A DNA stretch of 64,000 nucleotides from an uncultured bacterium (GTDB lineage: Bacteria; Krumholzibacteriota; Krumholzibacteriia; Krumholzibacteriales; WJIX01). The translations under genes were made by a program, and so were the position numbers. Location of the stretch: assembly GCA_964554125.1 (NCBI GenBank), contig CAZKNG010000003.1, forward strand, positions 2,971-66,970, in the 5' to 3' direction. The notes under the pieces were generated by a model. It saw only the letters and a list, made by a program, of their open reading frames with translations, was not told where the DNA came from and made no database searches. Positions 1 to 64,000 of the stretch are shown here, piece after piece (the first letter of the stretch is position 1; every line of letters begins with the position of its first letter).

Positions 1-1
1 G

Positions 2-433
2 TGTTGACTTCCATACGGGATTTTTAACGCCAATGGTCCAATGGTACTCACCGTCAATTAATCTCTTAACGAAAATATCCATAAGGGAGATATCTTTAAA
101 AAACAAGTACTTTCTGGTTTGAATTCTTATTATCCGCACCTGTCTTTTTTTGAAAGGTCCGGTGTTTTTTTTATATCTTCTTACATAAAATCTGTAACCC
201 TTTAACCAAAATTTCCACCTGCAGAAAAGTAATTTATTTTCATCTTTTTCGGTAATGGTAATATCCAGGTCATTATCCCAGGGTAACAGTCTGTTTTCAC
301 GCACAATTCCCAAAAGTGTGCCGGCTTCGAGAACATAACTTATATTACTGCTTTCAAGTATCTCCGCAACATCCTTGAGCATTTTTATTGCTTTTTTTGC
401 AATTACGCCTGTTAATTTTTTACTGCCGGCCAT
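2..433 (-). CDS. LicD-family protein (phosphocholine/phospho-alcohol transferase for surface glycans), N-terminal part only; the gene runs off the left window edge
   Basis: Not in the ORF track because it has no in-window stop. The reverse complement from ATG at 433 reads MAGSKKLTGVIAKKAIKMLKDVAEILESSNISYVLEAGTLLGIVRENRLLPWDNDLDITI..., with no stop down to position 2. It matches the LicD hallmark LEGGTLLGAVR...PWDDDIDI. Confidence 0.6.
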   Translation of the reverse strand, partial: MAGSKKLTGVIAKKAIKMLKDVAEILESSNISYVLEAGTLLGIVRENRLLPWDNDLDITITEKDENKLLFCRWKFWLKGYRFYVRRYKKNTGPFKKRQVRIIRIQTRKYLFFKDISLMDIFVKRLIDGEYHWTIGVKNPVWKST

Positions 434-447
434 TTAAAATCCCTATG

Positions 448-1491
448 TTATCTTAAGTAACCTTTTCTAAACCAACTATGATAAATTATCTGCATTTTTC
501 TGAACAGATTTAATGGTTTGCTTATTCTAGGAAGAATACCTCTATTCTTATTAACTTCTTCTAAAAATTGGATTATTCTTTCACTACTTTTCCCGTCAAT
601 ATAGGGATTTACATCATTTATATGTTTTTTGATTTGGTCTTCAAAGTTTTCGGAAAAAGCTCTATCCAGTGCTTTCCTCAATTTATCCGCTGAAGTTATA
701 TTTATGCCCTTATCTTCTCTACTTTTTGTCTTATAGGTTATTACGGGTTTTTGCAGTGTCAAAAATTCATAGATCACCGAGGAAGTATCTGAAATTAATA
801 CATCAGATATGTGAAGAAACGGTGTAATATCATAAGTATCAATTAATTTAATGTTTTTATTTTCAGAACTCTTTATTTTTTCTACCAGTTCTTTATTCAT
901 TAATTCATGAAATTTTATTAATAAAAATTCGTTTTCTTTAATATAAGATCCCAAGACCGGTAAGAGTTCTGTGGCAGATTCCATTTTTATGCTGAACGTT
1001 GGAGCGTAGAGAATGATGTTTTTATCTTCCGGAAGATCGAATTTCTTTTTCAAATTTTTTTCTTTATAATTCATAATGTAATCTATTTTTGGCCAACCTG
1101 TTTCTTTAACCAGAAAATAACCATATTTCTTTTGCATCCGGTTAAACCTCTTAGTTACAAATGGTCCACATGTAAAGTAAATATCAAAAAAATGCCTGAT
1201 TTTATAGTGAGATTCCTTCTCCACCCCCAAACCATGGAACAATTGTACTTTTAATCCCGGTAAACGAAAATCCACAAAATTGCCCGGTGATAAAACAAAA
1301 TCAGAATTGAATTTCTTTGCCTCTTCTAATGAATCCAGATTCTTGTTACTATCCCATTCATCGGGAAAAGAAGATTTTACTTTTTCTGAAGTATAAAAAG
1401 CATAATCAATTGTTTTTGATTTACACACCTTAATTAGGGGATCAACTACAGGTATGGAATACAATTTTGCGATATAGAATAATATTTTCAT
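448..1491 (-). CDS. CDP-glycerol glycerophosphotransferase (TagB/TagF family)
   Basis: 347 aa with the C-terminal motifs typical of the TagF family (…LISDTSSVIYEFLTLQKPVI…, YAPTF…). It lies in a glycan gene cluster. Confidence 0.65.
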   Translation of the reverse strand: MKILFYIAKLYSIPVVDPLIKVCKSKTIDYAFYTSEKVKSSFPDEWDSNKNLDSLEEAKKFNSDFVLSPGNFVDFRLPGLKVQLFHGLGVEKESHYKIRHFFDIYFTCGPFVTKRFNRMQKKYGYFLVKETGWPKIDYIMNYKEKNLKKKFDLPEDKNIILYAPTFSIKMESATELLPVLGSYIKENEFLLIKFHELMNKELVEKIKSSENKNIKLIDTYDITPFLHISDVLISDTSSVIYEFLTLQKPVITYKTKSREDKGINITSADKLRKALDRAFSENFEDQIKKHINDVNPYIDGKSSERIIQFLEEVNKNRGILPRISKPLNLFRKMQIIYHSWFRKGYLR

Positions 1492-2534
1492 AATATATTC
1501 AATAATTCTTTAAATTTGTCAAAAACCATTTCCGGAGTAATTCTAAAGGTGTTATCTCTGTCTTTATAATATTCAGTTAGAGTAAAATCCCAATCTCTAA
1601 TATATGTGTGTATTTTTTTATGCCAGGCAGTCCATTTCTTCGGATTGGTTTTCGGCCCGAATATTGTAACGGTCGGAGTTTCCATTGCTACCGCTAAGTG
1701 GTTAATACCTCCATCATTAGAAATATAAACATTCGTTTCTTTCAAAAGGGCACCGGCTTCATTAAAAGTTGTTGGAATTGCAATTACAGGTTTCTCTTTC
1801 ATATTCTCTTTTATATACTCAACATCCTTTTTTTCTCCGGGTCCCCAAAGTAGTACAACTTTAAACTCAGTATTTTGCATGATCAAATCACCTAATTCTG
1901 CAAAATTATCTAAATCCCATTGTTTTGCCAGAACCGGGGTTCCAGGAGAAAATACAACGAATTTGTTATTCTTAAGTCCTATATCAATCAGCCAATTATT
2001 GATTTTTCTGATTGATTCATTCTTAATCTTATAATAAGTATTATGCGGTACTTCTTCAATTCCCAAAGGTTTCAATAAATCAAATTTTGCACATGCATAA
2101 TAACGAAAATTATCGCGTTTCAATTTATAATTATACACCCAATTCCATCTTTTTTGAAACCATCCCAGTCTATATTTTGCGCCGCTATAAAGAGTTATTT
2201 GTGCTGAACCTGTTCCCCGTAATTGATCAATCAATAAATCATACTTTCTTTTTCTTACTAATCTCATTATCCTGAATCGTTCTAAAAGGTATGAAATAGT
2301 TTTTTTCTTTTTTTTCTTCATTAAAACCAGATTGTCTATATTTGGATTGTCTTCTAATAATGTAACATAGGGACTCTGAATTAAGTAATCTAATTGCGCG
2401 TCGGGAAATTTTTCTCTCAAAGATGGTAAATATCCTGTATTTAATAAAATATCACCAAATGGTTTATATTGAATGATCAAGATCTTTTTTATATGTTGCA
2501 GTTCCTGCTCAGGGATTTTATATTTCGGTTTCAT
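1488..2534 (-). CDS. Glycosyltransferase family 9 (ADP-heptose:LPS heptosyltransferase-like)
   Basis: 348 aa. It has a GT9 N-terminus (KKILIIQYKPFGDILLNTGYLPSL) and a C-terminal G-rich ADP-heptose binding region (YISNDGGINHLAVAM). It overlaps the upstream gene by 4 bp. Confidence 0.75.
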   Translation of the reverse strand: MKPKYKIPEQELQHIKKILIIQYKPFGDILLNTGYLPSLREKFPDAQLDYLIQSPYVTLLEDNPNIDNLVLMKKKKKKTISYLLERFRIMRLVRKRKYDLLIDQLRGTGSAQITLYSGAKYRLGWFQKRWNWVYNYKLKRDNFRYYACAKFDLLKPLGIEEVPHNTYYKIKNESIRKINNWLIDIGLKNNKFVVFSPGTPVLAKQWDLDNFAELGDLIMQNTEFKVVLLWGPGEKKDVEYIKENMKEKPVIAIPTTFNEAGALLKETNVYISNDGGINHLAVAMETPTVTIFGPKTNPKKWTAWHKKIHTYIRDWDFTLTEYYKDRDNTFRITPEMVFDKFKELLNIL

Positions 2535-2547
2535 ATTTCTTTCTTAA

Positions 2548-2931
2548 TTATTTTTTCTTATAATCCACATATTCTTTTTCTTCAACTAGATCAGATTTAA
2601 ATTTTAAATTTATTTCCTTTTTTTTTGCAGCTCTTTCATCATTCTCAATATATACACTTCTTGCTAATTTTATGAATTCTTTATCAAATTCTCTCTTAGC
2701 TTCTTTTATTCTTATATCATCTTCAATTTTCCACAATTTGAGATTAACATTTTTCAATTTTAAAAATTCTTTTGATTTTGAATTAATTCCAATTTTATTC
2801 ATGTAACTATATAATTTTTTGTACTCTTTTTTAACATTTTCCAATTTATCAGGATTTTTAAATTTTTCTTTTTTTATTTCTAAAATGGTCACTTTATCAA
2901 CTAATTCACCAATAGATACATCAATTTTCAT
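2548..2931 (-). CDS. Hypothetical lysine-rich small protein (127 aa) embedded between two heptosyltransferase genes
   Basis: An ORF with a predicted coiled-coil, K/E-rich composition. It is co-directional with and tightly spaced to the flanking GT9 genes. It contains an A9 homopolymer in coding sequence (plus-strand T9 at 2618-2626). Confidence 0.45.
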   Translation of the reverse strand: MKIDVSIGELVDKVTILEIKKEKFKNPDKLENVKKEYKKLYSYMNKIGINSKSKEFLKLKNVNLKLWKIEDDIRIKEAKREFDKEFIKLARSVYIENDERAAKKKEINLKFKSDLVEEKEYVDYKKK

Positions 2932-2960
2932 GATTTTTCTCCTTAGAAATTGTTTTTTAT

Positions 2961-3836
2961 TTAATTCAAATATTTTTTACTTCCAATTTTCTTAAGTAAA
3001 ATAGCAATATTCTCAATTACAACTTCATGAGTAATCTCTTTCATACAAGTCATATGTTCACAATCGCCTATTTTTTTATCCGAGTTATAACAAGGAGAAC
3101 AATATATTTTATTTGTGATGTTAATATTTTCTTGATATCCAGTACTTTCTTCTAAGATAACGCCTCCATAAATAATCACCGCTCTCTTTCCCACTGCTTT
3201 GGCAATATGCATTAATCCCCCTTCTAAACCAAAAAAGAATAATGAATTTTTTATAATTGCACCTGGATATCTTATATTTTTGCCTCTTCGGTCAATTACA
3301 TTATCTAAAAGAGTATCATTTTCTAATCCTATTTGCACAAATTTAATTTGCGGAAATGAATTGACCACTTTTTGAAATTTATCAAAACCCCATTCCTTTC
3401 TATTGCCACAAAATCCCTGTTTTCCGGTAGGACAAACAGCTATATAATCAAAATCAAACTCTTCTCTTACAGAATTAATTTCTTTTTCTGACAAATAGAT
3501 TTCAGGAGTCCCTTCAAAATTGAAACCGAAATATTGCATCATTTGCAAATAAACAGATTCGGTTTTATCGGGCCAGATGTGATATTTGGGACGGATAAAT
3601 TTCTTTGTTGTTTTAATATGTCTACTCGTCACCCAATCAGGATATGGATTATTCAAAAAAAGTTCGGGTTTAGATGTTTTAACAATTATTTTTTTATCAG
3701 GGTATTTCTTTCGCACATGAGGCAAAACTGATGACAGGAGTAAACTATCTCCAATTGCGCTTGAAAAACCCTTTATAAATATCGATCTGGGATGGATTAA
3801 ATAATAAATCAGTTTAATGTATTCAAATATTATCAT
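2961..3836 (-). CDS. Glycosyltransferase family 9 (heptosyltransferase-like)
   Basis: 291 aa with the C-terminal GT9 motif …FFFGLEGGLMHIAKAVGKRAVIIYGG…. Confidence 0.7.
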   Translation of the reverse strand: MIIFEYIKLIYYLIHPRSIFIKGFSSAIGDSLLLSSVLPHVRKKYPDKKIIVKTSKPELFLNNPYPDWVTSRHIKTTKKFIRPKYHIWPDKTESVYLQMMQYFGFNFEGTPEIYLSEKEINSVREEFDFDYIAVCPTGKQGFCGNRKEWGFDKFQKVVNSFPQIKFVQIGLENDTLLDNVIDRRGKNIRYPGAIIKNSLFFFGLEGGLMHIAKAVGKRAVIIYGGVILEESTGYQENINITNKIYCSPCYNSDKKIGDCEHMTCMKEITHEVVIENIAILLKKIGSKKYLN

Positions 3837-4918
3837 TTTATTCTACTCATAAAAAATTCTTCAACATCTTCAATCATTTTAGATTCAGTAAAATTATTTT
3901 TTAACGTATTTAATGCATTCTCTTTGAATTTTAAACGTAAGTCTACACTTTCTATTAGAGTTGATATTTTATCGATAAGGGAGTTAATGTTGCCAAAAGG
4001 ATATAAAAAACCATTTTCACCATCTTTAATAATTTCTCTTACTCCTCCTACATCAGTCGCAACTACAGGATTACCAACTGCAAAATATTCAACAATTGAA
4101 TTCGAAAATCCTTCTAATTTAGAAGTTAAAATTGATATATCATGAAGCGAAGAAATTAACATGGGATTTTCTGTAAACCCGTTGAAAATTACTTTTTCTT
4201 GTAGAGAAAGATTTTCAACCATCTCTTTAAGTTTCCACTTTTCCGTTCCATCACCTGTTATTAAAAGAATCCAATTGGGATATTCTGCCGAAATAGTTTT
4301 AAAAGCTTTTATTAAGTGATTAACATATTTAATTTTATGTAATCTGGTAGTTATTCCAATAATATTTTTATCATCAGAAATATTCAGTCTATTTCTTACT
4401 TCATCCAAAGCCTTTTTTCCAGGAAGAAAAGGTTCCCTCCCATTGTAAATAGTTGTAAATTCATTTTTATTCAGCCAGATATTTCCTTCCAATATTTTAT
4501 CAGAAACATAGTTACAAGGAACAATGCTATGTGAAACCAGGTATTTGTGATTAATTTTAGTTTTAAATCTCCTAAAAAAATCATCTTCTCTGCCTATTCT
4601 TCTTATATTAGGGATTTTACAAATTTTTGCCGCAATCCCTCCGATCCCAATCTCTTTTTCGATGTTAGTAAGGATCAAGTCGATATTATTTTTTTTAACA
4701 AAATAAACTAATTTTAAAATTTTAAGTATATTATAATCAGGACCCAGATTTTCTTTAATAATATTCACTTTATTATGAGAATTTTTGGCAAGGGCTGAAT
4801 TTTTATGAGTTAATATCCAGACGTCATGCCCATTCTTTTGAAGGCCAATGGCGGTCCTCTTCATCCAGGTTACAACACCGCGCCAACTTTTTTTTGAAGA
4901 AATATAAAGTATTCTCAT
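3833..4918 (-). CDS. Glycosyltransferase family 4 (GT-B, RfaG/WbuB-like)
   Basis: 361 aa. It has the GT4 C-terminal motif …GFSNSIVEYFAVGNPVVATDVGGVREIIKDGENGFL…. It overlaps its neighbours by 4 bp and 1 bp, consistent with an operon. Confidence 0.75.
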   Translation of the reverse strand: MRILYISSKKSWRGVVTWMKRTAIGLQKNGHDVWILTHKNSALAKNSHNKVNIIKENLGPDYNILKILKLVYFVKKNNIDLILTNIEKEIGIGGIAAKICKIPNIRRIGREDDFFRRFKTKINHKYLVSHSIVPCNYVSDKILEGNIWLNKNEFTTIYNGREPFLPGKKALDEVRNRLNISDDKNIIGITTRLHKIKYVNHLIKAFKTISAEYPNWILLITGDGTEKWKLKEMVENLSLQEKVIFNGFTENPMLISSLHDISILTSKLEGFSNSIVEYFAVGNPVVATDVGGVREIIKDGENGFLYPFGNINSLIDKISTLIESVDLRLKFKENALNTLKNNFTESKMIEDVEEFFMSRIK

Positions 4919-5751
4919 TATCTTTTCATAAATTCATTTTTAGAATATTCTTTAATTATTTTATTTTCAATTTCTATATATTTGTCTTCATAATCTGCTT
5001 CCCTTGTATTTAGATATTCCCAGTATTTAACATAAATTAAGAAATGGTAAAAACCACGCATTAAACTAATTAATAGTCCGTATATTCCGTCTTTATATCC
5101 CTTATATTTAAAATATCTTCTTCTAAATTCGTAAAACCCGCTTTTCATCATTTTAGGAATTGTGAATTTTTTATCTTTTTTAATCATTTTTTCTACTTCA
5201 AAATCAGTGTATCTATTTAACTTATCTATAAAATCTTTGCTGCCAGTATAACCAAAATGATACATTGAATTTTGCAAACCTTTTAAATAATACTTCCTGC
5301 CCTTCGTTTTAAAGTTCCCATGAACTTTATCTGAAGGTGTAACAAATCCTTTCTTAAAAAATCTCGGATGATAATCAGGATACCAACCTGTATGTTTAAT
5401 CCATTTACCAAAAATATGATTCTTATTTGGAATTTCTATAACATCATACTTATCCTCTTCTACTATTTTTCTTAGAGTGTTTGAAAGAGATAAAGGAATT
5501 CTTTCATCAGCATCCACAATAAGAATCCATTCACCATTGCATTTTTCTATACCGTATTTTCTAGCCGGTTCAACAAATCCTACTCGATTAAAAGAATAAA
5601 TATTCTCTGTATAATCTTCGCATATTTCAACAGTTTTATCATCACTGTTCATATCAATAACCACAATTTCATCAGCCCATTTTAGAGTTTGCAGACATGC
5701 TTTAATATTTCTTTCCTCATTAAAAGTATGTACTAGAGCTGTAATATTCAT
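4918..5751 (-). CDS. Glycosyltransferase family 2
   Basis: 277 aa. The N-terminal GT-A fold motifs are ALVHTFNEERNI…, VVIDMNSDDKT and IVDADERIP (a DxD-like motif). Confidence 0.75.
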   Translation of the reverse strand: MNITALVHTFNEERNIKACLQTLKWADEIVVIDMNSDDKTVEICEDYTENIYSFNRVGFVEPARKYGIEKCNGEWILIVDADERIPLSLSNTLRKIVEEDKYDVIEIPNKNHIFGKWIKHTGWYPDYHPRFFKKGFVTPSDKVHGNFKTKGRKYYLKGLQNSMYHFGYTGSKDFIDKLNRYTDFEVEKMIKKDKKFTIPKMMKSGFYEFRRRYFKYKGYKDGIYGLLISLMRGFYHFLIYVKYWEYLNTREADYEDKYIEIENKIIKEYSKNEFMKR

Positions 5752-6857
5752 ATTAGAAATCCTATACTAAATCTTGATAATAATCACTTTTTCTTCACTC
5801 TTTTTTGATATGACCTTAAAAAGTTTTATTATTTTTCTGTTTTTCAAGAATCTTAATTTCATTCTTTTAATTAATGAAAGATTTCTAACTTCTTTTATAA
5901 AGAAATAAGTATATTTTTTAATCCAGTATTCATAATTTTCTTCATTAATTGAAATTTGTTCATCTTTTATCCAATTAATATTACCATTCATGAATTCAGA
6001 ATTTCCATAAACTCCTATCCTATTTTCCTATCTAATATAAAATATTGGTCTTGAAGAAAATATCCCACATCCATTATAGAATATTTAACATCAACGTACT
6101 TGTATATTTACTTCACACCTTGATAACAATGTTATTCCCCATTTGAAAATAAAAACCGGCAACTTATTGGAATAACTTTAAACCCCCAATTATCTAAATA
6201 TGGACCGGAATAACCAATAGTATTAAATCCATTTTCTTTAAAATAATCAACGAATTTATTAATCCATATAAACTGGCGGTAATTTAAAATAAAGTGAGTA
6301 ATTTTGTTTAAGCGCAAAGAAAGATGGTGTATTCTTTAAAAAACTCTTTAGCAAAAGAAAGGAGAATACACCATGCAAGAATTAAACTTCTCTGGCCACA
6401 ATTTATCAGTGGATTTAAAAGAAGTCAAGAGTATGTTCAGGGATGAACTTAACAATGACTGTAGGTATATGGTAAAACGGGCATTTGAGAAGATTATTAA
6501 ATGTAAAGTAATGGGAATTTTCAAAGCACAAAAAGCTGTAAGAAAATCGTTATGAGCCTTTTCTTTTACTTTAATGGTAATTGGAATAACAGTAGAAGAG
6601 AAAGAATAGATCCTATTGCTCATTACTTTAAACAGGCAGCTTAAATGGAGAAATCGAAGAATGCATTATCTTCTTACAAACAATTCTTTACATTACCTGT
6701 CTCTGGGCATTCGAAAATACTGTTCTTTTCCGCATAGATCTTTCAGAGGGGGTTTAGAACGTCTTGTTGCCAAGATGTCTGGCATAATTTATATAAGAAA
6801 CAGGATTCCGTCCACCCGAATTATTAATAGATTAAGATCATAAAGAAGGAGTGCAAG

Positions 6858-8096
6858 ATGGTAAAAATCAAACCATTTAAAGGTCTCCGACCTTCAAAAG
6901 ACAAGGTTAAGGACGTAGCTTCTCCTCCATATGATGTTTTGAATCTGGAAGAAGCGAGAGTAAAGGTCGAAAACCAGCCACATAGTTTCTTACATGTTGT
7001 AAAACCCGAGATCGACCTGCCTAAAAACGTCGATCTTTACGATGATAAGGTTTATCAGAAAGGACGGGAAAATCTGCAAAATCTAATTAAAGAAAAAATT
7101 ATGGTTCAAGACAGTAAAGATTGTTATTACCTATACAAACTGGTCATGGATAATATTTCCGAGGTCGGTTTGGTTGCGTGTGCTTCAATTGAAGACTACG
7201 AAAAGGATGTAATAAAAAAACATGAGCATACTATAGCTATAAAAGAAGCAGATAGAATCAAACATGTAGATATTTTAAACGCCAACACTGGCCCTGTTTT
7301 TCTAACCTACAAGGCCAGAAAAGAGATAGATGAAATTTTTGAAAATGTTATGAGAGATAATCCCGTTTATGATTTTGAAGCTGAAGATGATGTAAAACAT
7401 ACTTTCTGGAAAATTTCGGATGATTCAACTATTGAAAAAATTACCGGGCAATTCAAAGAGATAAATAATCTCTATGTTGCCGATGGACATCATCGCTCGG
7501 CTTCGGGAACTATTGTTGGTCAAAGAAGACGAAAAGAAAATCCTAACCACACCGGCAATGAAGAATACAACTTCTTTTTGAGTGTAATTTTCCCTCATGA
7601 TCAATTATATATTATGGATTACAATCGAGTGGCTAAAGATTTTAACGGTCTGAAGAAAAATGAATTTTTGAATAAAGTTAGAGAAAAATTTGAACTTGAA
7701 CAATCGAAAGTCCCTCTTAAGCCACAAAAAAAGCATCGATTCGGGATGTATTTAGACGGTCAATGGTATAGATTAATTGCAAAAGAAGATAGTTTTGATT
7801 CGAATGACCCTGTAAAATCATTGGATGTCACTATTTTACAGAATAATCTTCTTACTCCTATCTTAAATATCGTAAACCCAAAAAAAGATAAAAAAATAGA
7901 TTTTATTGGTGGAATTCGAGGTTTAAGTGAACTGGAAAGACGTGTGAACGCTGGTGAATCAGTCGCTTTTTCCATGTTTCCCACTTCAATAGAAGAATTA
8001 ATGGAAATCGCCGATGCAGGAAAAATTATGCCGCCTAAATCCACCTGGTTCGAACCTAAACTACGTTCAGGAATTATTGTTCATCTTTTGGATTAG
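6858..8096 (+). CDS. DUF1015 family protein
   Basis: 412 aa. The N-terminus MVKIKPFKGLRPSKDKVKDVASPPYDVL is the characteristic DUF1015 start. The gene has a good RBS (AAGGAG) 7 nt upstream. Confidence 0.7.
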   Translation: MVKIKPFKGLRPSKDKVKDVASPPYDVLNLEEARVKVENQPHSFLHVVKPEIDLPKNVDLYDDKVYQKGRENLQNLIKEKIMVQDSKDCYYLYKLVMDNISEVGLVACASIEDYEKDVIKKHEHTIAIKEADRIKHVDILNANTGPVFLTYKARKEIDEIFENVMRDNPVYDFEAEDDVKHTFWKISDDSTIEKITGQFKEINNLYVADGHHRSASGTIVGQRRRKENPNHTGNEEYNFFLSVIFPHDQLYIMDYNRVAKDFNGLKKNEFLNKVREKFELEQSKVPLKPQKKHRFGMYLDGQWYRLIAKEDSFDSNDPVKSLDVTILQNNLLTPILNIVNPKKDKKIDFIGGIRGLSELERRVNAGESVAFSMFPTSIEELMEIADAGKIMPPKSTWFEPKLRSGIIVHLLD

Positions 8097-8593
8097 TCTC
8101 ATAACTACCTTCCGGAGAGAATTATATCTGCCTTTGGGTTATCATCCTTCTTTGAATTCTGCCGACGTCATCCCGGCTCTACAGGGTCAAGTGCCTACAG
8201 AAGAATAAGAGAGGCGAGGTCACCTGTGGATTTCCAAAAATGAGTTGTACTTTAAACTGGAATTTTCAGATCGATCAATTAGTCCCATTTGCCGGGTGAG
8301 GTGATAACTCGCCCGGGAATCTGAAACTTCTCTAAATAAACTTAACGCCAGAGCTTGACACAAACTATGCCACCGTCGAAATCGGCATCTACTTTTCTTC
8401 CGGAAATACTTGCAAAGGGATGTTAATTTGATGATTATTAATTGTGGCAGTTTCCTTTTATTAATGTTAGGATTATCTTATAACTATACTATACAGTCGT
8501 TTATAGAAGGGAACTGCTATTCTAATGAATTGTTCTGACTATATCAATTATGAAAATAAATTAAACACTTGAAGGTATTTGGAGTAATTTTTT

Positions 8594-9925
8594 ATGAATA
8601 TATTCTTTTTAACATCTGCAGCACCAAAGAGAGCTGGATTTGCCACATCGGAAAAAAGACCGCCTCTTGGCTTAGGATATCTTATGGCAACTCTCAAGAA
8701 AAAAAATCATAATCTATTTTTCAGCGATGAGTATTTAAGACCTTCAAATATTTTAGAAACAGATTTTTTAGAAAAAAATGATATAAATTTTGTTGGAATA
8801 TACTCAAATACTATATGTTATCCTTCTACTTTAAAAATGTTTGAAATTCTTAATGAGAAAAGGATAAACGAAGAATGGCATGGCAAAATAATGGTTGGCG
8901 GTCCGCATACATCAGTTGCTTATAATAAAATTCCGGAATATGTTGACTATATAGTAATTGGAGAAGGCGAAATTTCCGTTCCAAAGATAATTAATGGAGA
9001 AATTAAAGATAGAATTATCCATGGTGAAAAAGTTGAGGATATGGATGCTTTGCCTTTACCGGCATGGGAAGAATTTATTTACAGACCGTATGATTGGAGC
9101 TCTCCATGGTTTCCGGAAACATATCCAATATACACTTTAAATACAAGTCGTGGCTGCCCTTTTGATTGTACGTTTTGTTCTGTAAAAAAATTCTGGGGAA
9201 ACAAGTATAAATACATGAGTGCTCCCAGAATTGTAAATGATATTGAATATATGATAAAGACTTATGGTGCTAAAGGGATATATTTTAGAGAGGATCATTT
9301 TACATTAAATAAAAACAGGGTTGTGGAATTCTGCAACTTGCTTTTAAAGAAAAATATAAAAATTGATTGGTTTTGCGAATCGAGAGTTGACAATTTGAAT
9401 AACTTGGAATATCAGAAATTGATGTCCAAAGCAGGTTGCAGGGCTTTATACATAGGAGTTGAAAGTGGTAGCCCGAGAATGTTGGAATTTTATAAAAAGG
9501 GTGAAACTGTAGAACAATTTATAGAAAGTTTTAAAATATCAAAAAAAGCGGGAATAAAAACTTATGCAAGTTTTGTCGTGGGATTTCCTACTGAAACAGA
9601 AAAAGATATTAAATTAACAAACGAATTAATAGAAAGAATTAAGCCGGATTTTTATTCAAAGAATATTTTCCTCGGCATTCCCGGTAGCGAATTATACGAT
9701 TATTTAAAAGAAAATAAATTATATGAATATGAAGATAGTTCAGGAATTTTATATCCTAAAGGTTATTTAAAAAATGTAAAAAAATATTATAATAATAGTA
9801 GGTATTATAAAGTTTATGATAGAAATGGAAACAAAATAGATCCTAATAGAAGGAAACCGATATGGAAAAGGTCTTTTAGAAAAGAACTAAAAAGAGTATT
9901 TGGAAAAAGTTCAAAATGCATGTAG
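8594..9925 (+). CDS. B12-binding-domain radical SAM enzyme (class B rSAM)
   Basis: 443 aa. It has an N-terminal Rossmann-like cobalamin-binding region (…VGIYSNT…MVGGPHTS…) followed by a CxxxCxxC cluster (RGCPFDCTFCSV) and radical-SAM core motifs. Confidence 0.75.
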   Translation: MNIFFLTSAAPKRAGFATSEKRPPLGLGYLMATLKKKNHNLFFSDEYLRPSNILETDFLEKNDINFVGIYSNTICYPSTLKMFEILNEKRINEEWHGKIMVGGPHTSVAYNKIPEYVDYIVIGEGEISVPKIINGEIKDRIIHGEKVEDMDALPLPAWEEFIYRPYDWSSPWFPETYPIYTLNTSRGCPFDCTFCSVKKFWGNKYKYMSAPRIVNDIEYMIKTYGAKGIYFREDHFTLNKNRVVEFCNLLLKKNIKIDWFCESRVDNLNNLEYQKLMSKAGCRALYIGVESGSPRMLEFYKKGETVEQFIESFKISKKAGIKTYASFVVGFPTETEKDIKLTNELIERIKPDFYSKNIFLGIPGSELYDYLKENKLYEYEDSSGILYPKGYLKNVKKYYNNSRYYKVYDRNGNKIDPNRRKPIWKRSFRKELKRVFGKSSKCM

Positions 9926-10914
9926 ATGGTAATAATATTGATATTAGCGTTATAATGCCTGTTTATAACGCTCAAAAACACTTGAATGATGCAATAAATA
10001 GCATATTGTCCCAGACTTTAAATAATTTTGAGTTTATAATAATTGACGATTTCTCTACTGATTCAACCAAAGAAATAATTAATTGTTTTTTAAAAAAAGA
10101 TTCCAGAATCAGATATATAGAAAATGAAGAACAATTAGGTGTTACCAGGAGTTTGAATATTGGTATAGAGTTGGCAAAAGGAAAATATATCGCAAGGATG
10201 GATACAGATGACATTAGTTTGCCTGAAAGATTTATAAAACAGTTTGATTTTATGGAAAAAAATCCTGATGTAGGTGTATGCGGGTCTTATTATGAAATAT
10301 TTGGATCTAGAGAGAAAATTTTAAAAAATCCAGTTAATCATGATAAAATAAGAACCAGGTTATTTTTTAAACCATGTATTGGGCATCCAACAGTAATGAT
10401 GAGGTCTGAAATATTAAAGAAAGTAAAATATAATGAGAAATTCACTTCTGCACAAGATTATGATTTATGGGCTAGATTAGGAGAGATCACAAAGTTGTAT
10501 AATTATCCTGAAATCCTGCTTAAATATAGAAGTCACGATAAACAAATAAGCACGAAATCTAATACCCTCCAGACAAATATGGCTAATGAAGTGAGAAAAT
10601 ATTACCTGGAGAAACTGAATATTTCTCCTAATCAGAAGGAGTTGCTGGCATATAACTTCTTGTGCGACAATGAATATGATAAAGTAGATTTGAATAGCTT
10701 AGAGAGTTTTTTTTATGAAGTAATTTTAAAAAATAGAGAAATAATTTATTTTCCTATAAAAGAATTTGAGAAAATGATTATTTTGAAGTATTGGAGAGTG
10801 TGTAAAGAAAAAGGGGGGGAAGGAGTTAAAAGCTTTAGAAATAGTAAGTTATCAAATAATATACCATATCCTTTTTCAATATATATAAAATCACTTCTAT
10901 ATTCGATATTTTAA
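9916..10914 (+). CDS. Glycosyltransferase family 2
   Basis: 332 aa with the motifs ISVIMPVYNAQKHL…, FEFIIIDDFSTDST and ARMDTDDIS. It overlaps the upstream rSAM gene by 10 bp, which suggests translational coupling. Confidence 0.75.
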   Translation: MHVDGNNIDISVIMPVYNAQKHLNDAINSILSQTLNNFEFIIIDDFSTDSTKEIINCFLKKDSRIRYIENEEQLGVTRSLNIGIELAKGKYIARMDTDDISLPERFIKQFDFMEKNPDVGVCGSYYEIFGSREKILKNPVNHDKIRTRLFFKPCIGHPTVMMRSEILKKVKYNEKFTSAQDYDLWARLGEITKLYNYPEILLKYRSHDKQISTKSNTLQTNMANEVRKYYLEKLNISPNQKELLAYNFLCDNEYDKVDLNSLESFFYEVILKNREIIYFPIKEFEKMIILKYWRVCKEKGGEGVKSFRNSKLSNNIPYPFSIYIKSLLYSIF

Positions 10915-11114
10915 AGGGATTTGCTCTTTATGTGTTTGGCAAATTCAACCAATAATTGCAATTGAGTCATTATGCGGCCTTCCTTGAACAATATCCATTG
11001 AAAATCTCATCAGTTGGTTCATAATAAAGACGGCTGACCTTTTTCTCTTTAACCTTTTTTAAATTGCACTTGTTATTTGAAATCAAAAATTTAAAAATTC
11101 AGATTTTATCCGTA

Positions 11115-11148
11115 TAAAAAAGGGGATCCCTTATTGAGGACCCCCTTC
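11115..11148 (-). terminator. Rho-independent terminator downstream of the porin gene
   Basis: The minus strand reads GGAAGGGGGTCC…GGATCCCCTT followed by TTTTTTATACGG. Confidence 0.55.
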
Positions 11149-11178
11149 CTTCGAACTGTTTCCCGGCAGCAGATCTTC

Positions 11179-12447
11179 CTATCTTATTGCCGCTTTAAGC
11201 GCAAACTGCACCCGGAAGCAGTCATATTCATCAGAGTCTGTTGTGGTAGTTACTCCTCCGCTGTTTTCTCTTGTAGTCCACTTTGTCTTCAGATATGAAA
11301 ATTCTAACATACCTGTAATATTATCTGTTATCCCGTACATCGCGTTCGCGAAGATAAGGGAGTTCATATCGCGGAATCCTGTGCTCCCGCCTTTCGGAAG
11401 ATCATATTCATCTTCGTCCGGGTCGTCGAAAGAATAACCTGTGTTAAAAGTCAACCTGGAAGAGGGCTTCACTGAAAGCATCCCCCATCCACCCATTGTG
11501 GGAAGCGGCTCATATATATCGTCTGTGTTCTGAAGGGCGCCTCCGAAATAAGTCTTAAGCGCCTGACCTATAAAGTATTCACCCTTGATCGATATATGTT
11601 TGTTGAATCTGAGCTCTAAATCACCGTTAAATGACCATGAATCGATACTTTCTTCCGTGACTTTTTCCGGTGAAGCTGTCTCATCTGTTCTATTATATTT
11701 CTCCTGTCCGTAATGACCGGATACTCCGAGTGAGAGCTTTCCTTCTTCAGAGAATTCAGATGCGATTCCAACCCTTCCCTGTACTGCGGGCATTGCTGCG
11801 TCGGCGCCGTTGTCAACACCGTCTCCAGCGTTTACATTTATAGTGTCGTTGTAACCAATGCTGAAATCTCCGCCCATATTTCTGGTAACGGCAAGATCCA
11901 GCAAAACCTCAGCTCCTCCGTTAATATCTGTCCATGTAGAGAATCTCACCTGGGGTCTTCTGTATCCGATATTCCCTTCGCCCCATGCCACACTGTAATT
12001 TACTGTCTTCGGCACCAGAGGGGAGATGACATCCCAGGTCTGACCCGCGAGAACAGACCATTTCTTACCTGCCATCTTGAAATAGGCGTGTCTCAGCATA
12101 GGGGTTGCCTTATTCTCAGCGCTTGCCCCGCCTCCGTAGAAATCGAATTCCAGGGTAGCCTGTGTTTTTACACATTCTTCATTCCAGAAAAAGTCGAAAC
12201 CCAACCTGCTCTCCCTGGTACTGAAATAGAGGGCGTTGTCAGCTTCATCATATCTCGGAACGTAGATATGAAAATTACCCGGATAGATCCGGGCGTTGTC
12301 ATAGGCAATGTCGGATTTGAAGTAGCCGTGGAATTTGAATTGATATTTTCCGCATTTCTTAGCGCACTCCCCGCCGCTGACATCCAGCGCAGGAAGGGAC
12401 AAAGCGAAAACGGCTATAAGTAAATAGAGTGTTATTTTATTCCTCAT
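11179..12447 (-). CDS. Outer-membrane beta-barrel protein / putative porin
   Basis: 422 aa. It has a signal peptide (MRNKITLYLLIAVFALSLPALDVSG), alternating amphipathic beta-strand patterns, and an AGGAG RBS. Confidence 0.55.
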   Translation of the reverse strand: MRNKITLYLLIAVFALSLPALDVSGGECAKKCGKYQFKFHGYFKSDIAYDNARIYPGNFHIYVPRYDEADNALYFSTRESRLGFDFFWNEECVKTQATLEFDFYGGGASAENKATPMLRHAYFKMAGKKWSVLAGQTWDVISPLVPKTVNYSVAWGEGNIGYRRPQVRFSTWTDINGGAEVLLDLAVTRNMGGDFSIGYNDTINVNAGDGVDNGADAAMPAVQGRVGIASEFSEEGKLSLGVSGHYGQEKYNRTDETASPEKVTEESIDSWSFNGDLELRFNKHISIKGEYFIGQALKTYFGGALQNTDDIYEPLPTMGGWGMLSVKPSSRLTFNTGYSFDDPDEDEYDLPKGGSTGFRDMNSLIFANAMYGITDNITGMLEFSYLKTKWTTRENSGGVTTTTDSDEYDCFRVQFALKAAIR

Positions 12448-12574
12448 ACTTCTCCTCTCTTTCCGGCAGCTTTAAAACCATCCCCCCGCCTTCGGGGCGC
12501 GATTCAAGAAAGCTGCGCGTAGATAAGTTTTCAGGGTCATAACAAGACCCTGAACAAATAGATTACTTTCCTGT

Positions 12575-12603
12575 TATTTAGAGGATTCAATCCTCTCTGT
12601 CAA
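12575..12603 (-). promoter_or_regulatory. Sigma-70-type promoter of the porin gene with a palindromic operator in the spacer
   Basis: The minus strand reads TTGACA-gaGAGGATTgAATCCTC-TAAATA. The 17-nt spacer is almost entirely a perfect 7-1-7 palindrome, GAGGATT-G-AATCCTC. It is followed in the 5' UTR by a 9-bp perfect hairpin TTCAGGGTC-N7-GACCCTGAA (12530-12554). Confidence 0.5.
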
Positions 12604-12691
12604 CTTTTATTTTAGCGGGTTCTTTCAGCAGATATCTTTTGCGGAACACACCTTATTTCCACCGCTCTCTCTGAAAAGATTAAAAACCCGG

Positions 12692-14302
12692 TTAAAACTT
12701 TTCATCATATTTTGTCCAGAGCATGTCACCTAATTCCCAGGCTTTTTTCACAACACTTCCACCCTGCCGGAGTGTGTAGTCTGTTAAAAACTCCCGCCTT
12801 CTTCTCTTATTCTTAATCATAAGAGCTTCTTTCTCGAACTCCAGCTGATCTGCAAACAACTTCTTCTGAACAGGATCCCAGCAGTTTCGAACGTCATGGC
12901 GCATATCTCCCCAGCGCTGGGCCGCGAGTGTTCCAAGACGGTTAAAAGCCCACCATGCTGATTTTCTTGTATATCCATCAGGTCTTCCCGGAGTCTTATA
13001 CGACTCCGGAAGATCTTCAACCCCGCAATAAACGGGGATATAGACCGAAGTCGCTATATTATCCATCGCGAGCCAGACGACCCCTCCGATATCGTCAGGC
13101 AGCCACTCTCTTGACTGTATAATCGTACCGTACATCGTGTACCACCGCGCGATTGTCCGTTCTCCCAGAAATCTTATATCTCCGTCATCGGATACTTGAA
13201 ACCAGCTTCCAGGTATGTCATCTATTTTCAGCTGATCATAGGGCAGGAATGGATTTGCCAGCGGAGATACTACCTCTTTACCATCTTCGTCTTTTACCGT
13301 TATCTTCCGGGTCATATCGTACGGTGTACCTTCATAATAATCCTTAAAAACATCGATCAGATCCTGAACGGAAACCTTCTCGTCAGGCTTAACGGAAAAT
13401 GGATAGTTCTCCGAGGTGGGACTTAGATTCAGTGAAGGAGCGAGCATATCAAATACCCTCCACTCTCTTCTTCTGCCCGCGATAGATTTTCTGCTGTCGG
13501 GAGCATACACGTAGCAGAACTCGAAAGTTTCCCCCTTCTCCCACCAGCCGTTCTCCTCAGCCACACTGTAGATATTATCAGACGCCATGAAGTGATCGGA
13601 ATCTTCAAGGTCCAGCCCCCTTATCCGGCTGGCATTGGCATTTACAGAAATATGATCGTCGGGAACCCTCTGTGCGGCCCACACAGCTCCGACCTTCCCC
13701 TTTCCCGGTCCTACTATCTCAAAATGCCATACCTCTTTCTTATCTGATATAGTCAGACATTCGCCAGCGTCATTCCAGCCGTATTTACTCGTTAATTCAT
13801 CCGCTATCCTTATAGCTTCACGGGCGCTGGAAGCCCTCTGCAGCATCAACTTGCAAAGCCTCTGACAGTCAATCAGGCAACTATCTGACTGCAGTTCGTC
13901 TCTACCGCCGAATGTGGATTCGCCGATGGCCAGCTGCTTCTCATTTATACACGGATACGCGGTATTGAGATAACCGTATGTCTTTTCAATCTGTGGGATA
14001 CTTCCTATCGGAATATGCTTGTATGCCGGCATAGCCAGCGAATCGTCCGACTCCCTCCTGTACATAGTTACCTTTTCATTCCGGCCGTGCCTCTCTGCCG
14101 GCCTTACATCGATCCAGGAACGGGTTCTGTGGCTGTCGTCGGTGTGTGAAGTGATAACAGACCCGTCCACCGTGGCATCCCTGCCGGCTGTAATAGAGGT
14201 GCAGCCCTCCGGCACTCCTCCCTCCCAATCACTCTTATCCCGCGAAAATAACACCACGGGTATCAATAAAAAGATAAAAATAACAGATATTCTCTTTCGC
14301 AT
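12692..14302 (-). CDS. Secreted C69-family dipeptidase (Ntn hydrolase with Cys nucleophile)
   Basis: 536 aa. A signal peptide is followed by …GCTSITAGRDATVDGSVITSHTDD…, which matches the peptidase C69 N-terminal catalytic Cys context. Confidence 0.65.
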   Translation of the reverse strand: MRKRISVIFIFLLIPVVLFSRDKSDWEGGVPEGCTSITAGRDATVDGSVITSHTDDSHRTRSWIDVRPAERHGRNEKVTMYRRESDDSLAMPAYKHIPIGSIPQIEKTYGYLNTAYPCINEKQLAIGESTFGGRDELQSDSCLIDCQRLCKLMLQRASSAREAIRIADELTSKYGWNDAGECLTISDKKEVWHFEIVGPGKGKVGAVWAAQRVPDDHISVNANASRIRGLDLEDSDHFMASDNIYSVAEENGWWEKGETFEFCYVYAPDSRKSIAGRRREWRVFDMLAPSLNLSPTSENYPFSVKPDEKVSVQDLIDVFKDYYEGTPYDMTRKITVKDEDGKEVVSPLANPFLPYDQLKIDDIPGSWFQVSDDGDIRFLGERTIARWYTMYGTIIQSREWLPDDIGGVVWLAMDNIATSVYIPVYCGVEDLPESYKTPGRPDGYTRKSAWWAFNRLGTLAAQRWGDMRHDVRNCWDPVQKKLFADQLEFEKEALMIKNKRRRREFLTDYTLRQGGSVVKKAWELGDMLWTKYDEKF

Positions 14303-14478
14303 TGCAATCTCCTTATTTAAACCTGAACCTGATATTCCGATCGATTTATGTTCATCCGTAGGATACTAATATTTAATGTGGTAACCTGTCAAAGGATAAA
14401 GGGGTTGGAACTTCTTGCAATTTCACCTGCAGTTTTTATTTCCGGAGTGGTCCCCGGGCCATTCAAAGTGGCGCTGAT

Positions 14479-15414
14479 TTAATAACCTTTTGCAGTATCA
14501 ATGAAGAACTCACTCCTTTGATTCTTTTGAAGTGATTCAAAAACATCTTTGAAACTTACCTCGATGTCACAGGTGTCGGTGAGAGCAGCCTGATGAGGTG
14601 TAATATAAACACTGTCATTCATCCATAGCCTGGATGAAGCCGGCAGGGGCTCTGAGCTGAAGACATCTAATGTCGCTCTGGATATATATCCTTTTTCTAT
14701 AGAATCTAAAATCGTTTTCTCCTCGACCAGCCCGCCTCTTCCGACATTTATAAAATGAAGATTCTTAAAATTCGAGAAGAATTTTCCGCTTAGCATATTC
14801 TCGTTCTTACCCGCGGCCGGCAATGTGGATATCAGAATATCTATCTCCGGAGGTTCTGCAAGGAAATCACAGGCAGGATATACTTCCACAAAACAGGGGG
14901 TCTCTCTTCCGTCCGTATTGACACCGAGAAGCTCAAAACCAAATCCTGAAAGAAGCCTCGCCACTTCGCGACCCATATTTCCCGTTCCAAGTACAGCTAT
15001 TCTATTCTTATTATCTTTCTCATTAACTACCTTTCGCCAGACTCCGGATTTCTGCTGCTTGTAAAGCTCATATAAATTCTGCTTTTCTGCAAGAATATGA
15101 GCCAGGCAGTACTCCGCCATTTTTCTTCCCATATTTCCCACAGTCCGTGATATTATTATATCTTCATTCAGATCATCCCTTTCAAGAAAGGCGTCCGCTC
15201 CGGCGCCGAAAGAGTGGATCCATAAAATATGGGAGATATCGAGGTTTCGGGGCAAAGTGAATGCCGTAAGGGCATTATACTCATTCAGTGTTTCCTGATC
15301 GATACTCTCAAAATAATCTATACAGATATTTTCCGCTTCAGCATATTCTTTTATCCGTTCATGAAAATCCCGGGCGAGTCTTCCGGAAGTTATTATTCTG
15401 TATTTATCTGTCAT
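14479..15414 (-). CDS. D-isomer-specific 2-hydroxyacid dehydrogenase (glyoxylate/hydroxypyruvate reductase-like)
   Basis: 311 aa. It has the NAD-binding motif AVLGTGNMGREVARLL and a catalytic-domain PHQAALT motif. Confidence 0.7.
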   Translation of the reverse strand: MTDKYRIITSGRLARDFHERIKEYAEAENICIDYFESIDQETLNEYNALTAFTLPRNLDISHILWIHSFGAGADAFLERDDLNEDIIISRTVGNMGRKMAEYCLAHILAEKQNLYELYKQQKSGVWRKVVNEKDNKNRIAVLGTGNMGREVARLLSGFGFELLGVNTDGRETPCFVEVYPACDFLAEPPEIDILISTLPAAGKNENMLSGKFFSNFKNLHFINVGRGGLVEEKTILDSIEKGYISRATLDVFSSEPLPASSRLWMNDSVYITPHQAALTDTCDIEVSFKDVFESLQKNQRSEFFIDTAKGY

Positions 15415-15550
15415 GTTGCATCATACCTCAATAAACAGTATGCTTATTCCCGCTTGATATTACCACATCACAAAGAAAGAGAGAAGAAATCATCTGCTTT
15501 GAAAGCCCCCCAAGCAATTTCTCAGTTATCATCTTAAAACACCATATCTT

Positions 15551-16711
15551 CTAACGAATTTCGTACCTGGCAAGGTAGCCTCGCAGCCCGCCGCTGTTAA
15601 TCTCTTTCTTCCAGGATGCTTTGAGAAAAACACTTTTAAGGAGATTTTTTCTGCCGAGATATATATAGGCAACAGCCCCGCCGCACCGTTCCTTCAGGAA
15701 AGTTACAAATTCATCGAGCAGAGCTTTTGCTCCTCCGGTATCACCGGAGCGTATTCCGTACGGAGGGTTACATATAATAACAGTTTTCTCAAGTGAATCT
15801 ATGCTTTGAAAAGGCCTGCAGGTTATATCAACATCCCCCCCTCCGGGAAGGCGTTTAAGATTATTCCCAGCTGCCCTCGCAGCATCTTCAGATAAATCAC
15901 TTCCGGCTATCAGCCCCTCCGGAAGCGTTCTAATCTGCTTTTCATAATCCTTTTTAACCATTTCCCAGATTTCTTCATCAAAATCGGGTAACTGCTCAAA
16001 TCCAAACTTACACCTGAGATAACCCGCAGGAATACGGCAAGCGTACATATATGCTTCGGCCAGCAGTGTTCCTGAACCGCACATTGGATCGTACAGCCGC
16101 CTCTGGCCGCTCCACCCGCTGAACTTTATTATTGCGGCAGCTACTGTTTCCTGCATTGGAGCACTGACCGAATCGAGTCGATACCCCCTTCTGTGGAGTG
16201 AACCGCCTGAAGTGTCAACACTGATGGTAGCCTTGTTATTGTGAACATATAAATTCAGCCATAGATCCGGATCTTTAGGATCAACATCGGGCCTCCGGCC
16301 GCTTATCTCGCGAAAATAATCAACGACTGCGTCTTTGAGCCGCCGCTCAGCGTATTGAGAGTGGCGTATACGGCTTTTCGAGACATTAGCCTTTACGGCA
16401 AAGGTATCGTCAAGAGATAGCAGCCTTTTCCACGGCAGAGATTTAGCCGTTTTATATAGATATTTCTCGCTGTGGCAGTCAAATGTCAGGATCGGCGCGA
16501 GCACGTGCGACGCAAATCTTGAAGTGTAGTTTACCCGGTATAGCGTTTCATGATCGGCTGTGAAATATATTCCACGGTAGGTTGTCCTGACATCAGAGGC
16601 ACCGAGCTTTGATATCTCTTCAGCTTCCAGTTTCTCCAATCCACTGGAGATTTGCGCGAAATATCTATTAGTTTTCTGGTACGCGAACCTATCATCTAAT
16701 GAACGTTTCAT
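15551..16711 (-). CDS. THUMP-domain class I SAM-dependent RNA methyltransferase (RlmL/RlmK-like)
   Basis: 386 aa. It has the DPMCGSGTLL SAM-binding motif and the NPPYG (N-methyl) motif, with an N-terminal THUMP-like region. Confidence 0.7.
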   Translation of the reverse strand: MKRSLDDRFAYQKTNRYFAQISSGLEKLEAEEISKLGASDVRTTYRGIYFTADHETLYRVNYTSRFASHVLAPILTFDCHSEKYLYKTAKSLPWKRLLSLDDTFAVKANVSKSRIRHSQYAERRLKDAVVDYFREISGRRPDVDPKDPDLWLNLYVHNNKATISVDTSGGSLHRRGYRLDSVSAPMQETVAAAIIKFSGWSGQRRLYDPMCGSGTLLAEAYMYACRIPAGYLRCKFGFEQLPDFDEEIWEMVKKDYEKQIRTLPEGLIAGSDLSEDAARAAGNNLKRLPGGGDVDITCRPFQSIDSLEKTVIICNPPYGIRSGDTGGAKALLDEFVTFLKERCGGAVAYIYLGRKNLLKSVFLKASWKKEINSGGLRGYLARYEIR

Positions 16712-16772
16712 CTTTTCTTGCTTGATATAGCATACCCCTTTTTCGAATATCTTAAGCTTAAATAAGTACTTA

Positions 16773-17789
16773 CTATTCTATAAACTCGTTGCCCACTTTA
16801 CGCGCGCGCTCAGGTTTATCTAAATTAATATCCAGCGCTAACCCTATTTCAACAAGCAGGTTCCATCCAGCGGTCAGAAATATGTATGGATTCATATTTC
16901 CTCCTTCCGGAACACGTATAGTTGTAAACGGGGTATCTCTATCCGCGATCGCGATGACTGTCAGTCCAACACCTTCAACCAGGACTTCCTGAAATTTCTC
17001 TATTTCCTCCTCGATTGGATCTATTACAAACACAATATCATTACTTTCCATGACCTCTTCGATACCGTGTACCGCGTAGGTGCCTTCGAGAAAGTCAGAT
17101 TTCTTCCTTGTGATTTCATTCGTTTTCAGAGTAAGTTCTTCAGCTACACCGTCATCATAGCCCGCGAAATAAATTGTCGGCGCCTTTGCGGCTTTTTCAA
17201 CGATACCGGGTTTTATACGCATGGTAAGTGTTTTTTTGATCTTGCCTGCCAGCTCTTTAAGATCGACTGAATTACTATTACCGGCAATATGCCATAATAT
17301 CGATTCGTAAAAAAGAGCCTGTTCGACTACACTCTTTGTAGCCGCTACCGCCTGCTCCCATCCGCAATTTAAAACAAAGGTTTCATTACATGCCTCTTCG
17401 AGAAGTGTTCCCTCGTTGGCGGTAAGAGCAAAACGGAATTCATTGCCTTCATCTGCCAGTTTCTTGGCCAGTAAAACAACCTCCTTGGTCCTCCCCGAGT
17501 TTGAAGCGCAGAAAACCGCGAATTCAGACAGATCGTACTGCGCAGACTGACGTGATCCGTCTGTTGATATTGAAAGATCGAGTCCCATTTTCAACCCCTT
17601 GCGTATCGCATTTTTTGCGGGGTAGATTCTACTTGAACCTTCACCTGTAAGCATAAGCCTGCCAGCATTTTGTATCTTGCAGGCAACCTCTTTCGTCTGG
17701 TCCGGATCAAAGTTCTCAACAACGCTTACAGTATCGATCATCTCCCTTGCTAAAGCGTATTTTGAATACTTCTCCTCTTCTATATTCAT
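16773..17789 (-). CDS. Double SIS-domain sugar-phosphate isomerase/aminotransferase-like protein (GlmS isomerase-domain-like, AgaS/NagB-II-like)
   Basis: 338 aa with two SIS repeats (…LMLTGEGSS…; …FVIDPIEEE…) and no glutaminase domain. Confidence 0.55.
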   Translation of the reverse strand: MNIEEEKYSKYALAREMIDTVSVVENFDPDQTKEVACKIQNAGRLMLTGEGSSRIYPAKNAIRKGLKMGLDLSISTDGSRQSAQYDLSEFAVFCASNSGRTKEVVLLAKKLADEGNEFRFALTANEGTLLEEACNETFVLNCGWEQAVAATKSVVEQALFYESILWHIAGNSNSVDLKELAGKIKKTLTMRIKPGIVEKAAKAPTIYFAGYDDGVAEELTLKTNEITRKKSDFLEGTYAVHGIEEVMESNDIVFVIDPIEEEIEKFQEVLVEGVGLTVIAIADRDTPFTTIRVPEGGNMNPYIFLTAGWNLLVEIGLALDINLDKPERARKVGNEFIE

Positions 17790-17920
17790 TCAATGCTCCT
17801 TCCGAAAAAAAAAAGAATAGAAAAACTCCGGCCGGGATCTATCTTTAAATCCCGATACTGAATCTCAAGTTACATTTATTAATATAGAACAACAGTTATA
17901 ACTTGCCGTTATATCATTTG

Positions 17921-20131
17921 TTAAGAATCCCTCTTACTGATTTCACCTGCCAGCTTCTTAAAATCCTCTGTTTCCCCGCGCACCTGTTTTACAAAACTGT
18001 TGTCTTCGATCGTTCCAATCGCGGCGTTCATCTCCTCAATATTTCTGTATGTATTCTGTCTGAACTTATTATCGAAATCCTTCTTTCTGGATCTATAGAC
18101 GGCCCGGTTAACAAATTCCTGAATCTCAACTGCTCTTTCAAGAGCTCCCAGCCAATCCTCTTTAGTAAACTCCGTATCGGAACCATTTATATCCCGAAGG
18201 GTAGCAAAGGCGTGTTTCTGTTTTTCAAACGGATATTCCTGCCATAGCTGGTCATATCTTTCGTGAATATCCTTCCAGGAAGAAAGTTTCCCCTTAACAA
18301 TATCTCTACGCAGACAGTCAACATCTCCTTCAGCGATAAGCTGTCCTCCTATATTAAGCCATCTCTCTTCGCGCTCACACCCTAGTTTTTCAACCATCGA
18401 TGAAAATCTTAATGAAGGATCAGATGCCATATATTCTATCAGATTCTTTACAGCGTAATAATGAAGCATATCAGAATAGGCCCTGTATGCCTCATAAACT
18501 TTAAAGATGATGACCTTTCTTTTTGACTTTTCCATATTTTCGCCCAGAATTTCCAGTTTATCTATCTTTCCTTTAGAGCCGGTGAGAAGCTCACGCCCCG
18601 CTGCAGCCAGCTTATCTTCGTCTTCATTACCGTCTAATTCACCTCTCTCGCGCAAGCTCGCTTTCGCTGCCGCAATCTCGAGCAGTCTACGGGCCTTTAT
18701 TATTTCTTCCGCTGTATCCGGAGCTAAAGGGTCGAATTCAATATTCTGTATCTTCCTCTCGCGTTTGTCTCTATTCCTGAACTTGGAGGAATTTCTTGCC
18801 AGGGCATACATATTATACAACCACCAGTATGCCGGCAGGACTTCAAGCCTGCCCTTTACGTCATTATTATTAACCAGTGAAAAGGGGAGAGGAATATCGA
18901 GTTCAGCCGGATAATCGGCTTTAGCAAGAAGAACAAAGGAAGCAAAACGGCACGAATGTTTAACGCTGACACATAATCCCGGCCAGAATCCTCTGCCCGC
19001 CTGAATTTCATTGTCGTTGGCGCGGCTGTTGTGATTTGAACCTATCGTAGCGCCCGCGGCCATATTACTCTGGCCCATAACCACAGAGGCTATCAGAAAC
19101 GAATTGTTGTGATGCTGTTCGTGAGCGGGAAATATCAGATTGTTGAGGACTTCACAACATGAAATGGTAGAATTATCCCCCAGGAAGGAGTTTATAAGCC
19201 TCGCTCCGTATTTCAGATTTGAATTATCACCAAGAATAAACCTCACTGCCTTGCAGCCGTAAAAGACATGACAACCGAAACCGATAATACCATTTACGAG
19301 CTCTACACCCTCTCCGATCTGTGTCTTTTCTGTTTCCGATGAATTAATAGTAAGATTCTTTAATTTGTTGACCCCTTTAATATAACAATGGGAACCGATC
19401 TTTACATCTTTTAGAATACGTGAATTCTTGATAACACACTGACTTCCGATAGTACCGTAATATCCTCTGCTTGAATCAAAACTCTCCTGAGTTATCTTCT
19501 TCAATTTTTCCTGCAGCGCCGTGTCATCTCTGTATTTTGCCCATATATAGGCGTCAGCTGTTATTATACCTTCGAAGGGCAACACGCTGCGGCATCCCGC
19601 TTCATTCATCAGGTCGAGCCATATTCGTACTTCCTCCTGCTCACCCTCCTTTATAATTCCATTTCCGAATTTGGCGTGATTTGTAGTATGCATTTCATTG
19701 ATATTTGACAAAATAGTTCTGTCACCCACAATGAAATGTGATAAATAAAATACATCGTGGACCGCTACATCATCTCCTATATCACACGCAATTATCAAAC
19801 TGTTTGTAATTCCGGCAGGCACCTTCAGATCATGGTGGTCAAGGATCACGTTTCTCACGTTTCCTATTCGAACACGGCCGTAGAAATCATTATTCTTTAT
19901 CTGTCCGGGATCAAATTTGTCGGTTACGAATATTTCATCCCAGTTATCGGAAGTATTGTTATTCTTCACAAGCCTGCGCACTTCATCGGAGCTGAGGTTA
20001 CGCCACCTTTTTTCAGGCCATAAAGCCTGGCTATAACGATGGTAGTACTCATCTTTTCCCTTCGGAAGGTACTCCTCCGGAATAAAATTTCTACCTATAA
20101 CACCTGCCGGTAAAATTCTGACACTATCCAA
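17921..20131 (-). CDS. Large left-handed beta-helix (hexapeptide-repeat) protein, DUF4954-like
   Basis: 736 aa. The central region has repeated [LIV]G.. hexapeptide periodicity (…IGEGVELVNGIIGFGCHVFYGCKAVRFILGDNSNL…GARLINSFLGDNSTIS…) and an acidic coiled C-terminus. The family assignment is from memory of DUF4954, not a search. Confidence 0.45.
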   Translation of the reverse strand: MDSVRILPAGVIGRNFIPEEYLPKGKDEYYHRYSQALWPEKRWRNLSSDEVRRLVKNNNTSDNWDEIFVTDKFDPGQIKNNDFYGRVRIGNVRNVILDHHDLKVPAGITNSLIIACDIGDDVAVHDVFYLSHFIVGDRTILSNINEMHTTNHAKFGNGIIKEGEQEEVRIWLDLMNEAGCRSVLPFEGIITADAYIWAKYRDDTALQEKLKKITQESFDSSRGYYGTIGSQCVIKNSRILKDVKIGSHCYIKGVNKLKNLTINSSETEKTQIGEGVELVNGIIGFGCHVFYGCKAVRFILGDNSNLKYGARLINSFLGDNSTISCCEVLNNLIFPAHEQHHNNSFLIASVVMGQSNMAAGATIGSNHNSRANDNEIQAGRGFWPGLCVSVKHSCRFASFVLLAKADYPAELDIPLPFSLVNNNDVKGRLEVLPAYWWLYNMYALARNSSKFRNRDKRERKIQNIEFDPLAPDTAEEIIKARRLLEIAAAKASLRERGELDGNEDEDKLAAAGRELLTGSKGKIDKLEILGENMEKSKRKVIIFKVYEAYRAYSDMLHYYAVKNLIEYMASDPSLRFSSMVEKLGCEREERWLNIGGQLIAEGDVDCLRRDIVKGKLSSWKDIHERYDQLWQEYPFEKQKHAFATLRDINGSDTEFTKEDWLGALERAVEIQEFVNRAVYRSRKKDFDNKFRQNTYRNIEEMNAAIGTIEDNSFVKQVRGETEDFKKLAGEISKRDS

Positions 20132-20379
20132 TTGTTCCTGCTCCCTCTGTCAAATCTCTCATTTTTTATATTATTATTGATTTATTGCCAACTGAAAGTG
20201 TACAATCAAATAGATAAGATTTCAAGATTATTCCCTCTCTCCTTGATATTTTCCACTAAAGATATAAATGATATACAGGATATATCCGATTCTCAGCAAT
20301 TCTTCTAAAAACCACAGAAGTTAAATATTCAGTTACATAACATATATTAGATCTTAAGGTTAGAGTGTACCCCCTAATC

Positions 20380-20408
20380 GTTGACAAAATGGGTGATTTC
20401 CGTTATAT
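20380..20408 (+). promoter_or_regulatory. Sigma-70-type promoter of the lipoprotein/FadL-like operon
   Basis: TTGACA-17 nt-TATATT, ending 22 nt upstream of the ATG. It is followed by a GGAG RBS. Confidence 0.5.
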
Positions 20409-20429
20409 TAAATCAATGGAGACAAGAAG

Positions 20430-20975
20430 ATGAAAAAGATAAATCCCTATTTCCTCAGCTTACTTTCCGCTCTCGCGCTTATCCTTTTTACATCCGGATG
20501 CTATACAATACTGAACCATCCCCGTGTCGAAACTGAACCACAGAATGACTATGAATATTATTCCTGTTCCGACTGCCATGGTCAAAACGCCTATTTTGGT
20601 CACTACTATCCTCCCCTCGCATATCCCGGCATGTGGCATGATTACTACATTCAACCATGGTGGTACGGTGAAATAGACAATACCGGGGAACAGGATATTC
20701 CGGTAAGAAGTATAATTGGAGATAGAGAAATAAGAATCCAGGATAATGATTTTATTACAAACCCCGGCAATATACGCGGCGGGTCTCCAACGGCCAGGGA
20801 AGTCAGAAAGACCGACACAGAGAAAAGTAACACAAACAGCGGTTCAACAAAGGATAATAGAACAAAAAGAATAAAGAGGTCTGAAAGAAAAGCACGGGAA
20901 AGCTCGAAAACAAGAGATAATAACGATTCCAGAGATAACAACAAAGACAGATCAGGTGATGATAATCGCCGATAA
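20430..20975 (+). CDS. Lipoprotein with an aromatic/His-rich Cys-containing motif and a highly charged low-complexity tail
   Basis: 181 aa. It has a signal peptide with a lipobox (…LILFTSGC). It is preceded by a good sigma-70 promoter (TTGACA-17-TATATT at 20380-20408) and a GGAG RBS. Confidence 0.6.
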   Translation: MKKINPYFLSLLSALALILFTSGCYTILNHPRVETEPQNDYEYYSCSDCHGQNAYFGHYYPPLAYPGMWHDYYIQPWWYGEIDNTGEQDIPVRSIIGDREIRIQDNDFITNPGNIRGGSPTAREVRKTDTEKSNTNSGSTKDNRTKRIKRSERKARESSKTRDNNDSRDNNKDRSGDDNRR

Positions 20976-21020
20976 GTTTTATCAGATGTCCATCCACTTC
21001 TTTTCGCTGCGAGGTGAATA

Positions 21021-22370
21021 TTGAATAAAGGAAAAATAGTTATTTTTACTGTAATAATGCTCTTTGCTGCCATTTCTGTTCGTTCACAGATAATAGAGAC
21101 TATTTCTGCTCGTTCACAGATAATAGGAAGTCTGCAGGCTGACAGGCTGGGCTTTCTCAACACATACCAGTCGGGCGGAAGGGCGGCATCTCTTGGCGGA
21201 GCTTATACTGCTGTAAGTAACGACGCGTTCGCTCTGATCTACAACCCCGCGGGTCTGACTCAGATAAAAAAGAAGGAATTATCATTCGGTATACATTACA
21301 GCACGGAAGATCTATCCACTAATTACGACGGACATAATTTTCTGCTTCCTAATTCTTCCGCCGGGATAAGTCACCTCACAACAGTATATCCCTTCCCCAC
21401 TTACCGGGGTAGCCTGGTTCTCGGGTTCGGTGTTTTCAAAGTGGCGGATTCAGATCTGGAATATTTCAAGAGTTCTTACCGGGCTGATCTGAACGGCACT
21501 GTCACGAATACACTCAATCAGACGGGAAATATATATCAGTACCGTTTCGGCGCGGGAGTCGATATTTCACCGAGGATAGCAGCAGGCGCTAATCTCGTGG
21601 TTTGGGACGGATCTTCGGGATTCGTGGAAGATATTTCCTTCGAGCATACAACCTTGGATTCATTCTATGTTTTCAGTGATGACGTTTCTGTCAATCTCGA
21701 CGGGCTGAGTATGGAGATCGGCCTGCTGTTCAGATTGTCCAAGGCACTCAGAGCCGGACTAAAGATAAGCACTCCTGCATGGTTATCGTACGACGGGAAC
21801 GCCGTTGAATACTATGACGGAAGTTATTCAGACGGCGCCGGGTGGACAACAGATCCTTATTACTATTATATCGAAGACGAGTATACACTGCCCATGAAAC
21901 TTAGAGGAGGAGTGTCATACCGATTCAGGAACCTTCTTCTATGCGCGGACGCCGAATATTGTGACTATACTCAGACTGAATATAACGGTAAAAAACTATA
22001 CGTTAACCGTGCTGGTGCTGTCCTGGAGAAAACACTTGATTTTAGTTTTGGAGCAGAGTTTACTCTCCCCTTCTACCCGGCTAAACTCCGGGCGGGTTAT
22101 TCCTATCACCCCTCCAGATTTATTGGAATGGAAGAATTGGCCTATATAGAAGAACCAACACCCGAAACAATTAACATTAAATCTAACTGGTCTCTTTTCG
22201 ACGTTATAAAGAAGCGCCAGCTCTATTCCTTCGGCGTAGGAGGGCTTATAGACAAGGTTCTAAAGCTCGACCTGACTGTTTCAGTAGGAAGTTTCGAAAG
22301 GGAGACAGAATATCTGACAGAAACTGTAGAATTTACTAAAACCTCCCTTTCAACATCTTATCGATTCTAA
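21021..22370 (+). CDS. FadL/TodX/OmpP1-like outer-membrane transport beta-barrel
   Basis: 449 aa. It has a signal peptide, an N-terminal hatch motif (…GGAYTAVSNDAFALIYNPAGL… with NPA), and a C-terminal …SYRF aromatic terminus. It starts 45 bp after the lipoprotein gene, consistent with an operon. Confidence 0.6.
   Translation: MNKGKIVIFTVIMLFAAISVRSQIIETISARSQIIGSLQADRLGFLNTYQSGGRAASLGGAYTAVSNDAFALIYNPAGLTQIKKKELSFGIHYSTEDLSTNYDGHNFLLPNSSAGISHLTTVYPFPTYRGSLVLGFGVFKVADSDLEYFKSSYRADLNGTVTNTLNQTGNIYQYRFGAGVDISPRIAAGANLVVWDGSSGFVEDISFEHTTLDSFYVFSDDVSVNLDGLSMEIGLLFRLSKALRAGLKISTPAWLSYDGNAVEYYDGSYSDGAGWTTDPYYYYIEDEYTLPMKLRGGVSYRFRNLLLCADAEYCDYTQTEYNGKKLYVNRAGAVLEKTLDFSFGAEFTLPFYPAKLRAGYSYHPSRFIGMEELAYIEEPTPETINIKSNWSLFDVIKKRQLYSFGVGGLIDKVLKLDLTVSVGSFERETEYLTETVEFTKTSLSTSYRF
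21072..21125 (+). repeat. Imperfect 30-bp tandem duplication inside the 5' end of the FadL-like gene
   Basis: ATTTCTGTTCGTTCACAGATAATA and ATTTCTGCTCGTTCACAGATAATA lie 30 bp apart. They encode ISVRSQII / ISARSQII at the signal-peptide/mature junction. Confidence 0.7.
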
Positions 22371-22489
22371 TGAGGTCTTATCCTTTTAAGAATATGCCTG
22401 TTTTTTTGCGTTAGGTCTATAGCGGAGGGTGTTTTCCTAAGGGGAAGATATATCGGATCAGATACGCTGGATTCCTGAGGGCTGCTGAA

Positions 22490-23248
22490 TCAGTCCTTTA
22501 CCAGAAGATTAGCGAGAGCTTCCTTTGCGGCCATCTGCTCGGCATCTTTTTTATTTTTGCCTCTTCCTTTTCCGCGAACTCTTCCATCGATATTCACTTC
22601 GATAAAGAATATTTTATCATGTTCAGGACCCCTCGTAGATTTTACTCTGTAGTCAGGATATTCGGCGTATTTCCGCTGTGAGAGTTCCTGAAGTTCACTT
22701 TTGTAGTTTATATGATCCCTGTGCTCAATATCTTCACGCAAGGTGCCCAGAATAAAATTAGAGATAAACTTCCTGGCCGCTCTCAGGCCACCGTCAATAT
22801 ATATTGCTCCGATAATTGCTTCAATAACGTCGGATTGTATTGACTCCTTACTGTGTACACCGTCCCTGTAGGCATTGTCACTGAGAATTATATGCTCCTT
22901 GAGATTGATTATCTCCGCTTTCTTTGCCAGAACATTTTTACTTACCATAAGCGATTTCTTTTTTGTAAGCTCTCCTTCATTTTCATCGGGAAATTTCTTC
23001 ATAAGGTATTCAGCAGTGGCAAGTCCGAGAACAGCGTCACCTAGAAATTCAAGACGCTCATATGTGGTATCCTTATTCCCGTTTAAGGGTTCCCCCAGAA
23101 CTGAACTGTGGGTTAATGCCTCTATAAGATTATCTCTACGGTGAAAGTGGTGCCCTATCTTATTCTCCAGGATGTCAAGATGAGATCCCCCGGTATCGTC
23201 AGAAGCCCCCCTGAAAAAGGACTTTAAACGATTTATAAACCCTCTCAT
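22490..23248 (-). CDS. rnc: Ribonuclease III
   Basis: 252 aa with the RNase III signature ERLEFLGDAVL and a C-terminal dsRBD. Confidence 0.9.
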   Translation of the reverse strand: MRGFINRLKSFFRGASDDTGGSHLDILENKIGHHFHRRDNLIEALTHSSVLGEPLNGNKDTTYERLEFLGDAVLGLATAEYLMKKFPDENEGELTKKKSLMVSKNVLAKKAEIINLKEHIILSDNAYRDGVHSKESIQSDVIEAIIGAIYIDGGLRAARKFISNFILGTLREDIEHRDHINYKSELQELSQRKYAEYPDYRVKSTRGPEHDKIFFIEVNIDGRVRGKGRGKNKKDAEQMAAKEALANLLVKD

Positions 23249-23271
23249 AAGAAATCTCTTCAGTTCAGCAA

Positions 23272-24525
23272 TTAAAACTTTTTCAAAACAAGGCTTACGT
23301 TATGTCCGCCAAATCCAAAGGAGTTACTCAGCACATAATTTAATTTTTTCTCGCGTGCTTCGAATAAATGGTTCAGCCTGCAATCCTCATCAATCTTTTC
23401 AAGATTAGCTGTCGGCGGCATAATATTATTTACGAGCGCCATTGTAGAGATGATAAATTCCACTCCCGCAGCACCTCCGAGAAGATGGCCGGTGCAGGAT
23501 TTAGTTGAACTGACATCTACAGAACTATCTTTTCCGAAAAGAGATAATATAGCCTGCGCTTCAGCCCTGTCGTTATACTGAGTCGATGTGCCGTGTGCAT
23601 TAATATATCCAATCTCTTCCGGTGTAATTCCAGCATCCTTGAGGGCCATACGCATCGAGCTCAGAGCCCCTTCTCCATTTGGAGAGGGAGAAGTTATATG
23701 ATACGCGTCCGCCGTCATACCAACCCCCGCTAACTCGGCAAATATCTCAGCTCCGCGGGCCTTTGCGTGTTCCAGTTCCTCAATAAGTATAATTCCCGCT
23801 CCTTCAGCCATAACAAATCCGTCACGATCCGAGTCAAATGGACGGCTGGATCCTTTTGGATCTTCATTCCGGGTTGAGAGTGCTTTCATCTGACAAAACC
23901 CGCCAAGAGCCATGGGAGAAATAGTGGCTTCAGCTCCGCCGGTTACAACGGCCTCCGCATATCCGCTCTTTATTGCCATCCATGAAGTCGCTAAAGCGTG
24001 TCCGCCTGAAGCACAAGCTGATACTGTAGCGTAATTGGGGCCCTTGAACCCGTATCTGATAGAAACCAGACCTGAAGCCATATCAGAAATCATCATAGGA
24101 ATAAAGAAAGGACTTATCCTTGAAGGTCCACCTTTCAAGTATCTTGCGTGCTGCTTTTCAAAGGTTTTAATCCCACCGATTCCTGAGCCGATTATCACTC
24201 CAAAATTGTCACCATCGGCCTTGTCGACATCCAGAAGACTGACTGTCTCAGCTGAAGCCGCTACAGCCAGCTGGGAAGAACGATCCATCCTCTTCGCGTC
24301 CTTCCTTTCCATATACTCGTTAGGATCAAAGTCTCTTACTTCACCGCCTACCTGTGAACTGTAATCACTAACGTCAAAAGCCTTTATTATATCAATACCG
24401 GGCCTGCCGGCGACGATGTTTTCCCAGTTTTCTTCCACAGTCTTTCCACACGGGCTTATAATCCCCATTCCCGTAACTACTACTCTTCTGCTGCTGGCGG
24501 ACATATTCCCCCCTGTACTAACCAT
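23272..24525 (-). CDS. fabF: Beta-ketoacyl-ACP synthase II
   Basis: 417 aa KAS II with a Cys-His-His active-site context. It is positioned after acpP. Confidence 0.9.
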   Translation of the reverse strand: MVSTGGNMSASSRRVVVTGMGIISPCGKTVEENWENIVAGRPGIDIIKAFDVSDYSSQVGGEVRDFDPNEYMERKDAKRMDRSSQLAVAASAETVSLLDVDKADGDNFGVIIGSGIGGIKTFEKQHARYLKGGPSRISPFFIPMMISDMASGLVSIRYGFKGPNYATVSACASGGHALATSWMAIKSGYAEAVVTGGAEATISPMALGGFCQMKALSTRNEDPKGSSRPFDSDRDGFVMAEGAGIILIEELEHAKARGAEIFAELAGVGMTADAYHITSPSPNGEGALSSMRMALKDAGITPEEIGYINAHGTSTQYNDRAEAQAILSLFGKDSSVDVSSTKSCTGHLLGGAAGVEFIISTMALVNNIMPPTANLEKIDEDCRLNHLFEAREKKLNYVLSNSFGFGGHNVSLVLKKF

Positions 24526-24644
24526 TAAAGATTCCCTTTATAAAGGGCTCTGGTAATACTTCTGAAGTTTTATACCCGTAATCTCCGGTTTCAATCACAT
24601 CTCTTCTCTAACCTTACAGATTCCCGTAGAGAAACGCGCTAATA

Positions 24645-24881
24645 CTACTCCTTTACGTTATCCTTAACATAATTAATCGCTTCCCCTACTTTTGTTATCT
24701 TTTCAGCTTCTTCGTCCGGAATCTCCATACCGAATTCTTCCTCGAGAGCCATAACGAGTTCTACTGTATCGAGAGAATCAGCACCGAGATCATCGATAAA
24801 TGAAGCCTCTTCCTTTATCTGATCCTGATTAACTGAAAGTTGTTCTTCTATAACCTTTTTTACTCTGTCTTCGAGTGCCAT
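24645..24881 (-). CDS. acpP: Acyl carrier protein
   Basis: 78 aa with the DLGADSLD phosphopantetheine attachment motif. Confidence 0.95.
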
Positions 24882-24912
24882 CTAGCTTTTACCTCCTGTT
24901 TCTTTTAAAGCA

Positions 24913-25656
24913 CTAAGCCATCACCATTCCACCATCACAGTTTATAACCTGACCTGTGACATAACTTCCGAGCTCGGAGACGAGGAACAGCACTATACCC
25001 GCCACATCACTTCCGGTTCCAAACCTTCCGAGTGGTATCTGATTAAGCATGCCTTCCCTTATATCATCGGAAAGCTTCGCCGTCATCGCTGTCTTGATAA
25101 ATCCCGGAGCAATCGCGTTTGCTGTTATGCCGCGAGGAGCTAATTCCTTCGCAACCGATTTAGTAAACCCTATGACACCGGCCTTACTGGCGGCATAATT
25201 ACTTTGGCCCGCGTTTCCCATAAGACCTATAACCGATGCTATATTGACTACGCGGCCAAACCTTTTCTTAAGCATATGCTTAGTAACCGCCTTAGTAAAA
25301 TTATACGAGCCGGTCAAATTAACCTTGATAACACTTTCCCATTCTTCATCCTTCATGCGAAGAAGAAGGTTATCCCGGGTAACTCCCGCATTGTTTATCA
25401 AGAAATGAACCTGATCGTGCCATCCCAGAACGCTTGAGACACATTCAGCGACACTGGCTGAATCTGCAATATCACACTCGAGGGCGAGCCCCCCGGCTCC
25501 CTTCTCTTCTATCAGAGAAACCGTTTCAGAGGCACCTTCAGGGTTAACATCAACCACAGCTATATCAACACCTGAACCGGCTAGAGCAAGAGCTATTTCC
25601 CTTCCTATACCCTGACCGGCTCCGGTAACAATCGCCGTTTTACCTTTGAGATCCAT
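24913..25656 (-). CDS. fabG: 3-oxoacyl-ACP reductase
   Basis: 247 aa SDR with TGAGQGIG and YAASKAG motifs. Confidence 0.9.
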   Translation of the reverse strand: MDLKGKTAIVTGAGQGIGREIALALAGSGVDIAVVDVNPEGASETVSLIEEKGAGGLALECDIADSASVAECVSSVLGWHDQVHFLINNAGVTRDNLLLRMKDEEWESVIKVNLTGSYNFTKAVTKHMLKKRFGRVVNIASVIGLMGNAGQSNYAASKAGVIGFTKSVAKELAPRGITANAIAPGFIKTAMTAKLSDDIREGMLNQIPLGRFGTGSDVAGIVLFLVSELGSYVTGQVINCDGGMVMA

Positions 25657-25737
25657 TATAAACTATCCCCTTTTTACATAAATCGATCAAATACAAAAGA
25701 TATCTATCAAAAAACACACATTTAATAAAGCAATACT

Positions 25738-26682
25738 TTATACAAAATCGTTCCCCGAGGCAACAATCTTTTTTATTTCTTCAACAGTGCCGGCTCTTGT
25801 TACTGTCCTTCGGCGGTCAATCCTCCTCATTAGACCTGAGAGCACCCTGCCGGGTCCCGCTTCAATAATATCCCCGTCCCACTTCTTCAGAAGTAAATCC
25901 ATAGAATCAGACCAGAGAACCGGACTGGTAAGCTGCCTTGAAAGAGCGTCTATAACTTCATCTCTGCTTCTTACAACATTTCCATCTACATTAGATATTA
26001 CATCCACTTCGGGGTCACATATTTTAAATTTTTTTATAAAGGATACAAGTTCATCTTCAGCTGAAGAAACAAGAGGAGAATGAAAAGCCCCGCTGACATT
26101 AAGCTCAAGAACCTTCTTAGCTCCCTCTTTCTTCGCCGCTTCCATTGCTCTCTGTACCGCTTCGATATGTCCTGAAATAACTATCTGCCCGGGACAATTA
26201 ATATTTGCCACCACAACAATAGAGTTCTCGGTGGAAGAATTCTCACATATTTTCTTAACGCTGGATCTTTCCATGCCGATAACCGCGGCCATTGTGCCAG
26301 GCTGGCGTAACCCAGCTTCATACATAAGCTCGCCTCGTTTCCTCACTATCTTCAAAGCATCCATAACTTCAACGGCACCGGCAGCTACAAGGGCTGAATA
26401 CTCTCCAAGACTGTGTCCCGCTGTAATTACAGCTTCAATTTGAGTTTCGTTCTTAAGAACGCTCCAGACCGCCATGCTGTGAAGCAATATCGCCGGCTGT
26501 GCGTTTCTGGTTTCAGTAAGAGTAGCTTTATCGCCTTCAAAGCAAATACCCGACAGTGAAAAGCCCAAAGTTTCATCGCCTTCTTCATACAATCTCTCGG
26601 CGGTCTTAAACTCCGCGGCAAGATCCTTGCCCATTCCTACAAACTGTGAACCCTGTCCGGGGAATATTACTGCTTTCTTCAT
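25738..26682 (-). CDS. fabD: Malonyl-CoA:ACP transacylase
   Basis: 314 aa with FPGQGSQ and GHSLGEYSAL motifs. Confidence 0.9.
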   Translation of the reverse strand: MKKAVIFPGQGSQFVGMGKDLAAEFKTAERLYEEGDETLGFSLSGICFEGDKATLTETRNAQPAILLHSMAVWSVLKNETQIEAVITAGHSLGEYSALVAAGAVEVMDALKIVRKRGELMYEAGLRQPGTMAAVIGMERSSVKKICENSSTENSIVVVANINCPGQIVISGHIEAVQRAMEAAKKEGAKKVLELNVSGAFHSPLVSSAEDELVSFIKKFKICDPEVDVISNVDGNVVRSRDEVIDALSRQLTSPVLWSDSMDLLLKKWDGDIIEAGPGRVLSGLMRRIDRRRTVTRAGTVEEIKKIVASGNDFV

Positions 26683-26720
26683 CCTGTACTGCTCCTTCTA
26701 CCTGTTACTTCCAACAAAGA

Positions 26721-27725
26721 TTATTTTCTGAATAAAACAGCCCCCCACGTCAATCCTCCTCCAAAGGCTACAAGAAGGACAATATCACCTTTTTTTATAA
26801 CTTCTTCATCCTGTTCTTCAAGTTCTCCCAGCGCTATGGGTATGCTGGCTGTTGAAGTATTGCCCATTCTATCTATATTAATAACAACCTGTTCCTTCTT
26901 TAACTTCAACATTCTTCGAACACCCTCTATAATCCTGATATTTGCCTGATGAGGTATCAGAAAATCCACATCCTCGGAGCTGAGCCCGGCCGAACTCAGT
27001 GTTTCCTTAGCTGCCTGAGACATTGCTTTTACGGCATATTTAAATAATTCACTGCCCTTCATCTTTAGATATTGCTCCCCTTCTTCAATGCTTTCAGCGG
27101 TAAGGGGACTCCTCGACCCACCTCCCGGAAGATAAAGCAGGTCGGAATATCTGCCGTCCGTCTTTATAAAGGTTGATAAAATACCTTCTTCGGGAGGACA
27201 TGATTCCAAAACAACGGCCCCCGCGCCGTCTCCAAAGAGAACGCATGTCGATCTATCTGTATAATCAGTTATACGGGAGAGAATCTCCACTCCAACTACG
27301 AGGATCTTATCGGCCTTACCTGATGAAATGAAGGCGTCCGCAATTGTTACACCGAAAATAAACCCGGAACACGCGGCTGTCAAATCATAAGCCGCGGCAT
27401 TCTTAGCTCCGAGTCTATCCTGGAGCAAACATGCAGTTGAAGGAAATATCATATCAGAGGTAGCGGTACCGACTATTATCTGATCAAGCTCCTCAGCCTT
27501 GACGCCGGCCTTCTTTAAAGCCTTTACAGAAGCTTCATAACTGATATCACTTGCCGCTTCATCATCTCTTGCGATATGTCTTTCGCGAATACCGGTTCTT
27601 TCGACAATCCATTCATCAGAAGTATCGACAATCTTTTCAAAATCTTCATTAGTAAGTATTTTCTCGGGGATATGGTATCCCACACTTTTAATCTTTGTTC
27701 CCCTTAACTGTCGTCCGCTGCTCAA
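26721..27725 (-). CDS. fabH: Beta-ketoacyl-ACP synthase III
   Basis: 334 aa KAS III. The catalytic Cys context is AACSGF, and His/Asn regions are present. Confidence 0.9.
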   Translation of the reverse strand: MSSGRQLRGTKIKSVGYHIPEKILTNEDFEKIVDTSDEWIVERTGIRERHIARDDEAASDISYEASVKALKKAGVKAEELDQIIVGTATSDMIFPSTACLLQDRLGAKNAAAYDLTAACSGFIFGVTIADAFISSGKADKILVVGVEILSRITDYTDRSTCVLFGDGAGAVVLESCPPEEGILSTFIKTDGRYSDLLYLPGGGSRSPLTAESIEEGEQYLKMKGSELFKYAVKAMSQAAKETLSSAGLSSEDVDFLIPHQANIRIIEGVRRMLKLKKEQVVINIDRMGNTSTASIPIALGELEEQDEEVIKKGDIVLLVAFGGGLTWGAVLFRK

Positions 27726-28741
27726 ATAAGATCCTCCTTCATTCGCGTAATAATTTTCCGGTTTATTTCATTTCTGACAAATCTGCTTATGCTTATTATT
27801 CCATTCTTGACCGCCCTGGATGAACTCCCTCCGTGTCCTATAAAAACCGCCCCCTTTAATCCCAGAAGAGGCATCGCGCCGTATTCAGCGTAATCCAGTT
27901 TTTTCTTAAGGTTTCTAAAAGCCGGTTTCATAAGTAACCCGCCTAATTTGGGCAAAAAGGCATTCTTCATTTCATCTTTGAAGAAAGAACTCAAGTAAGA
28001 TACGATACTTTCAGAAAATTTAAGGATTACATTGCCGACAAAACCGTCCGTAACCACTACATCCACTGTTCCTTCAAATATATCAGTTCCCTCAACATTA
28101 CCAACGAAATTCAATTTGCTGTCTTTGAGAAGGGTGTATGATTCCCTGATAAGTTCATTCCCCTTGGACTCTTCCTTACCGATATTCAATAACCCTACCT
28201 TCGGGTTAGCCGTACCCATAAAGGTCTCAGAGTATATCGATCCCATATAGGCAAACTGTTCGAGATGGTGGGGATAACAGTCAGAATTAGCGCCGCCGTC
28301 GAGCAATACCGTATATTTTCCTCTAGTCGGCATAAGAATGGCGATTGCGGGGCGGCTTATCCCTCTCAGCCTTCCAAGTGATAAAAGCGATGAAGCCACA
28401 ACGGCGCCCGTATTCCCGCTGCTGAAAACCGCGTCAACCCTTCCCTTTTTATGCTCTTTTACGGCAACTGAAATTGAAGAGTCTTTTTTCCTTCTTATAG
28501 CAGTCGCCGGAGCTTCAGACATCCCTATAATTTCTGAAGCGTGCACAATATCAATATGCCCGGTATCATAACCGTTACGTGAAATCTCTTCTTCAATTAA
28601 TTCTCTTTTCCCAACCAGGACTACATCAAACTCGCCTCTGGCAGCCTTCACTGCTTCTACAGCCCCCTTTATCATGGCATCGGGAGCATCATCACCACCC
28701 ATAGCATCAACCGCTATTCTCATTGTTTCTCCATTATACAA
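27722..28741 (-). CDS. plsX: Phosphate acyltransferase PlsX
   Basis: 339 aa with the PlsX N-terminus MRIAVDAMGGD. It overlaps fabH by 4 bp. Confidence 0.9.
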   Translation of the reverse strand: MYNGETMRIAVDAMGGDDAPDAMIKGAVEAVKAARGEFDVVLVGKRELIEEEISRNGYDTGHIDIVHASEIIGMSEAPATAIRRKKDSSISVAVKEHKKGRVDAVFSSGNTGAVVASSLLSLGRLRGISRPAIAILMPTRGKYTVLLDGGANSDCYPHHLEQFAYMGSIYSETFMGTANPKVGLLNIGKEESKGNELIRESYTLLKDSKLNFVGNVEGTDIFEGTVDVVVTDGFVGNVILKFSESIVSYLSSFFKDEMKNAFLPKLGGLLMKPAFRNLKKKLDYAEYGAMPLLGLKGAVFIGHGGSSSRAVKNGIISISRFVRNEINRKIITRMKEDLI

Positions 28742-28800
28742 ATATCCATATTATTACCAGAACTTACTAAGAGGTTAATAATAAGCTTGAAAAACTATCT

Positions 28801-28989
28801 CTAGCTTTTCTCTTCTTCCTGCTTGATAACTTCACGCCCTCCATAGTATCCGCAATTGGGGCATACTACATGAGGCGGTTTCGGTTGGTGACAGTGAGAA
28901 CAGCTGGACACAGTAGGATTTGATATCTTCCAGTGTGTCCTTCGTTTTCTTTTTCTGGCTTTCGAAAGTCTTCTCTTAGGTACTGCCAT
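28801..28989 (-). CDS. rpmF: 50S ribosomal protein L32
   Basis: 62 aa. The N-terminus is MAVPKRRLSKARKRKRR, followed by a zinc-ribbon Cys pair. Confidence 0.9.
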   Translation of the reverse strand: MAVPKRRLSKARKRKRRTHWKISNPTVSSCSHCHQPKPPHVVCPNCGYYGGREVIKQEEEKS

Positions 28990-29018
28990 TTAATCACTCC
29001 TCATCGAACTCTTAAAAA

Positions 29019-29555
29019 TTATCTCTTCCCGCTATTCTTTAATTTATCCAAAGCTACCCACCTGGGATCCGTCTGTTCCCTCTCGCATCCACATTCTTCG
29101 ATATTCAAATCATTTCCGCATACAGGGCAAAGACCTTTGCATTCCTTTCTACACAAGATCTTCATCGGTATATTAAGAAGCACAGATTCCTTTACTCTCG
29201 GAAATATGTCGCAGCAGTATTCCTCCTCACTGCTTAATAACACATAATCACCTTCGCCGCCGGCGCCAGAGGCCTCATCGCCGCCTGAGCGCTGGAATAT
29301 AATATCGAATCCGGTACTTAACTTTGTAACACAATCTTTGAGGCACCTGCTGCATTCTCCGTGGATGTCACATTCCACTTCAGCATCAAGCAAATACCGG
29401 CTGCCCATTGAAGTAACATCCGCCTGTACTCTGATTTCACATTTCAACGGACCAACTTCATGCTCGGGTAATTCAAACAGATCTTCAAACGAAAAAGACT
29501 CACGTCCGTCAATCTGCCCGAGATTCACTTCCATCTTTGGAAACTCATTAACCAT
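29019..29555 (-). CDS. yceD: YceD/DUF177 family protein (large-subunit rRNA accumulation protein)
   Basis: 178 aa with Cys clusters (CSRC…CPVC). It sits immediately upstream of rpmF as in many bacteria. Confidence 0.8.
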   Translation of the reverse strand: MVNEFPKMEVNLGQIDGRESFSFEDLFELPEHEVGPLKCEIRVQADVTSMGSRYLLDAEVECDIHGECSRCLKDCVTKLSTGFDIIFQRSGGDEASGAGGEGDYVLLSSEEEYCCDIFPRVKESVLLNIPMKILCRKECKGLCPVCGNDLNIEECGCEREQTDPRWVALDKLKNSGKR

Positions 29556-29567
29556 AAAGAGCTTATA

Positions 29568-29993
29568 TTAATCCTCATCAAACACGATAGCAAGCTCTTT
29601 TTCCGCCGATTCAGGCGAATCGGAAGCGTGAACCGCGTTTTCCTGAAGATCTGTTCCGTACATGTAGCGGATAGTACCGGGGTTTGCTTCCTTCGGATCT
29701 GTTGCTCCAACAAGTTTTCTTAAAAGCTCGATACTATCCTCTTTTTCAAGTTCAATACCAATAACACTGCCTGAAGTAATATAAGAAATCAGTTCGTTAA
29801 AAAAAGGCTTATCTTTGTGGACAGCGTAAAAACTCTCAGCCTTTTCCCTTTTGAATTTAAACTGTTTCAACTTTGTTATTTCAAAACGGTTCATAATAAG
29901 CAGGTCAATGATCGCCCCCTGGTTGCCGTTTTTTACTGCTTCAGGTTTTATCATCAAAAAGGTCTTAGTCAAAATACTCCTCCATTTCATCAC
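29568..29993 (-). CDS. ndk: Nucleoside diphosphate kinase
   Basis: The core is …KTFLMIKPEAV…YMYGTDLQENAVHASDS… (the active-site His region). The true start may be a few codons internal to the listed ORF. Confidence 0.85.
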   Translation of the reverse strand: MMKWRSILTKTFLMIKPEAVKNGNQGAIIDLLIMNRFEITKLKQFKFKREKAESFYAVHKDKPFFNELISYITSGSVIGIELEKEDSIELLRKLVGATDPKEANPGTIRYMYGTDLQENAVHASDSPESAEKELAIVFDED

Positions 29994-30055
29994 TTTTCAT
30001 CTCAGGCGATTCCATCTTCATAAAATTAGAATTGTCAAAAACGTTATTAAGAGTT

Positions 30056-31372
30056 TTATTTTATAAAGTCCTCCAGAACATCTTTAAGTTCAGGTCTGCC
30101 TATTTCGTCCAGATCGTATGACACTCTCACCGACTGCTGCGGGATATCAATTATTCGTCCCAGGTCTATCGGCGTACCTATCACCACGGTGTCACAGTCA
30201 ACCTTGGAAATAGTTTTTTCCAGATCTTTTATCTGTTCTTCACTGTAACCCATAGCGGGAAGCAGAACACCAATTTCAGGGTAGAGCTCGAATGTTTCAG
30301 CCATACGGCCTGTCGTATAGGGACGCGGGTCTACAAGATCCGATGCTCCGTATTTAAGAGCTGCCATGACACCCGCTCCGTACTTCATCCCGCCGTGAGT
30401 CAGGGTCGGTCCATCTTCCACACAAAGCACTTTCTTACCATTTATAGCTGCCGGATCATCAACTGTAAGCGGAGAAGCCGCGTCAATAACAACGGCGTCC
30501 GGGTTGTAAAAGTTTATATTCTCTCTTACAATTTCCACACCTTCAAGATCAGAGGTGTCGATCTTATTTATAATAATAACATCGGCCATCAAGAGATTGG
30601 TAAATCCCGGATAATAACCAATTTCATCACCCGGCCTGTGAGGATCGGCAACAACTATGTTGAGGTCTGTCTTATAAAAAGGTATGTCGTTATTGCCGCC
30701 GTCCCACAGTATTATATCCGCTTCTTTCTCTGCTTCGCGCAGAATGGCTTCATAATCAACGCCGGAATAGATAATTACACCGTTGACAATGTGAGGTTCA
30801 TACTCTTCCATCTCCTCTATTGTGCAATTGTGTTTCTCAAGATCTTCCAGCGAACCGTATCTCTGAACACTCTGTTTGGCAAGGTCACCATAGGGCATGG
30901 GATGTCTTATAGCTACGACCTTCTTGCCGGCATCGGTTAAAATCCGGGCAATCTTTCTCGTGGTCTGGCTCTTTCCACATCCGGTACGTACGGCACATAC
31001 TGATATTACAGGTTTGCTGCTCTTTATCATAGTCGGTTCCGCGCCGGCTAAAGTAAAGTCAGCGCCGAGTGAATTTACATACTGCGCCTTTTCCATTACA
31101 TACTGGTTTGAAAGATCACTGTATGAAAAGAATACTTCCTCGACCTTCCTTTCCCTGATGAGCTCACCCAGCTTCTCTTCGGGATAGATCGATATACCCT
31201 CCGGATAAAGCTCTCCCGCGAGTTCGGAAGGATATTTTCTATCGTCAATATCCGGAATCTGCGTGGCGGTAAAAGCCACTACTTCATACGATTTATTACC
31301 TCTGAAAAGGGTGTTGAAATTATGAAAATCCCTTCCAGCGGCGCCCATTATCAAAACTTTCTTTCTCTCCAT
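30056..31372 (-). CDS. P-loop NTPase of the COG2403 / cyclic-2,3-diphosphoglycerate-synthetase-like family, function unknown
   Basis: 438 aa with a Walker A motif (AVRTGCGKSQ). The N-terminus is MGAAGRDFHNFN. The assignment to COG2403 is from memory and not verified. Confidence 0.4.
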   Translation of the reverse strand: MERKKVLIMGAAGRDFHNFNTLFRGNKSYEVVAFTATQIPDIDDRKYPSELAGELYPEGISIYPEEKLGELIRERKVEEVFFSYSDLSNQYVMEKAQYVNSLGADFTLAGAEPTMIKSSKPVISVCAVRTGCGKSQTTRKIARILTDAGKKVVAIRHPMPYGDLAKQSVQRYGSLEDLEKHNCTIEEMEEYEPHIVNGVIIYSGVDYEAILREAEKEADIILWDGGNNDIPFYKTDLNIVVADPHRPGDEIGYYPGFTNLLMADVIIINKIDTSDLEGVEIVRENINFYNPDAVVIDAASPLTVDDPAAINGKKVLCVEDGPTLTHGGMKYGAGVMAALKYGASDLVDPRPYTTGRMAETFELYPEIGVLLPAMGYSEEQIKDLEKTISKVDCDTVVIGTPIDLGRIIDIPQQSVRVSYDLDEIGRPELKDVLEDFIK

Positions 31373-31441
31373 ACCTGCCTTCCACCTCCATTGTAATAGA
31401 TTGGGGAAACTTCCCCCGCCTCAAGCCTTATTATATCCCGG

Positions 31442-31942
31442 CTACTTCTTCAATTTATTTATCAGCTTGCTGGTTGAATAACCTTCAACCATTTTTACCC
31501 TCTTAACTTCTCCGCCATTACGGAGCACAAAATCCGCTCCCGCTATCTCCTCCACGGAATACTCATCCCCTTTAACAAGTATATCCGGCTTTAATTTCCT
31601 GATTACTTCAACTGGGGTATCCTCCTCAAAAACAGTTACATAATCAACGCAAACGAGGTTAAGGAGGATAAAAGCTCTGTCATATTCCTTCGTAAGAGGT
31701 CTTCGGTGCCCTTTCAGACGTCTTAGTGAACGGTCACTGTTAATACCTACAACAAGACAGTCACCGAAACTACGCGCTTTAACAAGCAGTTCAACGTGCC
31801 CTCGGTGAAGAATATCAAAACAGCCGTTTGTGAAAACCACTCGGCCGTTCAGCTTATCTTTTCTGAAACCGGAAAGTTCAACCGGGTTTATAATTCTCTC
31901 TGTATACTCATTCATAATATTAAGAAGTAAAGGAAGAAACAA
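31442..31942 (-). CDS. rfaE2: D-glycero-beta-D-manno-heptose-1-phosphate adenylyltransferase (RfaE domain II / HldE C-terminal half, stand-alone)
   Basis: 166 aa cytidylyltransferase fold with VVFTNGCFDILHRGHVELL. Confidence 0.8.
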   Translation of the reverse strand: MFLPLLLNIMNEYTERIINPVELSGFRKDKLNGRVVFTNGCFDILHRGHVELLVKARSFGDCLVVGINSDRSLRRLKGHRRPLTKEYDRAFILLNLVCVDYVTVFEEDTPVEVIRKLKPDILVKGDEYSVEEIAGADFVLRNGGEVKRVKMVEGYSTSKLINKLKK

Positions 31943-32897
31943 GTTCTTTTAAGTCGACAACAGCAGTGCCGAGCTCACGTACAACCAGACCTGCCGCCGC
32001 GTTGGCCAACTCTATCGCTTCATCAAGTTCTGCTTCGGCCGCGAGTGCCGCGGCCAGAACACTGATAACGGTATCCCCCGCGCCCGTAACGTCGTATACC
32101 CCGCTGGCCATCGTTGGAAAATGACTATGCTTTTGTCCTCTCCTGAACAATGTCATCCCCTCCTGGCCCCTCGTAATAAGTACGGCTTCCGCCTCGAGGT
32201 CATCTAAGAGAGACTCTCCTGTTTCCAGAAGATCCTTCTCGGATTTGATCTTTCTGTTATAGAACGCCCCCGCTTCATTCTTGTTAGGTGTAATAATATA
32301 AGAACCATGGTAGAGAGAAAAATGTTTCTCCTTTGGATCAACAAGCATGGGTATTGAATTAGCCCGGCATAAACGACGGACATTTTTCATCAATTCGCCG
32401 GTTACAACACCCTTCCCGTAATCTGAAATAACCACAGAGCCGACATCTTTCAATAGATCTTCCACAATGTCAATTATCTCATTTAAAACATTTCCGTCTA
32501 TATCCCCTTCAGATTCAAAATCGGCTCTTACAACCTGCTGGTTGTGCGCGATAATCCTGATCTTTTCAGTTGTTACCCTTGACTTATCTCTGGCAAGAAA
32601 ATCGGTTGTAACACCAAGTTTACTTATGAGTCTCTCAAGTTCCTCGCCGGCCGGCCCTTCACATAAAAGACCTACAAGAGAACATTCAGAACCCAGCGAG
32701 ATAAGATTCCACGCAACATTTGCCGCCCCGCCGGGTCTTACATCTGTCTTTTCAACTTTTACCACGGGAACAGGCGCCTCAGGGCTTATTCTATCAACAA
32801 GTCCCCAATAGTACCTGTCAAGCATTACATCTCCGATAACAGCGACAGATGAGCTTCTTATCTTTTCTCCTATCTCCTCTAATCTGTCCTTATTCAA
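31920..32897 (-). CDS. rfaE1: D-glycero-beta-D-manno-heptose-7-phosphate kinase (RfaE domain I / HldE N-terminal half, PfkB family)
   Basis: 325 aa PfkB-type kinase (…VAVIGDVMLDRYYWG…; GAGDT). It overlaps rfaE2 by 23 bp. Confidence 0.8.
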   Translation of the reverse strand: MNKDRLEEIGEKIRSSSVAVIGDVMLDRYYWGLVDRISPEAPVPVVKVEKTDVRPGGAANVAWNLISLGSECSLVGLLCEGPAGEELERLISKLGVTTDFLARDKSRVTTEKIRIIAHNQQVVRADFESEGDIDGNVLNEIIDIVEDLLKDVGSVVISDYGKGVVTGELMKNVRRLCRANSIPMLVDPKEKHFSLYHGSYIITPNKNEAGAFYNRKIKSEKDLLETGESLLDDLEAEAVLITRGQEGMTLFRRGQKHSHFPTMASGVYDVTGAGDTVISVLAAALAAEAELDEAIELANAAAGLVVRELGTAVVDLKELVSSFTS

Positions 32898-33252
32898 TCG
32901 TCATCCTCTCTGGTGAAACATTTTGTCCAGAAGATAAAAAAAGATATCAGTTTGAGCATTTAACACTTCAAGTTTAAAAAAATATAGCGTTAAATTGTTT
33001 CTCAATCAAGAAGAAGATAAATTCGTCTGGATAAATCCTGCCATTTAAATCAAAAACAGATGGTCAGAGATGAACCCGCCTGCTGTAATCGTTCATTTGT
33101 TTCATAGCAATTGACTAATCGTACAGTATCGTTTAACCTTAACATAGAAGAATAATAATTCGGTGTTAGCCGATATGCGATTATTTGCCGTCTCCAGTGG
33201 GAGCATTGACAATCAGCAGAATCAGGTTAATTTTTTCAAGGAAGGGATAATT

Positions 33253-33576
33253 ATGAAGAAGAAACAACATCAAATCCCCGTACAGCTCGATGAAAAAGAA
33301 GCTGAAGGAGTATATTCCAATTTTGTTCTTACCTCATTTACACCGGCTGAATTTGTTATAGATTTCGCCAGAATGCTTCCGGGATTAAAGAAAGCCAAGG
33401 TTCATTCGAGAATAGTAATGACCCCTCAATCCGCGAAATCACTTTTAGGATTACTAAGCCAGACAGTGAAAAATTATGAGAGTAAATTCGGAGAGATCGA
33501 AGTTAAAGGGATAAAAGGAAACCAGCCGATTGGATTTCACGCAAATTCAGACCTTGGTTCAGATAAGAAGAACTGA
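33253..33576 (+). CDS. DUF3467 family protein
   Basis: The start is taken at the internal MKKKQHQ (RBS GGAAGGG upstream) rather than the track's 33163. It has the …GVYSNFVLTSFTPAEFVIDF… core typical of DUF3467. Confidence 0.55.
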   Translation: MKKKQHQIPVQLDEKEAEGVYSNFVLTSFTPAEFVIDFARMLPGLKKAKVHSRIVMTPQSAKSLLGLLSQTVKNYESKFGEIEVKGIKGNQPIGFHANSDLGSDKKN

Positions 33577-33621
33577 AAAAGCAGGGCAACAGCACCTGCC
33601 GGGACAAACTATACCCTGCTG

Positions 33622-34539
33622 TTATTTATCGGGTGGTTTTGTTTTCCATCTCTTATGGGCCCAGAAATATTGATCCGGATATTTTATTACGCTCTCTTCG
33701 AGCGCCTTGACGTGAAGAGCGGTTAATCTCTTTATTTCTTCTTCCCTGTCCGCTTCAGGATTCACCTGAATTGGAGGGCAAAATACCGCGTGATGAGTCT
33801 CATCTTCCCCTCTTACAATAAAACAGAAGATTATTGGACAGTTCACGCGACACGCGAATTGGGCGGCACCCGGATATGTCGAAGAAGGTATCCCGAAAAA
33901 ATCCACAAAAATGCCGGCTTTCCTGGCGTCCTGGTCGGAAAGCATCGCGACAACCCTGTTCTTCTTAAGCGAGGTGAAGATACCTCGTATTGAAACACCA
34001 ACCGGTATGGTCCCTATTCCGGCCTTTCTTCTTAGCCGGTTAATGTGGGAATCTACGAATTTGTTCCCTTGCTGTCCAACGAGAAAATCTGTCGGGATTC
34101 CAGTAGCGGCAAAAGCCGCTCCCATAAGCTCCCAGCTTCCTAAATGACCTGTAATCGCGATAACCCCATGACCCTTTTTGAGCGCTTCTTCCATATAATC
34201 CTTACCGGAGAAGGATACAAGCTCCCGCAGGTCATCACCAGACAAGCTCCCGATAGAAGCAAACTCGATCATCGATTTCGCGAAGTTGATATAGGATCTT
34301 CTGCCGGTTCTCAGCCGCTCCCGGCTGCTCATTCTGTCTCCGAAAGCTCTTTTAAGATTATTAAGTGTAACAGACCTTCTTATTCTGAAAATATCGAAAG
34401 CAAGAAAGCCGAGAATTGCGCCGAACCTTACTGAAACCTTAAGTGGCAGAAGTCTGGGCAGAATGGAAAGAATATAAACTCCCATCAGCTCTAAACGGTG
34501 CCGTATTCTCTTCCAGTTATCTATATTTCCCTCCATCAA
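33622..34539 (-). CDS. lpxL: Lipid A biosynthesis lauroyl/myristoyl acyltransferase (LpxL/HtrB family, LPLAT)
   Basis: 305 aa with an N-terminal membrane anchor and the …ITGHLGSWE… (HX4D-like) acyltransferase motif. Confidence 0.7.
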   Translation of the reverse strand: MMEGNIDNWKRIRHRLELMGVYILSILPRLLPLKVSVRFGAILGFLAFDIFRIRRSVTLNNLKRAFGDRMSSRERLRTGRRSYINFAKSMIEFASIGSLSGDDLRELVSFSGKDYMEEALKKGHGVIAITGHLGSWELMGAAFAATGIPTDFLVGQQGNKFVDSHINRLRRKAGIGTIPVGVSIRGIFTSLKKNRVVAMLSDQDARKAGIFVDFFGIPSSTYPGAAQFACRVNCPIIFCFIVRGEDETHHAVFCPPIQVNPEADREEEIKRLTALHVKALEESVIKYPDQYFWAHKRWKTKPPDK

Positions 34540-35723
34540 GTTACAAGTTTTGCCAGACGGCTCATCTTTATTTCAATTGCGTCTTCGGGACATAATTCAT
34601 GACAGCACATACAGGTAATACATTTATCATTATTTATTCTGCACACTCCGTCCTGATAGGATATAGCCTCAACGGGACAGCTTCTCTGGCAAAGACGGCA
34701 TCCGGTACATACCGATGGATCAACTACAAGTTTTAACCATACAAAGGGTGATATCAGACGGGCCAGAGGCCTGGGAATCATCCTTAGTTTTCTGTTTGAC
34801 GGTAGATCAAAGGATACGGGTCTTACATCTTTACCGTCACCGGTTACCTGAATACTCTCAATATCGCCAACCCCCAGTTCAATCTCATCCGCGATCCTCG
34901 TTGTATCAATCGAGCCTGGCTTAAAACCGATTATTCCCGCTGCTACGGCGTCGATAGCCACCGCGTCTTCGCCGGCCATAACCAACCCCAGCTTCTTTGG
35001 ATTCCCTGAACTTGGCCCGTCACCCTCCATCGCCACAACCGCATCGACGATACTCAGAGAGGGCCTCACCTTGCTGTATAGCTCAACCAGCATCCTCGCG
35101 AATTCTCCAGGTTTCGGAAACTCCTTGTGTAACTCTGACTTTCTAAAACCGCATACGGTGCCGAACATATTCTTCAAAGCGCATGTCAAGAGCGTCAATG
35201 TATGTGTCTTGAGCTTAGCGATATTTATTATCACATCGGCATCCATAACAGGTTTCGCTATATAAAAAAGATAATCCCCGCTTTTTACCTCCACTGACCC
35301 TGAAGCTTCAAAGTTTACGAGTTCTACTCCGATTCGGCGGGCCATTTCCTCAATCCCGGTGTTTTCCCATACCCTCTTTACTCCGCGCAACACCCCTCCC
35401 GGACTGTCGCCGATCACCGGATACCCGCCGCACTCTGTTACGATCATTGCCAACGCTTCTATTACAGAGGGATGCGTCGTTATCGCTCTTTCAGGTGCCT
35501 TCGCGGAGAGCATATTCGGTTTGAGAAGAACTCTTTGCCCCGGTTTAACAAAGTGCTCAATGCCGCCCACCTGCTCGATACTTCTGCTTACGGAATCATA
35601 AACATCGGTAATTTCATAGCCGGCGCACTTTGTAATAGAAACAATACTCTTTTTAGTATTCCGTGAACTCATACCTGAATCCTCCGCTGAATTCCCCCTC
35701 ACGGAGAATAAAATATTCTCCAT
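34536..35723 (-). CDS. DUF362 domain protein with a C-terminal 2x[4Fe-4S] ferredoxin domain
   Basis: 395 aa. The C-terminus is CTGCRLCQRSCP…CITCMCCHELCP (two CxxCxxCxxxCP motifs). The stop overlaps the lpxL start by 4 bp. Confidence 0.6.
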   Translation of the reverse strand: MENILFSVRGNSAEDSGMSSRNTKKSIVSITKCAGYEITDVYDSVSRSIEQVGGIEHFVKPGQRVLLKPNMLSAKAPERAITTHPSVIEALAMIVTECGGYPVIGDSPGGVLRGVKRVWENTGIEEMARRIGVELVNFEASGSVEVKSGDYLFYIAKPVMDADVIINIAKLKTHTLTLLTCALKNMFGTVCGFRKSELHKEFPKPGEFARMLVELYSKVRPSLSIVDAVVAMEGDGPSSGNPKKLGLVMAGEDAVAIDAVAAGIIGFKPGSIDTTRIADEIELGVGDIESIQVTGDGKDVRPVSFDLPSNRKLRMIPRPLARLISPFVWLKLVVDPSVCTGCRLCQRSCPVEAISYQDGVCRINNDKCITCMCCHELCPEDAIEIKMSRLAKLVT

Positions 35724-35877
35724 CTCAAAGCAACCGGCAATTACCCGCGGACCATTTATTTGAGAGAAGCGCGTTCAACCTTCTTATTCACTTTTCTAAG
35801 AGGTTTCCTTTCCCGTACCCGGCAAATAGATTTTGAAATTAAGATTATTGTTTTTTATTATCTCATCGTAATTTATT

Positions 35878-36990
35878 CTATAAAGATCGAATCTCTTTTG
35901 CCGCGTAAAGCCCGGCCCCAAAAGACCTGCATAGCCCTTTTATCTCTAACCTCAAAAGTAGAGGCATAAGCGATACCGTTTTAATATTACTTTCCAGCGC
36001 GAGTTCATCGACATGCCTTGGTTCTAACTCAAGGATATCAAGCACCCTTCTTTCATTACCGGTCAATGAAATATTATCATCCTCTGAACTGCTTACTTCT
36101 CCTGTTAAATCGAACAGGGGCATAAGTATCCCGAGTATATCCTCAGCGCTTTCAACAAGCCCCGCTCCCTCTCTAATCAGTTTGTGAGGCCCTCTGCTGC
36201 CTCTGCTTTCAACCGGTCCCGGTACGGCTAACACCTCCCTCCCCTGCTGAGCCGCCCATCCGGCAGTGAGCATCGCCCCACTCCTTATTCCGGCCTCTAC
36301 GACTACTACGCCCACTGAAATACCGCTTAGAATCCTGTTTCTCCGTGGAAAATTATATTTCAACGGCTGTGTTCCTACAGGGAATTCAGTGATAATACAT
36401 CCATTTCTTGATATATCTATCGCCAGCGAAGAATTTTCCCTCGGGTATGCTATATCGATTCCGCATCCAAGAACGGCAACAGTTCCACCCTCATTTTCAA
36501 GGGCTCCTTCATGAACAGATGTATCGATTCCCCTGGCCAGCCCACTGACAACAACCACACCAGCAGCGGATATATCCCTTGCCAGAGTTTTTGCCGTCAC
36601 CCTCCCTCTTCTGCTGCACTTTCTCGAACCCACAATACAGACCTTTCTCTTTCCAAGTCTTTCGATACATCCTCTACAGAAGAGTATTGGCGGAGGATAT
36701 TTAAGCTCTTTTAAAAGAGCTGGATATCCGCCGTCGGATATTGCTATAATCCGGCACAATCCGCTTTCCGCTGCTTCAAGCTGCTCTTCAACAAATCTTC
36801 TGTTAATACCGCTGATTCTTTTTCCAATAAGAGCACCCAGTTCTCTTCTTCCGGTTCGTTTCCGGAGCATTCCTGATATTTCCTCAAGCGTGACCCTGTC
36901 TCTCAACCTTATCCATGTAGGAACACTTACACCTTCGACAGAAAGAAGATTCAGCCATAATGCTGCTTCCCTTGAACACATCATCCACAC
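35878..36990 (-). CDS. dprA: DNA-processing protein DprA (Smf)
   Basis: 370 aa with …IVGSRKCSRRGRVTAKTLARDISAAGVVVVSGLARGIDTSVHEGAL… (Rossmann-like DprA core). Confidence 0.85.
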   Translation of the reverse strand: MWMMCSREAALWLNLLSVEGVSVPTWIRLRDRVTLEEISGMLRKRTGRRELGALIGKRISGINRRFVEEQLEAAESGLCRIIAISDGGYPALLKELKYPPPILFCRGCIERLGKRKVCIVGSRKCSRRGRVTAKTLARDISAAGVVVVSGLARGIDTSVHEGALENEGGTVAVLGCGIDIAYPRENSSLAIDISRNGCIITEFPVGTQPLKYNFPRRNRILSGISVGVVVVEAGIRSGAMLTAGWAAQQGREVLAVPGPVESRGSRGPHKLIREGAGLVESAEDILGILMPLFDLTGEVSSSEDDNISLTGNERRVLDILELEPRHVDELALESNIKTVSLMPLLLRLEIKGLCRSFGAGLYAAKEIRSL

Positions 36991-37146
36991 CTCCGCTTTC
37001 TCAAACGACTCAGCATATTAGTTTTAAATTATTAATAACCGGCGGGTAAAATATATCCCTGCCCGAACCACACTCCAGGGTGCTGCCGTAAGACAGCTCC
37101 CATATCTATTCTAACCGATAATTCTTTTATCCATCAAGGGATTTTA

Positions 37147-38079
37147 TCATTCGCCCGGAGAGGATGGTTTCCCGGGCTTCCGGTCAAAATACTCACTGTA
37201 AATCCTCTGAGTAGGATAGGCAAAATCGATATCCTCATTTTCGCCAAACCGGTTAAGAATATCTTCCCAGATCTCCTGCTCACTTCCCCTCCTCGCGCGG
37301 GGATCGCACATGTAACGGATTGTAAGAATAACCCCGCTGTTCTTAACAGATGTATATACGGTAGGTGTTAATTTCTCGTAATGAATAAGAAACCTCCCCT
37401 TCATTCTGTTAAGCTGACTGCGGGCTGTATTAGCCAGGTGTTCCGCGTGCTTTCCGGCTATTTCCAGGAGGATCTTTTTTGCCTTCTTCCAGTCACTCTC
37501 AAACGTAATAAGAACAGGTATTTCATTCCAGATATACTCGAGCCCCGCACTGTAATTCGCCAGCGCCTCTGTAAAGATCTTGCCGTTGGGTACATGTATA
37601 ATTCTCCCGGTGGACTGGTCCGCGTCAACCCAATTCCCCACCTCTATAAGGGAAAACTGAAACACTCTTATATCAACAACATCCCCCGATGATCCCGCTA
37701 TCTGTATTCGATCTCCGGGTTCGAAAGGACGGCGCCATATAATAAATATCCAGGCGGCGAAATTAACTATCGGATCTTTAAGCGCTAAAACAAGTCCGGC
37801 GGATATAATCCCAATGAAGGTCACTAATGTCTGCAACCCATGTATCCAGATCCTGCCTACGAGCAGTACTGCGACAAAAACCGAAATATAGGCGGACATC
37901 TTCCGCCATTGATACCGTCCCCTTATTTCTCCCACCCGCTTAAAAGCAATTCTCAGGGTAATTCCTCGAATAACCCAGATTAAGATTATAAGCGCAATTG
38001 ATGAAAAGATTTTAAACTGTATAGTCTGGCTGATCCCTAAATTATCATTAATCCACGAAACTATATCTGCAAAATCCAT
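37147..38079 (-). CDS. Small-conductance mechanosensitive channel (MscS family)
   Basis: 310 aa with N-terminal TM helices and the …GDRIQIAGSSGDVVDIRVFQ… beta-domain motif. Confidence 0.8.
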   Translation of the reverse strand: MDFADIVSWINDNLGISQTIQFKIFSSIALIILIWVIRGITLRIAFKRVGEIRGRYQWRKMSAYISVFVAVLLVGRIWIHGLQTLVTFIGIISAGLVLALKDPIVNFAAWIFIIWRRPFEPGDRIQIAGSSGDVVDIRVFQFSLIEVGNWVDADQSTGRIIHVPNGKIFTEALANYSAGLEYIWNEIPVLITFESDWKKAKKILLEIAGKHAEHLANTARSQLNRMKGRFLIHYEKLTPTVYTSVKNSGVILTIRYMCDPRARRGSEQEIWEDILNRFGENEDIDFAYPTQRIYSEYFDRKPGKPSSPGE

Positions 38080-38114
38080 AAGTTTGGCCTCACTCTTCCG
38101 AGGTACAAAAAAAT

Positions 38115-39638
38115 TTAACCGAGGCTTCCAACTTCTTTCTCGACCTCCTGAAGTATCTCGCAGGACCGCACAAGCTCTTTCATCTTTGTATGGTCAGGGT
38201 AAAGCGGCCTGTCAACATCCAGGAAATCAACGTACTTTCTTATCACCTCTTTTGCCTTGGTTACTCCCTTTCCGAACTTGAACTTACGGAAATCGAGAGC
38301 CTGGGCCGCCGCCATAAATTCAATTCCCAGAATACCGTAAGCGTTATCCAGTATCTGAAAATTCTTAATCGCCGTATTCATGCCCATAGATACAAAGTCC
38401 TCCTGATCGGCTGCCGCGGGTATCGACTGAATCGACGCGGGGCTTGAAAGTATCCTCTGCTCAACGATCTGCATATCGGCCGTATACTGGCTTAGCATCA
38501 GCCCGGAAAACATGCCGGCCCCTTCTGTTAGAAATGCCGGAAGCCCCACACTCAAAGCGGGATGGTTCAACCTGTTCATCCTTCTTTCCGACATGACGCT
38601 CACCATCGTAACAGCGGCACCTACCATATCCATTGGAAGGGAAACGGGTGACCCCTGAAAATTCGCGCCGGATATCTGCAAATCATCATCGGGGAAGAAG
38701 ACCGGGTTATCTCCTACTCCGTTAAGTTCAACTTCGACCTGCCCCGCAGCGAATTCAATCGAGTCATGCGCCGCGCCGATAACCTGAGGAGCCGAACGCA
38801 TCGAATAAGCGTCCTGCACCTTGCACTTTATCTTTTCATTCGCGAGGTCTCCCCCTTCGACAAGCTTTCTTATCGACTCGGCACTCCTTACGGCTCCCGC
38901 AAACCCTCTGGCCTCATGAAGTTTCCGGCTGTAAGGCTTCATGTTTGCCTTAAGAGCTTCTAATGACATTGAAGCAGCTATCTCTGCCTGCTTGAGCCAA
39001 TTCCTGGTGTCATAAAGCATAATAGCACTCATAGCGGTCAATACATTGGAACCATTTATCGTCGCGAGCCCGTCTCTGGCCTTCAATCCCGGTATTTCGA
39101 TCCCCGCCCTGTCCATTGCATCTTTCCCATCCAGAAGTTCACCTTTGTAATAGGCCTGCCCCTCTCCAAGCAGAAGGAGAGCAATCTGAGACATAGGCGC
39201 CAGGTCGCCGGACGCGCCTACCGAGCCTTTCTGACATATAAATGGCGTTACACCCTTATTCAACATTTCAACCAGGGTCTGAGTTATTACAGGCCTGCAC
39301 CCGGAGTTGCCATGGGCGTGGACATTTATTCTGCCGGCCATCGCTCCTCTAACATACTCAAGCGGAGCAGGGTCGCCGATTCCCGCCGCGTGGTTATAGA
39401 TAAGATACTTCTGAAACTCCTTTACCTGTTCATCATCTAAAACAACCTCTGAAAATTCGCCTATCCCGGTATTAACACCATACATGATTTCTTTAGCTTC
39501 TATCTTTCTTTCAAGCATAGCACGGCATTTCCTGATCCTGCCTAGAGCTTCATCCGAGAGTTCTACCTTTTCACCATGGCGGGCTATCCTAACTACTTTT
39601 TCAATTGTCAAATCGTTGCCATTCAGTGTAATCGCCAA
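38115..39638 (-). CDS. hutH: Histidine ammonia-lyase (MIO-dependent aromatic amino acid lyase family)
   Basis: 507 aa with the GSVGASGDLAPMSQ motif (the Ala-Ser-Gly triad that forms MIO). No hutU or hutI is adjacent. Confidence 0.8.
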   Translation of the reverse strand: MAITLNGNDLTIEKVVRIARHGEKVELSDEALGRIRKCRAMLERKIEAKEIMYGVNTGIGEFSEVVLDDEQVKEFQKYLIYNHAAGIGDPAPLEYVRGAMAGRINVHAHGNSGCRPVITQTLVEMLNKGVTPFICQKGSVGASGDLAPMSQIALLLLGEGQAYYKGELLDGKDAMDRAGIEIPGLKARDGLATINGSNVLTAMSAIMLYDTRNWLKQAEIAASMSLEALKANMKPYSRKLHEARGFAGAVRSAESIRKLVEGGDLANEKIKCKVQDAYSMRSAPQVIGAAHDSIEFAAGQVEVELNGVGDNPVFFPDDDLQISGANFQGSPVSLPMDMVGAAVTMVSVMSERRMNRLNHPALSVGLPAFLTEGAGMFSGLMLSQYTADMQIVEQRILSSPASIQSIPAAADQEDFVSMGMNTAIKNFQILDNAYGILGIEFMAAAQALDFRKFKFGKGVTKAKEVIRKYVDFLDVDRPLYPDHTKMKELVRSCEILQEVEKEVGSLG

Positions 39639-40082
39639 ATTGACCTCCCTGTTGACCTGTAATCTTTTCTATTCTATTATAAAATAAACGCTGACAAATC
39701 TGACGGCACCAGCATATCTCTACCGGAGTGAACATCTTTCTCACACAACGGTCAATATACTCTATATATTTATCCGAATCAAAATTGATTGTCCATAAAA
39801 AAGATAAAATCGTTACCACTGGATAAGCTTTTTCTTCTTAAAAAATAAATTCCCTTCAAAATGAGACCTTAATATTTATCGATTGTACCCTCATCAGCAA
39901 CTTTGAAGTTTACCCAACATTTTATATTTATCAACATAAATGTAACTACTTTCAGTTAAAAAACTTATATCCTCTTTTCATATCTTATCACTATAAGATT
40001 GATAAAATCACAACTTTGTGTATAATTAATAATGCTTGGGAACTTCTTTTTTACCGGTCTGATTCTAATTCGGGGGTGCAAG

Positions 40083-43681
<3,599 letters not shown>

Positions 43682-43779
43682 GCTCCAAATCTTACTCTTA
43701 CCGATCTTGCCGGATCAGATATAATGTTCCGCAATTAGTTCTTTTATAACCGGTTGATCATACAAAACTCTCAGTATTA

Positions 43780-44970
43780 TCAAGTATAATTCCCGACAAA
43801 CTCTTCAAAGCGGTCAAGCGCTTTATTTAATTCTTCTTCACCCGCCGCGAATGAGAACCTGATTGTATTATCACACCCGAAAGGTCCGCCCGGAATTAAA
43901 AGCAGCCCGTTCTCCTTCAGGAGTTTCTCACAGAATTCCCCGCTGCCGGAAACGCCGCAACTGCCATACATCGAAGATACATCTACCAGAAAATAGAAAG
44001 CTCCGCCGGGATCAGGATATTTTATCCCAGGTATTCTCCCCAGCCTATCTGAGAATAGTTTTTTTCTCTTCTCGAATTCACCGCGCATCATATCTCTGTC
44101 TTCAGCACCTTCTTTAACAGCGGTTAACGCCGCCCACTGGGAAATCGCGTTAGGACATCCGGTAGCGTGCGCCTGATACGCGCTCATTCTGAAAATTACG
44201 TCACTGCCGGACATCGCAAACCCTATCCTCCAGCCCGTCATAGCGTAACTCTTAGAAACACCGGTTATGATAACAGCGCTGTCTTTCAGTTCCGGGACCA
44301 GAGAAACAGGCGAATAGTGCTTATTCCCCTCATATGTCAGAAATTCATATATTTCATCGCTGATAAGAGATATCCCCTCGCGCCGGAGGATTTCACCTAT
44401 AGCTTTAACCTCATCAGCGCTGTAAACAACGCCGGCCGGATTATTGGGTGAATTATACAGAATTGCTTTGGGCTTTGATTTTGCTACCTCGTCCTCAAGT
44501 TTCTCCGGGGTCAGCTTGTAGTCATTGTCCGCGCTGAGCTTTACAACCCTGGGCTTAGCTCCTACTAGTTTTACCATCTCCGGATAACTTACCCAGTAGG
44601 GTGTGAATATCAAAACCTCATCGCCCGGATTAGTCAGAACAAAAAGAGCGTTGAAAATAGAGTGCTTTGCCCCGTTTGATATCATTACTTCCGAGCTCTT
44701 GTAGGGTATGCCGATCCGCTTTGAATATATATCCGCTACAGCTTCTCTCAGTTGTGATATCCCCGCTGCCGGTGTATATCTGGTCTTTCCGGTTCTTATT
44801 GCTTCATAAGCAGCTTCTTTAACAACATCCGGAGTCTCGAAATCGGGCTCGCCAGCCGCCAGCCCCACTACATCCTCTCCAGCTTCACGCAGGTTGTTGG
44901 CTTTTGTATTCAAACTCAGGGTAATTGAAGGTTCTATATTCCTGGCTCTTTCACTTATCACATCACTCAT
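43780..44970 (-). CDS. Class I/II pyridoxal-phosphate aminotransferase (aspartate/aromatic aminotransferase-like)
   Basis: 396 aa with the PLP-lysine region …GVSKSYAMTGWRIGF…. Confidence 0.8.
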   Translation of the reverse strand: MSDVISERARNIEPSITLSLNTKANNLREAGEDVVGLAAGEPDFETPDVVKEAAYEAIRTGKTRYTPAAGISQLREAVADIYSKRIGIPYKSSEVMISNGAKHSIFNALFVLTNPGDEVLIFTPYWVSYPEMVKLVGAKPRVVKLSADNDYKLTPEKLEDEVAKSKPKAILYNSPNNPAGVVYSADEVKAIGEILRREGISLISDEIYEFLTYEGNKHYSPVSLVPELKDSAVIITGVSKSYAMTGWRIGFAMSGSDVIFRMSAYQAHATGCPNAISQWAALTAVKEGAEDRDMMRGEFEKRKKLFSDRLGRIPGIKYPDPGGAFYFLVDVSSMYGSCGVSGSGEFCEKLLKENGLLLIPGGPFGCDNTIRFSFAAGEEELNKALDRFEEFVGNYT

Positions 44971-45001
44971 AAATCTCCTCCTCAGAATAAATCACTGTTA
45001 T

Positions 45002-45490
45002 CTAATCCCGCGGAAACCACTCTCTAAGACTTTTCGCTACCGGTTCCGGCACGAGACTGTCAATTTCACCACCCAGACGATAAATTTCTTTTACAAGGGA
45101 ACTGTGCAGGTAGATATATTTCTCACTGGGCATGAGAAATACAGTTTCAAAGTCCGGGTTGAGCTTCCTGTTCATAAGCCCGATCATAAGTTCATACTCA
45201 AAATCCGATATCGCCCTCAAACCCCTTATAACAACATCCACCTTCCTCTTTCTGAATTCATCGACAAGAAGACCTTCGAAAGTCACGCATTCGATCCCCT
45301 TGCATCCCTCTAAACTCTTACTGGCTATTTCATGCCTCTGCTTGAGCGATAAAAGTGTGTTCTTGTGAGTACCCACTGCCACAGCAACAATGACTTTGTC
45401 AAAAACACGGGCGATCCGCTTAACAAGGTCAACGTGACCGTTTGTTATCGGATCAAAAGTGCCGGGGTAAAGAGCAGTTTTCAAACTCAT
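45002..45490 (-). CDS. coaD: Phosphopantetheine adenylyltransferase
   Basis: 162 aa. The N-terminus …ALYPGTFDPITNGHVDLV… is the HxGH nucleotidyltransferase motif. Confidence 0.9.
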   Translation of the reverse strand: MSLKTALYPGTFDPITNGHVDLVKRIARVFDKVIVAVAVGTHKNTLLSLKQRHEIASKSLEGCKGIECVTFEGLLVDEFRKRKVDVVIRGLRAISDFEYELMIGLMNRKLNPDFETVFLMPSEKYIYLHSSLVKEIYRLGGEIDSLVPEPVAKSLREWFPRD

Positions 45491-45525
45491 GACCTCCCCT
45501 TCCGTAACTCTTAAGAAAGATTCAA

Positions 45526-46158
45526 TCAGCTCTCGATATATCTGAAGTAATTTATACAGGTATTCCCGAACTTTTTAGCTTTATATTTCTCCATAGGCTG
45601 GTCGCTTACAGATTCCAGCTCCTTGCTGCTTTCAATTACAAGAAGCCCGCATATCTTTCTTCCGGCTCCGTTTATGACCTTTAAAATCTCCTCGGCATAG
45701 CTGCTCTTATATGGAGGATCAGCAATTATTATATCGTACCTGTACCCCTTTAAAACAGCCTTCTTGAGAAAACGGACAGAGTCGGTCCTTATAACTTCAG
45801 CGTGATCGGAACTGAATCGGCATTTTTCAATATTTGATCTTATAGCTTTTACGGCGTTTCTGTTAATCTCCACAAAAGTAGATTTCTCAGCGCCCCGGCT
45901 CAAAGCTTCTATACCGAGACCCCCGGAGCCCGAAAAAAGGTCAAGCACAACAGAACCCTCTACTTCATTCTGCAGGTGATCAAAAACAGAACCCTTTACT
46001 AATTGTGTAGTAGGCCGGAAATCCTTCCCCCTTGCTCCTTTAAGCTTGGTTCCACCCTTCTTTCCGGATATTACTTTCAAACTCAGCCTTTCGAGAAAAC
46101 CCAGATTCAGCAGATTGCGCAAACACTTCAGCATAAATAAGATTCTCGGCGCGGGCAA
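45526..46158 (-). CDS. rsmD: 16S rRNA (guanine966-N2)-methyltransferase RsmD
   Basis: The motifs are …RPTTQLVKGSVFDHL…, DLFSGSGGLGIEALSRGA and IIIADPPY. The true start is probably internal to the listed ORF. Confidence 0.75.
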   Translation of the reverse strand: MPAPRILFMLKCLRNLLNLGFLERLSLKVISGKKGGTKLKGARGKDFRPTTQLVKGSVFDHLQNEVEGSVVLDLFSGSGGLGIEALSRGAEKSTFVEINRNAVKAIRSNIEKCRFSSDHAEVIRTDSVRFLKKAVLKGYRYDIIIADPPYKSSYAEEILKVINGAGRKICGLLVIESSKELESVSDQPMEKYKAKKFGNTCINYFRYIES

Positions 46159-46183
46159 GTAAAATCATTTTTCTCCACCGCAT

Positions 46184-46219
46184 AAAAAAACCCCCGAAAG
46201 TTATAATAACTTCCGGGGG
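46184..46219 (-). terminator. Rho-independent terminator downstream of pilQ
   Basis: The minus strand has a 12-bp stem CCCCCGGAAGTT/AACTTTCGGGGG (1 mismatch) followed by TTTTTTTAT. Confidence 0.65.
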
Positions 46220-46244
46220 TACGACGGTAAGTGGAGGGGCAAAA

Positions 46245-48236
46245 TTATTCCACGATCGTCGGAGTAACGAAAATCACAAGTTCCTGTTTTTTCTTCGACT
46301 TTGAGGAGGATGAAAAAAGGGCGCCCAGATAAGGTATATCTTTCAAAAAAGGTATGCCTCTTCTTACACTCGTGTCAAGCTTCTTGATCAATCCGCCGAT
46401 AATTGCCGTTTCTCCGTTTGCAACTTCGACCCTCGTGTCAGCTTCAGCGGTAGCGATTATCACGCCGCCCTGCTGAGTTGACTCGGTCTGAAGCTCACTT
46501 ACCTCGGGATGGAGGTCAAGAGTGATGGTTCTGTCTTTATTTACGTGCGGAATAACTTTAAGCATTATTCCAATCTTTGTAAGCTCTGTTAAAGGGTTTC
46601 CGGCTTCATCCGCGACGATTAGAGGTATCTCTTTTCCAACCAGTATAGTGGCTTCCCTGTTTTCCATAGTGGTAATCCTGGGATTGGAGATTATATTTGC
46701 ATTATTTTTCTCTTCCATCATCTGAAGAATTGAATTAAGTTCTCCCCACGATTGAACACTGCCGATCTTGAGCGTCCCGCTTGTAAGGGGAAGGGCTTCA
46801 TCCACACCGGCACTTCCGATAGCGTTGACATCGGATTTATGAAGGTTCAGCAAATCCCACTTAATTCCAAGCTCGCGTTTCGCTTCAACATCCATCTCAA
46901 CCAGTTTAGCGTTGATATTAACTTGTACATGTTTAGTATCGAGTTCTTTTACAATCGCCGATACTTTATCAAGATTCTCTTCTATATCGTTAATAATCAA
47001 GGTGTTGCTTCCAGGATCAACATCGATTTTACCCCGTTTGCTTACTACATTCTTCAGGGCGTCACCGATCTCTTCCGCGCTTGAATTATCTACAAAAACA
47101 ACCCTCGTTTTCAGGGGAAGGAGATCCTTCTCTTTGTTCTTAGCACTTTTCTGATCAAGTTCTTGACGGAGCAAACGCTTACTTTCACCGACTCTTATCA
47201 TCCCGTACTCTTCCCTGTAACCGTATCCATGGGCTTTCAGAATAACTTCGAGAGCTTCCTGCCAGGGACAATCTTTTATATGAACAAAGACATCTCCCTC
47301 TACATCATCACCCGGAACGATATTAATATCGGCATAATGTGAAATTGTCTGAAGAACCGTTTTAATATCAGCCCCCTGGGCATCCAGAGTTATTCTTTTC
47401 GATCCCATAGGTATACCGGATCCAGCAGCCGGAGCTCCCCTGACATATGATTTTGACCAGGGAAGATTCTCAAACTTCACGCGCGGGGCGGAATTATTAA
47501 CATCTATTTCACTTCCTGAACTCGATATTACGGTTTGGTTTTCCGCGACGCGGCTTATATCCGCGGTATCACCACTGTTTTCTTTTTCGATCCAGGGAGA
47601 ATCAACCTCATCTTCATCCTTTTTGATATTTCTGTCAGCATCACTCCTGTTTTCTATTTTGTCATCGTCTGACAGATTAACCGCTGAATGATTCTCTTCT
47701 ATCACAGGTTTTATATTCTTTTCATTCTTATCTTCTGTTTCGGAAAGTTCCCGGACTTCACTTACGGGATCCGGAGCAGCAACACTATTTTCTGTTTTAC
47801 TGTCATTTAATGAAATATCAGCGTCATCAGCCCCGTTCGTATCAGAAATAAGCAGGACCTGTTTATTATTAATTTCGAAAATACGATGATTTACACTTTT
47901 TTTCAGGTCAAATACAAGTCTGCTTACAGGCACGGGGTCCGTTTTGAACTGGCTCGTTCTCACTCTGTATATCAACCGGGATTCGGTTTGATATGTAGAT
48001 TCATCCAACCTGTTTGCCGCGCCCACACAATCGACAACAAGCCTTTTCGGATCATCGGTAAAGAAAAGTTTGAATTCGATATCACCTGACTTGGCAATCT
48101 CGATTCTCAAATCTCCGTTTGCTTTCATGATCTGGAGGTTCTTAATTTCCCCCGCGGTGTCAGATGCCTCTAAAAGATTAATAGGGACAACAACCATAAC
48201 CAGTAATATCAATGTTAATTTGAGAAACTTCTGCAT
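46245..48236 (-). CDS. pilQ: Type IV pilus secretin PilQ
   Basis: It has a signal peptide, N-terminal AMIN-like domain, a long acidic linker and a C-terminal secretin domain (…RRGIPFLKDIPYLGALFSS…LVIFVTPTIV). The start is taken at MQKFLK (AAGGAG RBS 7 nt upstream) rather than the track's 48260. Confidence 0.85.
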   Translation of the reverse strand: MQKFLKLTLILLVMVVVPINLLEASDTAGEIKNLQIMKANGDLRIEIAKSGDIEFKLFFTDDPKRLVVDCVGAANRLDESTYQTESRLIYRVRTSQFKTDPVPVSRLVFDLKKSVNHRIFEINNKQVLLISDTNGADDADISLNDSKTENSVAAPDPVSEVRELSETEDKNEKNIKPVIEENHSAVNLSDDDKIENRSDADRNIKKDEDEVDSPWIEKENSGDTADISRVAENQTVISSSGSEIDVNNSAPRVKFENLPWSKSYVRGAPAAGSGIPMGSKRITLDAQGADIKTVLQTISHYADINIVPGDDVEGDVFVHIKDCPWQEALEVILKAHGYGYREEYGMIRVGESKRLLRQELDQKSAKNKEKDLLPLKTRVVFVDNSSAEEIGDALKNVVSKRGKIDVDPGSNTLIINDIEENLDKVSAIVKELDTKHVQVNINAKLVEMDVEAKRELGIKWDLLNLHKSDVNAIGSAGVDEALPLTSGTLKIGSVQSWGELNSILQMMEEKNNANIISNPRITTMENREATILVGKEIPLIVADEAGNPLTELTKIGIMLKVIPHVNKDRTITLDLHPEVSELQTESTQQGGVIIATAEADTRVEVANGETAIIGGLIKKLDTSVRRGIPFLKDIPYLGALFSSSSKSKKKQELVIFVTPTIVE

Positions 48237-48237
48237 C

Positions 48238-48711
48238 TTAATCTCCTTTTTCCTTCTCACCCTCTAGGTTCAGAGTTATACTGTTAGTTTGTCCGTACGA
48301 TCTTACTCGCGCTATCAGGGAACGTTCTGAAACGGAAACAATACTCCCATTCCTTATCGGATCCCCTACCTTTAATATATGACCAATTCCATTTCTGTCT
48401 TCGAGCATGGCGTATTTTTCCATTCCTCCGGAAAGCACACCAACCAGGCTGACCTTCTGGATATTAATAAGATCGGAGCTGCCTTCCTCAAAATCGCCGG
48501 ACACAAGGCTCTGAAAGGGGTCTCTGTGGTTAAACGCCTGATAATAATAATGTTTTGTTCTAAGATTATCCTGTCCGTCTCTCTTTTCCGCCGCAAAAGC
48601 TGTCTGGGGCAGCAGTAATCCCAGAAAAATTAAATAAACCGTTAATCTTTCCCATACCACTGAGGTATTATCAGGATTTGTCTTTATTCTTAACATCCGA
48701 AATCTCACCAC
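48238..48711 (-). CDS. pilP: PilP-like pilus assembly lipoprotein/periplasmic protein
   Basis: A ~150 aa signal-peptide protein located between pilO and pilQ. The assignment is by position and size. Confidence 0.5.
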   Translation of the reverse strand: MVRFRMLRIKTNPDNTSVVWERLTVYLIFLGLLLPQTAFAAEKRDGQDNLRTKHYYYQAFNHRDPFQSLVSGDFEEGSSDLINIQKVSLVGVLSGGMEKYAMLEDRNGIGHILKVGDPIRNGSIVSVSERSLIARVRSYGQTNSITLNLEGEKEKGD

Positions 48712-49288
48712 CTTTCAGAAGTGTATAGGCAGTCATCGTCATTTGCGCTTCAATTGTTCTGGTTTTTCCTACTCCACCGTCATCTTTATTATCAAAAGAG
48801 GATATTTCCATATCAGATACATTAACAATACGGTCCAGATTTGCCACTTTCGATAAAAATATGCCCACCTGGTGATATCTCCCCTTTACTCTTATATTTA
48901 TCGGATTTTCGGCAAAAAAGTCCTTTCTTATCCTCCGCTTAGGTTCGAAAAGGGTAAAATTAACACCTGCCTGATTTCCGGCCATCGTTATCTTTCTCAG
49001 CAATCCGGCTATCTCATCCTCTTCGGGCAGTAATTTAAGCGCAGCGACCCATTTCTCGTGCAATCTGTTGTATTCTGTCTCCAGCGCCTCAAGATTACCG
49101 ACAGTTTTTCTGGCTTTTTCGAGTTCTGTGCTTACCTTATCATATTCCCTCTTAAGCGATTCTTCCTTCGCCGCCCGCGGTTTGTATAAGAAAGGCATGA
49201 AAGAAGTAAAGAAATAAACATAGGCGATCATAGCCAGAAACATACCTATCACCATTGATTTTTGTACCTGTGGATCTTTTAAATCCAT
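48671..49288 (-). CDS. pilO: Type IV pilus assembly protein PilO
   Basis: 205 aa with a single N-terminal TM helix, a coiled-coil and a periplasmic domain. It follows pilN. Confidence 0.7.
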   Translation of the reverse strand: MDLKDPQVQKSMVIGMFLAMIAYVYFFTSFMPFLYKPRAAKEESLKREYDKVSTELEKARKTVGNLEALETEYNRLHEKWVAALKLLPEEDEIAGLLRKITMAGNQAGVNFTLFEPKRRIRKDFFAENPINIRVKGRYHQVGIFLSKVANLDRIVNVSDMEISSFDNKDDGGVGKTRTIEAQMTMTAYTLLKGGEISDVKNKDKS

Positions 49289-49306
49289 CGTTTCTACCTC
49301 TTTCCG

Positions 49307-49861
49307 TTATTGCGGTATTGCATTGCCCACTAAAGAAAACTTCATTACTTTATTATTGTGTATCGTCCCTTCCTCCACCACACTCAGATCTACCTTTGTA
49401 AATAAGGAAGATCTCTCCAGATTTGTCATCATATCCGCTACTTTGTAGTTGTTAAAAGTAATGCCGTCAATAGCATACTCTTTCGAAGAAAGCTCAGTTA
49501 TACCGGTAAGCCAGCAGTTTCCGGGGATTTTCATACTGATATCATTCAACAATCTTACCCTGAAGAACCGATATTTATCGAGCGAAGTAATAAGCTGGAG
49601 TCTTTTATTAACCTCTCCGCGCTCCTTTGTGATCTTCTTTATTTTTGCCAGTTGCGGAGCAAGCTTTCTGGATTCCTTACGAGCGGTTTTTATCTTTTCT
49701 TCAAGATCGGCTATCCTGTGGCCCTGTATAAAACTGAAAGCAAGTATGCCCCCTATGACAATTAAAACCACACCAACCATATATACCGACGACATATCGG
49801 GAAGATTGAAACTGCGTTTTTTATCCCTGTCCTCAGGTGGCAGCAGATTTATTCTAATCAT
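49307..49861 (-). CDS. pilN: Type IV pilus assembly protein PilN
   Basis: 184 aa. It begins MIRINLLP (the conserved PilN INLLP motif), followed by one TM helix. Confidence 0.8.
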   Translation of the reverse strand: MIRINLLPPEDRDKKRSFNLPDMSSVYMVGVVLIVIGGILAFSFIQGHRIADLEEKIKTARKESRKLAPQLAKIKKITKERGEVNKRLQLITSLDKYRFFRVRLLNDISMKIPGNCWLTGITELSSKEYAIDGITFNNYKVADMMTNLERSSLFTKVDLSVVEEGTIHNNKVMKFSLVGNAIPQ

Positions 49862-50934
49862 TATTCCCCCGCCTTTCTCAGAGCGAGACCAATGCCCACT
49901 GTAAGTAATGGCGCTATCTCGTTCAAATCCTCTCCATATTCAGTGAAAATCCCTTCATCAAAATCGATCTGGGAAAGAGGATTATGTATTAAAAATTCAA
50001 TGTCATGTTTATCCGAAAGTATTTCCTGTAAGAACGGAAGCCTCGCGCCCCCGCCGCTTAGAATAATTTTATCAATTTTATCCGCGTCACCGGCAGCCTT
50101 GAGGAAGGAAATACTCCGCTCTATTCCCAGAGACAGTTCTTTTGCCTTCTTTCTGAATATTTCCTTTACGGATTCCTCGTCTATATCACCGAGGTCACCT
50201 CTTACGACTCGCAACGCCTCTTCATAGTCGAGACCTTGTTCCTTCTGAAGCTCCTCGATAAAACTGCTGGTTCCCACACTGATATCTCTGGTAAAATGGG
50301 GGCTGTCGTTTTGAATTATATTTATATTGGTTACATCACTGCCGATATTTACAAGCCCTACAACTTCATCTTCCTCTTCTTCGCTTGAAGTGTAGTTTTC
50401 TTCAAAACTGTTCTGCAGGGCAAAAGAGTCAACATCAATAATCTCCGGGTTTAACCCAGCGTCTCTGATAAGTTCAGCGTAATCTGTAACCATATCTTTT
50501 TTAGCCGCAACCAGCAAAACTTCCATCTGATTGGCGCCGATATCTTCATCAAGTATTTGAAAATCAAGACATACATCGTCAATATCAAAAGGAACGTGCT
50601 GCTCAGCTTCCCAGAATATTGCTTCCGCGGCGTCTTCAGCTGTCATTTTGTCCATAACAATTTTTTTAACTATAACCGCGCGTCCTGATACGGCGGAGAC
50701 AACATTCTTCCCCGTGATCCCGGACTTATCGACGCATTCCGAAATAGTTTCTACCACGAGGTTCCTGTCCATAATTTCATCTTCCACGATTGCTTCCGGC
50801 AGGAGTTTGCTTATACCAAAATGGACTATCCTCGGTATCTGTTCAGAATGTTCTATTTCAACAACCTTAATCAAACTGGAACCAACATCAATACTGATCG
50901 TTGAAGGTTTTTTCTTAAATGGTAAAGATATCAT
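49861..50934 (-). CDS. pilM: Type IV pilus assembly protein PilM (actin-like ATPase fold)
   Basis: It has …IDVGSSLIKVVEIE… and an actin/FtsA-like fold. The start is taken at ATG 50934 (MISLPF, AAGGA RBS) rather than the track's TTG at 50976. Confidence 0.8.
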   Translation of the reverse strand: MISLPFKKKPSTISIDVGSSLIKVVEIEHSEQIPRIVHFGISKLLPEAIVEDEIMDRNLVVETISECVDKSGITGKNVVSAVSGRAVIVKKIVMDKMTAEDAAEAIFWEAEQHVPFDIDDVCLDFQILDEDIGANQMEVLLVAAKKDMVTDYAELIRDAGLNPEIIDVDSFALQNSFEENYTSSEEEEDEVVGLVNIGSDVTNINIIQNDSPHFTRDISVGTSSFIEELQKEQGLDYEEALRVVRGDLGDIDEESVKEIFRKKAKELSLGIERSISFLKAAGDADKIDKIILSGGGARLPFLQEILSDKHDIEFLIHNPLSQIDFDEGIFTEYGEDLNEIAPLLTVGIGLALRKAGE

Positions 50935-51040
50935 TCGCGCACCATCCTTTTTATACAAGGAAACTGTGCTTTCCAATACTGAATTTTTTCTTACATCTTT
51001 TGACTAACTGCACTTTTTAAATTCCAATCAAGTAGTGGTC

Positions 51041-51055
51041 GCAACATATGTGCCA
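51041..51055 (-). promoter_or_regulatory. Sigma-54 -24/-12 promoter upstream of pilM
   Basis: The minus strand reads TGGCAC-ATATG-TTGC, a perfect match to the consensus TGGCAC-N5-TTGC. It lies ~100 nt upstream of the pilM ATG. Confidence 0.6.
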
Positions 51056-51172
51056 AAGTTCTGAAATTAAAGTCTTCGTAAGGGTTTGAATTGCCGAGGG
51101 TTATCAAACAGGGCCTCTTAACCCTCAGTGAGAGAATTACACAATTGCAAGGTTTTTGTGCAAAGTGATAAA

Positions 51173-51946
51173 TTAATAAAAATTCAGAAAGTACCAGCTG
51201 ATAAAAAAATCCCCCAGTAGCAGACAGAGAATCCCCGCGGGCGCGAGGAACGATCCAAAAGGAACAGCTGTCCTGCCGGTCCCCCCTTTGCGTAAGAGGA
51301 AAATGCCATAAAGAGCTCCAAAGAATGAAGCGACAAGTATAACGGGTAACACAAGTCTTATTCCAAGAAACGCCCCTATCATGGCCATAAGTTTAACGTC
51401 CCCTCCACCCATACCCTCAGTCTTTCTAAAAGATTTATAAGTTAAACCCACAAGATAGAGAGAACCGCCTCCTGCTAAAGCGCCGTAGAAAGAACTCGAT
51501 AAAGCGATATCTGTACTTAAATAAGCCCATATGAAACCGATCAGTATAAACGGCAGACTGATCGAATCGGGTATGATTTTGTGCTCCCAGTCTATCAATG
51601 TAACGGCGATAAGGGACATAATAAACGGATATATAAATAATAGATCCAGGGTGAATCCCGAATAATAAAAACAGAGTAGGGCCAGAATCCCGCCAGAAAG
51701 CTCAATAAACGGATACCTCGGAGATATTTTCTTCCCGCAGCCGGCGCACTTCCCCTTAAGAAATATATAGCTTAAAAGGGGAATATTCTCGTACCACCTT
51801 AATACGCGCCGGCAGGCAGGGCAGGAAGACCTGGGGCGTATAACAGATCCGCCTCTGGGTACCCTGTATATAATCACGTTAAGAAAACTTCCGGCCGCGA
51901 GACCGGCGGTGAAAATGAATATTAACGCTACGGGATTCGTATTCAA
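51173..51946 (-). CDS. pilD: Prepilin peptidase (A24 family)
   Basis: 257 aa with the Cys-tetrad zinc region (SSCPACRRVL…CAGCGKKIS) and a polytopic membrane core. Confidence 0.85.
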   Translation of the reverse strand: MNTNPVALIFIFTAGLAAGSFLNVIIYRVPRGGSVIRPRSSCPACRRVLRWYENIPLLSYIFLKGKCAGCGKKISPRYPFIELSGGILALLCFYYSGFTLDLLFIYPFIMSLIAVTLIDWEHKIIPDSISLPFILIGFIWAYLSTDIALSSSFYGALAGGGSLYLVGLTYKSFRKTEGMGGGDVKLMAMIGAFLGIRLVLPVILVASFFGALYGIFLLRKGGTGRTAVPFGSFLAPAGILCLLLGDFFISWYFLNFY

Positions 51947-52614
51947 TCTTTTTCTTTCTTTGAAAGTTTCTTTTCAAGTTTTTCAATATAACCCGCTGCC
52001 AGATCATCCATGAAGGGATCGTTCGAGCTATCGGCCAGTCTTCTCCACATATTTATACTTGTTTCGACATCTCCGCCCCTGGCCGCGGCGCTCGCCGCGA
52101 AACGCATTGCCCGTTCATCGGCGCCGGGCATATCCGCGGCAAGTCTGAAATAGCGCTGAGATTCCTTATAATCATTCCCGTCGAGGTAATAGAGAAATCC
52201 TGCTTCGAAGGCCAGCGACCACTCCGCGGGATTATTTTCAATCCCTTTCCTTAGAATCTCAATCCCTTCCTCTAACTCCCCGAGGTCCTGAGCCATAATG
52301 ACAGCACTGAGTTTGTAAGCAAAGATAAACCGTGGATCGAGATCTGTTATTACATCGGCAAGATGGCGAAAGAGTCTCAAGCTGTTCTTTCCCATCCTGT
52401 AACCGCCGTAATACTGCACCGTCTTAAACCATAAAATATCTGAAACAATATTTCTGTAACCCAGAGAGAACATTCTTACCGCTTCACTCGAGGGAAGGTA
52501 CATGATATCGGCTTTTCTATTCCTGCCGCTTATTCCTTCCACACTCTTAGATACCCCCACAAGCAGCAGGGCAGCCGCTATTATAAACAGAGTATTTCTA
52601 AATAGTCCCTTCAT
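51943..52614 (-). CDS. TPR-repeat protein with signal peptide
   Basis: It has TPR-like helical repeats (…AFEAGFLYYLDGNDYKESQRYFRLAADM…). The start is taken at MKGLF. Confidence 0.6.
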   Translation of the reverse strand: MKGLFRNTLFIIAAALLLVGVSKSVEGISGRNRKADIMYLPSSEAVRMFSLGYRNIVSDILWFKTVQYYGGYRMGKNSLRLFRHLADVITDLDPRFIFAYKLSAVIMAQDLGELEEGIEILRKGIENNPAEWSLAFEAGFLYYLDGNDYKESQRYFRLAADMPGADERAMRFAASAAARGGDVETSINMWRRLADSSNDPFMDDLAAGYIEKLEKKLSKKEKD

Positions 52615-52621
52615 ATCCTCT

Positions 52622-53392
52622 TTACACAAACTCTCTTTTTCGGAAAATAAAACAGGAGAAATATATAATAACAGAGCAATAAACGATCGCGTAACCTACT
52701 GTGATCATAATATCTGAATACTGAAAATTCATTCCGTGGACCGCTTCATGACGCAGATTGAAAAGATTGAGATTCGGCAGGATATAATAGAAAGCATCTA
52801 CGATAAATTTCATCGCCTGTGAACCGAATTTCTCAGCGAAAACACGCAGATCGCCGCTCAAACTTCCGGCGACAAAGATACACAGAGTGAAAAAGAATGT
52901 CAGAATAGGGGACGTAAATGTGCTGAATAATATTACAATCGAAGTTATAACGGCCATTTCAAGAAGAGAAAGGAAGATGGCGGCGAGTATCCCCGCCGTT
53001 ATACTGCCTCCGCTTAGTACAACAACAACAACCGTTACCGCGGCCATAATGATAACCATCATTGTAAGAGCGGCCATTATACCAGAAAACTTCCCGATAA
53101 GATATTCCAGCCGCGTGACAGGTCTTGTAAAAATCATATATACAGCTCTTTTGTCTACTTCCTTGTGCAGAAGTGTGCTTCCGGAGACAACCGCTGTAAA
53201 AATGCCGAAAAGTGAAATAAACGCCAACGCCACGTCTGTTATTATCTTATCCTTTGCCGCGCCGACAGAAAGGGGAGAAAGTATATATGTGCTGATAATC
53301 AGGATCACTCCGAAAAAAAGGACTATATAGAGGAGTTTGCCCCTGATTAATTCGCGGAATGTATTAAACGCTATATTTGCTATTCTTTCCAT
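52622..53392 (-). CDS. ABC-2 type transporter permease (PilI-like position in the pilus cluster)
   Basis: It is polytopic with 6 predicted TM segments. The start is taken at MERIANIAF, which has a perfect GGAGG RBS 6 nt upstream. Confidence 0.7.
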   Translation of the reverse strand: MERIANIAFNTFRELIRGKLLYIVLFFGVILIISTYILSPLSVGAAKDKIITDVALAFISLFGIFTAVVSGSTLLHKEVDKRAVYMIFTRPVTRLEYLIGKFSGIMAALTMMVIIMAAVTVVVVVLSGGSITAGILAAIFLSLLEMAVITSIVILFSTFTSPILTFFFTLCIFVAGSLSGDLRVFAEKFGSQAMKFIVDAFYYILPNLNLFNLRHEAVHGMNFQYSDIMITVGYAIVYCSVIIYFSCFIFRKREFV

Positions 53393-53420
53393 AACTTTCC
53401 TCCGCGTTTCCATAGAGATA

Positions 53421-54401
53421 CTAAATCGAACTTTCAACCCGGGCTTTATCAGAGTCAACCGCGGATTTTATCTCCTTATCCTGTTCTGTGATCTCATTTA
53501 CAAAGATCTCTTCCAGAGAGTATTTAACGGAAGCAACCTTGATTATCTCAGAGCCTTTATTTAATAAATACTGCAGGACACTCCGTGTATATTCCTGCTT
53601 TTTTACAACCAGAAAGATCTTATCGCCCACTCTCTTTACAGAATCCGTATATTGAGCCACAATCTTCTCCCCGTCACGCGGAAACGCTTGCGCTGTTATA
53701 TCAAGCTTTCCCTTCCCAATCCTGAAAAGTTCATCGAGCCCGGCATCTTTTACTATCTTCCCCTTACGGATAATACAAACCCTGTCGCAAAGAGTCTCCA
53801 TATCGGAGAGTATATGCGATGAGAAAAATATCGTTTTACCCTTCTTTTTAAGCTCAAGAAGAAAATCCCTGGTCATTTTTCTTCCCATGGGATCAAGTCC
53901 GGAGAATGGTTCGTCAAGTATCAGCAGATCCGGATCATGAATTACAGCCTGAGCAAGCCCGGCTCGCTGCAGCATACCCTTTGAAAAACCGCTCAATCTT
54001 TTTTTCCCGTCTCCCGCCAGACCTACCCTGCTTATGACCTTCATTATGCTGTCATTTAATTCTTCTCCGCCGATACCGCTCATCTTCCCGCAAAACTTAA
54101 GGAATTCCTCGAGCGTGAGGTGCGGATAAAAGAATGGGTTTTCAGGTAGAAAACCTACCGCTCTTTTCGTATGAGTATCCGAGATAGATCTGCCTAGCAC
54201 ACTGACATTTCCCGAATCAGGTTTTATGAGCCCGAGAATAATCTTTATCGTGGTTGTTTTTCCCGCTCCGTTAGGTCCAAGAAATCCGAGAATCTCTCCC
54301 TCGCCGGCGGAAAAGGAGATGCCACGTAGAACCCTGCTCTTCTTGAGCATAAAATTACCCCGGAAGGTTTTTACTATATCTTCGACACTTAGAATCTTCA
54401 T
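53421..54401 (-). CDS. ABC transporter ATP-binding protein (PilH-like position in the pilus cluster)
   Basis: It has Walker A (GPNGAGKTT), an ABC signature (LSGFSKGMLQR) and Walker B (LLILDEP). The start is taken at MKILSVEDIV (AGGTGG RBS) rather than the track's 54449. Confidence 0.85.
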   Translation of the reverse strand: MKILSVEDIVKTFRGNFMLKKSRVLRGISFSAGEGEILGFLGPNGAGKTTTIKIILGLIKPDSGNVSVLGRSISDTHTKRAVGFLPENPFFYPHLTLEEFLKFCGKMSGIGGEELNDSIMKVISRVGLAGDGKKRLSGFSKGMLQRAGLAQAVIHDPDLLILDEPFSGLDPMGRKMTRDFLLELKKKGKTIFFSSHILSDMETLCDRVCIIRKGKIVKDAGLDELFRIGKGKLDITAQAFPRDGEKIVAQYTDSVKRVGDKIFLVVKKQEYTRSVLQYLLNKGSEIIKVASVKYSLEEIFVNEITEQDKEIKSAVDSDKARVESSI

Positions 54402-54565
54402 AAATTTAAACCACCTGTAGATCTCTCTTCCGGATGGCCCCGGAGCCATATTAAACTCTAAATAAATACCTGACGCATAAAATCTTTACATCCACAATTA
54501 AAACCCGGCAAATATTCTGCCTTTAAGAGGTACTTTCTTAACATTTTTTTCTCTATTGCATTTAT

Positions 54566-54581
54566 TGCAGATATTATGCCA
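54566..54581 (-). promoter_or_regulatory. Sigma-54-like -24/-12 promoter upstream of the ABC transporter genes
   Basis: The minus strand reads TGGCAT-AATAT-CTGCA (GG-N10-GC spacing is correct, but the -12 element is CTGC rather than TTGC). Confidence 0.4.
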
Positions 54582-54712
54582 AAGTGGGCCTATAGTGTAA
54601 AGGGGTGTCACCTTATGAAAAGGGGCACCCTTGTTAGTTTATATTTCTTCCTGTAAGTTCCGGTAACCAAACTATTTTAAGGCTGAAGGTGTGTAAAATT
54701 CGTTAATAGAAT

Positions 54713-55891
54713 TTACAAAAAGCGATTCTGTACTTTTTCAACAGCACCCCGGAGAGTACAGACTGATACACCGCCTGCAATTGGATATCCCTCATCTACA
54801 GGAGAAACAATCAAGCACTCATCCAGTTTAAGATCTTTCTTTGCATTCCAGAATCCCCTGGTGACCTGCGGCGAAGTTGACGCCTTACACTCTATGCCTA
54901 TAGTACGATTTTGCCTCGAAACAACCAGATCAATCTCCGCTCCGGCTGAAGTACGATAAAACCCGAAACTACAGTTTTTTATGTTTGAGAGAATATTTTC
55001 TATGACAATCCCTTCCCAGGATGCGCCGAACACGGGATGCCCGAGTAATTGATTGAAATCACATATTTCAAGAAGTGAATTCAGTATCCCGGAATCTCTT
55101 ATATAAACTTTCGGCGATTTTACCAGACGTTTTTTTACATTGCTGATAAACGGGGGAAGGACTCGAATCATAAATGATTTTGTCAGTATATCAAGATAAC
55201 GTTTCACTGTCGTGTGGCTCATCCCCAAAGATTGTCCAAGTTTGCTGGTATTTAGAATATGACCGTGATAATGCGCCAGCATTTGCCATAGACGCTCCAT
55301 GGTAGTTGAAGGAATCTTAAATCCGAGTTGAGGTATATCTCTTTCCAGAAAAGTACGGATGAATTCTTCTCGCCACCTTAACGAAGCGTCCTCGGTCTGC
55401 CTGAGGAAACTTAGCGGAAATCCTCCCCTTAACCAGAGAGGTTGCAATGAGTTGTAACTGGCGTTGGCGGTAACCTCCCAGCATAGAAAAGGTGTTAATT
55501 CCAAATAGGCAATTCGTCCGGCGAGGGTTTCAGATGACTGCCGAATAAGATCCCGCGAGGCAGACCCCAGGATAAGGAACTGCCCGGTTGTATCATTTTC
55601 ATCAATAATACTCCTCAGAAAGGGGAACAGCTCTGGGGTCCGTTGAATTTCATCCAGGCAGAATACTTTTTCCGGATTCGATTTGAAGAATAATTCGGGA
55701 TCAGATAATTTACGCAGATCGGAAGGCCTTTCCAGATCCAGGTAATATGCCCCGGGATCTGTTCTAAGAAAATGTTTGGCCAGAGTAGATTTTCCAACCT
55801 GCCTGGGTCCCAGAATAACAACAGCCGGAAATTCTTTCATATAGCGCCCAAGATCCGACTGGAGTTGCCGTGGTATATATTTACCTTGCAT
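54713..55891 (-). CDS. AAA+ superfamily ATPase with DUF4143-type C-terminal domain (COG1373-like)
   Basis: 392 aa with Walker A (LGPRQVGKST) and a C-terminal restriction-endonuclease-like fold region that is typical of DUF4143 proteins. Confidence 0.65.
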   Translation of the reverse strand: MQGKYIPRQLQSDLGRYMKEFPAVVILGPRQVGKSTLAKHFLRTDPGAYYLDLERPSDLRKLSDPELFFKSNPEKVFCLDEIQRTPELFPFLRSIIDENDTTGQFLILGSASRDLIRQSSETLAGRIAYLELTPFLCWEVTANASYNSLQPLWLRGGFPLSFLRQTEDASLRWREEFIRTFLERDIPQLGFKIPSTTMERLWQMLAHYHGHILNTSKLGQSLGMSHTTVKRYLDILTKSFMIRVLPPFISNVKKRLVKSPKVYIRDSGILNSLLEICDFNQLLGHPVFGASWEGIVIENILSNIKNCSFGFYRTSAGAEIDLVVSRQNRTIGIECKASTSPQVTRGFWNAKKDLKLDECLIVSPVDEGYPIAGGVSVCTLRGAVEKVQNRFL

Positions 55892-56174
55892 ATTGAATAC
55901 CTCGCGTTCATATTACATGATAGAATACAATATACTTACTTGAAAAGCAAACTTTATTTTAGGGGCGGGCATGGATTTCTGATCCGCCCCGAACAGAACG
56001 ATCAGAAAGAACGAATCATAGGCTTATAAAACGCAGTTTTTCCGCGGTGGAAAGAGGCCGCGCCTCTGACAATGCCGGTCAGCGGATAGAAACCCTGCCG
56101 ATTTTATGGGATCATTAGAAGTCTTTTTGTAAAGTGCTGACAAACAGGCATGCTGCCGGCTTTGTAGCCATAAA

Positions 56175-56204
56175 TCAAAAACGGGCGGCCCGTGTGAGCC
56201 GCCC
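56175..56204 (-). terminator. Rho-independent terminator downstream of pilA
   Basis: The minus strand reads GGGCGGC-TCACACG-GCCGCCC followed by TTTTTGATTT. It lies ~30 nt after the pilA stop. Confidence 0.65.
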
Positions 56205-56230
56205 GCAGCAATGCTAAACTTTGCTCTTTC

Positions 56231-56665
56231 TTACTGTCCGCTCGTTAATGTAATTACCAGTTCTCCGGCATCTTCACCGCAGCCGGTAATAGTATAACCC
56301 ATTGAAGTTCCTGAAGCGTTTGTGGTATCATCGTAACCTGTCTGGCCAGCTGTGGCGGCAGTTCCATCCACCGGTTCCGTGGCAGCGTTGGTAAATGGAT
56401 TTGACAGGCTAGTACCGCCGGGCAACAAATCAACCAAATCTTCGCCATTCGAAAGGGTAGTTGATAGATCTGCAGCATATACTCCGTTATTCTGTACGGC
56501 AAAATCTTCGGCCGCCAGCTGAACTGTATGGCAGTTTGACTTAACCGAAGCCTCTTTCGCTCTCGACTGCATACTGATAAAGTTAGGAATAGCAATCGCG
56601 GCTAAAATACCGATAATCACAACAACGATCATAAGCTCAATCAGCGTAAAACCCTTGTTATTCAT
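56231..56665 (-). CDS. pilA: Type IVa major pilin PilA
   Basis: 144 aa. The N-terminus MNNKGFTLIELMIVVVIIGILAAIAIPNF is the class III signal peptide (G|FTLIE), with C-terminal Cys residues. It has a GGAGG RBS. Confidence 0.9.
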   Translation of the reverse strand: MNNKGFTLIELMIVVVIIGILAAIAIPNFISMQSRAKEASVKSNCHTVQLAAEDFAVQNNGVYAADLSTTLSNGEDLVDLLPGGTSLSNPFTNAATEPVDGTAATAGQTGYDDTTNASGTSMGYTITGCGEDAGELVITLTSGQ

Positions 56666-56785
56666 TCTGCACCTCCTTTAGGTACTTAAACTCAAAGCTT
56701 ACACTTTGAAAATCAAAACCTTACGGCTGTTAAAACCGTCGAAACTCTTTTTTCTAAGACCTCTTACGGTCTCCTTTTTAGTAAT

Positions 56786-56801
56786 GGGCAATTTATATGC
56801 C
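56786..56801 (-). promoter_or_regulatory. Sigma-54 (RpoN) -24/-12 promoter upstream of pilA
   Basis: The minus strand reads TGGCAT-ATAAA-TTGCC (GG-N10-GC). It lies ~120 nt upstream of the pilA ATG and downstream of a palindrome AACGTTA-N15-TAACGTT (56821-56849). PilR next door is a sigma-54 activator. Confidence 0.6.
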
Positions 56802-56927
56802 AAAGAGCACGCGGGATCCATAAACGTTAATCCTTTGTCTCATATAACGTTATACCAGCACCGCGGTTAATACGTATTACCGTGGATTGTAAATTGCCAT
56901 TTCGCACTCCAGCTATGCAACGGTTCA

Positions 56928-58310
56928 TTATTCCGACCCCACCTTCTGTCCTTCACGGCTCAGTCCGTAACGCTGGATTTTCCGGTAAAGTGTTGACGCG
57001 TTGATCCCTAATATCTCACTGGCCTTCTTCTTCTGCCATCCCGTTTCATCGAGAACTGAGATGACATACTCCTTTTCAAGCTCCTCGAGAGTTATCTTCT
57101 CCCTGTCTAAACTCAGCTTCCTTTTACTTCTCGAATGAAAACGTATCTTGTCCGGCAGGTCATGGGGTTTTATTGTATCACCCTCCTGGAGTACAATGGC
57201 CCGTTCAATTATATTTTCCAGTTCACGTACATTCCCGGGCCAATCGTAATTTACCATCAGTTCCAGCGCTTTGTCTGAAATTGTCTTTTTTCTTTTTGAT
57301 TTTTCAGATGCCATCTTAAGAAAATGTTCGACAAGAAGAGGTATGTCACTCGACCTGTGCTTGAGCAGAGGAATCTTTATAGGTATAACGTTCAAACGGT
57401 AATAAAGATCCGGACGGAAATTGCCCGCACGCACCTCTTCTTCGAGATCCGCGTTGGTTGCCGCGATTAAACGCACATTTACTTTTATGGGACTTGTCCC
57501 GCCAACAGGTACTATTTCTCTTTCCTGAAGAACCCTCAGCAGCTTAACCTGAATCGCAGGTGATGTTTCCCCGACTTCATCGAGAAAAAATGTCCCCCCG
57601 CATGCCACCCTGAACAATCCATCCTTGTCTCTGATCGCTCCGGTAAAGCTCCCCTTGACATGTCCGAAAAGCTCACTTTCAAGAAGATTCTCCGGCAGAG
57701 CCCCGCAGTTAATGGAAACAAAGGGTTTATCAGACCTGTTGCTTTCATGGTGAATTGACTTTGCTACAAGCTCCTTTCCCGTTCCACTCCTCCCTCTTAT
57801 AAGAATAGTACTGTCGGTGGCGGCAACCTTTTTTACCCTCTGAAAAACCTTCTGCATCGGTTCACTCTCACCTATAATATTCTTATAACTGTCCTTTTTT
57901 CTCTGCTTCTTATTTATATAGGCATTTTCATTACTGGTTCTACGCGCCTCAACCGCGTTATGAACTATCATCTTTATTTCATCATTCTTTGCCGCCCTTT
58001 TAACCATATAGTGAAAAGCGCCTTTATTAAGAGCGTCAATCGCTGTCTTCTGTGAAGCGTAAGCGGTCATAATTATGACGGGAAGGTTCGGCTTGTGGCT
58101 TTTCACAGCTGAGAGAACTTCAATGCCGTCAATCCCCTTCATTTTTATATCGGTCATAACGGCGTCATATTCCGCCTTCTTTATCTCCGATATGGCTTGC
58201 TTACCGCTGCTGACCGTTTTAACCTTATACCCTTCCTTCTTGAGCATTATTGAAAGGTATTTACACATACTCTTTTCATCATCAACTATTAATACTCTCT
58301 CGCCTGCCAT
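56928..58310 (-). CDS. pilR: Sigma-54-dependent response regulator PilR (NtrC family)
   Basis: 460 aa with a receiver domain (LIVDDE…D), an AAA+ sigma-54 activation domain (GESGTGKE-like GRSGTGKELVA; ESELFGH; GAFTGA-like GSFTGA) and a C-terminal HTH. Confidence 0.85.
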   Translation of the reverse strand: MAGERVLIVDDEKSMCKYLSIMLKKEGYKVKTVSSGKQAISEIKKAEYDAVMTDIKMKGIDGIEVLSAVKSHKPNLPVIIMTAYASQKTAIDALNKGAFHYMVKRAAKNDEIKMIVHNAVEARRTSNENAYINKKQRKKDSYKNIIGESEPMQKVFQRVKKVAATDSTILIRGRSGTGKELVAKSIHHESNRSDKPFVSINCGALPENLLESELFGHVKGSFTGAIRDKDGLFRVACGGTFFLDEVGETSPAIQVKLLRVLQEREIVPVGGTSPIKVNVRLIAATNADLEEEVRAGNFRPDLYYRLNVIPIKIPLLKHRSSDIPLLVEHFLKMASEKSKRKKTISDKALELMVNYDWPGNVRELENIIERAIVLQEGDTIKPHDLPDKIRFHSRSKRKLSLDREKITLEELEKEYVISVLDETGWQKKKASEILGINASTLYRKIQRYGLSREGQKVGSE

Positions 58311-58313
58311 TAA

Positions 58314-60056
58314 TCAAAACCTCCCGCATTCTATGCTGCTAAGTTCATGTTTAACCTCTTCGATTCCTATTCTTCCTCTTTTATCCTCAACCGGAATCAG
58401 AATCCTGAACGTTACTCCTTCTTTCAAATTTTCAGCACTTATCGATCCTGAATGACTTTCGATAATCCTCCCGGCAGTAGCAAGACCTAATCCCGTGCCG
58501 CCGTCCTTAGTTGTAAAGAAAGGTTCAAAGATATGTTCCAGTACATCATCGGGTATTCGCGGACCGTCATTTGTAAATTCTATTTCCGCGTACCTGGTTT
58601 TATCACTGCCTTCTTCGAGCACGTCTTCAACTACTCTGACTCTGATATAGATACTGCCGTCTCTTCGAACAGCTTCACACGCGTTGAGTCCCAGATTGAG
58701 AAAGACCTGCCTGATCTGTTCATCATCGGCATAAATCCTCACTCCTTCAACATCGCTTTCGAAGGTGATATCAGCTCCTCTGTGGAGATAGGATCCGTGC
58801 TTTAAAAGAAGAATTGTTTCTTTCAGACAGTTCTCTATATCTATAGAGTCAAATTCCGGTTTCCGGAGTCTCGCGTATTCAAGAAAATCGGTAATCATTC
58901 CATCGAGCCTGTCTGACTCGCGAATAATCAGATCCATAAGTTCACCGTTCTCTCCGGTAACATCGAGTTCATCCTTGAGCATTTCGGTCGACCCGCATAT
59001 AGACGCGAGAGGCGCCCGGATCTCATGCGCGATTGCCGCAGAAAGCTCTCCAACAGCAGCCATTCTGTCTGATCTTCTTATTTTATCTCTCATCCTGTTT
59101 ACTTCGGTTAAATCCTGAAACAGGGCTACAACACCTTTCTTCTCGTCGACTTCATTTTTCAGAAGTGAAATATTTATACCTATGGGCAATCTTCTCCCAT
59201 CACTCCCTGAAAGTGTTATTTCACCCCTGTTTCGCTGAACTCCGGTTTCCATAACAAGCATCAACTGCTTGAATAGAGGAGTCATTCCCGGAACGATCTC
59301 TTCAAAATGCTTACCCTCGGCAACCACGTTTTTCTCAACTTCCAGGATCCTCCTGGCCGCCGGGTTCATCGAAACAATACAGCCGTCTAAATCTATGACA
59401 ACCAGACCGCTGCTCATATTATTTACAATAGAATCATTATTCAGCTGTATCCTCTTTATCTCTTTTTCCCTGTCGGCCAGTTCCTTTCCGCTTCTTTTTA
59501 CTCTTTTAGAAAAATATCCGCTTATCAGCCCAGTGGAAACGAATACCCCCATATGTATGTATCCTCTAAGTAATGAATCAAAAAGATTCTGCCGCGTAAA
59601 GATGAGCGCCCCCTCCGGAGATCTTACATGACCGCTGATTTCGAGAAGACTGTAGACAATATAAGCCGAGGCCGCTACGAGCGAAGTAACCAATCCTCCC
59701 GAGACGCCAAAATACAACCCGCCTACAAAAATTGGAAGTATATAAAGTATAGAGAAGATTGAGCCGGAACCGCCGCTGTAGTGAACAATAAGTGTCAGAA
59801 CAGCAAGATCAATACCTATCAGAAGACGAATCAGTTTGTTGAATGAAACTCCCTTTCCATGCGCAATATAAACCGCTCCCGTACCCAGATATACCACACC
59901 GAGAAGGCTGTAAAGGGCAATGGCTGACAGTTCTCTGCTTTGAAACTGCAGGGCAATAATAGCCGCTCCTACTATCAGTGTTGCCACAACAATTCTGATA
60001 TAGACTATGTTTCTTATCTTTTCATCATCCCGGTAAGCACGCGGTATAAAATTCAT
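58314..60056 (-). CDS. pilS: Sensor histidine kinase PilS
   Basis: 580 aa with an N-terminal multi-TM domain, a PAS-like region, a HisKA domain (AAIAHEIRAPL) and a HATPase_c domain (GTGLGLA). Confidence 0.8.
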   Translation of the reverse strand: MNFIPRAYRDDEKIRNIVYIRIVVATLIVGAAIIALQFQSRELSAIALYSLLGVVYLGTGAVYIAHGKGVSFNKLIRLLIGIDLAVLTLIVHYSGGSGSIFSILYILPIFVGGLYFGVSGGLVTSLVAASAYIVYSLLEISGHVRSPEGALIFTRQNLFDSLLRGYIHMGVFVSTGLISGYFSKRVKRSGKELADREKEIKRIQLNNDSIVNNMSSGLVVIDLDGCIVSMNPAARRILEVEKNVVAEGKHFEEIVPGMTPLFKQLMLVMETGVQRNRGEITLSGSDGRRLPIGINISLLKNEVDEKKGVVALFQDLTEVNRMRDKIRRSDRMAAVGELSAAIAHEIRAPLASICGSTEMLKDELDVTGENGELMDLIIRESDRLDGMITDFLEYARLRKPEFDSIDIENCLKETILLLKHGSYLHRGADITFESDVEGVRIYADDEQIRQVFLNLGLNACEAVRRDGSIYIRVRVVEDVLEEGSDKTRYAEIEFTNDGPRIPDDVLEHIFEPFFTTKDGGTGLGLATAGRIIESHSGSISAENLKEGVTFRILIPVEDKRGRIGIEEVKHELSSIECGRF

Positions 60057-60079
60057 GGTTTCCTTCCCCGGAAAGAGAC

Positions 60080-61291
60080 CTAACCTCCGGAAACAACAGA
60101 AATCAATTTAAACATAGGCAGATACATCGATATCAACATTCCTCCAACAATAACTCCCATTACAACAATCATAATAGGTTCTATAGCGGCGGTAAGAGCA
60201 TCTACAGCACTATCTACTTCTTCATCGTAAAAATCGGCTATCTTCTCCAGCATTTCATCGAGAGCACCCGTCTGTTCACCAACACTGATCATTTGAACCA
60301 CCATGGGAGGGAAAACTCCACTCCGTTTAAGCGGTTCGGCGATAGTATTACCCTCGCTGATACTTTCTTTCGTCTTGACAACCGCACTTTCTATGACCTT
60401 GTTGCCGGCTGTTTTAGCGGTTATATCAAGCCCGTCAATAATAGGCACACCGCTGGCAGTGAGAGTACCGAGAGTCCTGGTAAACATCGCAACCGCGCCC
60501 TTTCTTATCACTGCCCCGAGTATGGGTAAATTCAGCAGAAACCGGTCAATTCTCATTTTCCCCTTTTCTGTGCTGTTATATTTCTTAATACCAAAATATA
60601 GTCCAATTCCCGCCCCCAGAAGCAGATACCAGTTAACTCTGAGAAAATCGCTCAACCCCATTACAATTTGTGTCGGCAGAGGGAGAGCACCTCCAAAATC
60701 AACGAACATCTTGGCAAAGGTCGGAATAATAAACATAAGCATAAAAATCGTTGCGCCACCCGCGACAATCATAACTATTGTCGGATATGTCAAAGCTCCT
60801 TTTATTTTACGCCTCAGCGAATCCTGCTTTTCAAGGAAAAGGGCTAATCTATTAAGAATAAGATCCAGGATTCCTCCCGATTCACCGGCGTCTACCATAT
60901 TCACAAACAACTCACTGAAACATTTATGTTTTGACAGAGCCTCGGCTAACGTGGAACCCGATTCAACATCTTCCATAACTTCTGTTACAATTTCTCTGAA
61001 ATTATCCTTTTCCAGCTGGCTTGATAGAATATCGAGGCATTGAACGAGGGGCAGTCCGGCATTAATCATGGTCGCGAACTGACGGGTAAAAATTCCAAGG
61101 TCTTTAATTCCGATCTTCTTCTTGAACCCGAAATCAATATTCAGATCTTTGGGTTTCTGCCTGACCTGAGTAAGAATGATCTTCTTTTTCCGAAGATGAC
61201 TGGTAAGCTCGATCTTGTTTTCAGCTTGATACTCTCCGGAAACATCCTCACCGGCGGGTGTCCTTCCCTTCCATAAATAAGTTGTAGCCAT
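60080..61291 (-). CDS. pilC: Type IV pilus inner-membrane platform protein PilC (GspF family)
   Basis: 403 aa with two GspF-type repeats and 3 TM segments. Confidence 0.85.
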   Translation of the reverse strand: MATTYLWKGRTPAGEDVSGEYQAENKIELTSHLRKKKIILTQVRQKPKDLNIDFGFKKKIGIKDLGIFTRQFATMINAGLPLVQCLDILSSQLEKDNFREIVTEVMEDVESGSTLAEALSKHKCFSELFVNMVDAGESGGILDLILNRLALFLEKQDSLRRKIKGALTYPTIVMIVAGGATIFMLMFIIPTFAKMFVDFGGALPLPTQIVMGLSDFLRVNWYLLLGAGIGLYFGIKKYNSTEKGKMRIDRFLLNLPILGAVIRKGAVAMFTRTLGTLTASGVPIIDGLDITAKTAGNKVIESAVVKTKESISEGNTIAEPLKRSGVFPPMVVQMISVGEQTGALDEMLEKIADFYDEEVDSAVDALTAAIEPIMIVVMGVIVGGMLISMYLPMFKLISVVSGG

Positions 61292-61312
61292 TTACTTCCC
61301 CCTTTGTCTGAA

Positions 61313-62401
61313 TTATTTCCTCATCTGATAGTTTCTTCTTGTATTCTTCTCTCCAAACATCTGTTTAAGCTCTATCGTATCGGGGCTTCTCCTCAGGGCT
61401 TCATTTCTGGCTATTTTCCGGGCAACAGCCGCTCTGTAAAGCGCCTGATTCATTGTCTGCATTCCATGCTTCTGCCCCGCCTGCATAAGCCCGTATATCT
61501 GATGAACCTTGTCATCTCTGATTGTCGCGCTTATTGCCGGAGTGCAAACCATAACTTCAGCCACAAGTACTCTTCCCCTTCCGGATATATGAGGAATAAG
61601 CTGCTGTGTAACAACACCTTTTAAGACAAAAGCCAACTGAGCTCTTACCTGTGACTGCTGAGTCGGAGGGAAATTATCAATTATTCTATTAATAGATTCG
61701 AAGGTGGAGTTTGTATGCAGGGTCGCGAAAGCAAGATGTCCCGTTTCAGCTATTGTCAAAGCGGCCTGCATCGTTTCCCGGTCTCTCATCTCTCCTATTA
61801 GTATTACATCCGGATCCTGACGCAGCACATGCTTAAGTGCCTGAGCAAATGTCTCAGTATCCGCTTTTACTTCCCTCTGATTAACTATACATTTTTTATG
61901 TTTATGTATATATTCGATTGGATCTTCTATTGTAATTACATGCTCTGAGCGTTCACTGTTTATCTTATCAATTATACTGGCAAGGGATGTTGATTTTCCG
62001 CTTCCCGTCGGACCTGTTACCAGAATTAATCCTTTCCTCGATTCAGCAAAATCCTTTACTACGGGCGGAAGACCCAGAGTTTTAAAATCAAGTATTTCAT
62101 ATGGGATTTTCCTGATGGCAATACTTGTTACTCCCCGCTGCTGGTAGACATTCGCCCTAAACCGTGAGAGTCCCTGAATACCAAACGAGAAGTCGAGTTC
62201 CTTGTTATTTTCATATCTCTTCTGTTGATCTTCAGTTAACACACTGTACGCGATCTGTTTGGAAATATCCGGAGTAACAGCATCATACGCGGACGGCACA
62301 ATCTTACCGTCTATTCTGAGAACAGGCGGAGCGCCCGCCGTAATGTGCAGGTCGCTTGCTTTCTTTTCGATCATTTCCTGAAGCAGTGTTCTGAGATTCA
62401 A
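61313..62401 (-). CDS. pilT: Twitching motility retraction ATPase PilT
   Basis: 362 aa with Walker A (GPTGSGKST) and the PilT-type AIRKIPYE and GMQTMNQ motifs. Confidence 0.85.
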   Translation of the reverse strand: MNLRTLLQEMIEKKASDLHITAGAPPVLRIDGKIVPSAYDAVTPDISKQIAYSVLTEDQQKRYENNKELDFSFGIQGLSRFRANVYQQRGVTSIAIRKIPYEILDFKTLGLPPVVKDFAESRKGLILVTGPTGSGKSTSLASIIDKINSERSEHVITIEDPIEYIHKHKKCIVNQREVKADTETFAQALKHVLRQDPDVILIGEMRDRETMQAALTIAETGHLAFATLHTNSTFESINRIIDNFPPTQQSQVRAQLAFVLKGVVTQQLIPHISGRGRVLVAEVMVCTPAISATIRDDKVHQIYGLMQAGQKHGMQTMNQALYRAAVARKIARNEALRRSPDTIELKQMFGEKNTRRNYQMRK

Positions 62402-62428
62402 AATATCCCCTTCTCTTTAAAAATATTT

Positions 62429-63985
62429 TTAATCATCACTTGTTTCCTTCAAAACTTCTTCGACAGAAGTAATACCACTTTTTATTTTATCTACACCGTC
62501 TCTTCTCAAAGTGAACATGCCTTCCTTAACAGCCTGGGTCTTAATCTCAGCGTTTGAAGACCTGTCTAAGATCATTTCCTTTATCCTCCCAGACACAAGC
62601 ATAACTTCATATAATCCTGCTCTTCCTTTGTAGCCTGTGTTGTTGCATCTGGGACATCCAACCGGCTGATAGATCTCAAAATTCGCTTCCTCTTTTTTCA
62701 ACCCGAGCTCTTTGGCCATCTCCGGATGCATTTCAGCTTTTTCCTTGCACTCATTGCATAAACGGCGTACAAGCCTTTGAGCTAATATAAGATTCGTAGA
62801 GCTTGCAACCAGGAAAGGCTCAATCCCCATGTCTATCATTCTGTTTACAGTGCTCGGAGCGTCGTTTGTGTGTAATGTGCTCAGCACAAGGTGCCCGGTA
62901 AGAGCCGCTTTTACCGCTATTGAGCCTGTTTCATGATCTCTTATCTCACCAACCATAACAATATTAGGATCCTGACGCAGAAAAGCCCTCAGAGCTGCAG
63001 CGAAAGTAAGCCCTATCTCCTGATGAACATTAACCTGGTTTATACCATCGAGGTTGTATTCAACCGGATTCTCGGCGGTCATAATATTATGATGCGGTTC
63101 ATTTATTGTGCTTAGAGCGGAATAAAGGGTCGTCGTCTTACCGCTTCCTGTCGGACCGGTTACAAGAACCATCCCGTACGGCGATTTTATCGCTTTAATG
63201 AATTTCTTGTACGAGTTCGGATTAAACCCAAGTTTAGTTAAATCAATCTCAAGGTTGCTCTTATCAAGAATTCTCATTACAATTTTTTCTCCGAATATTG
63301 TCGGAAGTGTACTAACACGAAGATCGATCTTCTTTGACGCGATACGAATCTTTATACGGCCGTCCTGAGGTACTCTTTTCTCCGCAATATCGAGTTCCGC
63401 CATAATTTTCAGCCTGGATGTGATAGCATTCTTCATCCTGTAGGGTGGAGACATCACTTCATGAAGAACGCCGTCAATTCTGAACCTGACCCTCACTTTC
63501 TTTTCGAAGGGCTCTATATGAATATCACTTGCGTTCTTGTTAACCGCGTCTGCAATAAGGGAATTGACCAATTTAACAACAGGAGCATTGGCATTCTGCG
63601 CGTCTTCCAGCCCCAGATCCTCATCCTCTTGTTCTTCGACAATCTCAAAATCTTCTTCCATGTCGCGCATCACTTCATCAAGCGAATCAGCTGAATCATA
63701 GAAGCGGTCTATAGTCTTTTTTATTGAACTCTCTGTTGCTACCACCGGACGAACTTCAAGTCCGGTAATAAATTTAATATCATCTATCGCGAAAATATTA
63801 TCAGGGTTGGACATCGCGACTGTTAACGTTCTTCCATCGCGCCTTACGGGTACAACCTGAAATTTAGTGGCAACCTCGGCAGGGATCAATTCCACAGCCT
63901 GTTCATCCGCCTCGATATCTTCCAGAGCAATTGCCTCTACCTGATAAAGCTGTGAAAGAAATTCTGAGAGCATTTTTTCCGACAA
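62429..63985 (-). CDS. pilB: Type IV pilus assembly (extension) ATPase PilB (GspE family)
   Basis: It has the GspE N1 domain (…LIPAEVATKFQVVPVRRDGRTLTVAMSNPDN…), Walker A (GPTGSGKTT) and a tetra-Cys zinc motif (CNEC…CPRC). The track's start is a TTG at 63985. The frame stays open to the window edge, so the N-terminus may be truncated by the window. Confidence 0.85.
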   Translation of the reverse strand: MSEKMLSEFLSQLYQVEAIALEDIEADEQAVELIPAEVATKFQVVPVRRDGRTLTVAMSNPDNIFAIDDIKFITGLEVRPVVATESSIKKTIDRFYDSADSLDEVMRDMEEDFEIVEEQEDEDLGLEDAQNANAPVVKLVNSLIADAVNKNASDIHIEPFEKKVRVRFRIDGVLHEVMSPPYRMKNAITSRLKIMAELDIAEKRVPQDGRIKIRIASKKIDLRVSTLPTIFGEKIVMRILDKSNLEIDLTKLGFNPNSYKKFIKAIKSPYGMVLVTGPTGSGKTTTLYSALSTINEPHHNIMTAENPVEYNLDGINQVNVHQEIGLTFAAALRAFLRQDPNIVMVGEIRDHETGSIAVKAALTGHLVLSTLHTNDAPSTVNRMIDMGIEPFLVASSTNLILAQRLVRRLCNECKEKAEMHPEMAKELGLKKEEANFEIYQPVGCPRCNNTGYKGRAGLYEVMLVSGRIKEMILDRSSNAEIKTQAVKEGMFTLRRDGVDKIKSGITSVEEVLKETSDD

Positions 63986-64000
63986 CGCGCCTATTTTTAC

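What the first reader, a model, noticed from the sequence alone, without database searches (positions are those of the whole stretch)
1..10914. AT-rich glycan/LPS-core island with composition distinct from the rest of the window
The first ~11 kb are visibly more AT-rich than everything downstream, where genes from the porin onward are clearly GC-richer. The region encodes LicD (partial), a TagF-like glycerophosphotransferase, two GT9, a GT4 and a GT2, plus the downstream rSAM/GT2 pair. Together with LicD and TagF-like phospho-alcohol transferases, this points to a strain-variable, probably horizontally exchanged outer-core/O-chain decoration locus that adds heptose, glycerol-phosphate and possibly phosphocholine.
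Basis: partly seen in the sequence, partly recalled or inferred. Interest (0 to 1): 0.5.

Follow-up and report, generated by a model that had tools for sequence, protein, structure and literature searches.

The report
Swapped-in AT-rich LPS sugar-gene island
The first 11 kb of this window are a real AT-rich block of cell-surface sugar-building genes that an uncultured Krumholzibacteriaceae bacterium acquired from AT-rich bacteria of other phyla, at a site where its closest relative carries a different set; this is a familiar kind of surface-glycan cassette swap, not a new kind of system.

Summary
Observation confirmed. Window 1-~11,100 has 30.4% GC against 44.2% for the other 53 kb. The single change point is at 11,121. 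GC3 of the 9 island genes is 0.14-0.29; GC3 of the 41 backbone genes is 0.39-0.53. The Pfam family calls hold.

The island starts exactly after the terminator of a conserved porin-like gene and runs at least 2.9 kb beyond the window's left edge.

A close relative (backbone 86-90% nt identical, same gene order) carries different low-GC glycosyltransferase genes at this site.

Two findings point to foreign origin:
- GT4, short GT9-like, DUF6165, GT9, TagF-like, LicD, nucleotidyltransferase and TagF-like lie in the same order (an ATP-grasp gene intervening in L099), beside msbA-like and tagD genes, in uniformly AT-rich genomes labelled Cloacimonadota or Delongbacteria.
- The DUF1015 gene still has a degraded 3' fragment of asnS upstream, as in Cloacimonadota-type contigs (80% nt identity).

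Most likely this is a horizontally exchanged LPS-core/outer-glycan cassette adding heptose, other sugars and phospho-alcohol groups. The chemistry is inferred: heptose and glycerol-phosphate have indirect support, phosphocholine none. This is a known phenomenon in a little-studied phylum, so interest is modest.

The parts
1..433 (-). LicD-family phospho-alcohol transferase: the N-terminal 144 codons only. The gene runs off the left end of the window; it is 201 aa in full on L002.
   Evidence: Translation. The full-length copy on L002 scores 56.8 bits on Pfam PF04991 against a cut-off of 22.6. A DND motif is at aa 53. It is 46-63% identical to LicD genes in the L095, L096, L098 and L099 modules.
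448..1491 (-). TagF-like CDP-alcohol phosphotransferase (single domain, 347 aa).
   Evidence: Pfam PF04464 scores 81.6 bits against a cut-off of 22.1. The nearest solved structures are Cps3D and TarL. NCBIfam TarF and TarL equivalog cut-offs are not reached. It is 55-58% identical to the gene at the same position in L095-L099.
1488..2534 (-). GT9a, a GT9-family glycosyltransferase (heptosyltransferase-like).
   Evidence: Pfam PF01075 scores 110.8 bits against a cut-off of 22. The best NCBIfam models are RfaQ and heptosyltransferase III, at 130 bits against a cut-off of 170, so no equivalog is reached. PDB matches are 3tov, 1psw and 2gt1. Homologues are 72-76% identical in unnamed contigs and 54-61% (full-length) in contigs labelled Delongbacteria, Cloacimonadota, Fermentibacteraceae or Calditrichaeota.
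2548..2931 (-). DUF6165 small protein. It lies upstream of the GT9 gene in every copy of the module seen, directly adjacent except in L099, where an ATP-grasp gene intervenes.
   Evidence: Pfam PF19662 scores 44.9 bits against a cut-off of 27. Synteny and 64-68% identity in L095-L099. It has the lowest GC3 in the window, 0.14. No paper in the library mentions DUF6165.
2961..3836 (-). GT9b, a short (291 aa) and divergent GT9-like protein.
   Evidence: Pfam PF01075 scores 31.9 bits over the C-terminal 62 aa only. It is colinear with GT9a at the N-terminal GD..LP..R.K.PD motif and the C-terminal (D/E)GG..H.A.A motif. It is 52% identical to the 285-aa gene at the same position in Delongbacteria locus L099. 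The structure prediction was unusable.
3833..4918 (-). GT4-family glycosyltransferase.
   Evidence: Pfam PF00534 scores 132.6 bits and PF13692 scores 102.4 bits. An E-x7-E motif is at aa 269. It is 43% identical to the GT4 at the same position in L099 and 23-24% identical to the positional counterpart in the close relative L092.
4918..5751 (-). GT2a, a GT2-family glycosyltransferase and the first gene of the leftward operon.
   Evidence: Pfam PF00535 scores 58.5 bits. A DAD motif is at aa 80. It is 34% identical to the GT2 at the corresponding position in L092.
5752..6654 (.). AT-rich spacer between the two divergent arms; presumed promoter region. It holds only unassignable small ORFs.
   Evidence: The intergenic stretch 5752-6857 that contains this spacer has GC 0.288. 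The small ORFs have no Pfam hit, and there is no Rfam hit or tRNA. Promoter-like hexamers are no more frequent than in shuffled sequence. ORFs from related loci leave no remnant here.
6655..6843 (+). asnS', a degraded remnant of the last 50-60 codons of asparaginyl-tRNA synthetase. It is the scar of the transfer that brought in DUF1015.
   Evidence: tblastn with the L086 AsnRS (aa 385-420) gives 61% identity at window 6703-6810, E = 3.6e-8. The L090 AsnRS gives E = 2e-3. Read by eye, the window has RKYCSFPHRSFRGGLERLVAKMSGIIYIRNRIPSTRIINRLRS* against [43 protein letters not shown] in L086. Stop codons lie upstream of 6616.
6858..8096 (+). DUF1015 ('SerBK'-family) gene: intact, probably a metabolic passenger rather than a glycan enzyme.
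   Evidence: Pfam PF06245 scores 388 bits. blastn of L086:2643-3987 against window 6751-8095 gives 80.4% identity. It is 82% aa identical to P0002, and 18 of the 19 organism-named homologues are Cloacimonadota. dN/dS is 0.08, and GC3 is 0.286 against 0.295 in L086. The proposed function, a serine kinase that can substitute for SerB, comes from preprint 10.1101/2024.10.14.618325.
8097..8593 (.). Spacer between DUF1015 and the rSAM gene, with no recognisable feature.
   Evidence: GC 0.374. No remnant hits. No Rfam hit.
8594..9925 (+). B12-binding-domain radical SAM enzyme, presumed to tailor a sugar (methylation or deoxygenation).
   Evidence: Pfam PF04055 scores 88.6 bits and PF02310 scores 34.2 bits. 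The CPFDCTFC cluster motif is at aa 188. The nearest solved structure is AprD4, 6fd2, E = 8e-25. No NCBIfam equivalog is reached. The gene is frameshifted by a 17-bp deletion in another sample.
9916..10914 (+). GT2b, a GT2-family glycosyltransferase overlapping the rSAM gene by 10 bp.
   Evidence: Pfam PF00535 scores 130.5 bits. A DTD motif is at aa 96. The best NCBIfam models, EpsE and TuaG, are below their cut-offs.
10915..11090 (.). Island-side intergenic DNA, ending at the homology breakpoint with the close relative.
   Evidence: The window/L092 alignment is conserved down to about 11,089 and unalignable beyond it. The GC change point is at 11,121.
11116..11145 (-). Intrinsic terminator of the porin-like gene (GC-rich hairpin plus T-tract), conserved in the relative. 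It marks the fixed edge of the variable locus.
   Evidence: Terminator scan hit at 11132-11120. The hairpin GGGGGTCCTCAATAAGGGATCCCC followed by TTTTTT aligns with L092.
11179..12447 (-). Porin-like outer-membrane beta-barrel gene: the conserved backbone flank.
   Evidence: GC 0.464 and GC3 0.487. It is 84% aa identical and syntenic in L092. The PF13505 match is weak (25 bits, below the cut-off).
31442..32897 (-). Backbone genes outside the island: a split hldE (rfaE domain I at 31920-32897, domain II at 31442-31942). This is the native supply of ADP-heptose for GT9 enzymes.
   Evidence: NCBIfam TIGR02198 scores 378.6 against a cut-off of 345. TIGR02199 scores 191.7 against a cut-off of 181.5. 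GC is backbone-like.

Best explanation
WHAT IT IS. The AT-rich block is a horizontally acquired, cassette-type locus for building the outer part of a lipid-anchored surface glycan, most likely the LPS core or lipo-oligosaccharide. The host is an uncultured Krumholzibacteriaceae bacterium. The block occupies a replaceable chromosomal site that begins just after the terminator of a conserved porin-like gene.

SHOWN:
- The block is compositionally foreign at all three codon positions.
- The nearest available relative has a different, also low-GC, set of glycosyltransferase genes at the same site.
- The block is a mosaic of two arms. The leftward operon is GT2, GT4, short GT9-like, DUF6165, GT9, TagF-like, LicD, nucleotidyltransferase, sulfotransferase, TagF-like. 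From GT4 onward this reproduces a gene order that is native, next to msbA-like and tagD genes, in uniformly AT-rich genomes labelled Cloacimonadota or Delongbacteria. The rightward arm is asnS', DUF1015, B12-radical SAM, GT2. It carries a truncated asnS fragment fused upstream of DUF1015, exactly as in Cloacimonadota-type contigs, so at least that piece arrived as foreign DNA cut inside asnS.

INFERRED MECHANISM:
- Whole-cassette replacement by homologous recombination in conserved flanks. The porin side is seen. The far side is not seen and may be msbA.
- On the cytoplasmic face, the GT9 enzymes add heptose from ADP-heptose made by the host's own rfaE genes.
- GT4 and GT2 enzymes extend the oligosaccharide.
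- The nucleotidyltransferase activates a phospho-alcohol. The two small TagF-like enzymes and LicD transfer it: glycerol-phosphate is the likeliest, ribitol-phosphate or phosphocholine are possible.
- The sulfotransferase and the radical SAM enzyme tailor sugars.
- An MsbA-type exporter flips the product.
- DUF1015 is probably a metabolic passenger.

The likely benefit is a change of surface antigen or phage receptor.
For: COMPOSITION. 0.304 against 0.441 GC with no overlap, change point at 11,121, and GC1, GC2 and GC3 all shifted.

REAL JUNCTION. L001 spans it at 99.93% identity.

HOST IDENTITY. The C69 protein equals HMA75923.1, labelled 'Candidatus Krumholzibacteriaceae bacterium'. Named Obg relatives are Krumholzibacteriota, Latescibacteria, Bacteroidota or unclassified 'bacterium'; none is Cloacimonadota.

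SITE-SPECIFIC REPLACEMENT. L092 is 86-90% nt identical through fabF...C69-porin and the terminator. Beyond that it is unrelated: a 317-aa gene, GT32-like, a GT2-LicD fusion, GT2, GT4, GT2, GT4, then msbA-like. Only GT2a and GT4 have positional homologues there, at 34% and 23-24% aa.

NO ORTHOLOGS IN THE RELATIVE. No protein from that genome appears in the DUF1015 or GT9a homologue lists, whereas its C69 shares a 90% cluster with the window's.

asnS'-DUF1015 SCAR. E = 3.6e-8 for the remnant, 80.4% nt identity to L086, and the housekeeping context aaRS-DUF1015-MiaB-like-TrpRS-SecG in donor-type contigs of 0.34-0.36 GC. DUF1015 GC3 is 0.286, equal to the donor type (0.295) and unlike the host (0.44).

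NATIVE MODULES ELSEWHERE. L095, L096 and L097 match at 54-74% aa (33-34% for the NTP-transferase) and 68% nt over 3 kb, at 0.35-0.37 GC throughout. L098 (Cloacimonadota-labelled, 0.36 GC) holds the module between ruvCA/rsmB and tatD/thiF. L099 (Delongbacteria-labelled, 0.30 GC) includes GT4 at 43% and GT9b at 52%. The TagF2 and nucleotidyltransferase pair is 69% and 54% identical in L094, an 87-kb contig of uniform 0.29 GC.

FUNCTION. Pfam families all score above their cut-offs. Both rfaE domains pass equivalog cut-offs in the backbone. tagD passes its equivalog cut-off in L098 and L099 and sits beside an msbA-like gene. PDB neighbours fit these assignments.

KNOWN PRECEDENT. Low-GC, horizontally exchanged surface-polysaccharide loci are described in PMC3715488 and PMC7305143.
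Against: - The left boundary and left flank were not seen, so cassette replacement by flanking recombination is inferred from one edge only.
- The donor phylum rests on source labels of MAG proteins and on unlabelled contigs. L086 and L095-L097 carry no taxon name.
- The closest sampled homologues are only 69-82% identical, so no actual donor is in hand and the transfer need not be recent (dS to L086 is about 1.2).
- No island protein reaches an NCBIfam equivalog cut-off, so every substrate assignment is at family level.
- No Kdo transferase, tagD, msbA, licA, licB or licC lies in the 14.1 kb seen.
- GT9 and TagF-like enzymes also occur in non-LPS pathways.
- The island has not drifted toward host GC, and at 0.30 it is even lower than most homologous modules (0.35-0.37). 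This could mean recent arrival from an unsampled 0.30-GC donor, or some local force that keeps it AT-rich.
- The rSAM gene is frameshifted in one population, so not every gene need be functional.
Confidence: 0.72

Rival explanations
1. Native, vertically inherited LPS locus. The genes have always been in this lineage, and their low GC reflects a local mutational or selective regime (for example low expression, or selection for AT-rich silenceable DNA) rather than foreign origin. The difference from the relative then reflects fast divergence and gene loss.
For: Surface-glycan loci are AT-rich in many bacteria, and the reason is debated (PMC3715488). The relative L092 also has a low-GC block at this site. 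GT2a and GT4 have distant positional homologues there. No integrase, tRNA or flanking repeats were found.
Against: The asnS fragment fused to DUF1015, at 80% nt identity to a contig with housekeeping context, cannot arise by local divergence. Backbone proteins are 83-94% identical to L092, yet most island genes have no counterpart there and the two that do are 23-34% identical. The relative's genome contributes no hit to the DUF1015 or GT9a lists. The same ordered 8-gene block sits in other phyla at 43-65% identity (26% for the NTP-transferase). GC1, GC2 and amino-acid composition are also shifted, which implies long residence in an AT-rich genome.
Confidence: 0.1
2. The same horizontally acquired cassette, but the product is not LPS core. 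It could be a capsule-like or teichoic-acid-like phospho-alcohol polymer, a glycolipid, or protein glycosylation.
For: The nearest solved relatives of the TagF-like protein are capsule and teichoic-acid polymerases, Cps3D and TarL. The best LicD model is a diacylglycerol cholinephosphotransferase. No WaaA (Kdo transferase) or lipid A gene lies inside the island. GT9a misses all heptosyltransferase equivalog cut-offs.
Against: Two GT9-type genes plus a native ADP-heptose pathway. In L095, L096, L098 and L099 the module lies downstream of an msbA-like exporter gene, directly adjacent in L096. No capsule export genes (Kps, Wza, Wzc), Wzx/Wzy or initiating phosphoglycosyl transferase lie in 14.1 kb. 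The TagF-like proteins are 347-365 aa, the size of primases or oligomerases rather than the multi-domain polymerases.
Confidence: 0.15
3. Assembly or binning chimera: an AT-rich contig end from another organism was joined to a Krumholzibacteriaceae chromosome fragment.
For: The GC step is very sharp. The island genes' best homologues come from other phyla. In assembly ERZ27257089 the island is broken into three contigs.
Against: L001 from that assembly crosses the step by 580 bp with 5 mismatches in 7.2 kb. The step coincides with a terminator and with the exact point where homology to L092 ends, and L092 itself continues there into a different low-GC block on a 1.57-Mb contig, also seen in Logan contig L093. 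In the window DUF1015 lacks the housekeeping neighbours it would have in a true Cloacimonadota genome fragment.
Confidence: 0.02
4. Integrated mobile element (prophage, ICE, or integrated plasmid) carrying glycan genes.
For: Atypical composition and presence/absence between relatives.
Against: No integrase, transposase, tRNA or flanking repeat in the window part or in L002. Phage and plasmid collections give only 87-225-bp hits at 66-81% identity, three of the five inside DUF1015.
Confidence: 0.02

Closest known systems
Low-GC, horizontally exchanged O-antigen/capsule (rfb, cps) and LPS outer-core (waa) loci of Enterobacterales and Leptospira (PMC3715488, PMC7305143, PMC9736851)
   Same: A block of glycosyltransferase and sugar-tailoring genes, far more AT-rich than the genome, sits at a fixed site between conserved genes. 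Its gene content differs between related lineages, positional alleles are deeply divergent, and it is a mosaic of segments with different histories.
   Different: The host is an uncultured Krumholzibacteriaceae bacterium. The likely sources are other phyla, not related species. There are no Wzx/Wzy, Wzm/Wzt or initiating transferase genes. GT9 is combined with TagF-like and LicD genes. The block carries a non-glycan passenger (DUF1015) together with a tRNA-synthetase gene scar.
The msbA-tagD-...-DUF6165-GT9-TagF-like-LicD-nucleotidyltransferase-TagF-like module seen here in Cloacimonadota-labelled (L098), Delongbacteria-labelled (L099) and unnamed AT-rich contigs (L095-L097). As far as the searched library shows, it is undescribed.
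   Same: Gene order matches, and per-gene identity is 43-74% from GT4 or DUF6165 through the second TagF-like gene, apart from the NTP-transferase (26-48%) and a weak TagF2 match in L098.
   Different: In those genomes the module has the same GC as its housekeeping flanks and lies downstream of msbA-like (and, in L098/L099, tagD) genes. In the window it is 14 GC points below the genome. No msbA or tagD is visible. It has a sulfotransferase (as in L095) and a leading GT2, and it is joined to an inverted asnS'-DUF1015-rSAM-GT2 arm.
Haemophilus/Neisseria-type lipo-oligosaccharide biosynthesis with lic1 (licABCD) phosphocholine decoration. Basis: established knowledge, not tested here.
   Same: Heptosyltransferase-based core extension without an O-chain, plus a LicD-family transferase and a nucleotidyltransferase that could supply a CDP-activated head group.
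   Different: No licA (choline kinase) or licB (transporter) is present. The nucleotidyltransferase matches no LicC equivalog. No phase-variable repeats were seen. Two TagF-like genes are present.
Wall teichoic acid primases and oligomerases TagB/TarF, and TagF-like capsule polymerases (Cps3D 8qoy, TarL 8va1)
   Same: A Glyphos_transf catalytic domain. A CDP-glycerol synthase (tagD) is linked in the orthologous modules.
   Different: The context is a diderm with GT9 and msbA. The proteins are single-domain, 347-365 aa. TarF and TarL equivalog scores are far below their cut-offs (40-43 bits against 550-1000).

Membership tests
Compositionally atypical genomic island (horizontally acquired DNA) | Base composition and codon usage significantly different from the host genome, with a sharp boundary. 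| tested here: met
   0.304 against 0.441 GC. GC3 is 0.14-0.29 against 0.39-0.53 with no overlap. The change point is at 11,121.
Compositionally atypical genomic island (horizontally acquired DNA) | Absent from, or different in, close relatives at the same chromosomal site. | tested here: met
   L092 and L093: same flank at 86-90% nt identity, different gene set beyond about 11,089. L006 has no porin or island.
Compositionally atypical genomic island (horizontally acquired DNA) | Mobility hallmarks: integrase or transposase, a tRNA target, flanking direct repeats. | tested here: not met
   No tRNA, no meaningful repeats, and no integrase or transposase family among island or L002 proteins. The left end was not seen.
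CAZy GT9 / Pfam PF01075 (LPS heptosyltransferase family) | A significant match to the family model across both Rossmann-like halves. | tested here: met
   GT9a scores 110.8 bits over aa 86-309, and its PDB matches (3tov, 1psw, 2gt1) align over aa 15-298. GT9b gives only a weak C-terminal match (31.9 bits) plus motif colinearity.
Specific heptosyltransferases I/II/III (WaaC, WaaF, WaaQ) | A score above the NCBIfam equivalog cut-off. | tested here: not met
   The best is heptosyltransferase III, 130.2 against 170.2. WaaC and WaaF models score 52-98 bits, far below their cut-offs.
TagF/TarF-type CDP-glycerol glycerophosphotransferases (PF04464) | A family-model match, and CDP-glycerol supply (tagD) in the locus. 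| tested here: inconclusive
   The PF04464 match is met: 81.6 bits, and 45.9 bits for the second copy on L002. tagD is not in the 14.1 kb seen. It is present and above its cut-off in the orthologous modules L098 and L099. TarF and TarL equivalogs are not reached.
lic1-type phosphocholine decoration (LicA, LicB, LicC, LicD) | LicD together with choline kinase, a choline transporter and CTP:phosphocholine cytidylyltransferase. | tested here: not met
   LicD-family membership is met (56.8 bits). No kinase or transporter is present, and the nucleotidyltransferase matches only generic sugar-1-phosphate nucleotidylyltransferase models below their cut-offs.
O-antigen gene cluster (Wzx/Wzy- or ABC-dependent) | An initiating phosphoglycosyl transferase, plus flippase and polymerase or Wzm/Wzt. 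| tested here: not met
   None is among the 9 complete island genes in the window, the LicD gene that spans the window edge, or the 3 further genes on L002. DNA further left was not seen.
Class B (cobalamin-domain) radical SAM enzymes | An N-terminal B12-binding domain plus a radical SAM core with a CxxxCxxC motif. | tested here: met
   PF02310 scores 34.2 bits and PF04055 scores 88.6 bits. CPFDCTFC is at aa 188. The nearest structure is AprD4. The reaction type was not determined.
DUF1015 / proposed SerBK serine kinase | A full-length match to PF06245. The functional claim rests on the preprint's complementation of a different family member. | tested here: met
   388 bits over positions 1-325 of 325. 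The function was not tested here.

The most novel reading that the evidence does not exclude
The conserved gene set msbA-like, tagD, ..., DUF6165, GT9, TagF-like, LicD, nucleotidyltransferase, TagF-like could be a so-far undescribed pathway, widespread in FCB-group candidate phyla (labels seen: Cloacimonadota, Delongbacteria, Fermentibacteraceae, Calditrichia). It would put teichoic-acid-like glycerol-, ribitol- or choline-phosphate units onto a heptose-containing lipid A core, with DUF6165 as an obligatory partner of the GT9 enzyme. In this reading the window records capture of that whole pathway by a Krumholzibacteriaceae genome through inter-phylum transfer, replacing its native outer core.
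Probability: 0.3. Interest if true: 0.55.

Novelty: new member of a known kind. Interest (0 to 1): 0.33.

Why it matters
- It shows that cassette-style replacement of AT-rich surface-glycan loci, well documented in enterobacteria, also operates in an uncultured, sparsely sampled phylum.
- It shows that the imported DNA can come from other phyla. The truncated asnS fragment is an unusually direct physical scar of such a transfer.
- For people who bin or annotate metagenomes, it is a warning. A 14-point GC drop with foreign best hits at a contig end can be genuine biology rather than a chimera.
- It flags a conserved, uncharacterised GT9/DUF6165/TagF/LicD module next to msbA that may define the LPS core chemistry of several candidate phyla.

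Tried and rejected
- LEFT BOUNDARY. I could not reach it. The look-up of the window's TagF-like protein returned only L002 (+2.9 kb) and a short JGI contig. The one metagenome scan, anchored on the leftmost known gene, returned a different organism, L094.
- MOBILITY SIGNATURES. No tRNA, no Rfam family, and only chance-level AT-rich repeats.
- ops/JUMPstart ELEMENT (GGCGGTAG). None in the island.
- PROMOTER AND TERMINATOR SCAN. Promoter-like sites are no more frequent than in shuffled sequence. Only the porin terminator is informative.
- OTHER PSEUDOGENE REMNANTS. I searched 5752-6860, 8090-8600 and 10900-11185 with all ORFs of nine related loci. Only asnS' was found.
- PHAGE AND PLASMID ORIGIN. 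Only 87-225-bp hits at 66-81% identity, three of the five inside DUF1015.
- NCBIfam. No island protein reaches an equivalog cut-off, so no specific enzyme names can be given.
- GT9b STRUCTURE. Single-sequence AlphaFold2 gave pLDDT 40.8, which is unusable, so no fold search was run. The PDB sequence search of GT9b gave only marginal, unrelated hits.
- CODON LOG-LIKELIHOOD RATIO. It was trained on the same two gene sets, so it is circular and I do not use it as evidence. GC1, GC2 and GC3 are independent of that.
- LicD FRAGMENT IN MY LOCAL BLASTS. It was taken one base out of frame (432 instead of 433), so the 'LicD_part' rows should be ignored. The full-length L002 copy was used instead.

Full report

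Yes. In 1-kb windows the first 11 kb average 0.304 GC (range 0.250-0.352). The remaining 53 kb average 0.441 (range 0.388-0.488). The ranges do not overlap (Mann-Whitney p = 2e-7). No 5-kb stretch of the remainder falls below 0.419. A single-change-point likelihood scan puts the step at 11,121 (likelihood-ratio chi-square 738). A 200-bp profile shows the rise from 0.30 to 0.45 between 10,900 and 11,300.

Codon positions tell the same story. The nine complete island ORFs have GC3 of 0.14-0.29, against 0.39-0.53 for 41 backbone ORFs. GC1 and GC2 are shifted as well (0.37/0.27 against 0.51/0.38). The island proteins are enriched in K, N, I, Y and F. That is what long residence in an AT-rich genome produces, not a recent local bias.

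- LicD (partial)
- a TagF-like Glyphos_transf protein
- a clear GT9
- a GT4
- a GT2
- a B12-domain radical SAM gene overlapping a second GT2

The "second GT9" (2961-3836) is a short, divergent GT9-like protein. It scores 31.9 bits on the C-terminal part only, but it is colinear with GT9a at both signature motifs.

2. IS IT AN ARTEFACT?

No. A contig from another assembly (L001; ERZ27257089) matches window 10,597-17,750 with 5 mismatches and crosses the step. Other contigs tile the island with 0-2 mismatches (L005 also carries a 17-bp deletion). One of them (L002) extends it 2,947 bp beyond window position 1, adding the rest of LicD, a nucleotidyltransferase, a sulfotransferase and a second TagF-like gene, all at 0.31-0.33 GC. 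The visible island is therefore about 14.1 kb. Its left end was not reached.

3. WHOSE GENOME IS IT?

The 44% GC part is ordinary chromosome:
- plsX-fabHDGF, rnc, dprA, obg
- a type IV pilus cluster
- a lipid A acyltransferase family gene
- a split hldE

The window's C69 dipeptidase is NCBI HMA75923.1, labelled 'Candidatus Krumholzibacteriaceae bacterium', on a 73,058-bp contig. Named relatives of Obg are Krumholzibacteriota, Latescibacteria, Bacteroidota or unclassified 'bacterium', and none is Cloacimonadota.

A close relative exists: GCA_034520215.1, 'Candidatus Krumholzibacteriota bacterium', on a 1.57-Mb contig (L092; also Logan contig L093). Its gene order from fabF through rnc, DUF4954, SIS, RlmL, 2-hydroxyacid dehydrogenase, C69 and the 422-aa porin-like gene is the same as in the window. 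Identity is 86-90% at the nucleotide level and 83-94% at the protein level.

The alignment stays good through the porin stop codon and a GC-rich hairpin with a T-tract (window about 11,145-11,116). It dissolves by about 11,089. That coincides with the compositional change point.

Beyond that point the relative has, in order:
- a 317-aa gene with backbone-like GC3
- a ~6-kb low-GC block (0.26-0.39): a GT32-like gene, a GT2-LicD fusion, GT2, GT4, GT2 and GT4
- an msbA-like gene with backbone-like GC3

Only the window's GT2a and GT4 have positional counterparts there, at 34% and 23-24% identity. Nothing else is shared.

The relative's proteins are in the searched database, since its C69 shares a 90% cluster with the window's. 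Yet no protein from a 1.57-Mb contig appears among the best 120 homologues of DUF1015 (all at least 64% identical) or of GT9a (all at least 53%).

A more distant relative (L006; C69 82% identical, RlmL-dehydrogenase-C69 syntenic, GC 0.41-0.45) has neither the porin nor any island gene.

So the site is occupied by different cassettes in related species. This is variation between species at about 88% nucleotide identity. I have no evidence for variation between strains.

5. WHERE DID THE GENES COME FROM?

(a) DUF1015 and the asnS scar.
- The best homologues of DUF1015 are 64-82% identical. Of the 19 that carry an organism name, 18 are Cloacimonadota (including Candidatus Tenebribacter).
- In those contigs the gene has a housekeeping setting: an aminoacyl-tRNA synthetase (AsnRS or IleRS), DUF1015, sometimes DUF480, a MiaB-like enzyme, TrpRS and SecG. 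The closest contigs have 0.34-0.36 GC.
- In the window, the 190 bp upstream of DUF1015 still encode the last 50-60 residues of AsnRS in degraded form. tblastn gives E = 3.6e-8, and the ...GLERLV...IRxxIP...INRLR(S/P) tail is readable by eye.
- DNA identity to contig L086 (80.4% over 1,345 bp) begins inside that fragment and ends at the DUF1015 stop codon.
- This is a physical scar of a DNA segment cut inside asnS in a donor with asnS-DUF1015 synteny.
- The gene is intact. dN/dS against L086 is 0.08, and its GC3 (0.286) equals the donor type (0.295), not the host.
- A recent preprint proposes that DUF1015 proteins are serine kinases able to replace SerB (10.1101/2024.10.14.618325). The gene is therefore most simply a metabolic passenger.

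(b) The left arm.
- GT9a's closest homologues (72-76%) lie in unnamed contigs.
- In L095, L096 and L097 they sit in the same order as in the window: DUF6165, GT9, TagF-like, LicD, (sulfotransferase), TagF-like, nucleotidyltransferase. Identity is 54-74% aa (33-34% for the NTP-transferase) and 68% nt over 3 kb. In L095 and L096 an msbA-like gene lies just upstream. These loci are 0.35-0.37 GC throughout.
- In a Cloacimonadota-labelled 255-kb contig (L098, GC 0.36) the module lies between ruvCA/rsmB and tatD/thiF. It starts with msbA-like and tagD genes.
- In a Delongbacteria-labelled contig (L099, GC 0.30 throughout, next to rpoC) the order is GT4, short GT9-like, DUF6165, an ATP-grasp gene, GT9, TagF-like, LicD, nucleotidyltransferase, TagF-like. 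Apart from the ATP-grasp gene this matches the window gene for gene. Identities are 43, 52, 65, 61, 57, 46, 26 and 47%.
- The only JGI-metagenome relative of the TagF2 and nucleotidyltransferase pair (69% and 54%) is on an 87-kb contig of uniform 0.29 GC.
- The module is therefore at home in AT-rich FCB-group genomes and is compositionally foreign only here.
- The donor phylum is inferred from database labels. No actual donor is sampled: the best identities are 69-82%, and dS to L086 is about 1.2.

6. WHAT IT MOST LIKELY DOES

Shown:
- The family memberships above.
- Tight operon packing of the left arm, with 1-4-bp overlaps.
- Catalytic motifs: DxD in both GT2s and in LicD, E-x7-E in GT4, CxxxCxxC in the rSAM.
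- Structural neighbours: heptosyltransferases for GT9a, Cps3D and TarL for the TagF-like protein, and the sugar-modifying AprD4 for the rSAM.
- Native ADP-heptose synthesis in the backbone. rfaE domain I scores 378.6 against a cut-off of 345. Domain II scores 191.7 against 181.5.
- tagD above its equivalog cut-off next to msbA-like in the orthologous modules (179.7 and 177.0 against 165.4).

Inferred:
- Assembly takes place on lipid A-Kdo at the cytoplasmic face.
- Heptose is added by the GT9 enzymes.
- GT4 and GT2 extend the chain.
- Phospho-alcohol substituents are transferred from a CDP-activated donor by the two small TagF-like enzymes and LicD.
- Sulfation and a radical-SAM sugar modification follow.
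- An MsbA-type transporter exports the product.

The absence of Wzx/Wzy, Wzm/Wzt and an initiating transferase in 14.1 kb argues for a core or lipo-oligosaccharide-type product rather than an O-chain.

No island protein reaches an NCBIfam equivalog cut-off, so the substrates stay at family level. Glycerol-phosphate has indirect support. Phosphocholine has none beyond LicD-family membership.

7. RIVALS
- A chimera is very unlikely (sections 2 and 4).
- A classical mobile element is unlikely. No integrase, tRNA or repeats were found, and phage and plasmid collections give nothing beyond 87-225-bp hits at 66-81% identity, three of the five inside DUF1015.
- A purely vertical history with local AT pressure cannot explain the asnS scar or the non-orthologous content.
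- A non-LPS product (capsule-like or teichoic-like polymer, or a glycolipid) remains possible at roughly 15%.

8. COMPARISON WITH WHAT IS KNOWN

Low-GC surface-polysaccharide loci exchanged by horizontal transfer at fixed chromosomal sites are textbook in Salmonella, E. coli, Klebsiella and Leptospira (PMC3715488, PMC7305143, PMC9736851). This locus behaves the same way.

It differs in four respects:
- the host phylum
- apparently inter-phylum sources
- the GT9/DUF6165/TagF/LicD content
- the passenger gene with its scar

The library holds no paper that mentions DUF6165, or that combines heptosyltransferase, LicD and glycerophosphotransferase. The module therefore appears to be uncharacterised.

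9. VERDICT
Its chemistry is plausible but unproven.
- I class the locus as a new member of a known kind and score its interest at 0.33.
- The most novel reading still open is that the msbA-linked module is an undescribed lipid A-core phospho-alcohol decoration pathway of FCB-group candidate phyla, captured here across phyla (probability about 0.3).

Noticed in passing
window 9213-9229 (L005:3373): In JGI sample 3300026197 the otherwise identical contig L005 lacks 17 bp (ACATGAGTGCTCCCAGA) inside the B12-radical SAM gene, splitting it into 209- and 224-aa ORFs. This is either a population in which the gene is being lost, or an assembly error.
   Followed up: partly
window 2602-2611 and 10597-10612: In assembly ERZ27257089 the island is split into three contigs that meet at these two points with only 10-16 bp of overlap, one inside DUF6165 and one inside GT2b. 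This could mark strain-level alternative joins or coverage drops. Unexplained.
   Followed up: no
window 31442-32897: hldE is split into two overlapping ORFs: a heptose-7-phosphate kinase at 31920-32897 and a heptose-1-phosphate adenylyltransferase at 31442-31942. Both score above their NCBIfam cut-offs. A lipid A acyltransferase family gene lies close by at 33622-34539.
   Followed up: partly
window 12692-14302: Outside Krumholzibacteriota-type relatives (74-92% identity), the C69 dipeptidase next to the porin has its next-best matches (about 64-73%) mostly in Bacteroidales/Bacteroidota MAGs. This suggests an older exchange with Bacteroidota. The nearest GTDB representative (L006) is labelled Latescibacterota.
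   Followed up: no
window 40032-41315: A full-length bacterial serpin (Pfam E = 5e-109) lies on the opposite strand to its neighbours, in a kilobase of slightly lower GC (0.39).
   Followed up: no
L092:13277-14230: The close relative has a 317-aa gene with backbone-like GC3 (0.43) and no Pfam family, between the porin and its own glycan block. It has no homologue anywhere in the window.
   Followed up: partly
window 5752-6654: A 0.9-kb AT-rich stretch between the divergent arms has no assignable feature. Two small ORFs, 5767-5991 (-) and 6373-6555 (+), are called as genes in other assemblies but match no family and no related locus.
   Followed up: partly
L098:3188-12557 and L099:1-12554: In Cloacimonadota- and Delongbacteria-labelled genomes, an msbA-like gene and a tagD gene (above its equivalog cut-off) head the DUF6165-GT9-TagF-LicD module. 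L099 additionally has an EptA-like sulfatase-family gene, a polysaccharide pyruvyl transferase and an ATP-grasp gene inside it.
   Followed up: partly
window 46245-51946 and 60080-63985: A type IV pilus/T2SS-like cluster: secretin, PilO, PilM, prepilin peptidase, a PilC-like protein and two PilB/PilT-like ATPases. A sigma-54 two-component pair lies at 56928-60056.
   Followed up: no

What the first reader, a model, noticed from the sequence alone, without database searches (positions are those of the whole stretch)
8594..10914. Translationally coupled B12-binding radical SAM enzyme and GT2 glycosyltransferase
Class B (cobalamin-dependent) rSAM enzymes typically do difficult methylations on unactivated carbons. 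A 10-bp overlap with a GT2 inside a glycan island suggests a C-methylated or otherwise radical-modified sugar being transferred to LPS or capsule. Such a modification is rarely characterised biochemically.
Basis: partly seen in the sequence, partly recalled or inferred. Interest (0 to 1): 0.5.

Follow-up and report, generated by a model that had tools for sequence, protein, structure and literature searches.

The report
Radical SAM and glycosyltransferase sugar-tailoring pair
A radical SAM enzyme with a vitamin-B12-type domain and the glycosyltransferase gene that overlaps it belong to a widespread, uncharacterised gene pair (often fused into one giant protein) found in bacterial surface-sugar and flagellin-sugar loci, so it probably makes an unusual modified sugar whose chemistry is unknown.

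Summary
ORF 8594..9925 (443 aa) has a B12-binding-type domain, a radical SAM core and a CxxxCxxC motif. ORF 9916..10914 (332 aa) is a GT2 glycosyltransferase. They overlap by 10 bp (ATGCATGTAG).

The pair lies at the edge of a low-GC (28-35%) LPS-type glycan island in a Candidatus Krumholzibacteriota MAG. A related genome carries a different set of glycosyltransferases at the same place.

The overlap alone is weak evidence; the comparative data are strong:
- Of 78 distinct relatives with downstream sequence, 37 have a GT2 fused directly C-terminal to the rSAM domain, in proteins up to about 3,000 aa.
- Another 27 have a GT2 as the next gene on the same strand.
- Contexts are Wzm/Wzt O-polysaccharide loci, LPS-core loci and flagellar loci (fliD, flhB, pseudaminic-acid genes).
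- A class I methyltransferase often sits upstream or is fused, but is absent here.

The rSAM matches no characterised family; BchE, HpnJ, PhpK, AprD4, MgmA and the KedN5-type C-methylases all score far below their cut-offs. Its best structural neighbour is AprD4, which acts on a sugar and does not bind cobalamin. The next neighbours are cobalamin-dependent methylases.

So a role in glycan tailoring is well supported. C-methylation and cobalamin use remain inferences.

The parts
8594..9925 (+). Radical SAM gene, 443 aa: N-terminal B12-binding-type Rossmann domain, radical SAM core, conserved C-terminal region (to about aa 409) and a non-conserved basic tail.
   Evidence: ORF list. Pfam PF02310 and PF04055. 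AlphaFold2 model with pLDDT 92.8 and pTM 0.88. 48-73% identity to 79 relatives.
8660..8983 (+). B12-binding-type domain (aa 23-130). It carries the family-invariant loop motifs EKRPPLGLG (20-28), F43/D45/Y47, NTIC (72-75), GGPH (102-105) and GEGE (123-126).
9155..9178 (+). CxxxCxxC motif (C188, C192, C195), ligands of the radical SAM [4Fe-4S] cluster.
   Evidence: Motif position. Invariant in 52 and in 80 aligned relatives.
9140..9619 (+). Radical SAM core (aa 183-342), with invariant FREDHFT (231-237), WFCESR (259-264) and VESGS (289-293).
   Evidence: Pfam PF04055, 6.8e-25. Invariant columns. Aligns to the core of AprD4, MgmA and OxsB.
9824..9925 (+). Non-conserved basic helical tail of the rSAM (aa 411-443) plus the stop codon. 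It occupies the position of the 9-28 aa linker in the fused relatives.
   Evidence: Conservation 0.01. Helix 423-442 at lower pLDDT. Linker lengths in 37 fusions, median 15 aa.
9916..9925 (+). 10-bp overlap ATGCATGTAG: the GT2 start codon lies inside the last codons of the rSAM gene. Translational coupling is likely.
   Evidence: Sequence. Unfused relatives show gaps from -38 to +310 bp, 12 of 27 within +/-10 bp.
9916..10914 (+). GT2 glycosyltransferase gene, 332 aa: SpsA/WcaA/EpsE-like soluble GT-A domain (about aa 10-216) plus a C-terminal region of about 115 aa that is conserved only in the closest relatives.
   Evidence: Pfam PF00535, 7.7e-38. NCBIfam gives only sub-threshold EpsE/TuaG/WcaA matches. 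PDB sequence matches: chondroitin synthase K4CP C-terminal domain, SpsA. 42-48% identity to the GT2 that follows the rSAM in L006, L010 and L008.
10201..10209 (+). DxD motif (D96-T97-D98 within MDTDD) of the GT2. The other GT-A motifs are DDFSTD (aa 44-49) and QDYDLW (aa 180-185).
   Evidence: Motif positions. Reading them as metal/nucleotide-sugar binding and catalytic-base motifs rests on general knowledge of GT-A GT2 enzymes.
8097..8593 (.). 497-bp non-coding spacer upstream of the rSAM; presumed promoter region of the two-gene operon. 8097-8400 has genome-like GC (0.441); 8401-8593 has GC 0.269.
   Evidence: No ORF, no Rfam hit including no cobalamin riboswitch, and no excess RNA structure. 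The methyltransferase gene that precedes the rSAM in many relatives is absent here.
10915..11071 (.). Right edge of the variable island. Homology to the related Krumholzibacteriota genome starts at 11072.
   Evidence: blastn: window 11072-12493 matches L093 at 85.5% identity; nothing to the left matches. In the related genome a different glycosyltransferase cluster without an rSAM follows the same outer-membrane protein gene.
2..5751 (-). Remainder of the low-GC glycan island: LicD-like fragment (2..433), glycerophosphotransferase-family gene (448..1491), GT9 (1488..2534), DUF6165 (2548..2931), GT9-like (2961..3836), GT4 (3833..4918), GT2 (4918..5751). These probably build the oligosaccharide that the rSAM-GT2 pair decorates.
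   Evidence: Pfam and NCBIfam. Six-frame reading of 2..433. The same gene families accompany the 72%-identical rSAM in L006, where an MsbA-like ABC transporter follows.

Best explanation
The two genes form a portable two-enzyme glycan-tailoring cassette. It sits at the edge of a horizontally exchanged LPS core/outer-core island in a Krumholzibacteriota genome. The GT2 is an inverting GT-A enzyme of the SpsA/WcaA type. It most likely adds a common sugar from a nucleotide-sugar donor to the lipid-linked oligosaccharide at the cytoplasmic face of the membrane. The rSAM cleaves SAM at its C188/C192/C195 [4Fe-4S] cluster to give a 5'-deoxyadenosyl radical, abstracts a hydrogen from an unactivated carbon of that sugar, and converts the sugar into a modified residue. 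The most likely chemistry is methyl transfer from methylcobalamin held in the N-terminal domain, giving a C-methyl sugar. The overlapping start and stop codons keep the two enzymes co-expressed. In many other lineages the two have become a single polypeptide joined by a 9-28 residue flexible linker.

Shown here: the gene structures and motifs, the conserved order and the fusions, the glycan, O-polysaccharide and flagellar contexts, and the failure to meet the cut-off of any characterised family.

Inferred: the target is a sugar; modification follows transfer; cobalamin is used; the reaction is a methylation.

My estimates for the sub-claims: glycan tailoring together with the GT2, about 0.9; an LPS target in this organism, about 0.7; cobalamin use, about 0.65; action after transfer, about 0.55; C-methylation, about 0.45.
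For: 1. Architecture and motifs, with a confident model.
2. Of 81 distinct relatives, 78 have downstream sequence. In 37 a GT2 is fused directly C-terminal to the rSAM domain, and in 27 a GT2 is the next same-strand gene (82% together). Five more have a GT2 of the same subfamily 2-4 genes downstream.
3. Pfam confirms the fusions, for example carbamoyltransferase-methyltransferase-B12-rSAM-GT2x3-TPR in L050 (2478 aa) and B12-rSAM-GT2-...-GT4-GT2x3 in L069. Database-wide, most 50%-identity representatives of the family are proteins of 700-3088 aa.
4. The domains fused alongside are glycan-tailoring or glycan-building enzymes: O-methyltransferase-like, carbamoyltransferase, GT2, GT4, GT9.
5. The contexts are all cytoplasmic glycan assembly. 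Wzt-type ABC ATPases occur in 22 of 81 loci. The Geobacter locus reads Wzm-Wzt(Wzt_C)-rSAM-GT2x4-GT4-GT9. FliD, FlhB, FliR or flagellin occur in 5-8 loci. One relative sits among pseudaminic-acid and Maf genes.
6. Within these loci, the GT2 next to the rSAM scores a median of 155 bits against the window GT2, compared with 48 bits for the other 159 GT2 domains (P = 1e-21).
7. No conserved nucleotide-sugar pathway travels with the pair, and the nearest GT2 relatives function without an rSAM. Both points argue for an ordinary donor sugar and tailoring after transfer.
8. The rSAM is 72% identical to its L006 counterpart, whereas the partner GT2 is 48% and the other island genes 25-31% identical. 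This points to one strongly constrained chemistry carried between different glycans.
9. Solved structures with cobalamin (MgmA, TsrM, CysS, OxsB) are among the top structural neighbours. The profile aligns the GGP...GEGE part of the N-terminal domain to MgmA.
Against: - The family is remote from the KedN5-type C-methylase model, the nearest available proxy for the sugar C-methylases GenK/Fom3 (29.5 bits against a 700-bit cut-off).
- Class I methyltransferases frequently accompany the rSAM, so methyl groups in these glycans need not come from it.
- No substrate, product or cofactor was observed.
- The AlphaFold2 model of a fused relative gives no confident interdomain arrangement (pTM 0.62, disordered linker).
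- No lipid A, Kdo or transporter gene is seen inside the window next to the pair, so the LPS assignment rests on GT9 genes and on synteny with L006 and L093.
Confidence: 0.6

Rival explanations
1. The rSAM is a glycan-tailoring enzyme but not a methylase. It would perform a radical dehydration/deoxygenation like AprD4, or a ring contraction or carbocycle-forming rearrangement of the sugar like HpnJ or OxsB. The N-terminal Rossmann domain would then be a vestigial or substrate-binding module, or would hold cobalamin in a non-methyl role.
Against: Identity to AprD4 is only 20%, and the NCBIfam AprD4 model scores 99.8 bits against a 500-bit cut-off. HMMER aligns only the core of AprD4, not its N-terminal domain, whereas the family's N-terminal domain passes the Pfam B12-binding threshold and is as conserved as the core. 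No AprD3-type reductase partner appears among the recurrent neighbour families.
Confidence: 0.3
2. The rSAM acts before glycosyl transfer. It would convert a nucleotide sugar into a modified donor that its dedicated GT2 then transfers. This is the reading implied by the first reader.
For: Tight pairing and fusion of the rSAM with one particular GT2 type. DesII is a precedent for a radical SAM enzyme acting on a TDP-sugar (PMC11434129 listed; own knowledge).
Against: The nearest relatives of the GT2 (40-55% identity, none of the top 120 fused to an rSAM) occur in loci without any rSAM, for example L096 and L097, and in aerobic isolates. The GT2 is therefore not a specialised clade for an exotic donor. 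The characterised enzymes nearest to this rSAM act on the assembled molecule, not on nucleotide sugars: AprD4 by sequence and fold, and HpnJ as a sub-threshold match (own knowledge of both mechanisms). GenK also acts after assembly but is remote in sequence.
Confidence: 0.3
3. The pair is a chain-terminating cap module of ABC-transporter-dependent polysaccharide synthesis. The GT2 would add the last residue and the rSAM would mark it, creating the non-reducing-end epitope read by the carbohydrate-binding domain of Wzt. This would be functionally analogous to WbdD.
For: Wzt-type ATPases lie upstream in 22 of 81 loci, five of them immediately upstream. Those checked by Pfam carry the Wzt_C binding module (L014/L091, L020 and L095). 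In Geobacter the rSAM follows wzt directly, the position wbdD holds in E. coli O9a (own knowledge; WbdD paper PMC3482155 listed), and no other tailoring enzyme is present in that locus.
Against: The window shows no wzm or wzt; its relatives L006 and L093 end in an MsbA-type transporter. The same module occurs in flagellar loci, where no Wzt is involved. No coiled-coil ruler or terminator was demonstrated.
Confidence: 0.2
4. The adjacency is coincidental. The rSAM would serve a non-glycan pathway (lipid, cofactor, peptide or RiPP) and merely sit in a gene-dense island.
For: Sub-threshold similarity to ApyD (RiPP), the ladderane-lipid rSAM, BchE and PhpK.
Against: All of these scores are 3-5 times below their cut-offs. 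There are 37 direct fusions to GT2 among 78 relatives, and many more in the database. No precursor-peptide, lipid or tetrapyrrole genes recur in the 81 neighbourhoods.
Confidence: 0.04

Closest known systems
HpnI / HpnJ / HpnK of hopanoid side-chain biosynthesis (GT2 + B12-type radical SAM + deacetylase)
   Same: A GT2 paired with a B12-binding-type radical SAM enzyme. In that system the GT2 attaches a sugar (GlcNAc) and the rSAM then remodels the attached sugar ring (own knowledge, Schmerk et al. 2015). HpnJ is among the better sub-threshold matches (122 bits).
   Different: The HpnJ model cut-off is 577.6 bits, so the window protein is not HpnJ. No hopanoid genes or HpnK-type deacetylase are nearby. 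The acceptor here is a surface oligo- or polysaccharide or flagellin glycan, not bacteriohopanetetrol. Fusion to multiple glycosyltransferases is, to my knowledge, not known for HpnJ.
AprD4 (apramycin 3'-deoxygenation; PDB 6fd2)
   Different: About 20% identity. The NCBIfam AprD4 model scores 99.8 bits against a 500-bit cut-off. AprD4 does not bind cobalamin (PMC12931638) and HMMER does not align its N-terminal domain. It works with the reductase AprD3 in an antibiotic pathway, not with a GT2 in envelope glycan synthesis.
GenK / GenD1 / Fms7 (cobalamin-dependent C-methylases of aminoglycoside sugars)
   Same: Class B radical SAM enzymes that C-methylate unactivated sugar carbons after glycoside assembly.
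   Different: Remote in sequence: the KedN5-type C-methylase model, the only proxy available, gives 29.5 bits against a 700-bit cut-off. They belong to secondary metabolism, are not fused to glycosyltransferases, and are not found in LPS or flagellar loci.
MgmA/QCMT (PDB 9ccb), TsrM, CysS and OxsB (solved cobalamin-dependent radical SAM enzymes)
   Different: 14-24% identity. Their substrates are a protein glutamine, tryptophan, a carrier-bound methoxy group and a nucleotide. All equivalog models score far below their cut-offs.
WbdD and the multidomain O-polysaccharide synthases of ABC-transporter-dependent pathways (E. coli O9a, Klebsiella)
   Same: Tailoring and glycosyltransferase modules combined in large multidomain proteins encoded next to wzm-wzt. 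Terminal modification controls export (PMC3482155 and PMC11231755, listed; own knowledge).
   Different: Those systems use class I methyltransferase, kinase or Kdo-transferase modules. A radical SAM module did not appear together with these pathways in my searches: none of the 12 papers listed uses the term 'radical SAM'.

Membership tests
Radical SAM superfamily (PF04055) | CxxxCxxC motif for the [4Fe-4S] cluster within a partial TIM-barrel core | tested here: met
   C188/C192/C195. Pfam 88.6 bits against a 29.5 cut-off. Invariant in 80 relatives. The model core superposes on many radical SAM structures.
Class B (cobalamin-dependent) radical SAM enzymes | N-terminal Rossmann-type B12-binding domain preceding the radical SAM core | tested here: met
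Class B (cobalamin-dependent) radical SAM enzymes | Actual binding and use of cobalamin | not testable with these tools
   AprD4, the closest structure, shares the layout but binds no cobalamin (PMC12931638). Strong conservation of the N-terminal-domain loops suggests a ligand but does not identify it.
   131.1 bits against a cut-off of 481.35. No tetrapyrrole genes in the window.
HpnJ (hopanoid-associated radical SAM) | Score at or above the TIGR03471 cut-off, and hopanoid (hpn/shc) gene context | tested here: not met
   122 bits against 577.6. The neighbours are glycan genes, with no hpn or shc genes.
AprD4-family 1,2-diol dehydratase | Score at or above the NF033070 cut-off | tested here: not met
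   99.8 bits against 500. 19-20% identity in the structural alignment.
PhpK / Sden_1168 P-methyltransferases | Score at or above the TIGR04479 / NF038361 cut-offs | tested here: not met
   144.2 bits against 600, and 97 bits against 575. Only the rSAM core aligns to the PhpK model (aa 179-358). No phosphonate genes were noted.
KedN5-type methylcobalamin-dependent C-methyltransferases (proxy for GenK/Fom3) | Score at or above the NF033712 cut-off | tested here: not met
   29.5 bits against 700. No GenK-specific model was available, so direct membership of the GenK clade was not tested.
MgmA / QCMT (TIGR04014) | Score at or above the equivalog cut-off | tested here: not met
   99 bits against 360.
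GT2 glycosyltransferases (GT-A fold, inverting) | PF00535 domain with the DxD motif and the acidic catalytic motif | tested here: met
   130.5 bits against 23.3. DDFSTD 44-49, MDTDD 95-99, QDYDLW 180-185. Nearest solved relatives are K4CP and SpsA. No NCBIfam equivalog is reached (EpsE 131.7 bits against 450).
The uncharacterised rSAM-GT2 module family described here | Ortholog-level similarity of the rSAM (at least about 48% identity over aa 1-409, all near-invariant positions kept), followed by or fused to a GT2 | tested here: met
   The window protein keeps all 79 positions that are at least 97% conserved in 80 sequences. The GT2 follows with a 10-bp overlap. 64 of 78 relatives share the arrangement.

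The most novel reading that the evidence does not exclude
This is one member of a large, unrecognised clade of B12-type radical SAM enzymes that is hard-wired to glycosyltransferases. The two are adjacent, translationally coupled, or fused, in synthases of up to about 3,000 residues that can also carry methyltransferase, carbamoyltransferase, GT4, GT9 and TPR modules. The clade would install a radical-derived sugar modification with no described precedent in cell-surface glycans, such as a C-alkylated, deoxygenated or ring-rearranged residue. The modification would occur in the LPS/O-polysaccharides and flagellin glycans of anaerobic bacteria across many phyla. In the Wzm/Wzt systems it might form the terminal cap read by the transporter.
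Probability: 0.35. Interest if true: 0.75.

Novelty: new variant of a known kind. Interest (0 to 1): 0.55.

Why it matters
Radical SAM chemistry on sugars is known from antibiotic pathways (GenK, AprD4, DesII) and hopanoid side chains (HpnJ). [quoted passage not shown]

Here the link between the rSAM and glycosyl transfer rests on domain fusion in dozens of lineages. The family is unusually conserved for a glycan-locus gene: 72% identity where its neighbours share 25-48%.

This gives a concrete, testable entry point to an unknown sugar modification. The modification could alter the antigenicity, phage susceptibility or export signalling of envelope and flagellar glycans in anaerobes. The work would also add a new reaction or substrate class to class B radical SAM enzymology.

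For the window itself the practical message is modest: an intact two-gene tailoring cassette at the edge of a strain-variable LPS island.

Tried and rejected
- **Cobalamin riboswitch or other RNA upstream of the rSAM:** Rfam at E <= 1 over 5700-11300 gave only two chance snoRNA-like hits. Folding 8097-8400 on both strands gave z-scores of -0.47 and -0.15.
- **Module-type class I methyltransferase in the window:** none. The only weak hit (17.5 bits) lies at 45529-46164 and is unrelated.
- **Remnant coding sequence in the 497-bp spacer:** none of 60 aa or more. There was no blastn match to any fetched locus.
- **Promoter and terminator scan of 8000-11300:** not above shuffled expectation and uninformative for this phylum.
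- **Genome-contig scan with the single protein:** The metagenome scan with the alignment was far more productive.
- **The idea that the partner GT2 is a clade exclusive to the rSAM:** rejected. It is distinct from the other GT2 domains in the same loci. However, its nearest database relatives are stand-alone GT2s, some in loci with no rSAM.
- **AlphaFold2 of a fused relative (P0138) to look for a fixed rSAM-GT2 interface:** both domains are confident, but pTM is 0.62 and the linker is disordered, so the result is inconclusive.
- **afdb50 fold search to find cultured hosts:** the library was unavailable.
- **Seven literature searches** combining radical SAM or cobalamin with O-antigen, glycosyltransferase, flagellin glycosylation, polysaccharide, Leptospira rfb, AprD4 and Wzt found no description of this family.
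- **Membership in BchE, HpnJ, PhpK, ApyD, AprD4, MgmA, HpnR, BzaD or the KedN5-type family:** rejected on curated cut-offs.
Full report
**1. The observation**

The window has two co-directional ORFs at the reported coordinates: 8594..9925 (443 aa) and 9916..10914 (332 aa).
- The first ends ...TGC ATG TAG. The second starts at the ATG at 9916, so the two genes share the ten bases ATGCATGTAG.
- The only other in-frame start for the second ORF (Met14) would delete the first strand of the GT-A fold, so the overlap is real.
- Pfam gives Radical_SAM (88.6 bits) and B12-binding (34.2 bits, just above the 32.1 cut-off) for the first ORF, and Glycos_transf_2 (130.5 bits) for the second.
- The cluster-binding motif is C188-x3-C192-x2-C195.
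- The GT2 has DDFSTD, MDTDD (DxD) and QDYDLW motifs. Its nearest solved relatives are the C-terminal domain of chondroitin synthase K4CP and SpsA, so it is an ordinary soluble GT-A enzyme.

Short overlaps are common in operons, so the overlap by itself says little.

**2. Setting**

Exact-sequence look-ups place the window in a Candidatus Krumholzibacteriota (Krumholzibacteriaceae) MAG; the contig on record is 73 kb.
- GC is 0.28-0.35 from position 1 to about 11071 and 0.44 beyond.
- The low-GC block carries, on the minus strand, a LicD-like fragment, a glycerophosphotransferase-family gene, a GT9, DUF6165, a GT9-like gene, a GT4 and a GT2.
- On the plus strand it carries DUF1015, a 497-bp spacer, and then the rSAM-GT2 pair.
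- A related Krumholzibacteriota genome (GCA_034520215.1) is syntenic from fabF to the 422-aa outer-membrane protein gene. DNA homology (85.5%) stops at window position 11072.
- Beyond that point the other genome has a different set of glycosyltransferases ending in an MsbA-type transporter, with no rSAM.

The pair therefore lies 158 bp inside the edge of a strain-variable LPS-type glycan island.

**3. The rSAM family**

The protein has thousands of homologues. The best 120 are 55-72% identical, almost all from metagenomes or MAGs: Geobacter, Desulfobacterales, Desulfuromonadales, Deferrisomatales, Nitrospiraceae and Muiribacteriota. JGI labels several of them 'O-antigen biosynthesis protein'.
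- An alignment of 52 members has 63% mean column identity.
- In 80 sequences spanning 48-73% identity, 79 positions are at least 97% conserved. The N-terminal Rossmann domain is as conserved as the catalytic core (0.58 against 0.61). The last 33 residues of the window protein are not conserved.
- No curated family claims it. Scores against cut-offs: PhpK 144/600, ApyD 140/750, BchE 131/481, HpnJ 122/578, AprD4 100/500, MgmA 99/360, HpnR 70/650, KedN5-type 29.5/700.

**4. Comparative genomics: the main result**

I fetched 80 metagenome loci with the family alignment, plus loci around named homologues.

*Order and fusion*
- Of 81 distinct rSAM-bearing ORFs, 78 have downstream sequence.
- In 37 a GT2 domain is fused directly C-terminal to the rSAM domain. 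In 27 a GT2 is the next same-strand gene. Five more have a GT2 of the same subfamily 2-4 genes downstream, usually after an inserted methyltransferase.
- Against a local background of about 20% GT2 genes, 27 of 41 unfused cases gives P of about 2e-10.
- Pfam confirms the fusions:
  - L050 (2478 aa): carbamoyltransferase-methyltransferase-B12-rSAM-GT2x3-TPR.
  - L069 (2193 aa): B12-rSAM-GT2-...-GT4-GT2x3.
  - L017, L047 and L053 are similar.
- An independent search with a fused query found dozens of further rSAM-GT2 proteins. They come from Syntrophorhabdus, Chitinispirillaceae, Geobacteraceae, Syntrophales, Clostridiales, Omnitrophota, Cloacimonetes and one archaeal MAG, and one is also fused to a GT9 domain.
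- In an exhaustive profile search of 1.84 billion representatives, most of the top 45 hits are 700-3088 aa long.
- In fusions the linker between the conserved rSAM end and the GT2 start is 9-28 residues (median 15). That is the region occupied in the window by the non-conserved tail and the gene overlap.

*Methyltransferase*
- A class I methyltransferase precedes the rSAM or is fused N-terminal to it in 36 of 73 cases, and lies within two genes in 46 of 81.
- It is absent from the window and from the Geobacter locus, so it is an accessory.

**5. Contexts of relatives**

All contexts are cytoplasmic glycan assembly.
- Wzt-type ABC ATPases are present in 22 of 81 loci, nearly always upstream; those I checked by Pfam also carry the Wzt_C carbohydrate-binding module. 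In two Geobacter assemblies the order is wzm-wzt-rSAM-GT2-GT2-GT2-GT2-GT4-flavoprotein-GT9.
- The giant fusions are typically followed by fliD and flhB, with flagellin and fliR nearby.
- A 72%-identical relative (L008) sits among csrA, a Maf-type (MptE-like) gene and pseudaminic-acid genes, which is a flagellin-glycosylation island.
- Another 72% relative (L006) sits in a GT2/GT4/GT9/glycerophosphotransferase/MsbA cluster that resembles the window's island in gene families.
- Between the window and L006 the rSAM is 72% identical, the partner GT2 48% and the other shared families 25-31%. The rSAM is the constrained, portable element.

**6. The GT2 partner**
- Within the loci, the GT2 next to the rSAM scores a median of 155 bits against the window GT2, compared with 48 bits for the other 159 GT2 domains (Mann-Whitney P = 1e-21). 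So one GT2 type is recruited.
- The association is asymmetric. The 120 best database matches to the window GT2 (37-55% identity) include no rSAM fusion and include isolates such as Flavobacterium, Paenibacillus, Peribacillus and Sulfurovum.
- Two of three neighbourhoods I inspected have no rSAM within 5 kb.
- No nucleotide-sugar pathway recurs with the pair.

I read this as an ordinary donor sugar with optional tailoring after transfer, as with HpnI then HpnJ and with the aminoglycoside enzymes. This is an inference.

**7. Structure**
- The AlphaFold2 model is confident (pLDDT 92.8, pTM 0.88).
- AprD4 is a 1,2-diol dehydratase acting on the sugar ring of paromamine. According to a 2026 review it does not bind cobalamin (PMC12931638).
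- HMMER aligns only the core of AprD4 to the family profile, whereas MgmA aligns from the GGP...GEGE part of the N-terminal domain.

The data therefore do not settle cobalamin use. The highly conserved loops at the C-terminal ends of the Rossmann strands argue for a bound ligand, and I put cobalamin at about 0.65. A model of a fused relative gave no fixed interdomain geometry (pTM 0.62, disordered linker).

**8. Mechanism I commit to**
- The GT2 extends the lipid-linked oligosaccharide (here probably an LPS core or outer core, flipped by an MsbA-type transporter as in L006 and L093) with a common sugar.
- The rSAM reductively cleaves SAM, abstracts a hydrogen from an unactivated carbon of that residue and modifies it.
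- Methyl transfer from methylcobalamin is the single most likely outcome (about 0.45).
- Dehydration/deoxygenation or ring rearrangement is the main alternative (about 0.3).

The step 'rSAM works with the GT2 in glycan synthesis' rests on fusion and synteny (about 0.9). The remaining steps are inferred. In Wzm/Wzt loci the position just after wzt, and the absence of other tailoring genes in Geobacter, make a chain-terminating cap role conceivable (about 0.2). Nothing in the window itself requires that.

**9. Comparison with known systems and novelty**

The module works most like HpnI/HpnJ and like the post-glycosylation sugar tailoring by AprD4 or GenK. It resembles WbdD-type modular O-polysaccharide enzymes in organisation. 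It is a member of none of these by the curated criteria.

Seven literature searches found no description of a radical SAM module in O-antigen, LPS or flagellin glycan assembly. [quoted passage not shown]

I rate it a new variant of a known kind: class-B-type radical SAM sugar tailoring moved into envelope and flagellar glycan synthesis and physically fused to glycosyltransferases. Interest is moderate (0.55). It is not astonishing to a specialist, but it is a well-defined, widespread and experimentally tractable unknown.

Noticed in passing
L050 6884-14320, L068 1262-10291 (runs off the contig), L044, L065, L069, L088; database proteins P0377 (3088 aa), P0390 (2333 aa): Giant multidomain ORFs (750 to more than 3000 aa) that combine carbamoyltransferase and/or methyltransferase, B12-rSAM, three to six GT2 domains, sometimes GT4 or GT9, and TPR repeats. 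They often sit immediately upstream of fliD and flhB, so they are presumably flagellin glycan synthases.
   Followed up: partly
P0426 (2096 aa), P0433 (2279 aa), P0434 (2331 aa), P0498 (2012 aa): More distant relatives in which the family profile matches three or four separate stretches of one protein. This points to several tandem B12-type radical SAM domains in a single polypeptide.
   Followed up: no
L023 11482-12969; L090 15036-16316; L095 9365-10774; L022 13203-14579: A second, more distant B12-binding radical SAM paralogue occurs in 9 of 81 loci and is also flanked by GT2 genes. More than one radical SAM subfamily has therefore been recruited to glycan loci.
   Followed up: partly
window 8097-8400: A 304-bp stretch with genome-like GC (0.441) inside the low-GC island. 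It has no ORF, no Rfam hit, no excess RNA structure and no match to any fetched locus. It may be a relic between two separately acquired low-GC blocks.
   Followed up: yes
window 11072 (island edge); L093 13128-21611: Homology to a related Krumholzibacteriota genome (GCA_034520215.1) ends 107 bp beyond the outer-membrane protein gene. The other genome carries a different glycosyltransferase set (Caps_synth, GT2-LicD, GT2, GT4, GT2, GT4, MsbA). This is a hypervariable LPS locus at a fixed chromosomal site.
   Followed up: yes
window 2-433 (-) and 448-1491 (-): A LicD-like fragment at the window edge and a CDP-glycerol glycerophosphotransferase-family gene. Together they suggest phosphocholine or glycerol/ribitol-phosphate decoration of the same glycan.
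   Followed up: no
window 5752-6857: An AT-rich junction between the divergent halves of the island. It holds only short ORFs (74 aa, 60 aa) and an apparent gene fragment at 6135-6335 (-). It may be debris from recombination or an insertion sequence.
   Followed up: no
window 6858-8096 (+): A DUF1015 gene (388 bits) with intermediate GC (0.349) lies between the two glycan blocks. It did not appear among the recurrent neighbour families in the 81 related loci, so it is probably not part of the module.
   Followed up: partly
window 2548-2931 (-); L096 2426-2803; L004 4-330: The small DUF6165 protein recurs in glycosyltransferase clusters (next to GT9 here, two genes upstream of a GT11 gene in L096). 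It may be an uncharacterised accessory of LPS-core-type loci.
   Followed up: no
window 40032-41315 (+); 46245-48260 (-); 17921-20131 (-): Outside the island there is a bacterial serpin (365 bits), a PilQ-type secretin with an AMIN domain, and a 736-aa DUF4954/DUF6819 protein next to a SIS-domain gene.
   Followed up: no

What the first reader, a model, noticed from the sequence alone, without database searches (positions are those of the whole stretch)
20380..22370. Two-gene operon of a lipoprotein (aromatic/His-rich Cys motif plus basic/acidic disordered tail) and a FadL-like outer-membrane channel
FadL/TodX channels import hydrophobic molecules. The partner lipoprotein carries an unusual motif, CSDCHGQNAYFGHYYPPLAYPGMWHDYYIQPWWYGE, with many Tyr, Trp and His that may bind metal or aromatic ligands. 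It is followed by a ~70-residue Arg/Lys/Asp/Ser-rich tail. The barrel gene has a 30-bp tandem duplication at its 5' end. This could be an uncharacterised substrate-capture and import pair.
Basis: partly seen in the sequence, partly recalled or inferred. Interest (0 to 1): 0.5.

Follow-up and report, generated by a model that had tools for sequence, protein, structure and literature searches.

The report
Conserved lipoprotein plus BamG-like barrel pair
Two adjacent genes encode an odd outer-membrane lipoprotein and a FadL-fold barrel; the same pair occurs in about 130 distinct versions in several uncultured phyla related to Bacteroidota, and it looks more like the barrel-plus-lipoprotein unit recently found in the Bacteroidota outer-membrane protein assembly machine than like a nutrient importer.

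Summary
There is a 181-aa lipoprotein (20430-20975), a 449-aa FadL-fold barrel (21021-22370) and a real in-frame 30-nt duplication (21070-21129).

The pair is not unique to this genome. The window comes from Candidatus Krumholzibacteriota. The same two genes lie next to each other in Krumholzibacteriota, Latescibacterota, Zixibacteria, Eisenbacteria, Calditrichota, KSB1 and LCP-89. Starting from the barrel, 72 of 80 loci have the lipoprotein. Starting from the lipoprotein motif, 54 of 55 assessable loci have the barrel.

The lipoproteins share four features:
- an invariant lipidated start, C-Y-T-x-L-x-H-P;
- usually a CXXCH motif, which never occurs without that His;
- a very Tyr/Trp-rich stretch (YY..PWW);
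- a basic disordered tail.

No library names the family.

By sequence profile, the barrel is closest to BamG, the FadL-like subunit of the Bacteroidota BAM complex. It has BamG's roughly 10-residue N-terminal extension. PorV is clearly more distant. bamG and bamH are likewise neighbours in other FCB phyla. An RpoE-like sigma factor, an anti-sigma factor and a DegP-like protease often flank the pair; catabolic genes do not.

Best reading: a BamG/BamH-like module for outer-membrane biogenesis or homeostasis, with a new, possibly haem-binding, lipoprotein partner. BAM membership and haem binding are untested. This is a new variant of a known kind.

The parts
20381..20409 (+). Sigma-70-type promoter-like site, TTGACA-17 nt-TATATT, about 20 nt upstream of the lipoprotein start codon
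   Evidence: 11 of 12 matches, the best site in the region. The same dyad (TTGACA, 15-18 nt, TAT) occurs upstream of about 50 of 177 lipoprotein genes, against 8-9 in reverse-complement and shuffled controls.
20430..20975 (+). Lipoprotein gene (181 aa); member of an unnamed family
   Evidence: ORF. No Pfam or NCBIfam hit. Homologues (276 clusters at 50% identity, E<=1e-3). Sampled members are all called 'hypothetical protein'.
20430..20498 (+). Signal peptide with lipobox (MKKINPYFLSLLSALALILFTSG, before Cys24)
   Evidence: Read from the sequence. A Cys after a hydrophobic stretch with a small residue at -1 is invariant in 74 aligned family members. No dedicated lipoprotein predictor was run.
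20499..20522 (+). Invariant N-terminal anchor of the mature lipoprotein, C-Y-T-I-L-N-H-P (residues 24-31); proposed docking peptide for the barrel
   Evidence: C, Y and T are present in 75/75 lipoproteins, His7 in 55/75 and Pro8 in 63/75. C, Y, T, H and P are invariant in all 51 CXXCH-bearing members. Docking is inferred by analogy with the conserved lipidated N-terminus of BamH bound by BamG (PMC12611786, PMC12578637).
20565..20579 (+). C-S-D-C-H (residues 46-50): a CXXCH motif, candidate covalent haem c attachment site or metal site
   Evidence: Present in 51/75 lipoproteins found through the barrel. His7 is present in 51/51 with CXXCH and in 4/24 without (Fisher p = 1.3e-14, not corrected for phylogeny). 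The only recurrent weak Pfam hits with a known function are haem-c families (the commonest weak hit, DUF3785, has no known function). AlphaFold2 puts a short helix at 46-51.
20547..20672 (+). Tyr/Trp/His-rich core (residues 40-81) with the near-invariant YY..PWW motif
   Evidence: 10 Y, 3 W, 1 F and 3 H in 42 residues. YY, P and WW are at least 90% conserved in 51 members. Aromatic content of the first 100 residues reaches 34% in relatives.
20763..20972 (+). Disordered basic tail (residues 112-181), rich in K, R, D, S, N and T
   Evidence: Composition and pI 10.9. Sequence is not conserved but the character is: low complexity, 9-50% K/R, and in most members read a basic C-terminus. AlphaFold2 pLDDT is below 50.
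21021..22370 (+). FadL-fold outer-membrane barrel gene (449 aa), BamG-like branch
21070..21129 (+). In-frame tandem duplication of 30 nt (AISVRSQIIE / TISARSQIIG). It duplicates the signal-peptidase site (VRS|Q and ARS|Q) and the first residues of the mature N-tail
   Evidence: Unique among 62 aligned barrels. Present in independent assemblies. Which site is cleaved is inferred, not tested.
21087..21275 (+). Mature N-terminal tail and hatch (residues 23-85), including the conserved GxR...GGAY...NPAG hatch motif
   Evidence: The hatch (residues 51-85) is the most conserved part of the barrel and the N-tail (33-50) the least. The distance from the N-terminus to NPA is 43 residues from Q33, against 44-46 in BamG and 33 in E. 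coli FadL.
21243..21251 (+). N75-P76-A77, the NPA motif of the FadL-superfamily hatch
   Evidence: Invariant in 62 homologues. Also present in BamG sequences.
21390..21410 (+). Family signature P-F-P-T-Y-R-G (residues 124-130), between two predicted strands
   Evidence: Invariant or nearly invariant. The genome scan used it as its search pattern and recovered 210 relatives. It is not conserved in the aligned BamG sequences.

Best explanation
The two genes encode a dedicated outer-membrane complex that is conserved across several FCB-superphylum candidate phyla.

The barrel is a FadL-fold protein of the BamG-like branch. It most likely acts as a membrane platform rather than as a channel for hydrophobic nutrients.

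The lipoprotein most likely docks on the barrel through its invariant lipidated N-terminus (C-Y-T-x-L-x-H-P), in the way BamH docks on BamG. It contributes three further parts:
- a small cofactor site, formed by His7 and CXXCH (probably a covalently bound, bis-His haem c, otherwise a metal site);
- an extremely Tyr/Trp-rich segment;
- a long basic disordered tail.

The module serves outer-membrane biogenesis or homeostasis. It is either an accessory unit of the BAM machine or a unit working alongside it, and it is linked to an RpoE-type envelope-stress system.

Shown here: the fold, the family relations, near-obligate pairing in both directions, the conserved motifs and the gene neighbourhood.

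Inferred: physical docking, association with BAM, haem binding, and the side of the membrane the lipoprotein faces.

The 30-nt duplication is a recent strain-specific event. If the first signal-peptidase site is used, it lengthens the barrel's N-terminal tail by 10 residues.
For: Fold and family:
- AlphaFold2 pLDDT is 92.3.
- Three of the four best Foldseek hits are the three solved BamG chains; all three have target-normalised TM-score 0.70-0.71, against about 0.60 for FadL and about 0.66 for TodX.
- NCBIfam BamG is the best model for the window barrel (69.4 bits, E 2.9e-19) and for 5 of 6 diverse relatives (42-84 bits). Pfam Toluene_X scores only 20.8 bits.
- The family profile hits BamG of B. 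thetaiotaomicron (3e-12) and P. gingivalis (1.4e-11) first among PDB sequences. Those alignments run from the signal-peptide cleavage site onward.

N-terminal tail:
- The distance from the mature Q to NPA is 43 residues, against 44-46 in BamG and 33 in FadL.
- This matches the roughly 10-residue extension named as the feature that separates BamG from transporting FadL channels (PMC12578637).

Pairing:
- 72 of 80 barrel-anchored loci from at least 7 phylum-level groups have the lipoprotein upstream on the same strand. Six of the other 8 lack enough upstream sequence to judge.
- Of the loci found with a DNA motif of the lipoprotein alone, 54 of 55 genuine assessable ones have the barrel downstream.

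Precedent:
- bamG and bamH are adjacent genes in Ignavibacterium, Salinibacter, Fibrobacter, Gemmatimonas, Caldithrix and Chitinophaga, and so are the BamG2/BamH2 pairs (Supplementary Table 1 of PMC12611786).
- BamH has a highly conserved lipidated N-terminus wedged into BamG (PMC12578637).
- Here the first 8 mature residues are the most conserved part of an otherwise fast-evolving lipoprotein.

Context:
- An ECF sigma factor (RpoE/SigW-like) lies in 35 of 80 loci, a zf-HC2 anti-sigma factor in 28 and a DegP/DegS-like protease in 22. They occur in two different arrangements in different phyla.
- BamD lies nearby in L008.
- In Krumholzibacteriota the position next to rnc-fabF-acpP-fabG-fabD-fabH-plsX is conserved.
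- LPS and lipid A genes are present elsewhere in the window.
- A sigma-70-type promoter is conserved upstream.

Cofactor:
- CXXCH and His7 co-occur perfectly.
- Weak matches to haem-c families.
Against: - The barrel scores far below the curated NCBIfam BamG cutoff (69 against 250 bits).
- Its N-tail has the BamG length but is the least conserved region across phyla. The BamG N-tail is reported as highly conserved.
- It ends in a plain ...SYRF and shows no obvious C-terminal tail of the kind reported for BamG (not compared by alignment).
- The lipoprotein has no detectable similarity to BamH or to anything else. It is much smaller, is predicted to be disordered on its own (pLDDT 44.6), and lacks acidic residues directly after the Cys, which mark surface lipoproteins in Bacteroidota.
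- Caldithrix is listed with two BamG homologues but one BamH. These phyla may therefore have a separate canonical BamGH, with this pair being a paralogous unit of different function. I could not search whole genomes to settle this.
- No BamA gene was found next to the pair.
- CXXCH is missing in 24 of 75 lipoproteins, so the cofactor cannot be essential to the core function.
- No complex model could be computed.
Confidence: 0.42

Rival explanations
1. Substrate capture and import. The barrel is a working FadL/TodX-type channel for a hydrophobic compound. The aromatic-rich lipoprotein binds or hands over the ligand, in the manner of the AupA (FadL-like) and AupB (lipoprotein) alkane-uptake pair.
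For: - The fold is FadL, with the hatch and an invariant NPA motif.
- The family profile hits TodX at 2e-10.
- Precomputed Pfam Toluene_X labels are attached to many homologues.
- The N-tail sequence is not conserved across phyla.
- A Tyr/Trp-rich surface could bind aromatic or hydrophobic ligands (inference).
Against: - No catabolic, beta-oxidation or aromatic-degradation genes lie in the neighbourhood in the loci held (the 80 clustered and those).
- Nearly every scanned genome gave a single locus with housekeeping synteny (one bin gave two), unlike patchy transporter genes.
- The barrel has the 10-residue N-terminal extension that in BamG fills the lateral exit.
- BamG-model similarity is much stronger than Toluene_X similarity (69 against 21 bits).
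- The lipoprotein is predicted to be disordered and has a long basic tail with no obvious role in ligand capture.
Confidence: 0.15
2. Outer-membrane redox module. The lipoprotein is a mono-haem c-type cytochrome, with His7 and the CXXCH His as axial ligands. It is held at the membrane by the barrel and carries electrons to or from extracellular or periplasmic partners, possibly helped by Tyr/Trp hopping. This would be a split, FadL-based analogue of Cyc2 or of porin-cytochrome complexes, or a peroxidase-like protective unit.
For: - CXXCH is invariant in 51 members from several phyla and is always accompanied by His7.
- The chance frequency of CXXCH in shuffles is 0.09%.
- Whenever CXXC is present it is followed by His.
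- Weak hits are to Haem_bd, Cytochrom_C, Cytochrome_CBB3 and FixO, and to cytochrome c555 and OmcS (not significant).
- Some Krumholzibacteria genomes encode other c-type cytochromes, so the maturation machinery exists in the phylum (PMC7914226).
Against: - About a third of family members found through the barrel lack CXXCH yet keep the anchor, the aromatic segment, the tail and the barrel.
- No barrel residue co-varies with CXXCH.
- No other cytochrome or redox gene recurs in the neighbourhood.
- The FadL fold has a plugged lumen and is not known to conduct electrons.
- No cytochrome c maturation genes are in the window.
- The type species of the phylum is described as fermentative.
- Haem binding is untested.
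Confidence: 0.13
3. Envelope-stress sensor. The barrel-lipoprotein complex reports on outer-membrane integrity, outer-membrane protein assembly or redox state, as RcsF-OmpA or NlpE do. The long basic tail, or release of the lipoprotein, relays the signal to the adjacent anti-sigma factor and DegS/DegP-like protease, which switches on the RpoE-like ECF sigma factor.
For: - An ECF sigma factor, a zf-HC2 anti-sigma factor and an HtrA-family protease recur next to the pair in two different gene orders and in different phyla. In Zixibacteria-type loci the order is small OMP, lipoprotein, barrel, then (in some loci after a DUF401 gene) ECF sigma factor, anti-sigma factor and HtrA, all on one strand.
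- The lipoprotein has a Cys pair and a basic disordered segment, as the known sensor lipoproteins do (recalled knowledge of RcsF and NlpE).
Against: - The linkage is absent in the window itself and in its closest relatives.
- Adjacency would equally fit co-regulation of a biogenesis factor.
- The promoter conserved upstream is sigma-70-type, and no clear ECF-type promoter was found.
- There is no homology to RcsF or NlpE.
Confidence: 0.18
4. Type IX secretion accessory. The barrel is a PorV/PorQ-type shuttle, and the lipoprotein is a cargo or attachment partner.
For: NCBIfam PorV_fam is the second-best model for the barrels (28-67 bits) and the best for one of them. PorV is also a FadL-superfamily protein of the FCB group.
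Against: - All PorV, PorQ and PorV2 scores are below their cutoffs, and for the window barrel they cover only the N-terminal hatch.
- PorV is absent from the top 50 Foldseek hits.
- No T9SS genes are in the window or among the recurrent neighbours.
- The lipoprotein has no T9SS C-terminal domain.
Confidence: 0.03

Closest known systems
BamG-BamH unit of the Bacteroidota/FCB beta-barrel assembly machinery (Liu et al. 2025, PMC12611786; Silale et al. 2025, PMC12578637)
   Same: - The barrel is a FadL-fold protein whose N-terminal tail is about 10 residues longer than FadL's.
- BamG is the best sequence-profile match, and three of the four best Foldseek hits are BamG chains.
- The partner is a lipoprotein whose lipidated N-terminus is its most conserved part.
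- The two genes are adjacent, as bamG and bamH are in Ignavibacterium, Salinibacter, Fibrobacter, Gemmatimonas and Caldithrix.
- The distribution is in the FCB superphylum.
- Mature BamG starts with Gln in the two aligned sequences, as this barrel does.
   Different: - The barrel scores far below the curated BamG threshold.
- The N-tail sequence is not conserved across phyla, and no obvious C-terminal tail is present.
- The lipoprotein is not homologous to BamH. It is about 160 mature residues, mostly disordered, carries CXXCH, a Tyr/Trp-rich segment and a basic tail, and has no folded canopy domain.
- It lacks the acidic export signal directly after the Cys.
- Association with BamA is untested.
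FadL / TodX / TbuX hydrophobic-compound channels
   Different: - This barrel has the N-terminal extension.
- Its Toluene_X profile score is weak.
- It has a dedicated lipoprotein partner.
- It has no catabolic gene context.
- It carries its own signature, PxPTYRG.
AupA-AupB alkane uptake pair of Marinobacter (recalled from the literature, not read here)
   Same: An operon of a FadL-like outer-membrane protein and a lipoprotein.
   Different: No homology of the lipoproteins. AupA similarity is negligible (E 0.007 for one relative). The ecology and gene context differ.
PorV / PorQ of the type IX secretion system
   Same: FadL-superfamily barrels of the FCB group. The N-terminal hatch motif is similar.
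RcsF-OmpA/OmpC and NlpE stress-sensing lipoproteins of Enterobacteria (recalled knowledge)
   Same: An outer-membrane lipoprotein with conserved Cys residues and a basic disordered segment, functionally tied to a barrel and to an envelope-stress pathway.
   Different: No homology. A different barrel type. A different signalling system (ECF sigma factor rather than Rcs or Cpx). The link rests on gene neighbourhood only.
Cyc2 fused cytochrome-porin and porin-cytochrome complexes (recalled knowledge; Cyc2 in Krumholzibacteria is mentioned in PMC7914226)
   Same: A single CXXCH close to the N-terminus, associated with an outer-membrane barrel.
   Different: - Here the CXXCH sits on a separate lipoprotein.
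- The barrel is a plugged FadL fold.
- CXXCH is lost in a third of the family.
- No haem evidence exists.

Membership tests
FadL/OMPP1/TodX superfamily (fold level) | Monomeric beta-barrel of FadL topology with an N-terminal hatch inside the lumen | tested here: met
FadL/OMPP1/TodX superfamily (fold level) | Conserved NPA motif in the hatch | tested here: met
   N75, P76 and A77 are invariant in 62 homologues.
FadL/TodX transporters (Pfam PF03349 Toluene_X) | Score at or above the Pfam gathering threshold | tested here: not met
   20.8 bits against a cutoff of 29.7, and only residues 46-101 match. Some homologues carry a precomputed, mostly faint, PF03349 label.
FadL/TodX transporters | Open lateral exit in the barrel wall used for substrate diffusion; catabolic gene context | tested here: inconclusive
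A strand break at residues 144-145 may be the S3 kink. The gene context is not catabolic.
BamG (NCBIfam NF053685, equivalog) | Score at or above the curated cutoff (250 bits) | tested here: not met
   69.4 bits for the window protein and 42-84 bits for six relatives. It is nevertheless the top-scoring model for the window protein and for five of the six. The model may be tuned to Bacteroidota sequences (its seed was not seen).
BamG | N-terminal tail about 10 residues longer than in transporting FadL channels | tested here: met
   Mature Q to NPA is 43 residues, against 44-46 in BamG (B. thetaiotaomicron, P. gingivalis) and N33 in E. coli FadL. Whether the tail threads through the lateral opening was not testable.
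BamG | The extended N-terminus is highly conserved | tested here: inconclusive
   Conserved within Krumholzibacteriota (QIIGxLxLERLGxL), but the least conserved region across the whole family (entropy 2.88 against 1.45 for the hatch).
BamG | Conserved C-terminal extension relative to FadL, which contacts BamD | not tested
   The protein ends ...TSLSTSYRF, which looks like a plain final strand with no obvious tail. No alignment of C-termini with BamG or FadL was made: the profile alignments stop before the C-terminus.
BamG | Physical association with BamA; essentiality | not testable with these tools
   Needs pull-down and genetics. No bamA gene lies next to the pair in the loci held. BamD lies nearby in L008 only.
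BamG | Binds a lipoprotein (BamH) through that protein's conserved lipidated N-terminus; the genes are often adjacent | tested here: inconclusive
   Adjacency with a lipoprotein that has an invariant N-terminus is met. Binding was not testable, because no multimer prediction was available.
BamH | Sequence or fold homology to BamH (elongated two-domain surface lipoprotein, carbohydrate-binding-like fold) | tested here: not met
   No NCBIfam or Pfam hit at E<=1. No PDB sequence hit to the BamH chains deposited with the BAM complexes. The lipoprotein is 158 mature residues and is predicted to be disordered.
BamH | Acidic lipoprotein export signal within six residues after the Cys | tested here: not met
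   The sequence after the Cys is YTILNHP. The first acidic residues come at +10 to +13. The rule is known only for Bacteroidota.
PorV/PorQ (NCBIfam NF033709 and related models) | Score at or above the cutoff; PorV-like structure | tested here: not met
c-type cytochromes | CXXCH haem attachment motif | tested here: met
   C46-S-D-C49-H50. Invariant in 51 orthologues.
c-type cytochromes | A conserved distal axial ligand | tested here: inconclusive
   His30 (mature His7) co-occurs with CXXCH in 51/51 members, against 4/24 without CXXCH. This is compatible with bis-His ligation but equally with a metal site. Met68 is not conserved.
c-type cytochromes | Covalently bound haem; a maturation system in the genome; membership of a cytochrome family | not testable with these tools
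   Only sub-threshold hits to haem-c Pfam families. No ccm or ccs genes in the 64-kb window. Whole genomes could not be queried.
UPF0164 (Pfam PF03687, Treponema FadL-like proteins) | Score at or above the gathering threshold over the family domain | tested here: inconclusive
   28.9 bits exceeds the cutoff of 21.4, but only residues 7-92 of a 325-position model match, that is the signal peptide and hatch. The label says nothing about function.

The most novel reading that the evidence does not exclude
The pair is a previously unrecognised, widely conserved outer-membrane device of the non-Bacteroidota FCB candidate phyla. A BamG-type barrel holds a minimal mono-haem c lipoprotein at the membrane surface. 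[quoted passage not shown] The Tyr/Trp-rich segment and the polycationic tail couple redox or envelope state to outer-membrane protein assembly, or to the adjacent RpoE-type stress system. That would be a redox-active or sensing subunit on a BAM-like platform, a combination not described in any system.
Probability: 0.15. Interest if true: 0.8.

Novelty: new variant of a known kind. Interest (0 to 1): 0.62.

Why it matters
The BamG-BamH extension of the BAM machine was discovered only in 2025, and only in cultured Bacteroidota. How the rest of the FCB superphylum builds its outer membrane is unknown.

This pair gives a concrete and easily recognised candidate. Its markers are the lipoprotein start C-Y-T-x-L-x-H-P, CXXCH, YY..PWW, and the barrel signature PxPTYRG. 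It occurs in at least seven uncultured phylum-level groups. At least 276 sequence clusters of the lipoprotein exist, and all ten sampled are unannotated.

If it is a BAM accessory, the barrel platform is ancient while its lipoprotein partner was replaced by a completely different and largely disordered protein. If the CXXCH site binds haem, it would be a new minimal lipoprotein cytochrome placed on a FadL-fold barrel.

Either way, current annotations of the barrels as "long-chain fatty acid transport protein" are probably misleading. They could distort metabolic reconstructions of these phyla.

Tried and rejected
- Tandem Repeats Finder on the region found nothing. The duplication was confirmed with the repeat finder and by reading the sequence.
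- A single-sequence PDB search with the barrel found nothing relevant. A profile was needed.
- AlphaFold2 of the lipoprotein alone gave pLDDT 44.6. No fold search was attempted on it.
- Pfam and NCBIfam scans of the lipoprotein and of 74 relatives found no family above threshold.
- A PDB profile search with the lipoprotein family gave only insignificant hits.
- The AFDB50 fold library was not available.
- I looked for barrel columns that track the presence of CXXCH in the partner. None did (maximum frequency difference 0.46).
- I looked for an ECF-type promoter upstream of the lipoprotein genes. Only a sigma-70-type dyad was clearly enriched.
- PorV/T9SS membership was considered and rejected on structure.
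- Covalent tethering to peptidoglycan through a C-terminal Lys, as in Lpp, was considered and dropped. The C-terminal residue is not consistently Lys.
- A literature search for FadL + lipoprotein + CXXCH found no papers. A search for BamG/BamH in these candidate phyla found nothing beyond the three BAM reports (two papers and a preprint).

Full report
**1. What is in the window**

The region holds two same-strand ORFs 45 nt apart. The first, 20430-20975, encodes 181 aa. The second, 21021-22370, starts with TTG, has GAGG just upstream, and encodes 449 aa.

The first product starts with a signal peptide and the lipobox LFTSG|C (Cys24). It continues with CYTILNHP. It then has an acidic, very aromatic core: residues 40-81 hold 10 Tyr, 3 Trp, 1 Phe and 3 His out of 42, and include C46-S-D-C49-H50. 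It ends in a 70-residue tail with 21 K/R, 12 D/E and 30 S/T/N/G, pI 10.9.

The barrel gene carries two in-frame 30-nt units, 21070-21099 and 21100-21129. They are 26/30 identical, and the 25-nt core is 24/25 identical. They encode AISVRSQIIE and TISARSQIIG.

A near-consensus TTGACA-17-TATATT lies at 20381-20409.

**2. Source organism and the duplication**

The lipoprotein is identical to a protein of a Candidatus Krumholzibacteriaceae genome assembled from a metagenome.

The 10-residue insertion is absent from all 61 other aligned barrels, including one 85% identical. It is present in the identical JGI cluster P0007 and in an ENA contig. It is a real, recent, strain-specific duplication.

It duplicates the predicted signal-peptidase site (VRS|Q and ARS|Q). 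Gln at the first mature position is more than 90% conserved in the family. That fits the Gln-first rule known for Bacteroidota signal-peptidase substrates, which I recall from the literature and did not test.

The first site sits at the usual distance from the hydrophobic core. The mature N-tail is therefore probably 10 residues longer than in relatives. This is inference.

**3. The barrel**

Library scans give the following:

| Model | Score | Cutoff | Note |
|---|---|---|---|
| Pfam UPF0164 | 28.9 bits | 21.4 | N-terminal region only |
| Pfam Toluene_X | 20.8 bits | 29.7 | below threshold |
| NCBIfam BamG (NF053685) | 69.4 bits, E 2.9e-19 | 250 | best model, residues 49-348 |
| NCBIfam PorV_fam | 39.8 bits | 90 | second best |

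The same order holds for five of six diverse relatives.

AlphaFold2 with 62 homologues gives pLDDT 92.3.

Foldseek against the PDB ranks as follows, using the TM-score normalised by target length:
- BamG of F. johnsoniae (9n2d_B, E 3e-18, 0.70);
- BamG of B. thetaiotaomicron (9hiv_F, 0.71);
- BamG of P. gingivalis (9hjm_F, 0.71);
- FadL, about 0.60;
- TodX, about 0.66.

A profile of the family hits B. thetaiotaomicron BamG (3e-12) and P. gingivalis BamG (1.4e-11) before TodX (2e-10). The BamG alignments run from the signal-peptide cleavage site.

The distance from the mature Gln to the invariant NPA motif is 43 residues. It is 44 and 46 in the two BamG sequences and 33 in E. coli FadL, whose mutants N33A and P34A are named in the PDB titles. 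This is the roughly 10-residue N-terminal extension that the BAM papers name as the feature separating BamG from transporting FadL channels. In BamG it threads through the lateral opening and touches BamA (PMC12578637, PMC12611786).

Three things count against strict BamG membership:
- the score is far below the curated cutoff;
- the N-tail is the least conserved region across phyla;
- no obvious C-terminal tail is present.

The family has its own signature, P-x-P-T-Y-R-G (residues 124-130).

**4. The lipoprotein family**

A word-indexed search found only 6 relatives, and 19 with a profile. However, reading the ORF upstream of distant barrel homologues showed the same kind of protein each time.

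In a scan of one genome per species with the barrel profile, 80 loci were kept. They come from Krumholzibacteriota, Latescibacterota, Zixibacteria, Eisenbacteria, Calditrichota, KSB1, LCP-89 and unclassified bins.
- 72 loci have an upstream, same-strand ORF with a signal peptide ending in [GAS]-C-Y-T.
- Six of the other eight have less than 600 nt of upstream sequence.
- L023 and L063 are true absences. L006, found earlier, is a third.

The 75 lipoproteins share these features:
- C-Y-T invariant, then [VILMQ]-[LIV]-x-H-P;
- CXXCH in 51 of 75, starting 21-29 residues after the Cys;
- 13-34% aromatic residues in the first 100 residues of most members (less in a few short or Pro-rich variants);
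- a near-invariant YY..PWW motif;
- a low-complexity tail that in most members read ends in basic residues.

In the 51 members with CXXCH, the invariant positions are the lipid Cys, Y, T, H, P, C, C and H.

His7 is present in 51/51 proteins with CXXCH and in 4/24 without (Fisher p = 1.3e-14; the sequences are related, so this overstates independence). Whenever CXXC is present it is CXXCH.

An exhaustive HMMER search with a narrow profile finds 276 clusters at 50% identity. Sampled members are all called "hypothetical protein".

No Pfam, NCBIfam or PDB sequence match is significant. The only recurrent weak hits with a known function are to haem-c families. AlphaFold2 predicts disorder for the isolated protein.

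**5. Reciprocal test of the pairing**

I used a DNA motif built from the lipoprotein alone (TGCTAYACNNTNNTNNNNCAYCCN, a gap of 36-63 nt, then TGYNNNNNNTGYCAY). In the loci already held it hit only the lipoprotein gene.

Of the 80 loci returned:
- 79 are genuine signal-peptide lipoproteins;
- 56 could be assessed, having a complete gene and at least 600 nt downstream;
- 54 of these have a barrel homologue downstream.

The two exceptions are one spurious motif hit (L098) and L159.

The pairing is therefore near-obligate in both directions. 130 distinct pairs are now in hand.

**6. Gene context**

In Krumholzibacteriota the pair always converges on rnc-fabF-acpP-fabG-fabD-fabH-plsX.

Neighbours were clustered across the 80 loci. 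Representatives of the main clusters were then named with Pfam and NCBIfam:
- an RpoE/SigW-like ECF sigma factor in 35 loci;
- a zf-HC2 anti-sigma factor in 28;
- a DegP/DegS-like protease in 22;
- a small DUF5777-like beta-barrel directly upstream, on the same strand, in 30.

Two arrangements recur.
- Krumholzibacteriota type: DUF4837, anti-sigma factor, ECF sigma factor, an unnamed protein of about 245 aa (in some loci) and a TPR protein lie on the opposite strand, transcribed away from the lipoprotein-barrel pair.
- Zixibacteria type: small OMP, lipoprotein and barrel on one strand. In several loci they are followed on the same strand by the ECF sigma factor, anti-sigma factor and HtrA (sometimes after a DUF401 gene); in others those genes lie upstream on the opposite strand.

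BamD lies nearby in one locus. No catabolic genes recur.

The window itself lacks the sigma-factor cluster. Within its 64 kb it does contain LPS-core glycosyltransferases, an LpxL-like acyltransferase and HldE-like genes.

Upstream of 177 lipoprotein genes, the dyad TTGACA, 15-18 nt, TAT occurs about 50 times, against 8-9 in controls. This suggests housekeeping-type transcription.

**7. Interpretation**

The published precedent is close. In Bacteroidota, BamG is an essential FadL-fold subunit bound to BamA. It holds the surface lipoprotein BamH through BamH's highly conserved lipidated N-terminus.

According to Supplementary Table 1 of PMC12611786, bamG and bamH are neighbouring genes in Ignavibacterium, Salinibacter, Fibrobacter, Gemmatimonas, Caldithrix and Chitinophaga. 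The BamG2/BamH2 pairs are neighbours too.

The pair studied here has the same design: a BamG-like barrel with the extended N-tail, an adjacent lipoprotein whose first eight mature residues are its most conserved part, an FCB distribution, and a housekeeping and envelope-stress context.

I therefore rank a BamG/BamH-like outer-membrane biogenesis or homeostasis module first (0.42). The lipoprotein would be a non-homologous replacement for BamH.

The rivals are:
- an envelope-stress sensor feeding the adjacent ECF system (0.18);
- a true hydrophobic-compound import pair (0.15);
- a haem-based redox module (0.13);
- a PorV-like T9SS part (0.03).

The CXXCH-His7 site is most simply read as a bis-His haem c site. 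Its loss in a third of the family, and the absence of any co-varying barrel residue, show it is an accessory feature and not the core of the function.

**8. Limits**

- No multimer prediction, no whole-genome queries and no model coordinates were available.
- Caldithrix is listed with two BamG homologues but only one BamH. These phyla may therefore have a canonical BamGH elsewhere, with this pair being a paralogous unit.
- Docking, BamA association, haem binding and membrane orientation are all inferred.

**9. Verdict**

Its functional guess is probably wrong.

It is a new variant of a recently discovered kind. No library or paper searched names it, and the barrels are currently mislabelled as fatty-acid transporters. 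Interest 0.62.

Noticed in passing
window 40032-41315 (+): A full-length bacterial serpin (Pfam Serpin, E 5e-109, 427 aa) stands alone on the + strand between an aromatic amino-acid lyase gene and obg.
   Followed up: no
window 46245-63985 (-): A large type IV pilus cluster. It holds a PilQ secretin with an AMIN domain, an unnamed 157-aa ORF in the PilP position, PilO, PilN, PilM, a prepilin peptidase, an ABC-2 transporter pair, a PilS-like histidine kinase with a sigma-54 response regulator, and PilC, PilT and PilB.
   Followed up: partly
window 448-5751 (-), 31442-32897 (-), 33622-34539 (-): Genes for LPS core and lipid A synthesis are spread through the window: two GT9 heptosyltransferase-like genes, GT1, GT2, a PfkB kinase with a cytidylyltransferase-like gene (HldE-like, as two genes), and an LpxL-like acyltransferase. 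The window as a whole is rich in envelope-biogenesis genes.
   Followed up: partly
window 17921-20131 (-) and 16773-17789 (-): A 736-aa left-handed beta-helix protein (DUF4954 plus DUF6819) and a SIS-domain protein lie directly upstream of the pair on the other strand. They are conserved there in the closest relatives (L001, L003, L004, L091), where they take the place of the TPR / ECF sigma cluster seen in other Krumholzibacteriota.
   Followed up: partly
window 30056-31372 (-) and 11179-12447 (-): A 438-aa ORF has no Pfam or NCBIfam match. A 422-aa ORF has only a sub-threshold outer-membrane beta-barrel match. Both are uncharacterised.
   Followed up: no
L038, L045, L050, L056, L062, L084, L088 and others (30 of 80 loci), directly upstream of the lipoprotein: A third conserved gene encodes a small beta-barrel protein of about 265 aa. 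It has a signal peptide, ends in ...YFESF, and gives a weak DUF5777 match. In Zixibacteria-type loci it is on the same strand, so the unit there is three genes. No counterpart lies next to the pair in the window.
   Followed up: partly
L077 3375-4902, L081 4428-5983, L087 203-1697, L074 4316-5926: Calditrichota-type loci carry two tandem C-Y-T lipoproteins before one barrel. One is long (about 305-320 mature residues), starts CYTQ in the Calditrichota-type loci (CYTV in L074), has no CXXCH, is extremely Tyr/Trp-rich and has a Ser/Arg-rich tail. The other is shorter and, except in L074, carries CXXCH. Some loci (L069, L078, L080, L085, L089) have only the CYTQ type.
   Followed up: partly
L020 1420-1626, L021 5765-5962, L026 1603-1818, L028 5657-5908: A short variant of the lipoprotein (66-84 mature residues). 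It keeps CYTVL, but polyproline runs (PPPPPPP) replace the CXXCH and the Tyr/Trp-rich part. His7 and Pro8 are replaced by Arg-Gln.
   Followed up: no
L018 and L024 (7353-7838), L005 6351-6851, L007 6371-6856 and other Krumholzibacteriota-type loci: A conserved protein of about 161 aa with no family match, Cys-rich near its N-terminus, lies between the barrel and rnc on the opposite strand in 12 loci. It is absent from the window, where rnc follows the barrel directly.
   Followed up: no
window 21087-21089 and 21117-21119 (Gln23, Gln33); alignment A3: Gln at the first position after the predicted signal-peptidase site is more than 90% conserved in this barrel family, and the two aligned BamG sequences also start with Gln. 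This suggests that N-terminal pyroglutamate formation, known from Bacteroidota, extends to these candidate phyla.
   Followed up: partly
window 20955-20970 (+): A weak terminator-like hairpin (6 pairs, then GATAAGTTTT) overlaps the lipoprotein stop codon. The number of such sites in the region is no higher than in shuffles (2 against 1.8). It might still lower read-through into the barrel gene.
   Followed up: no
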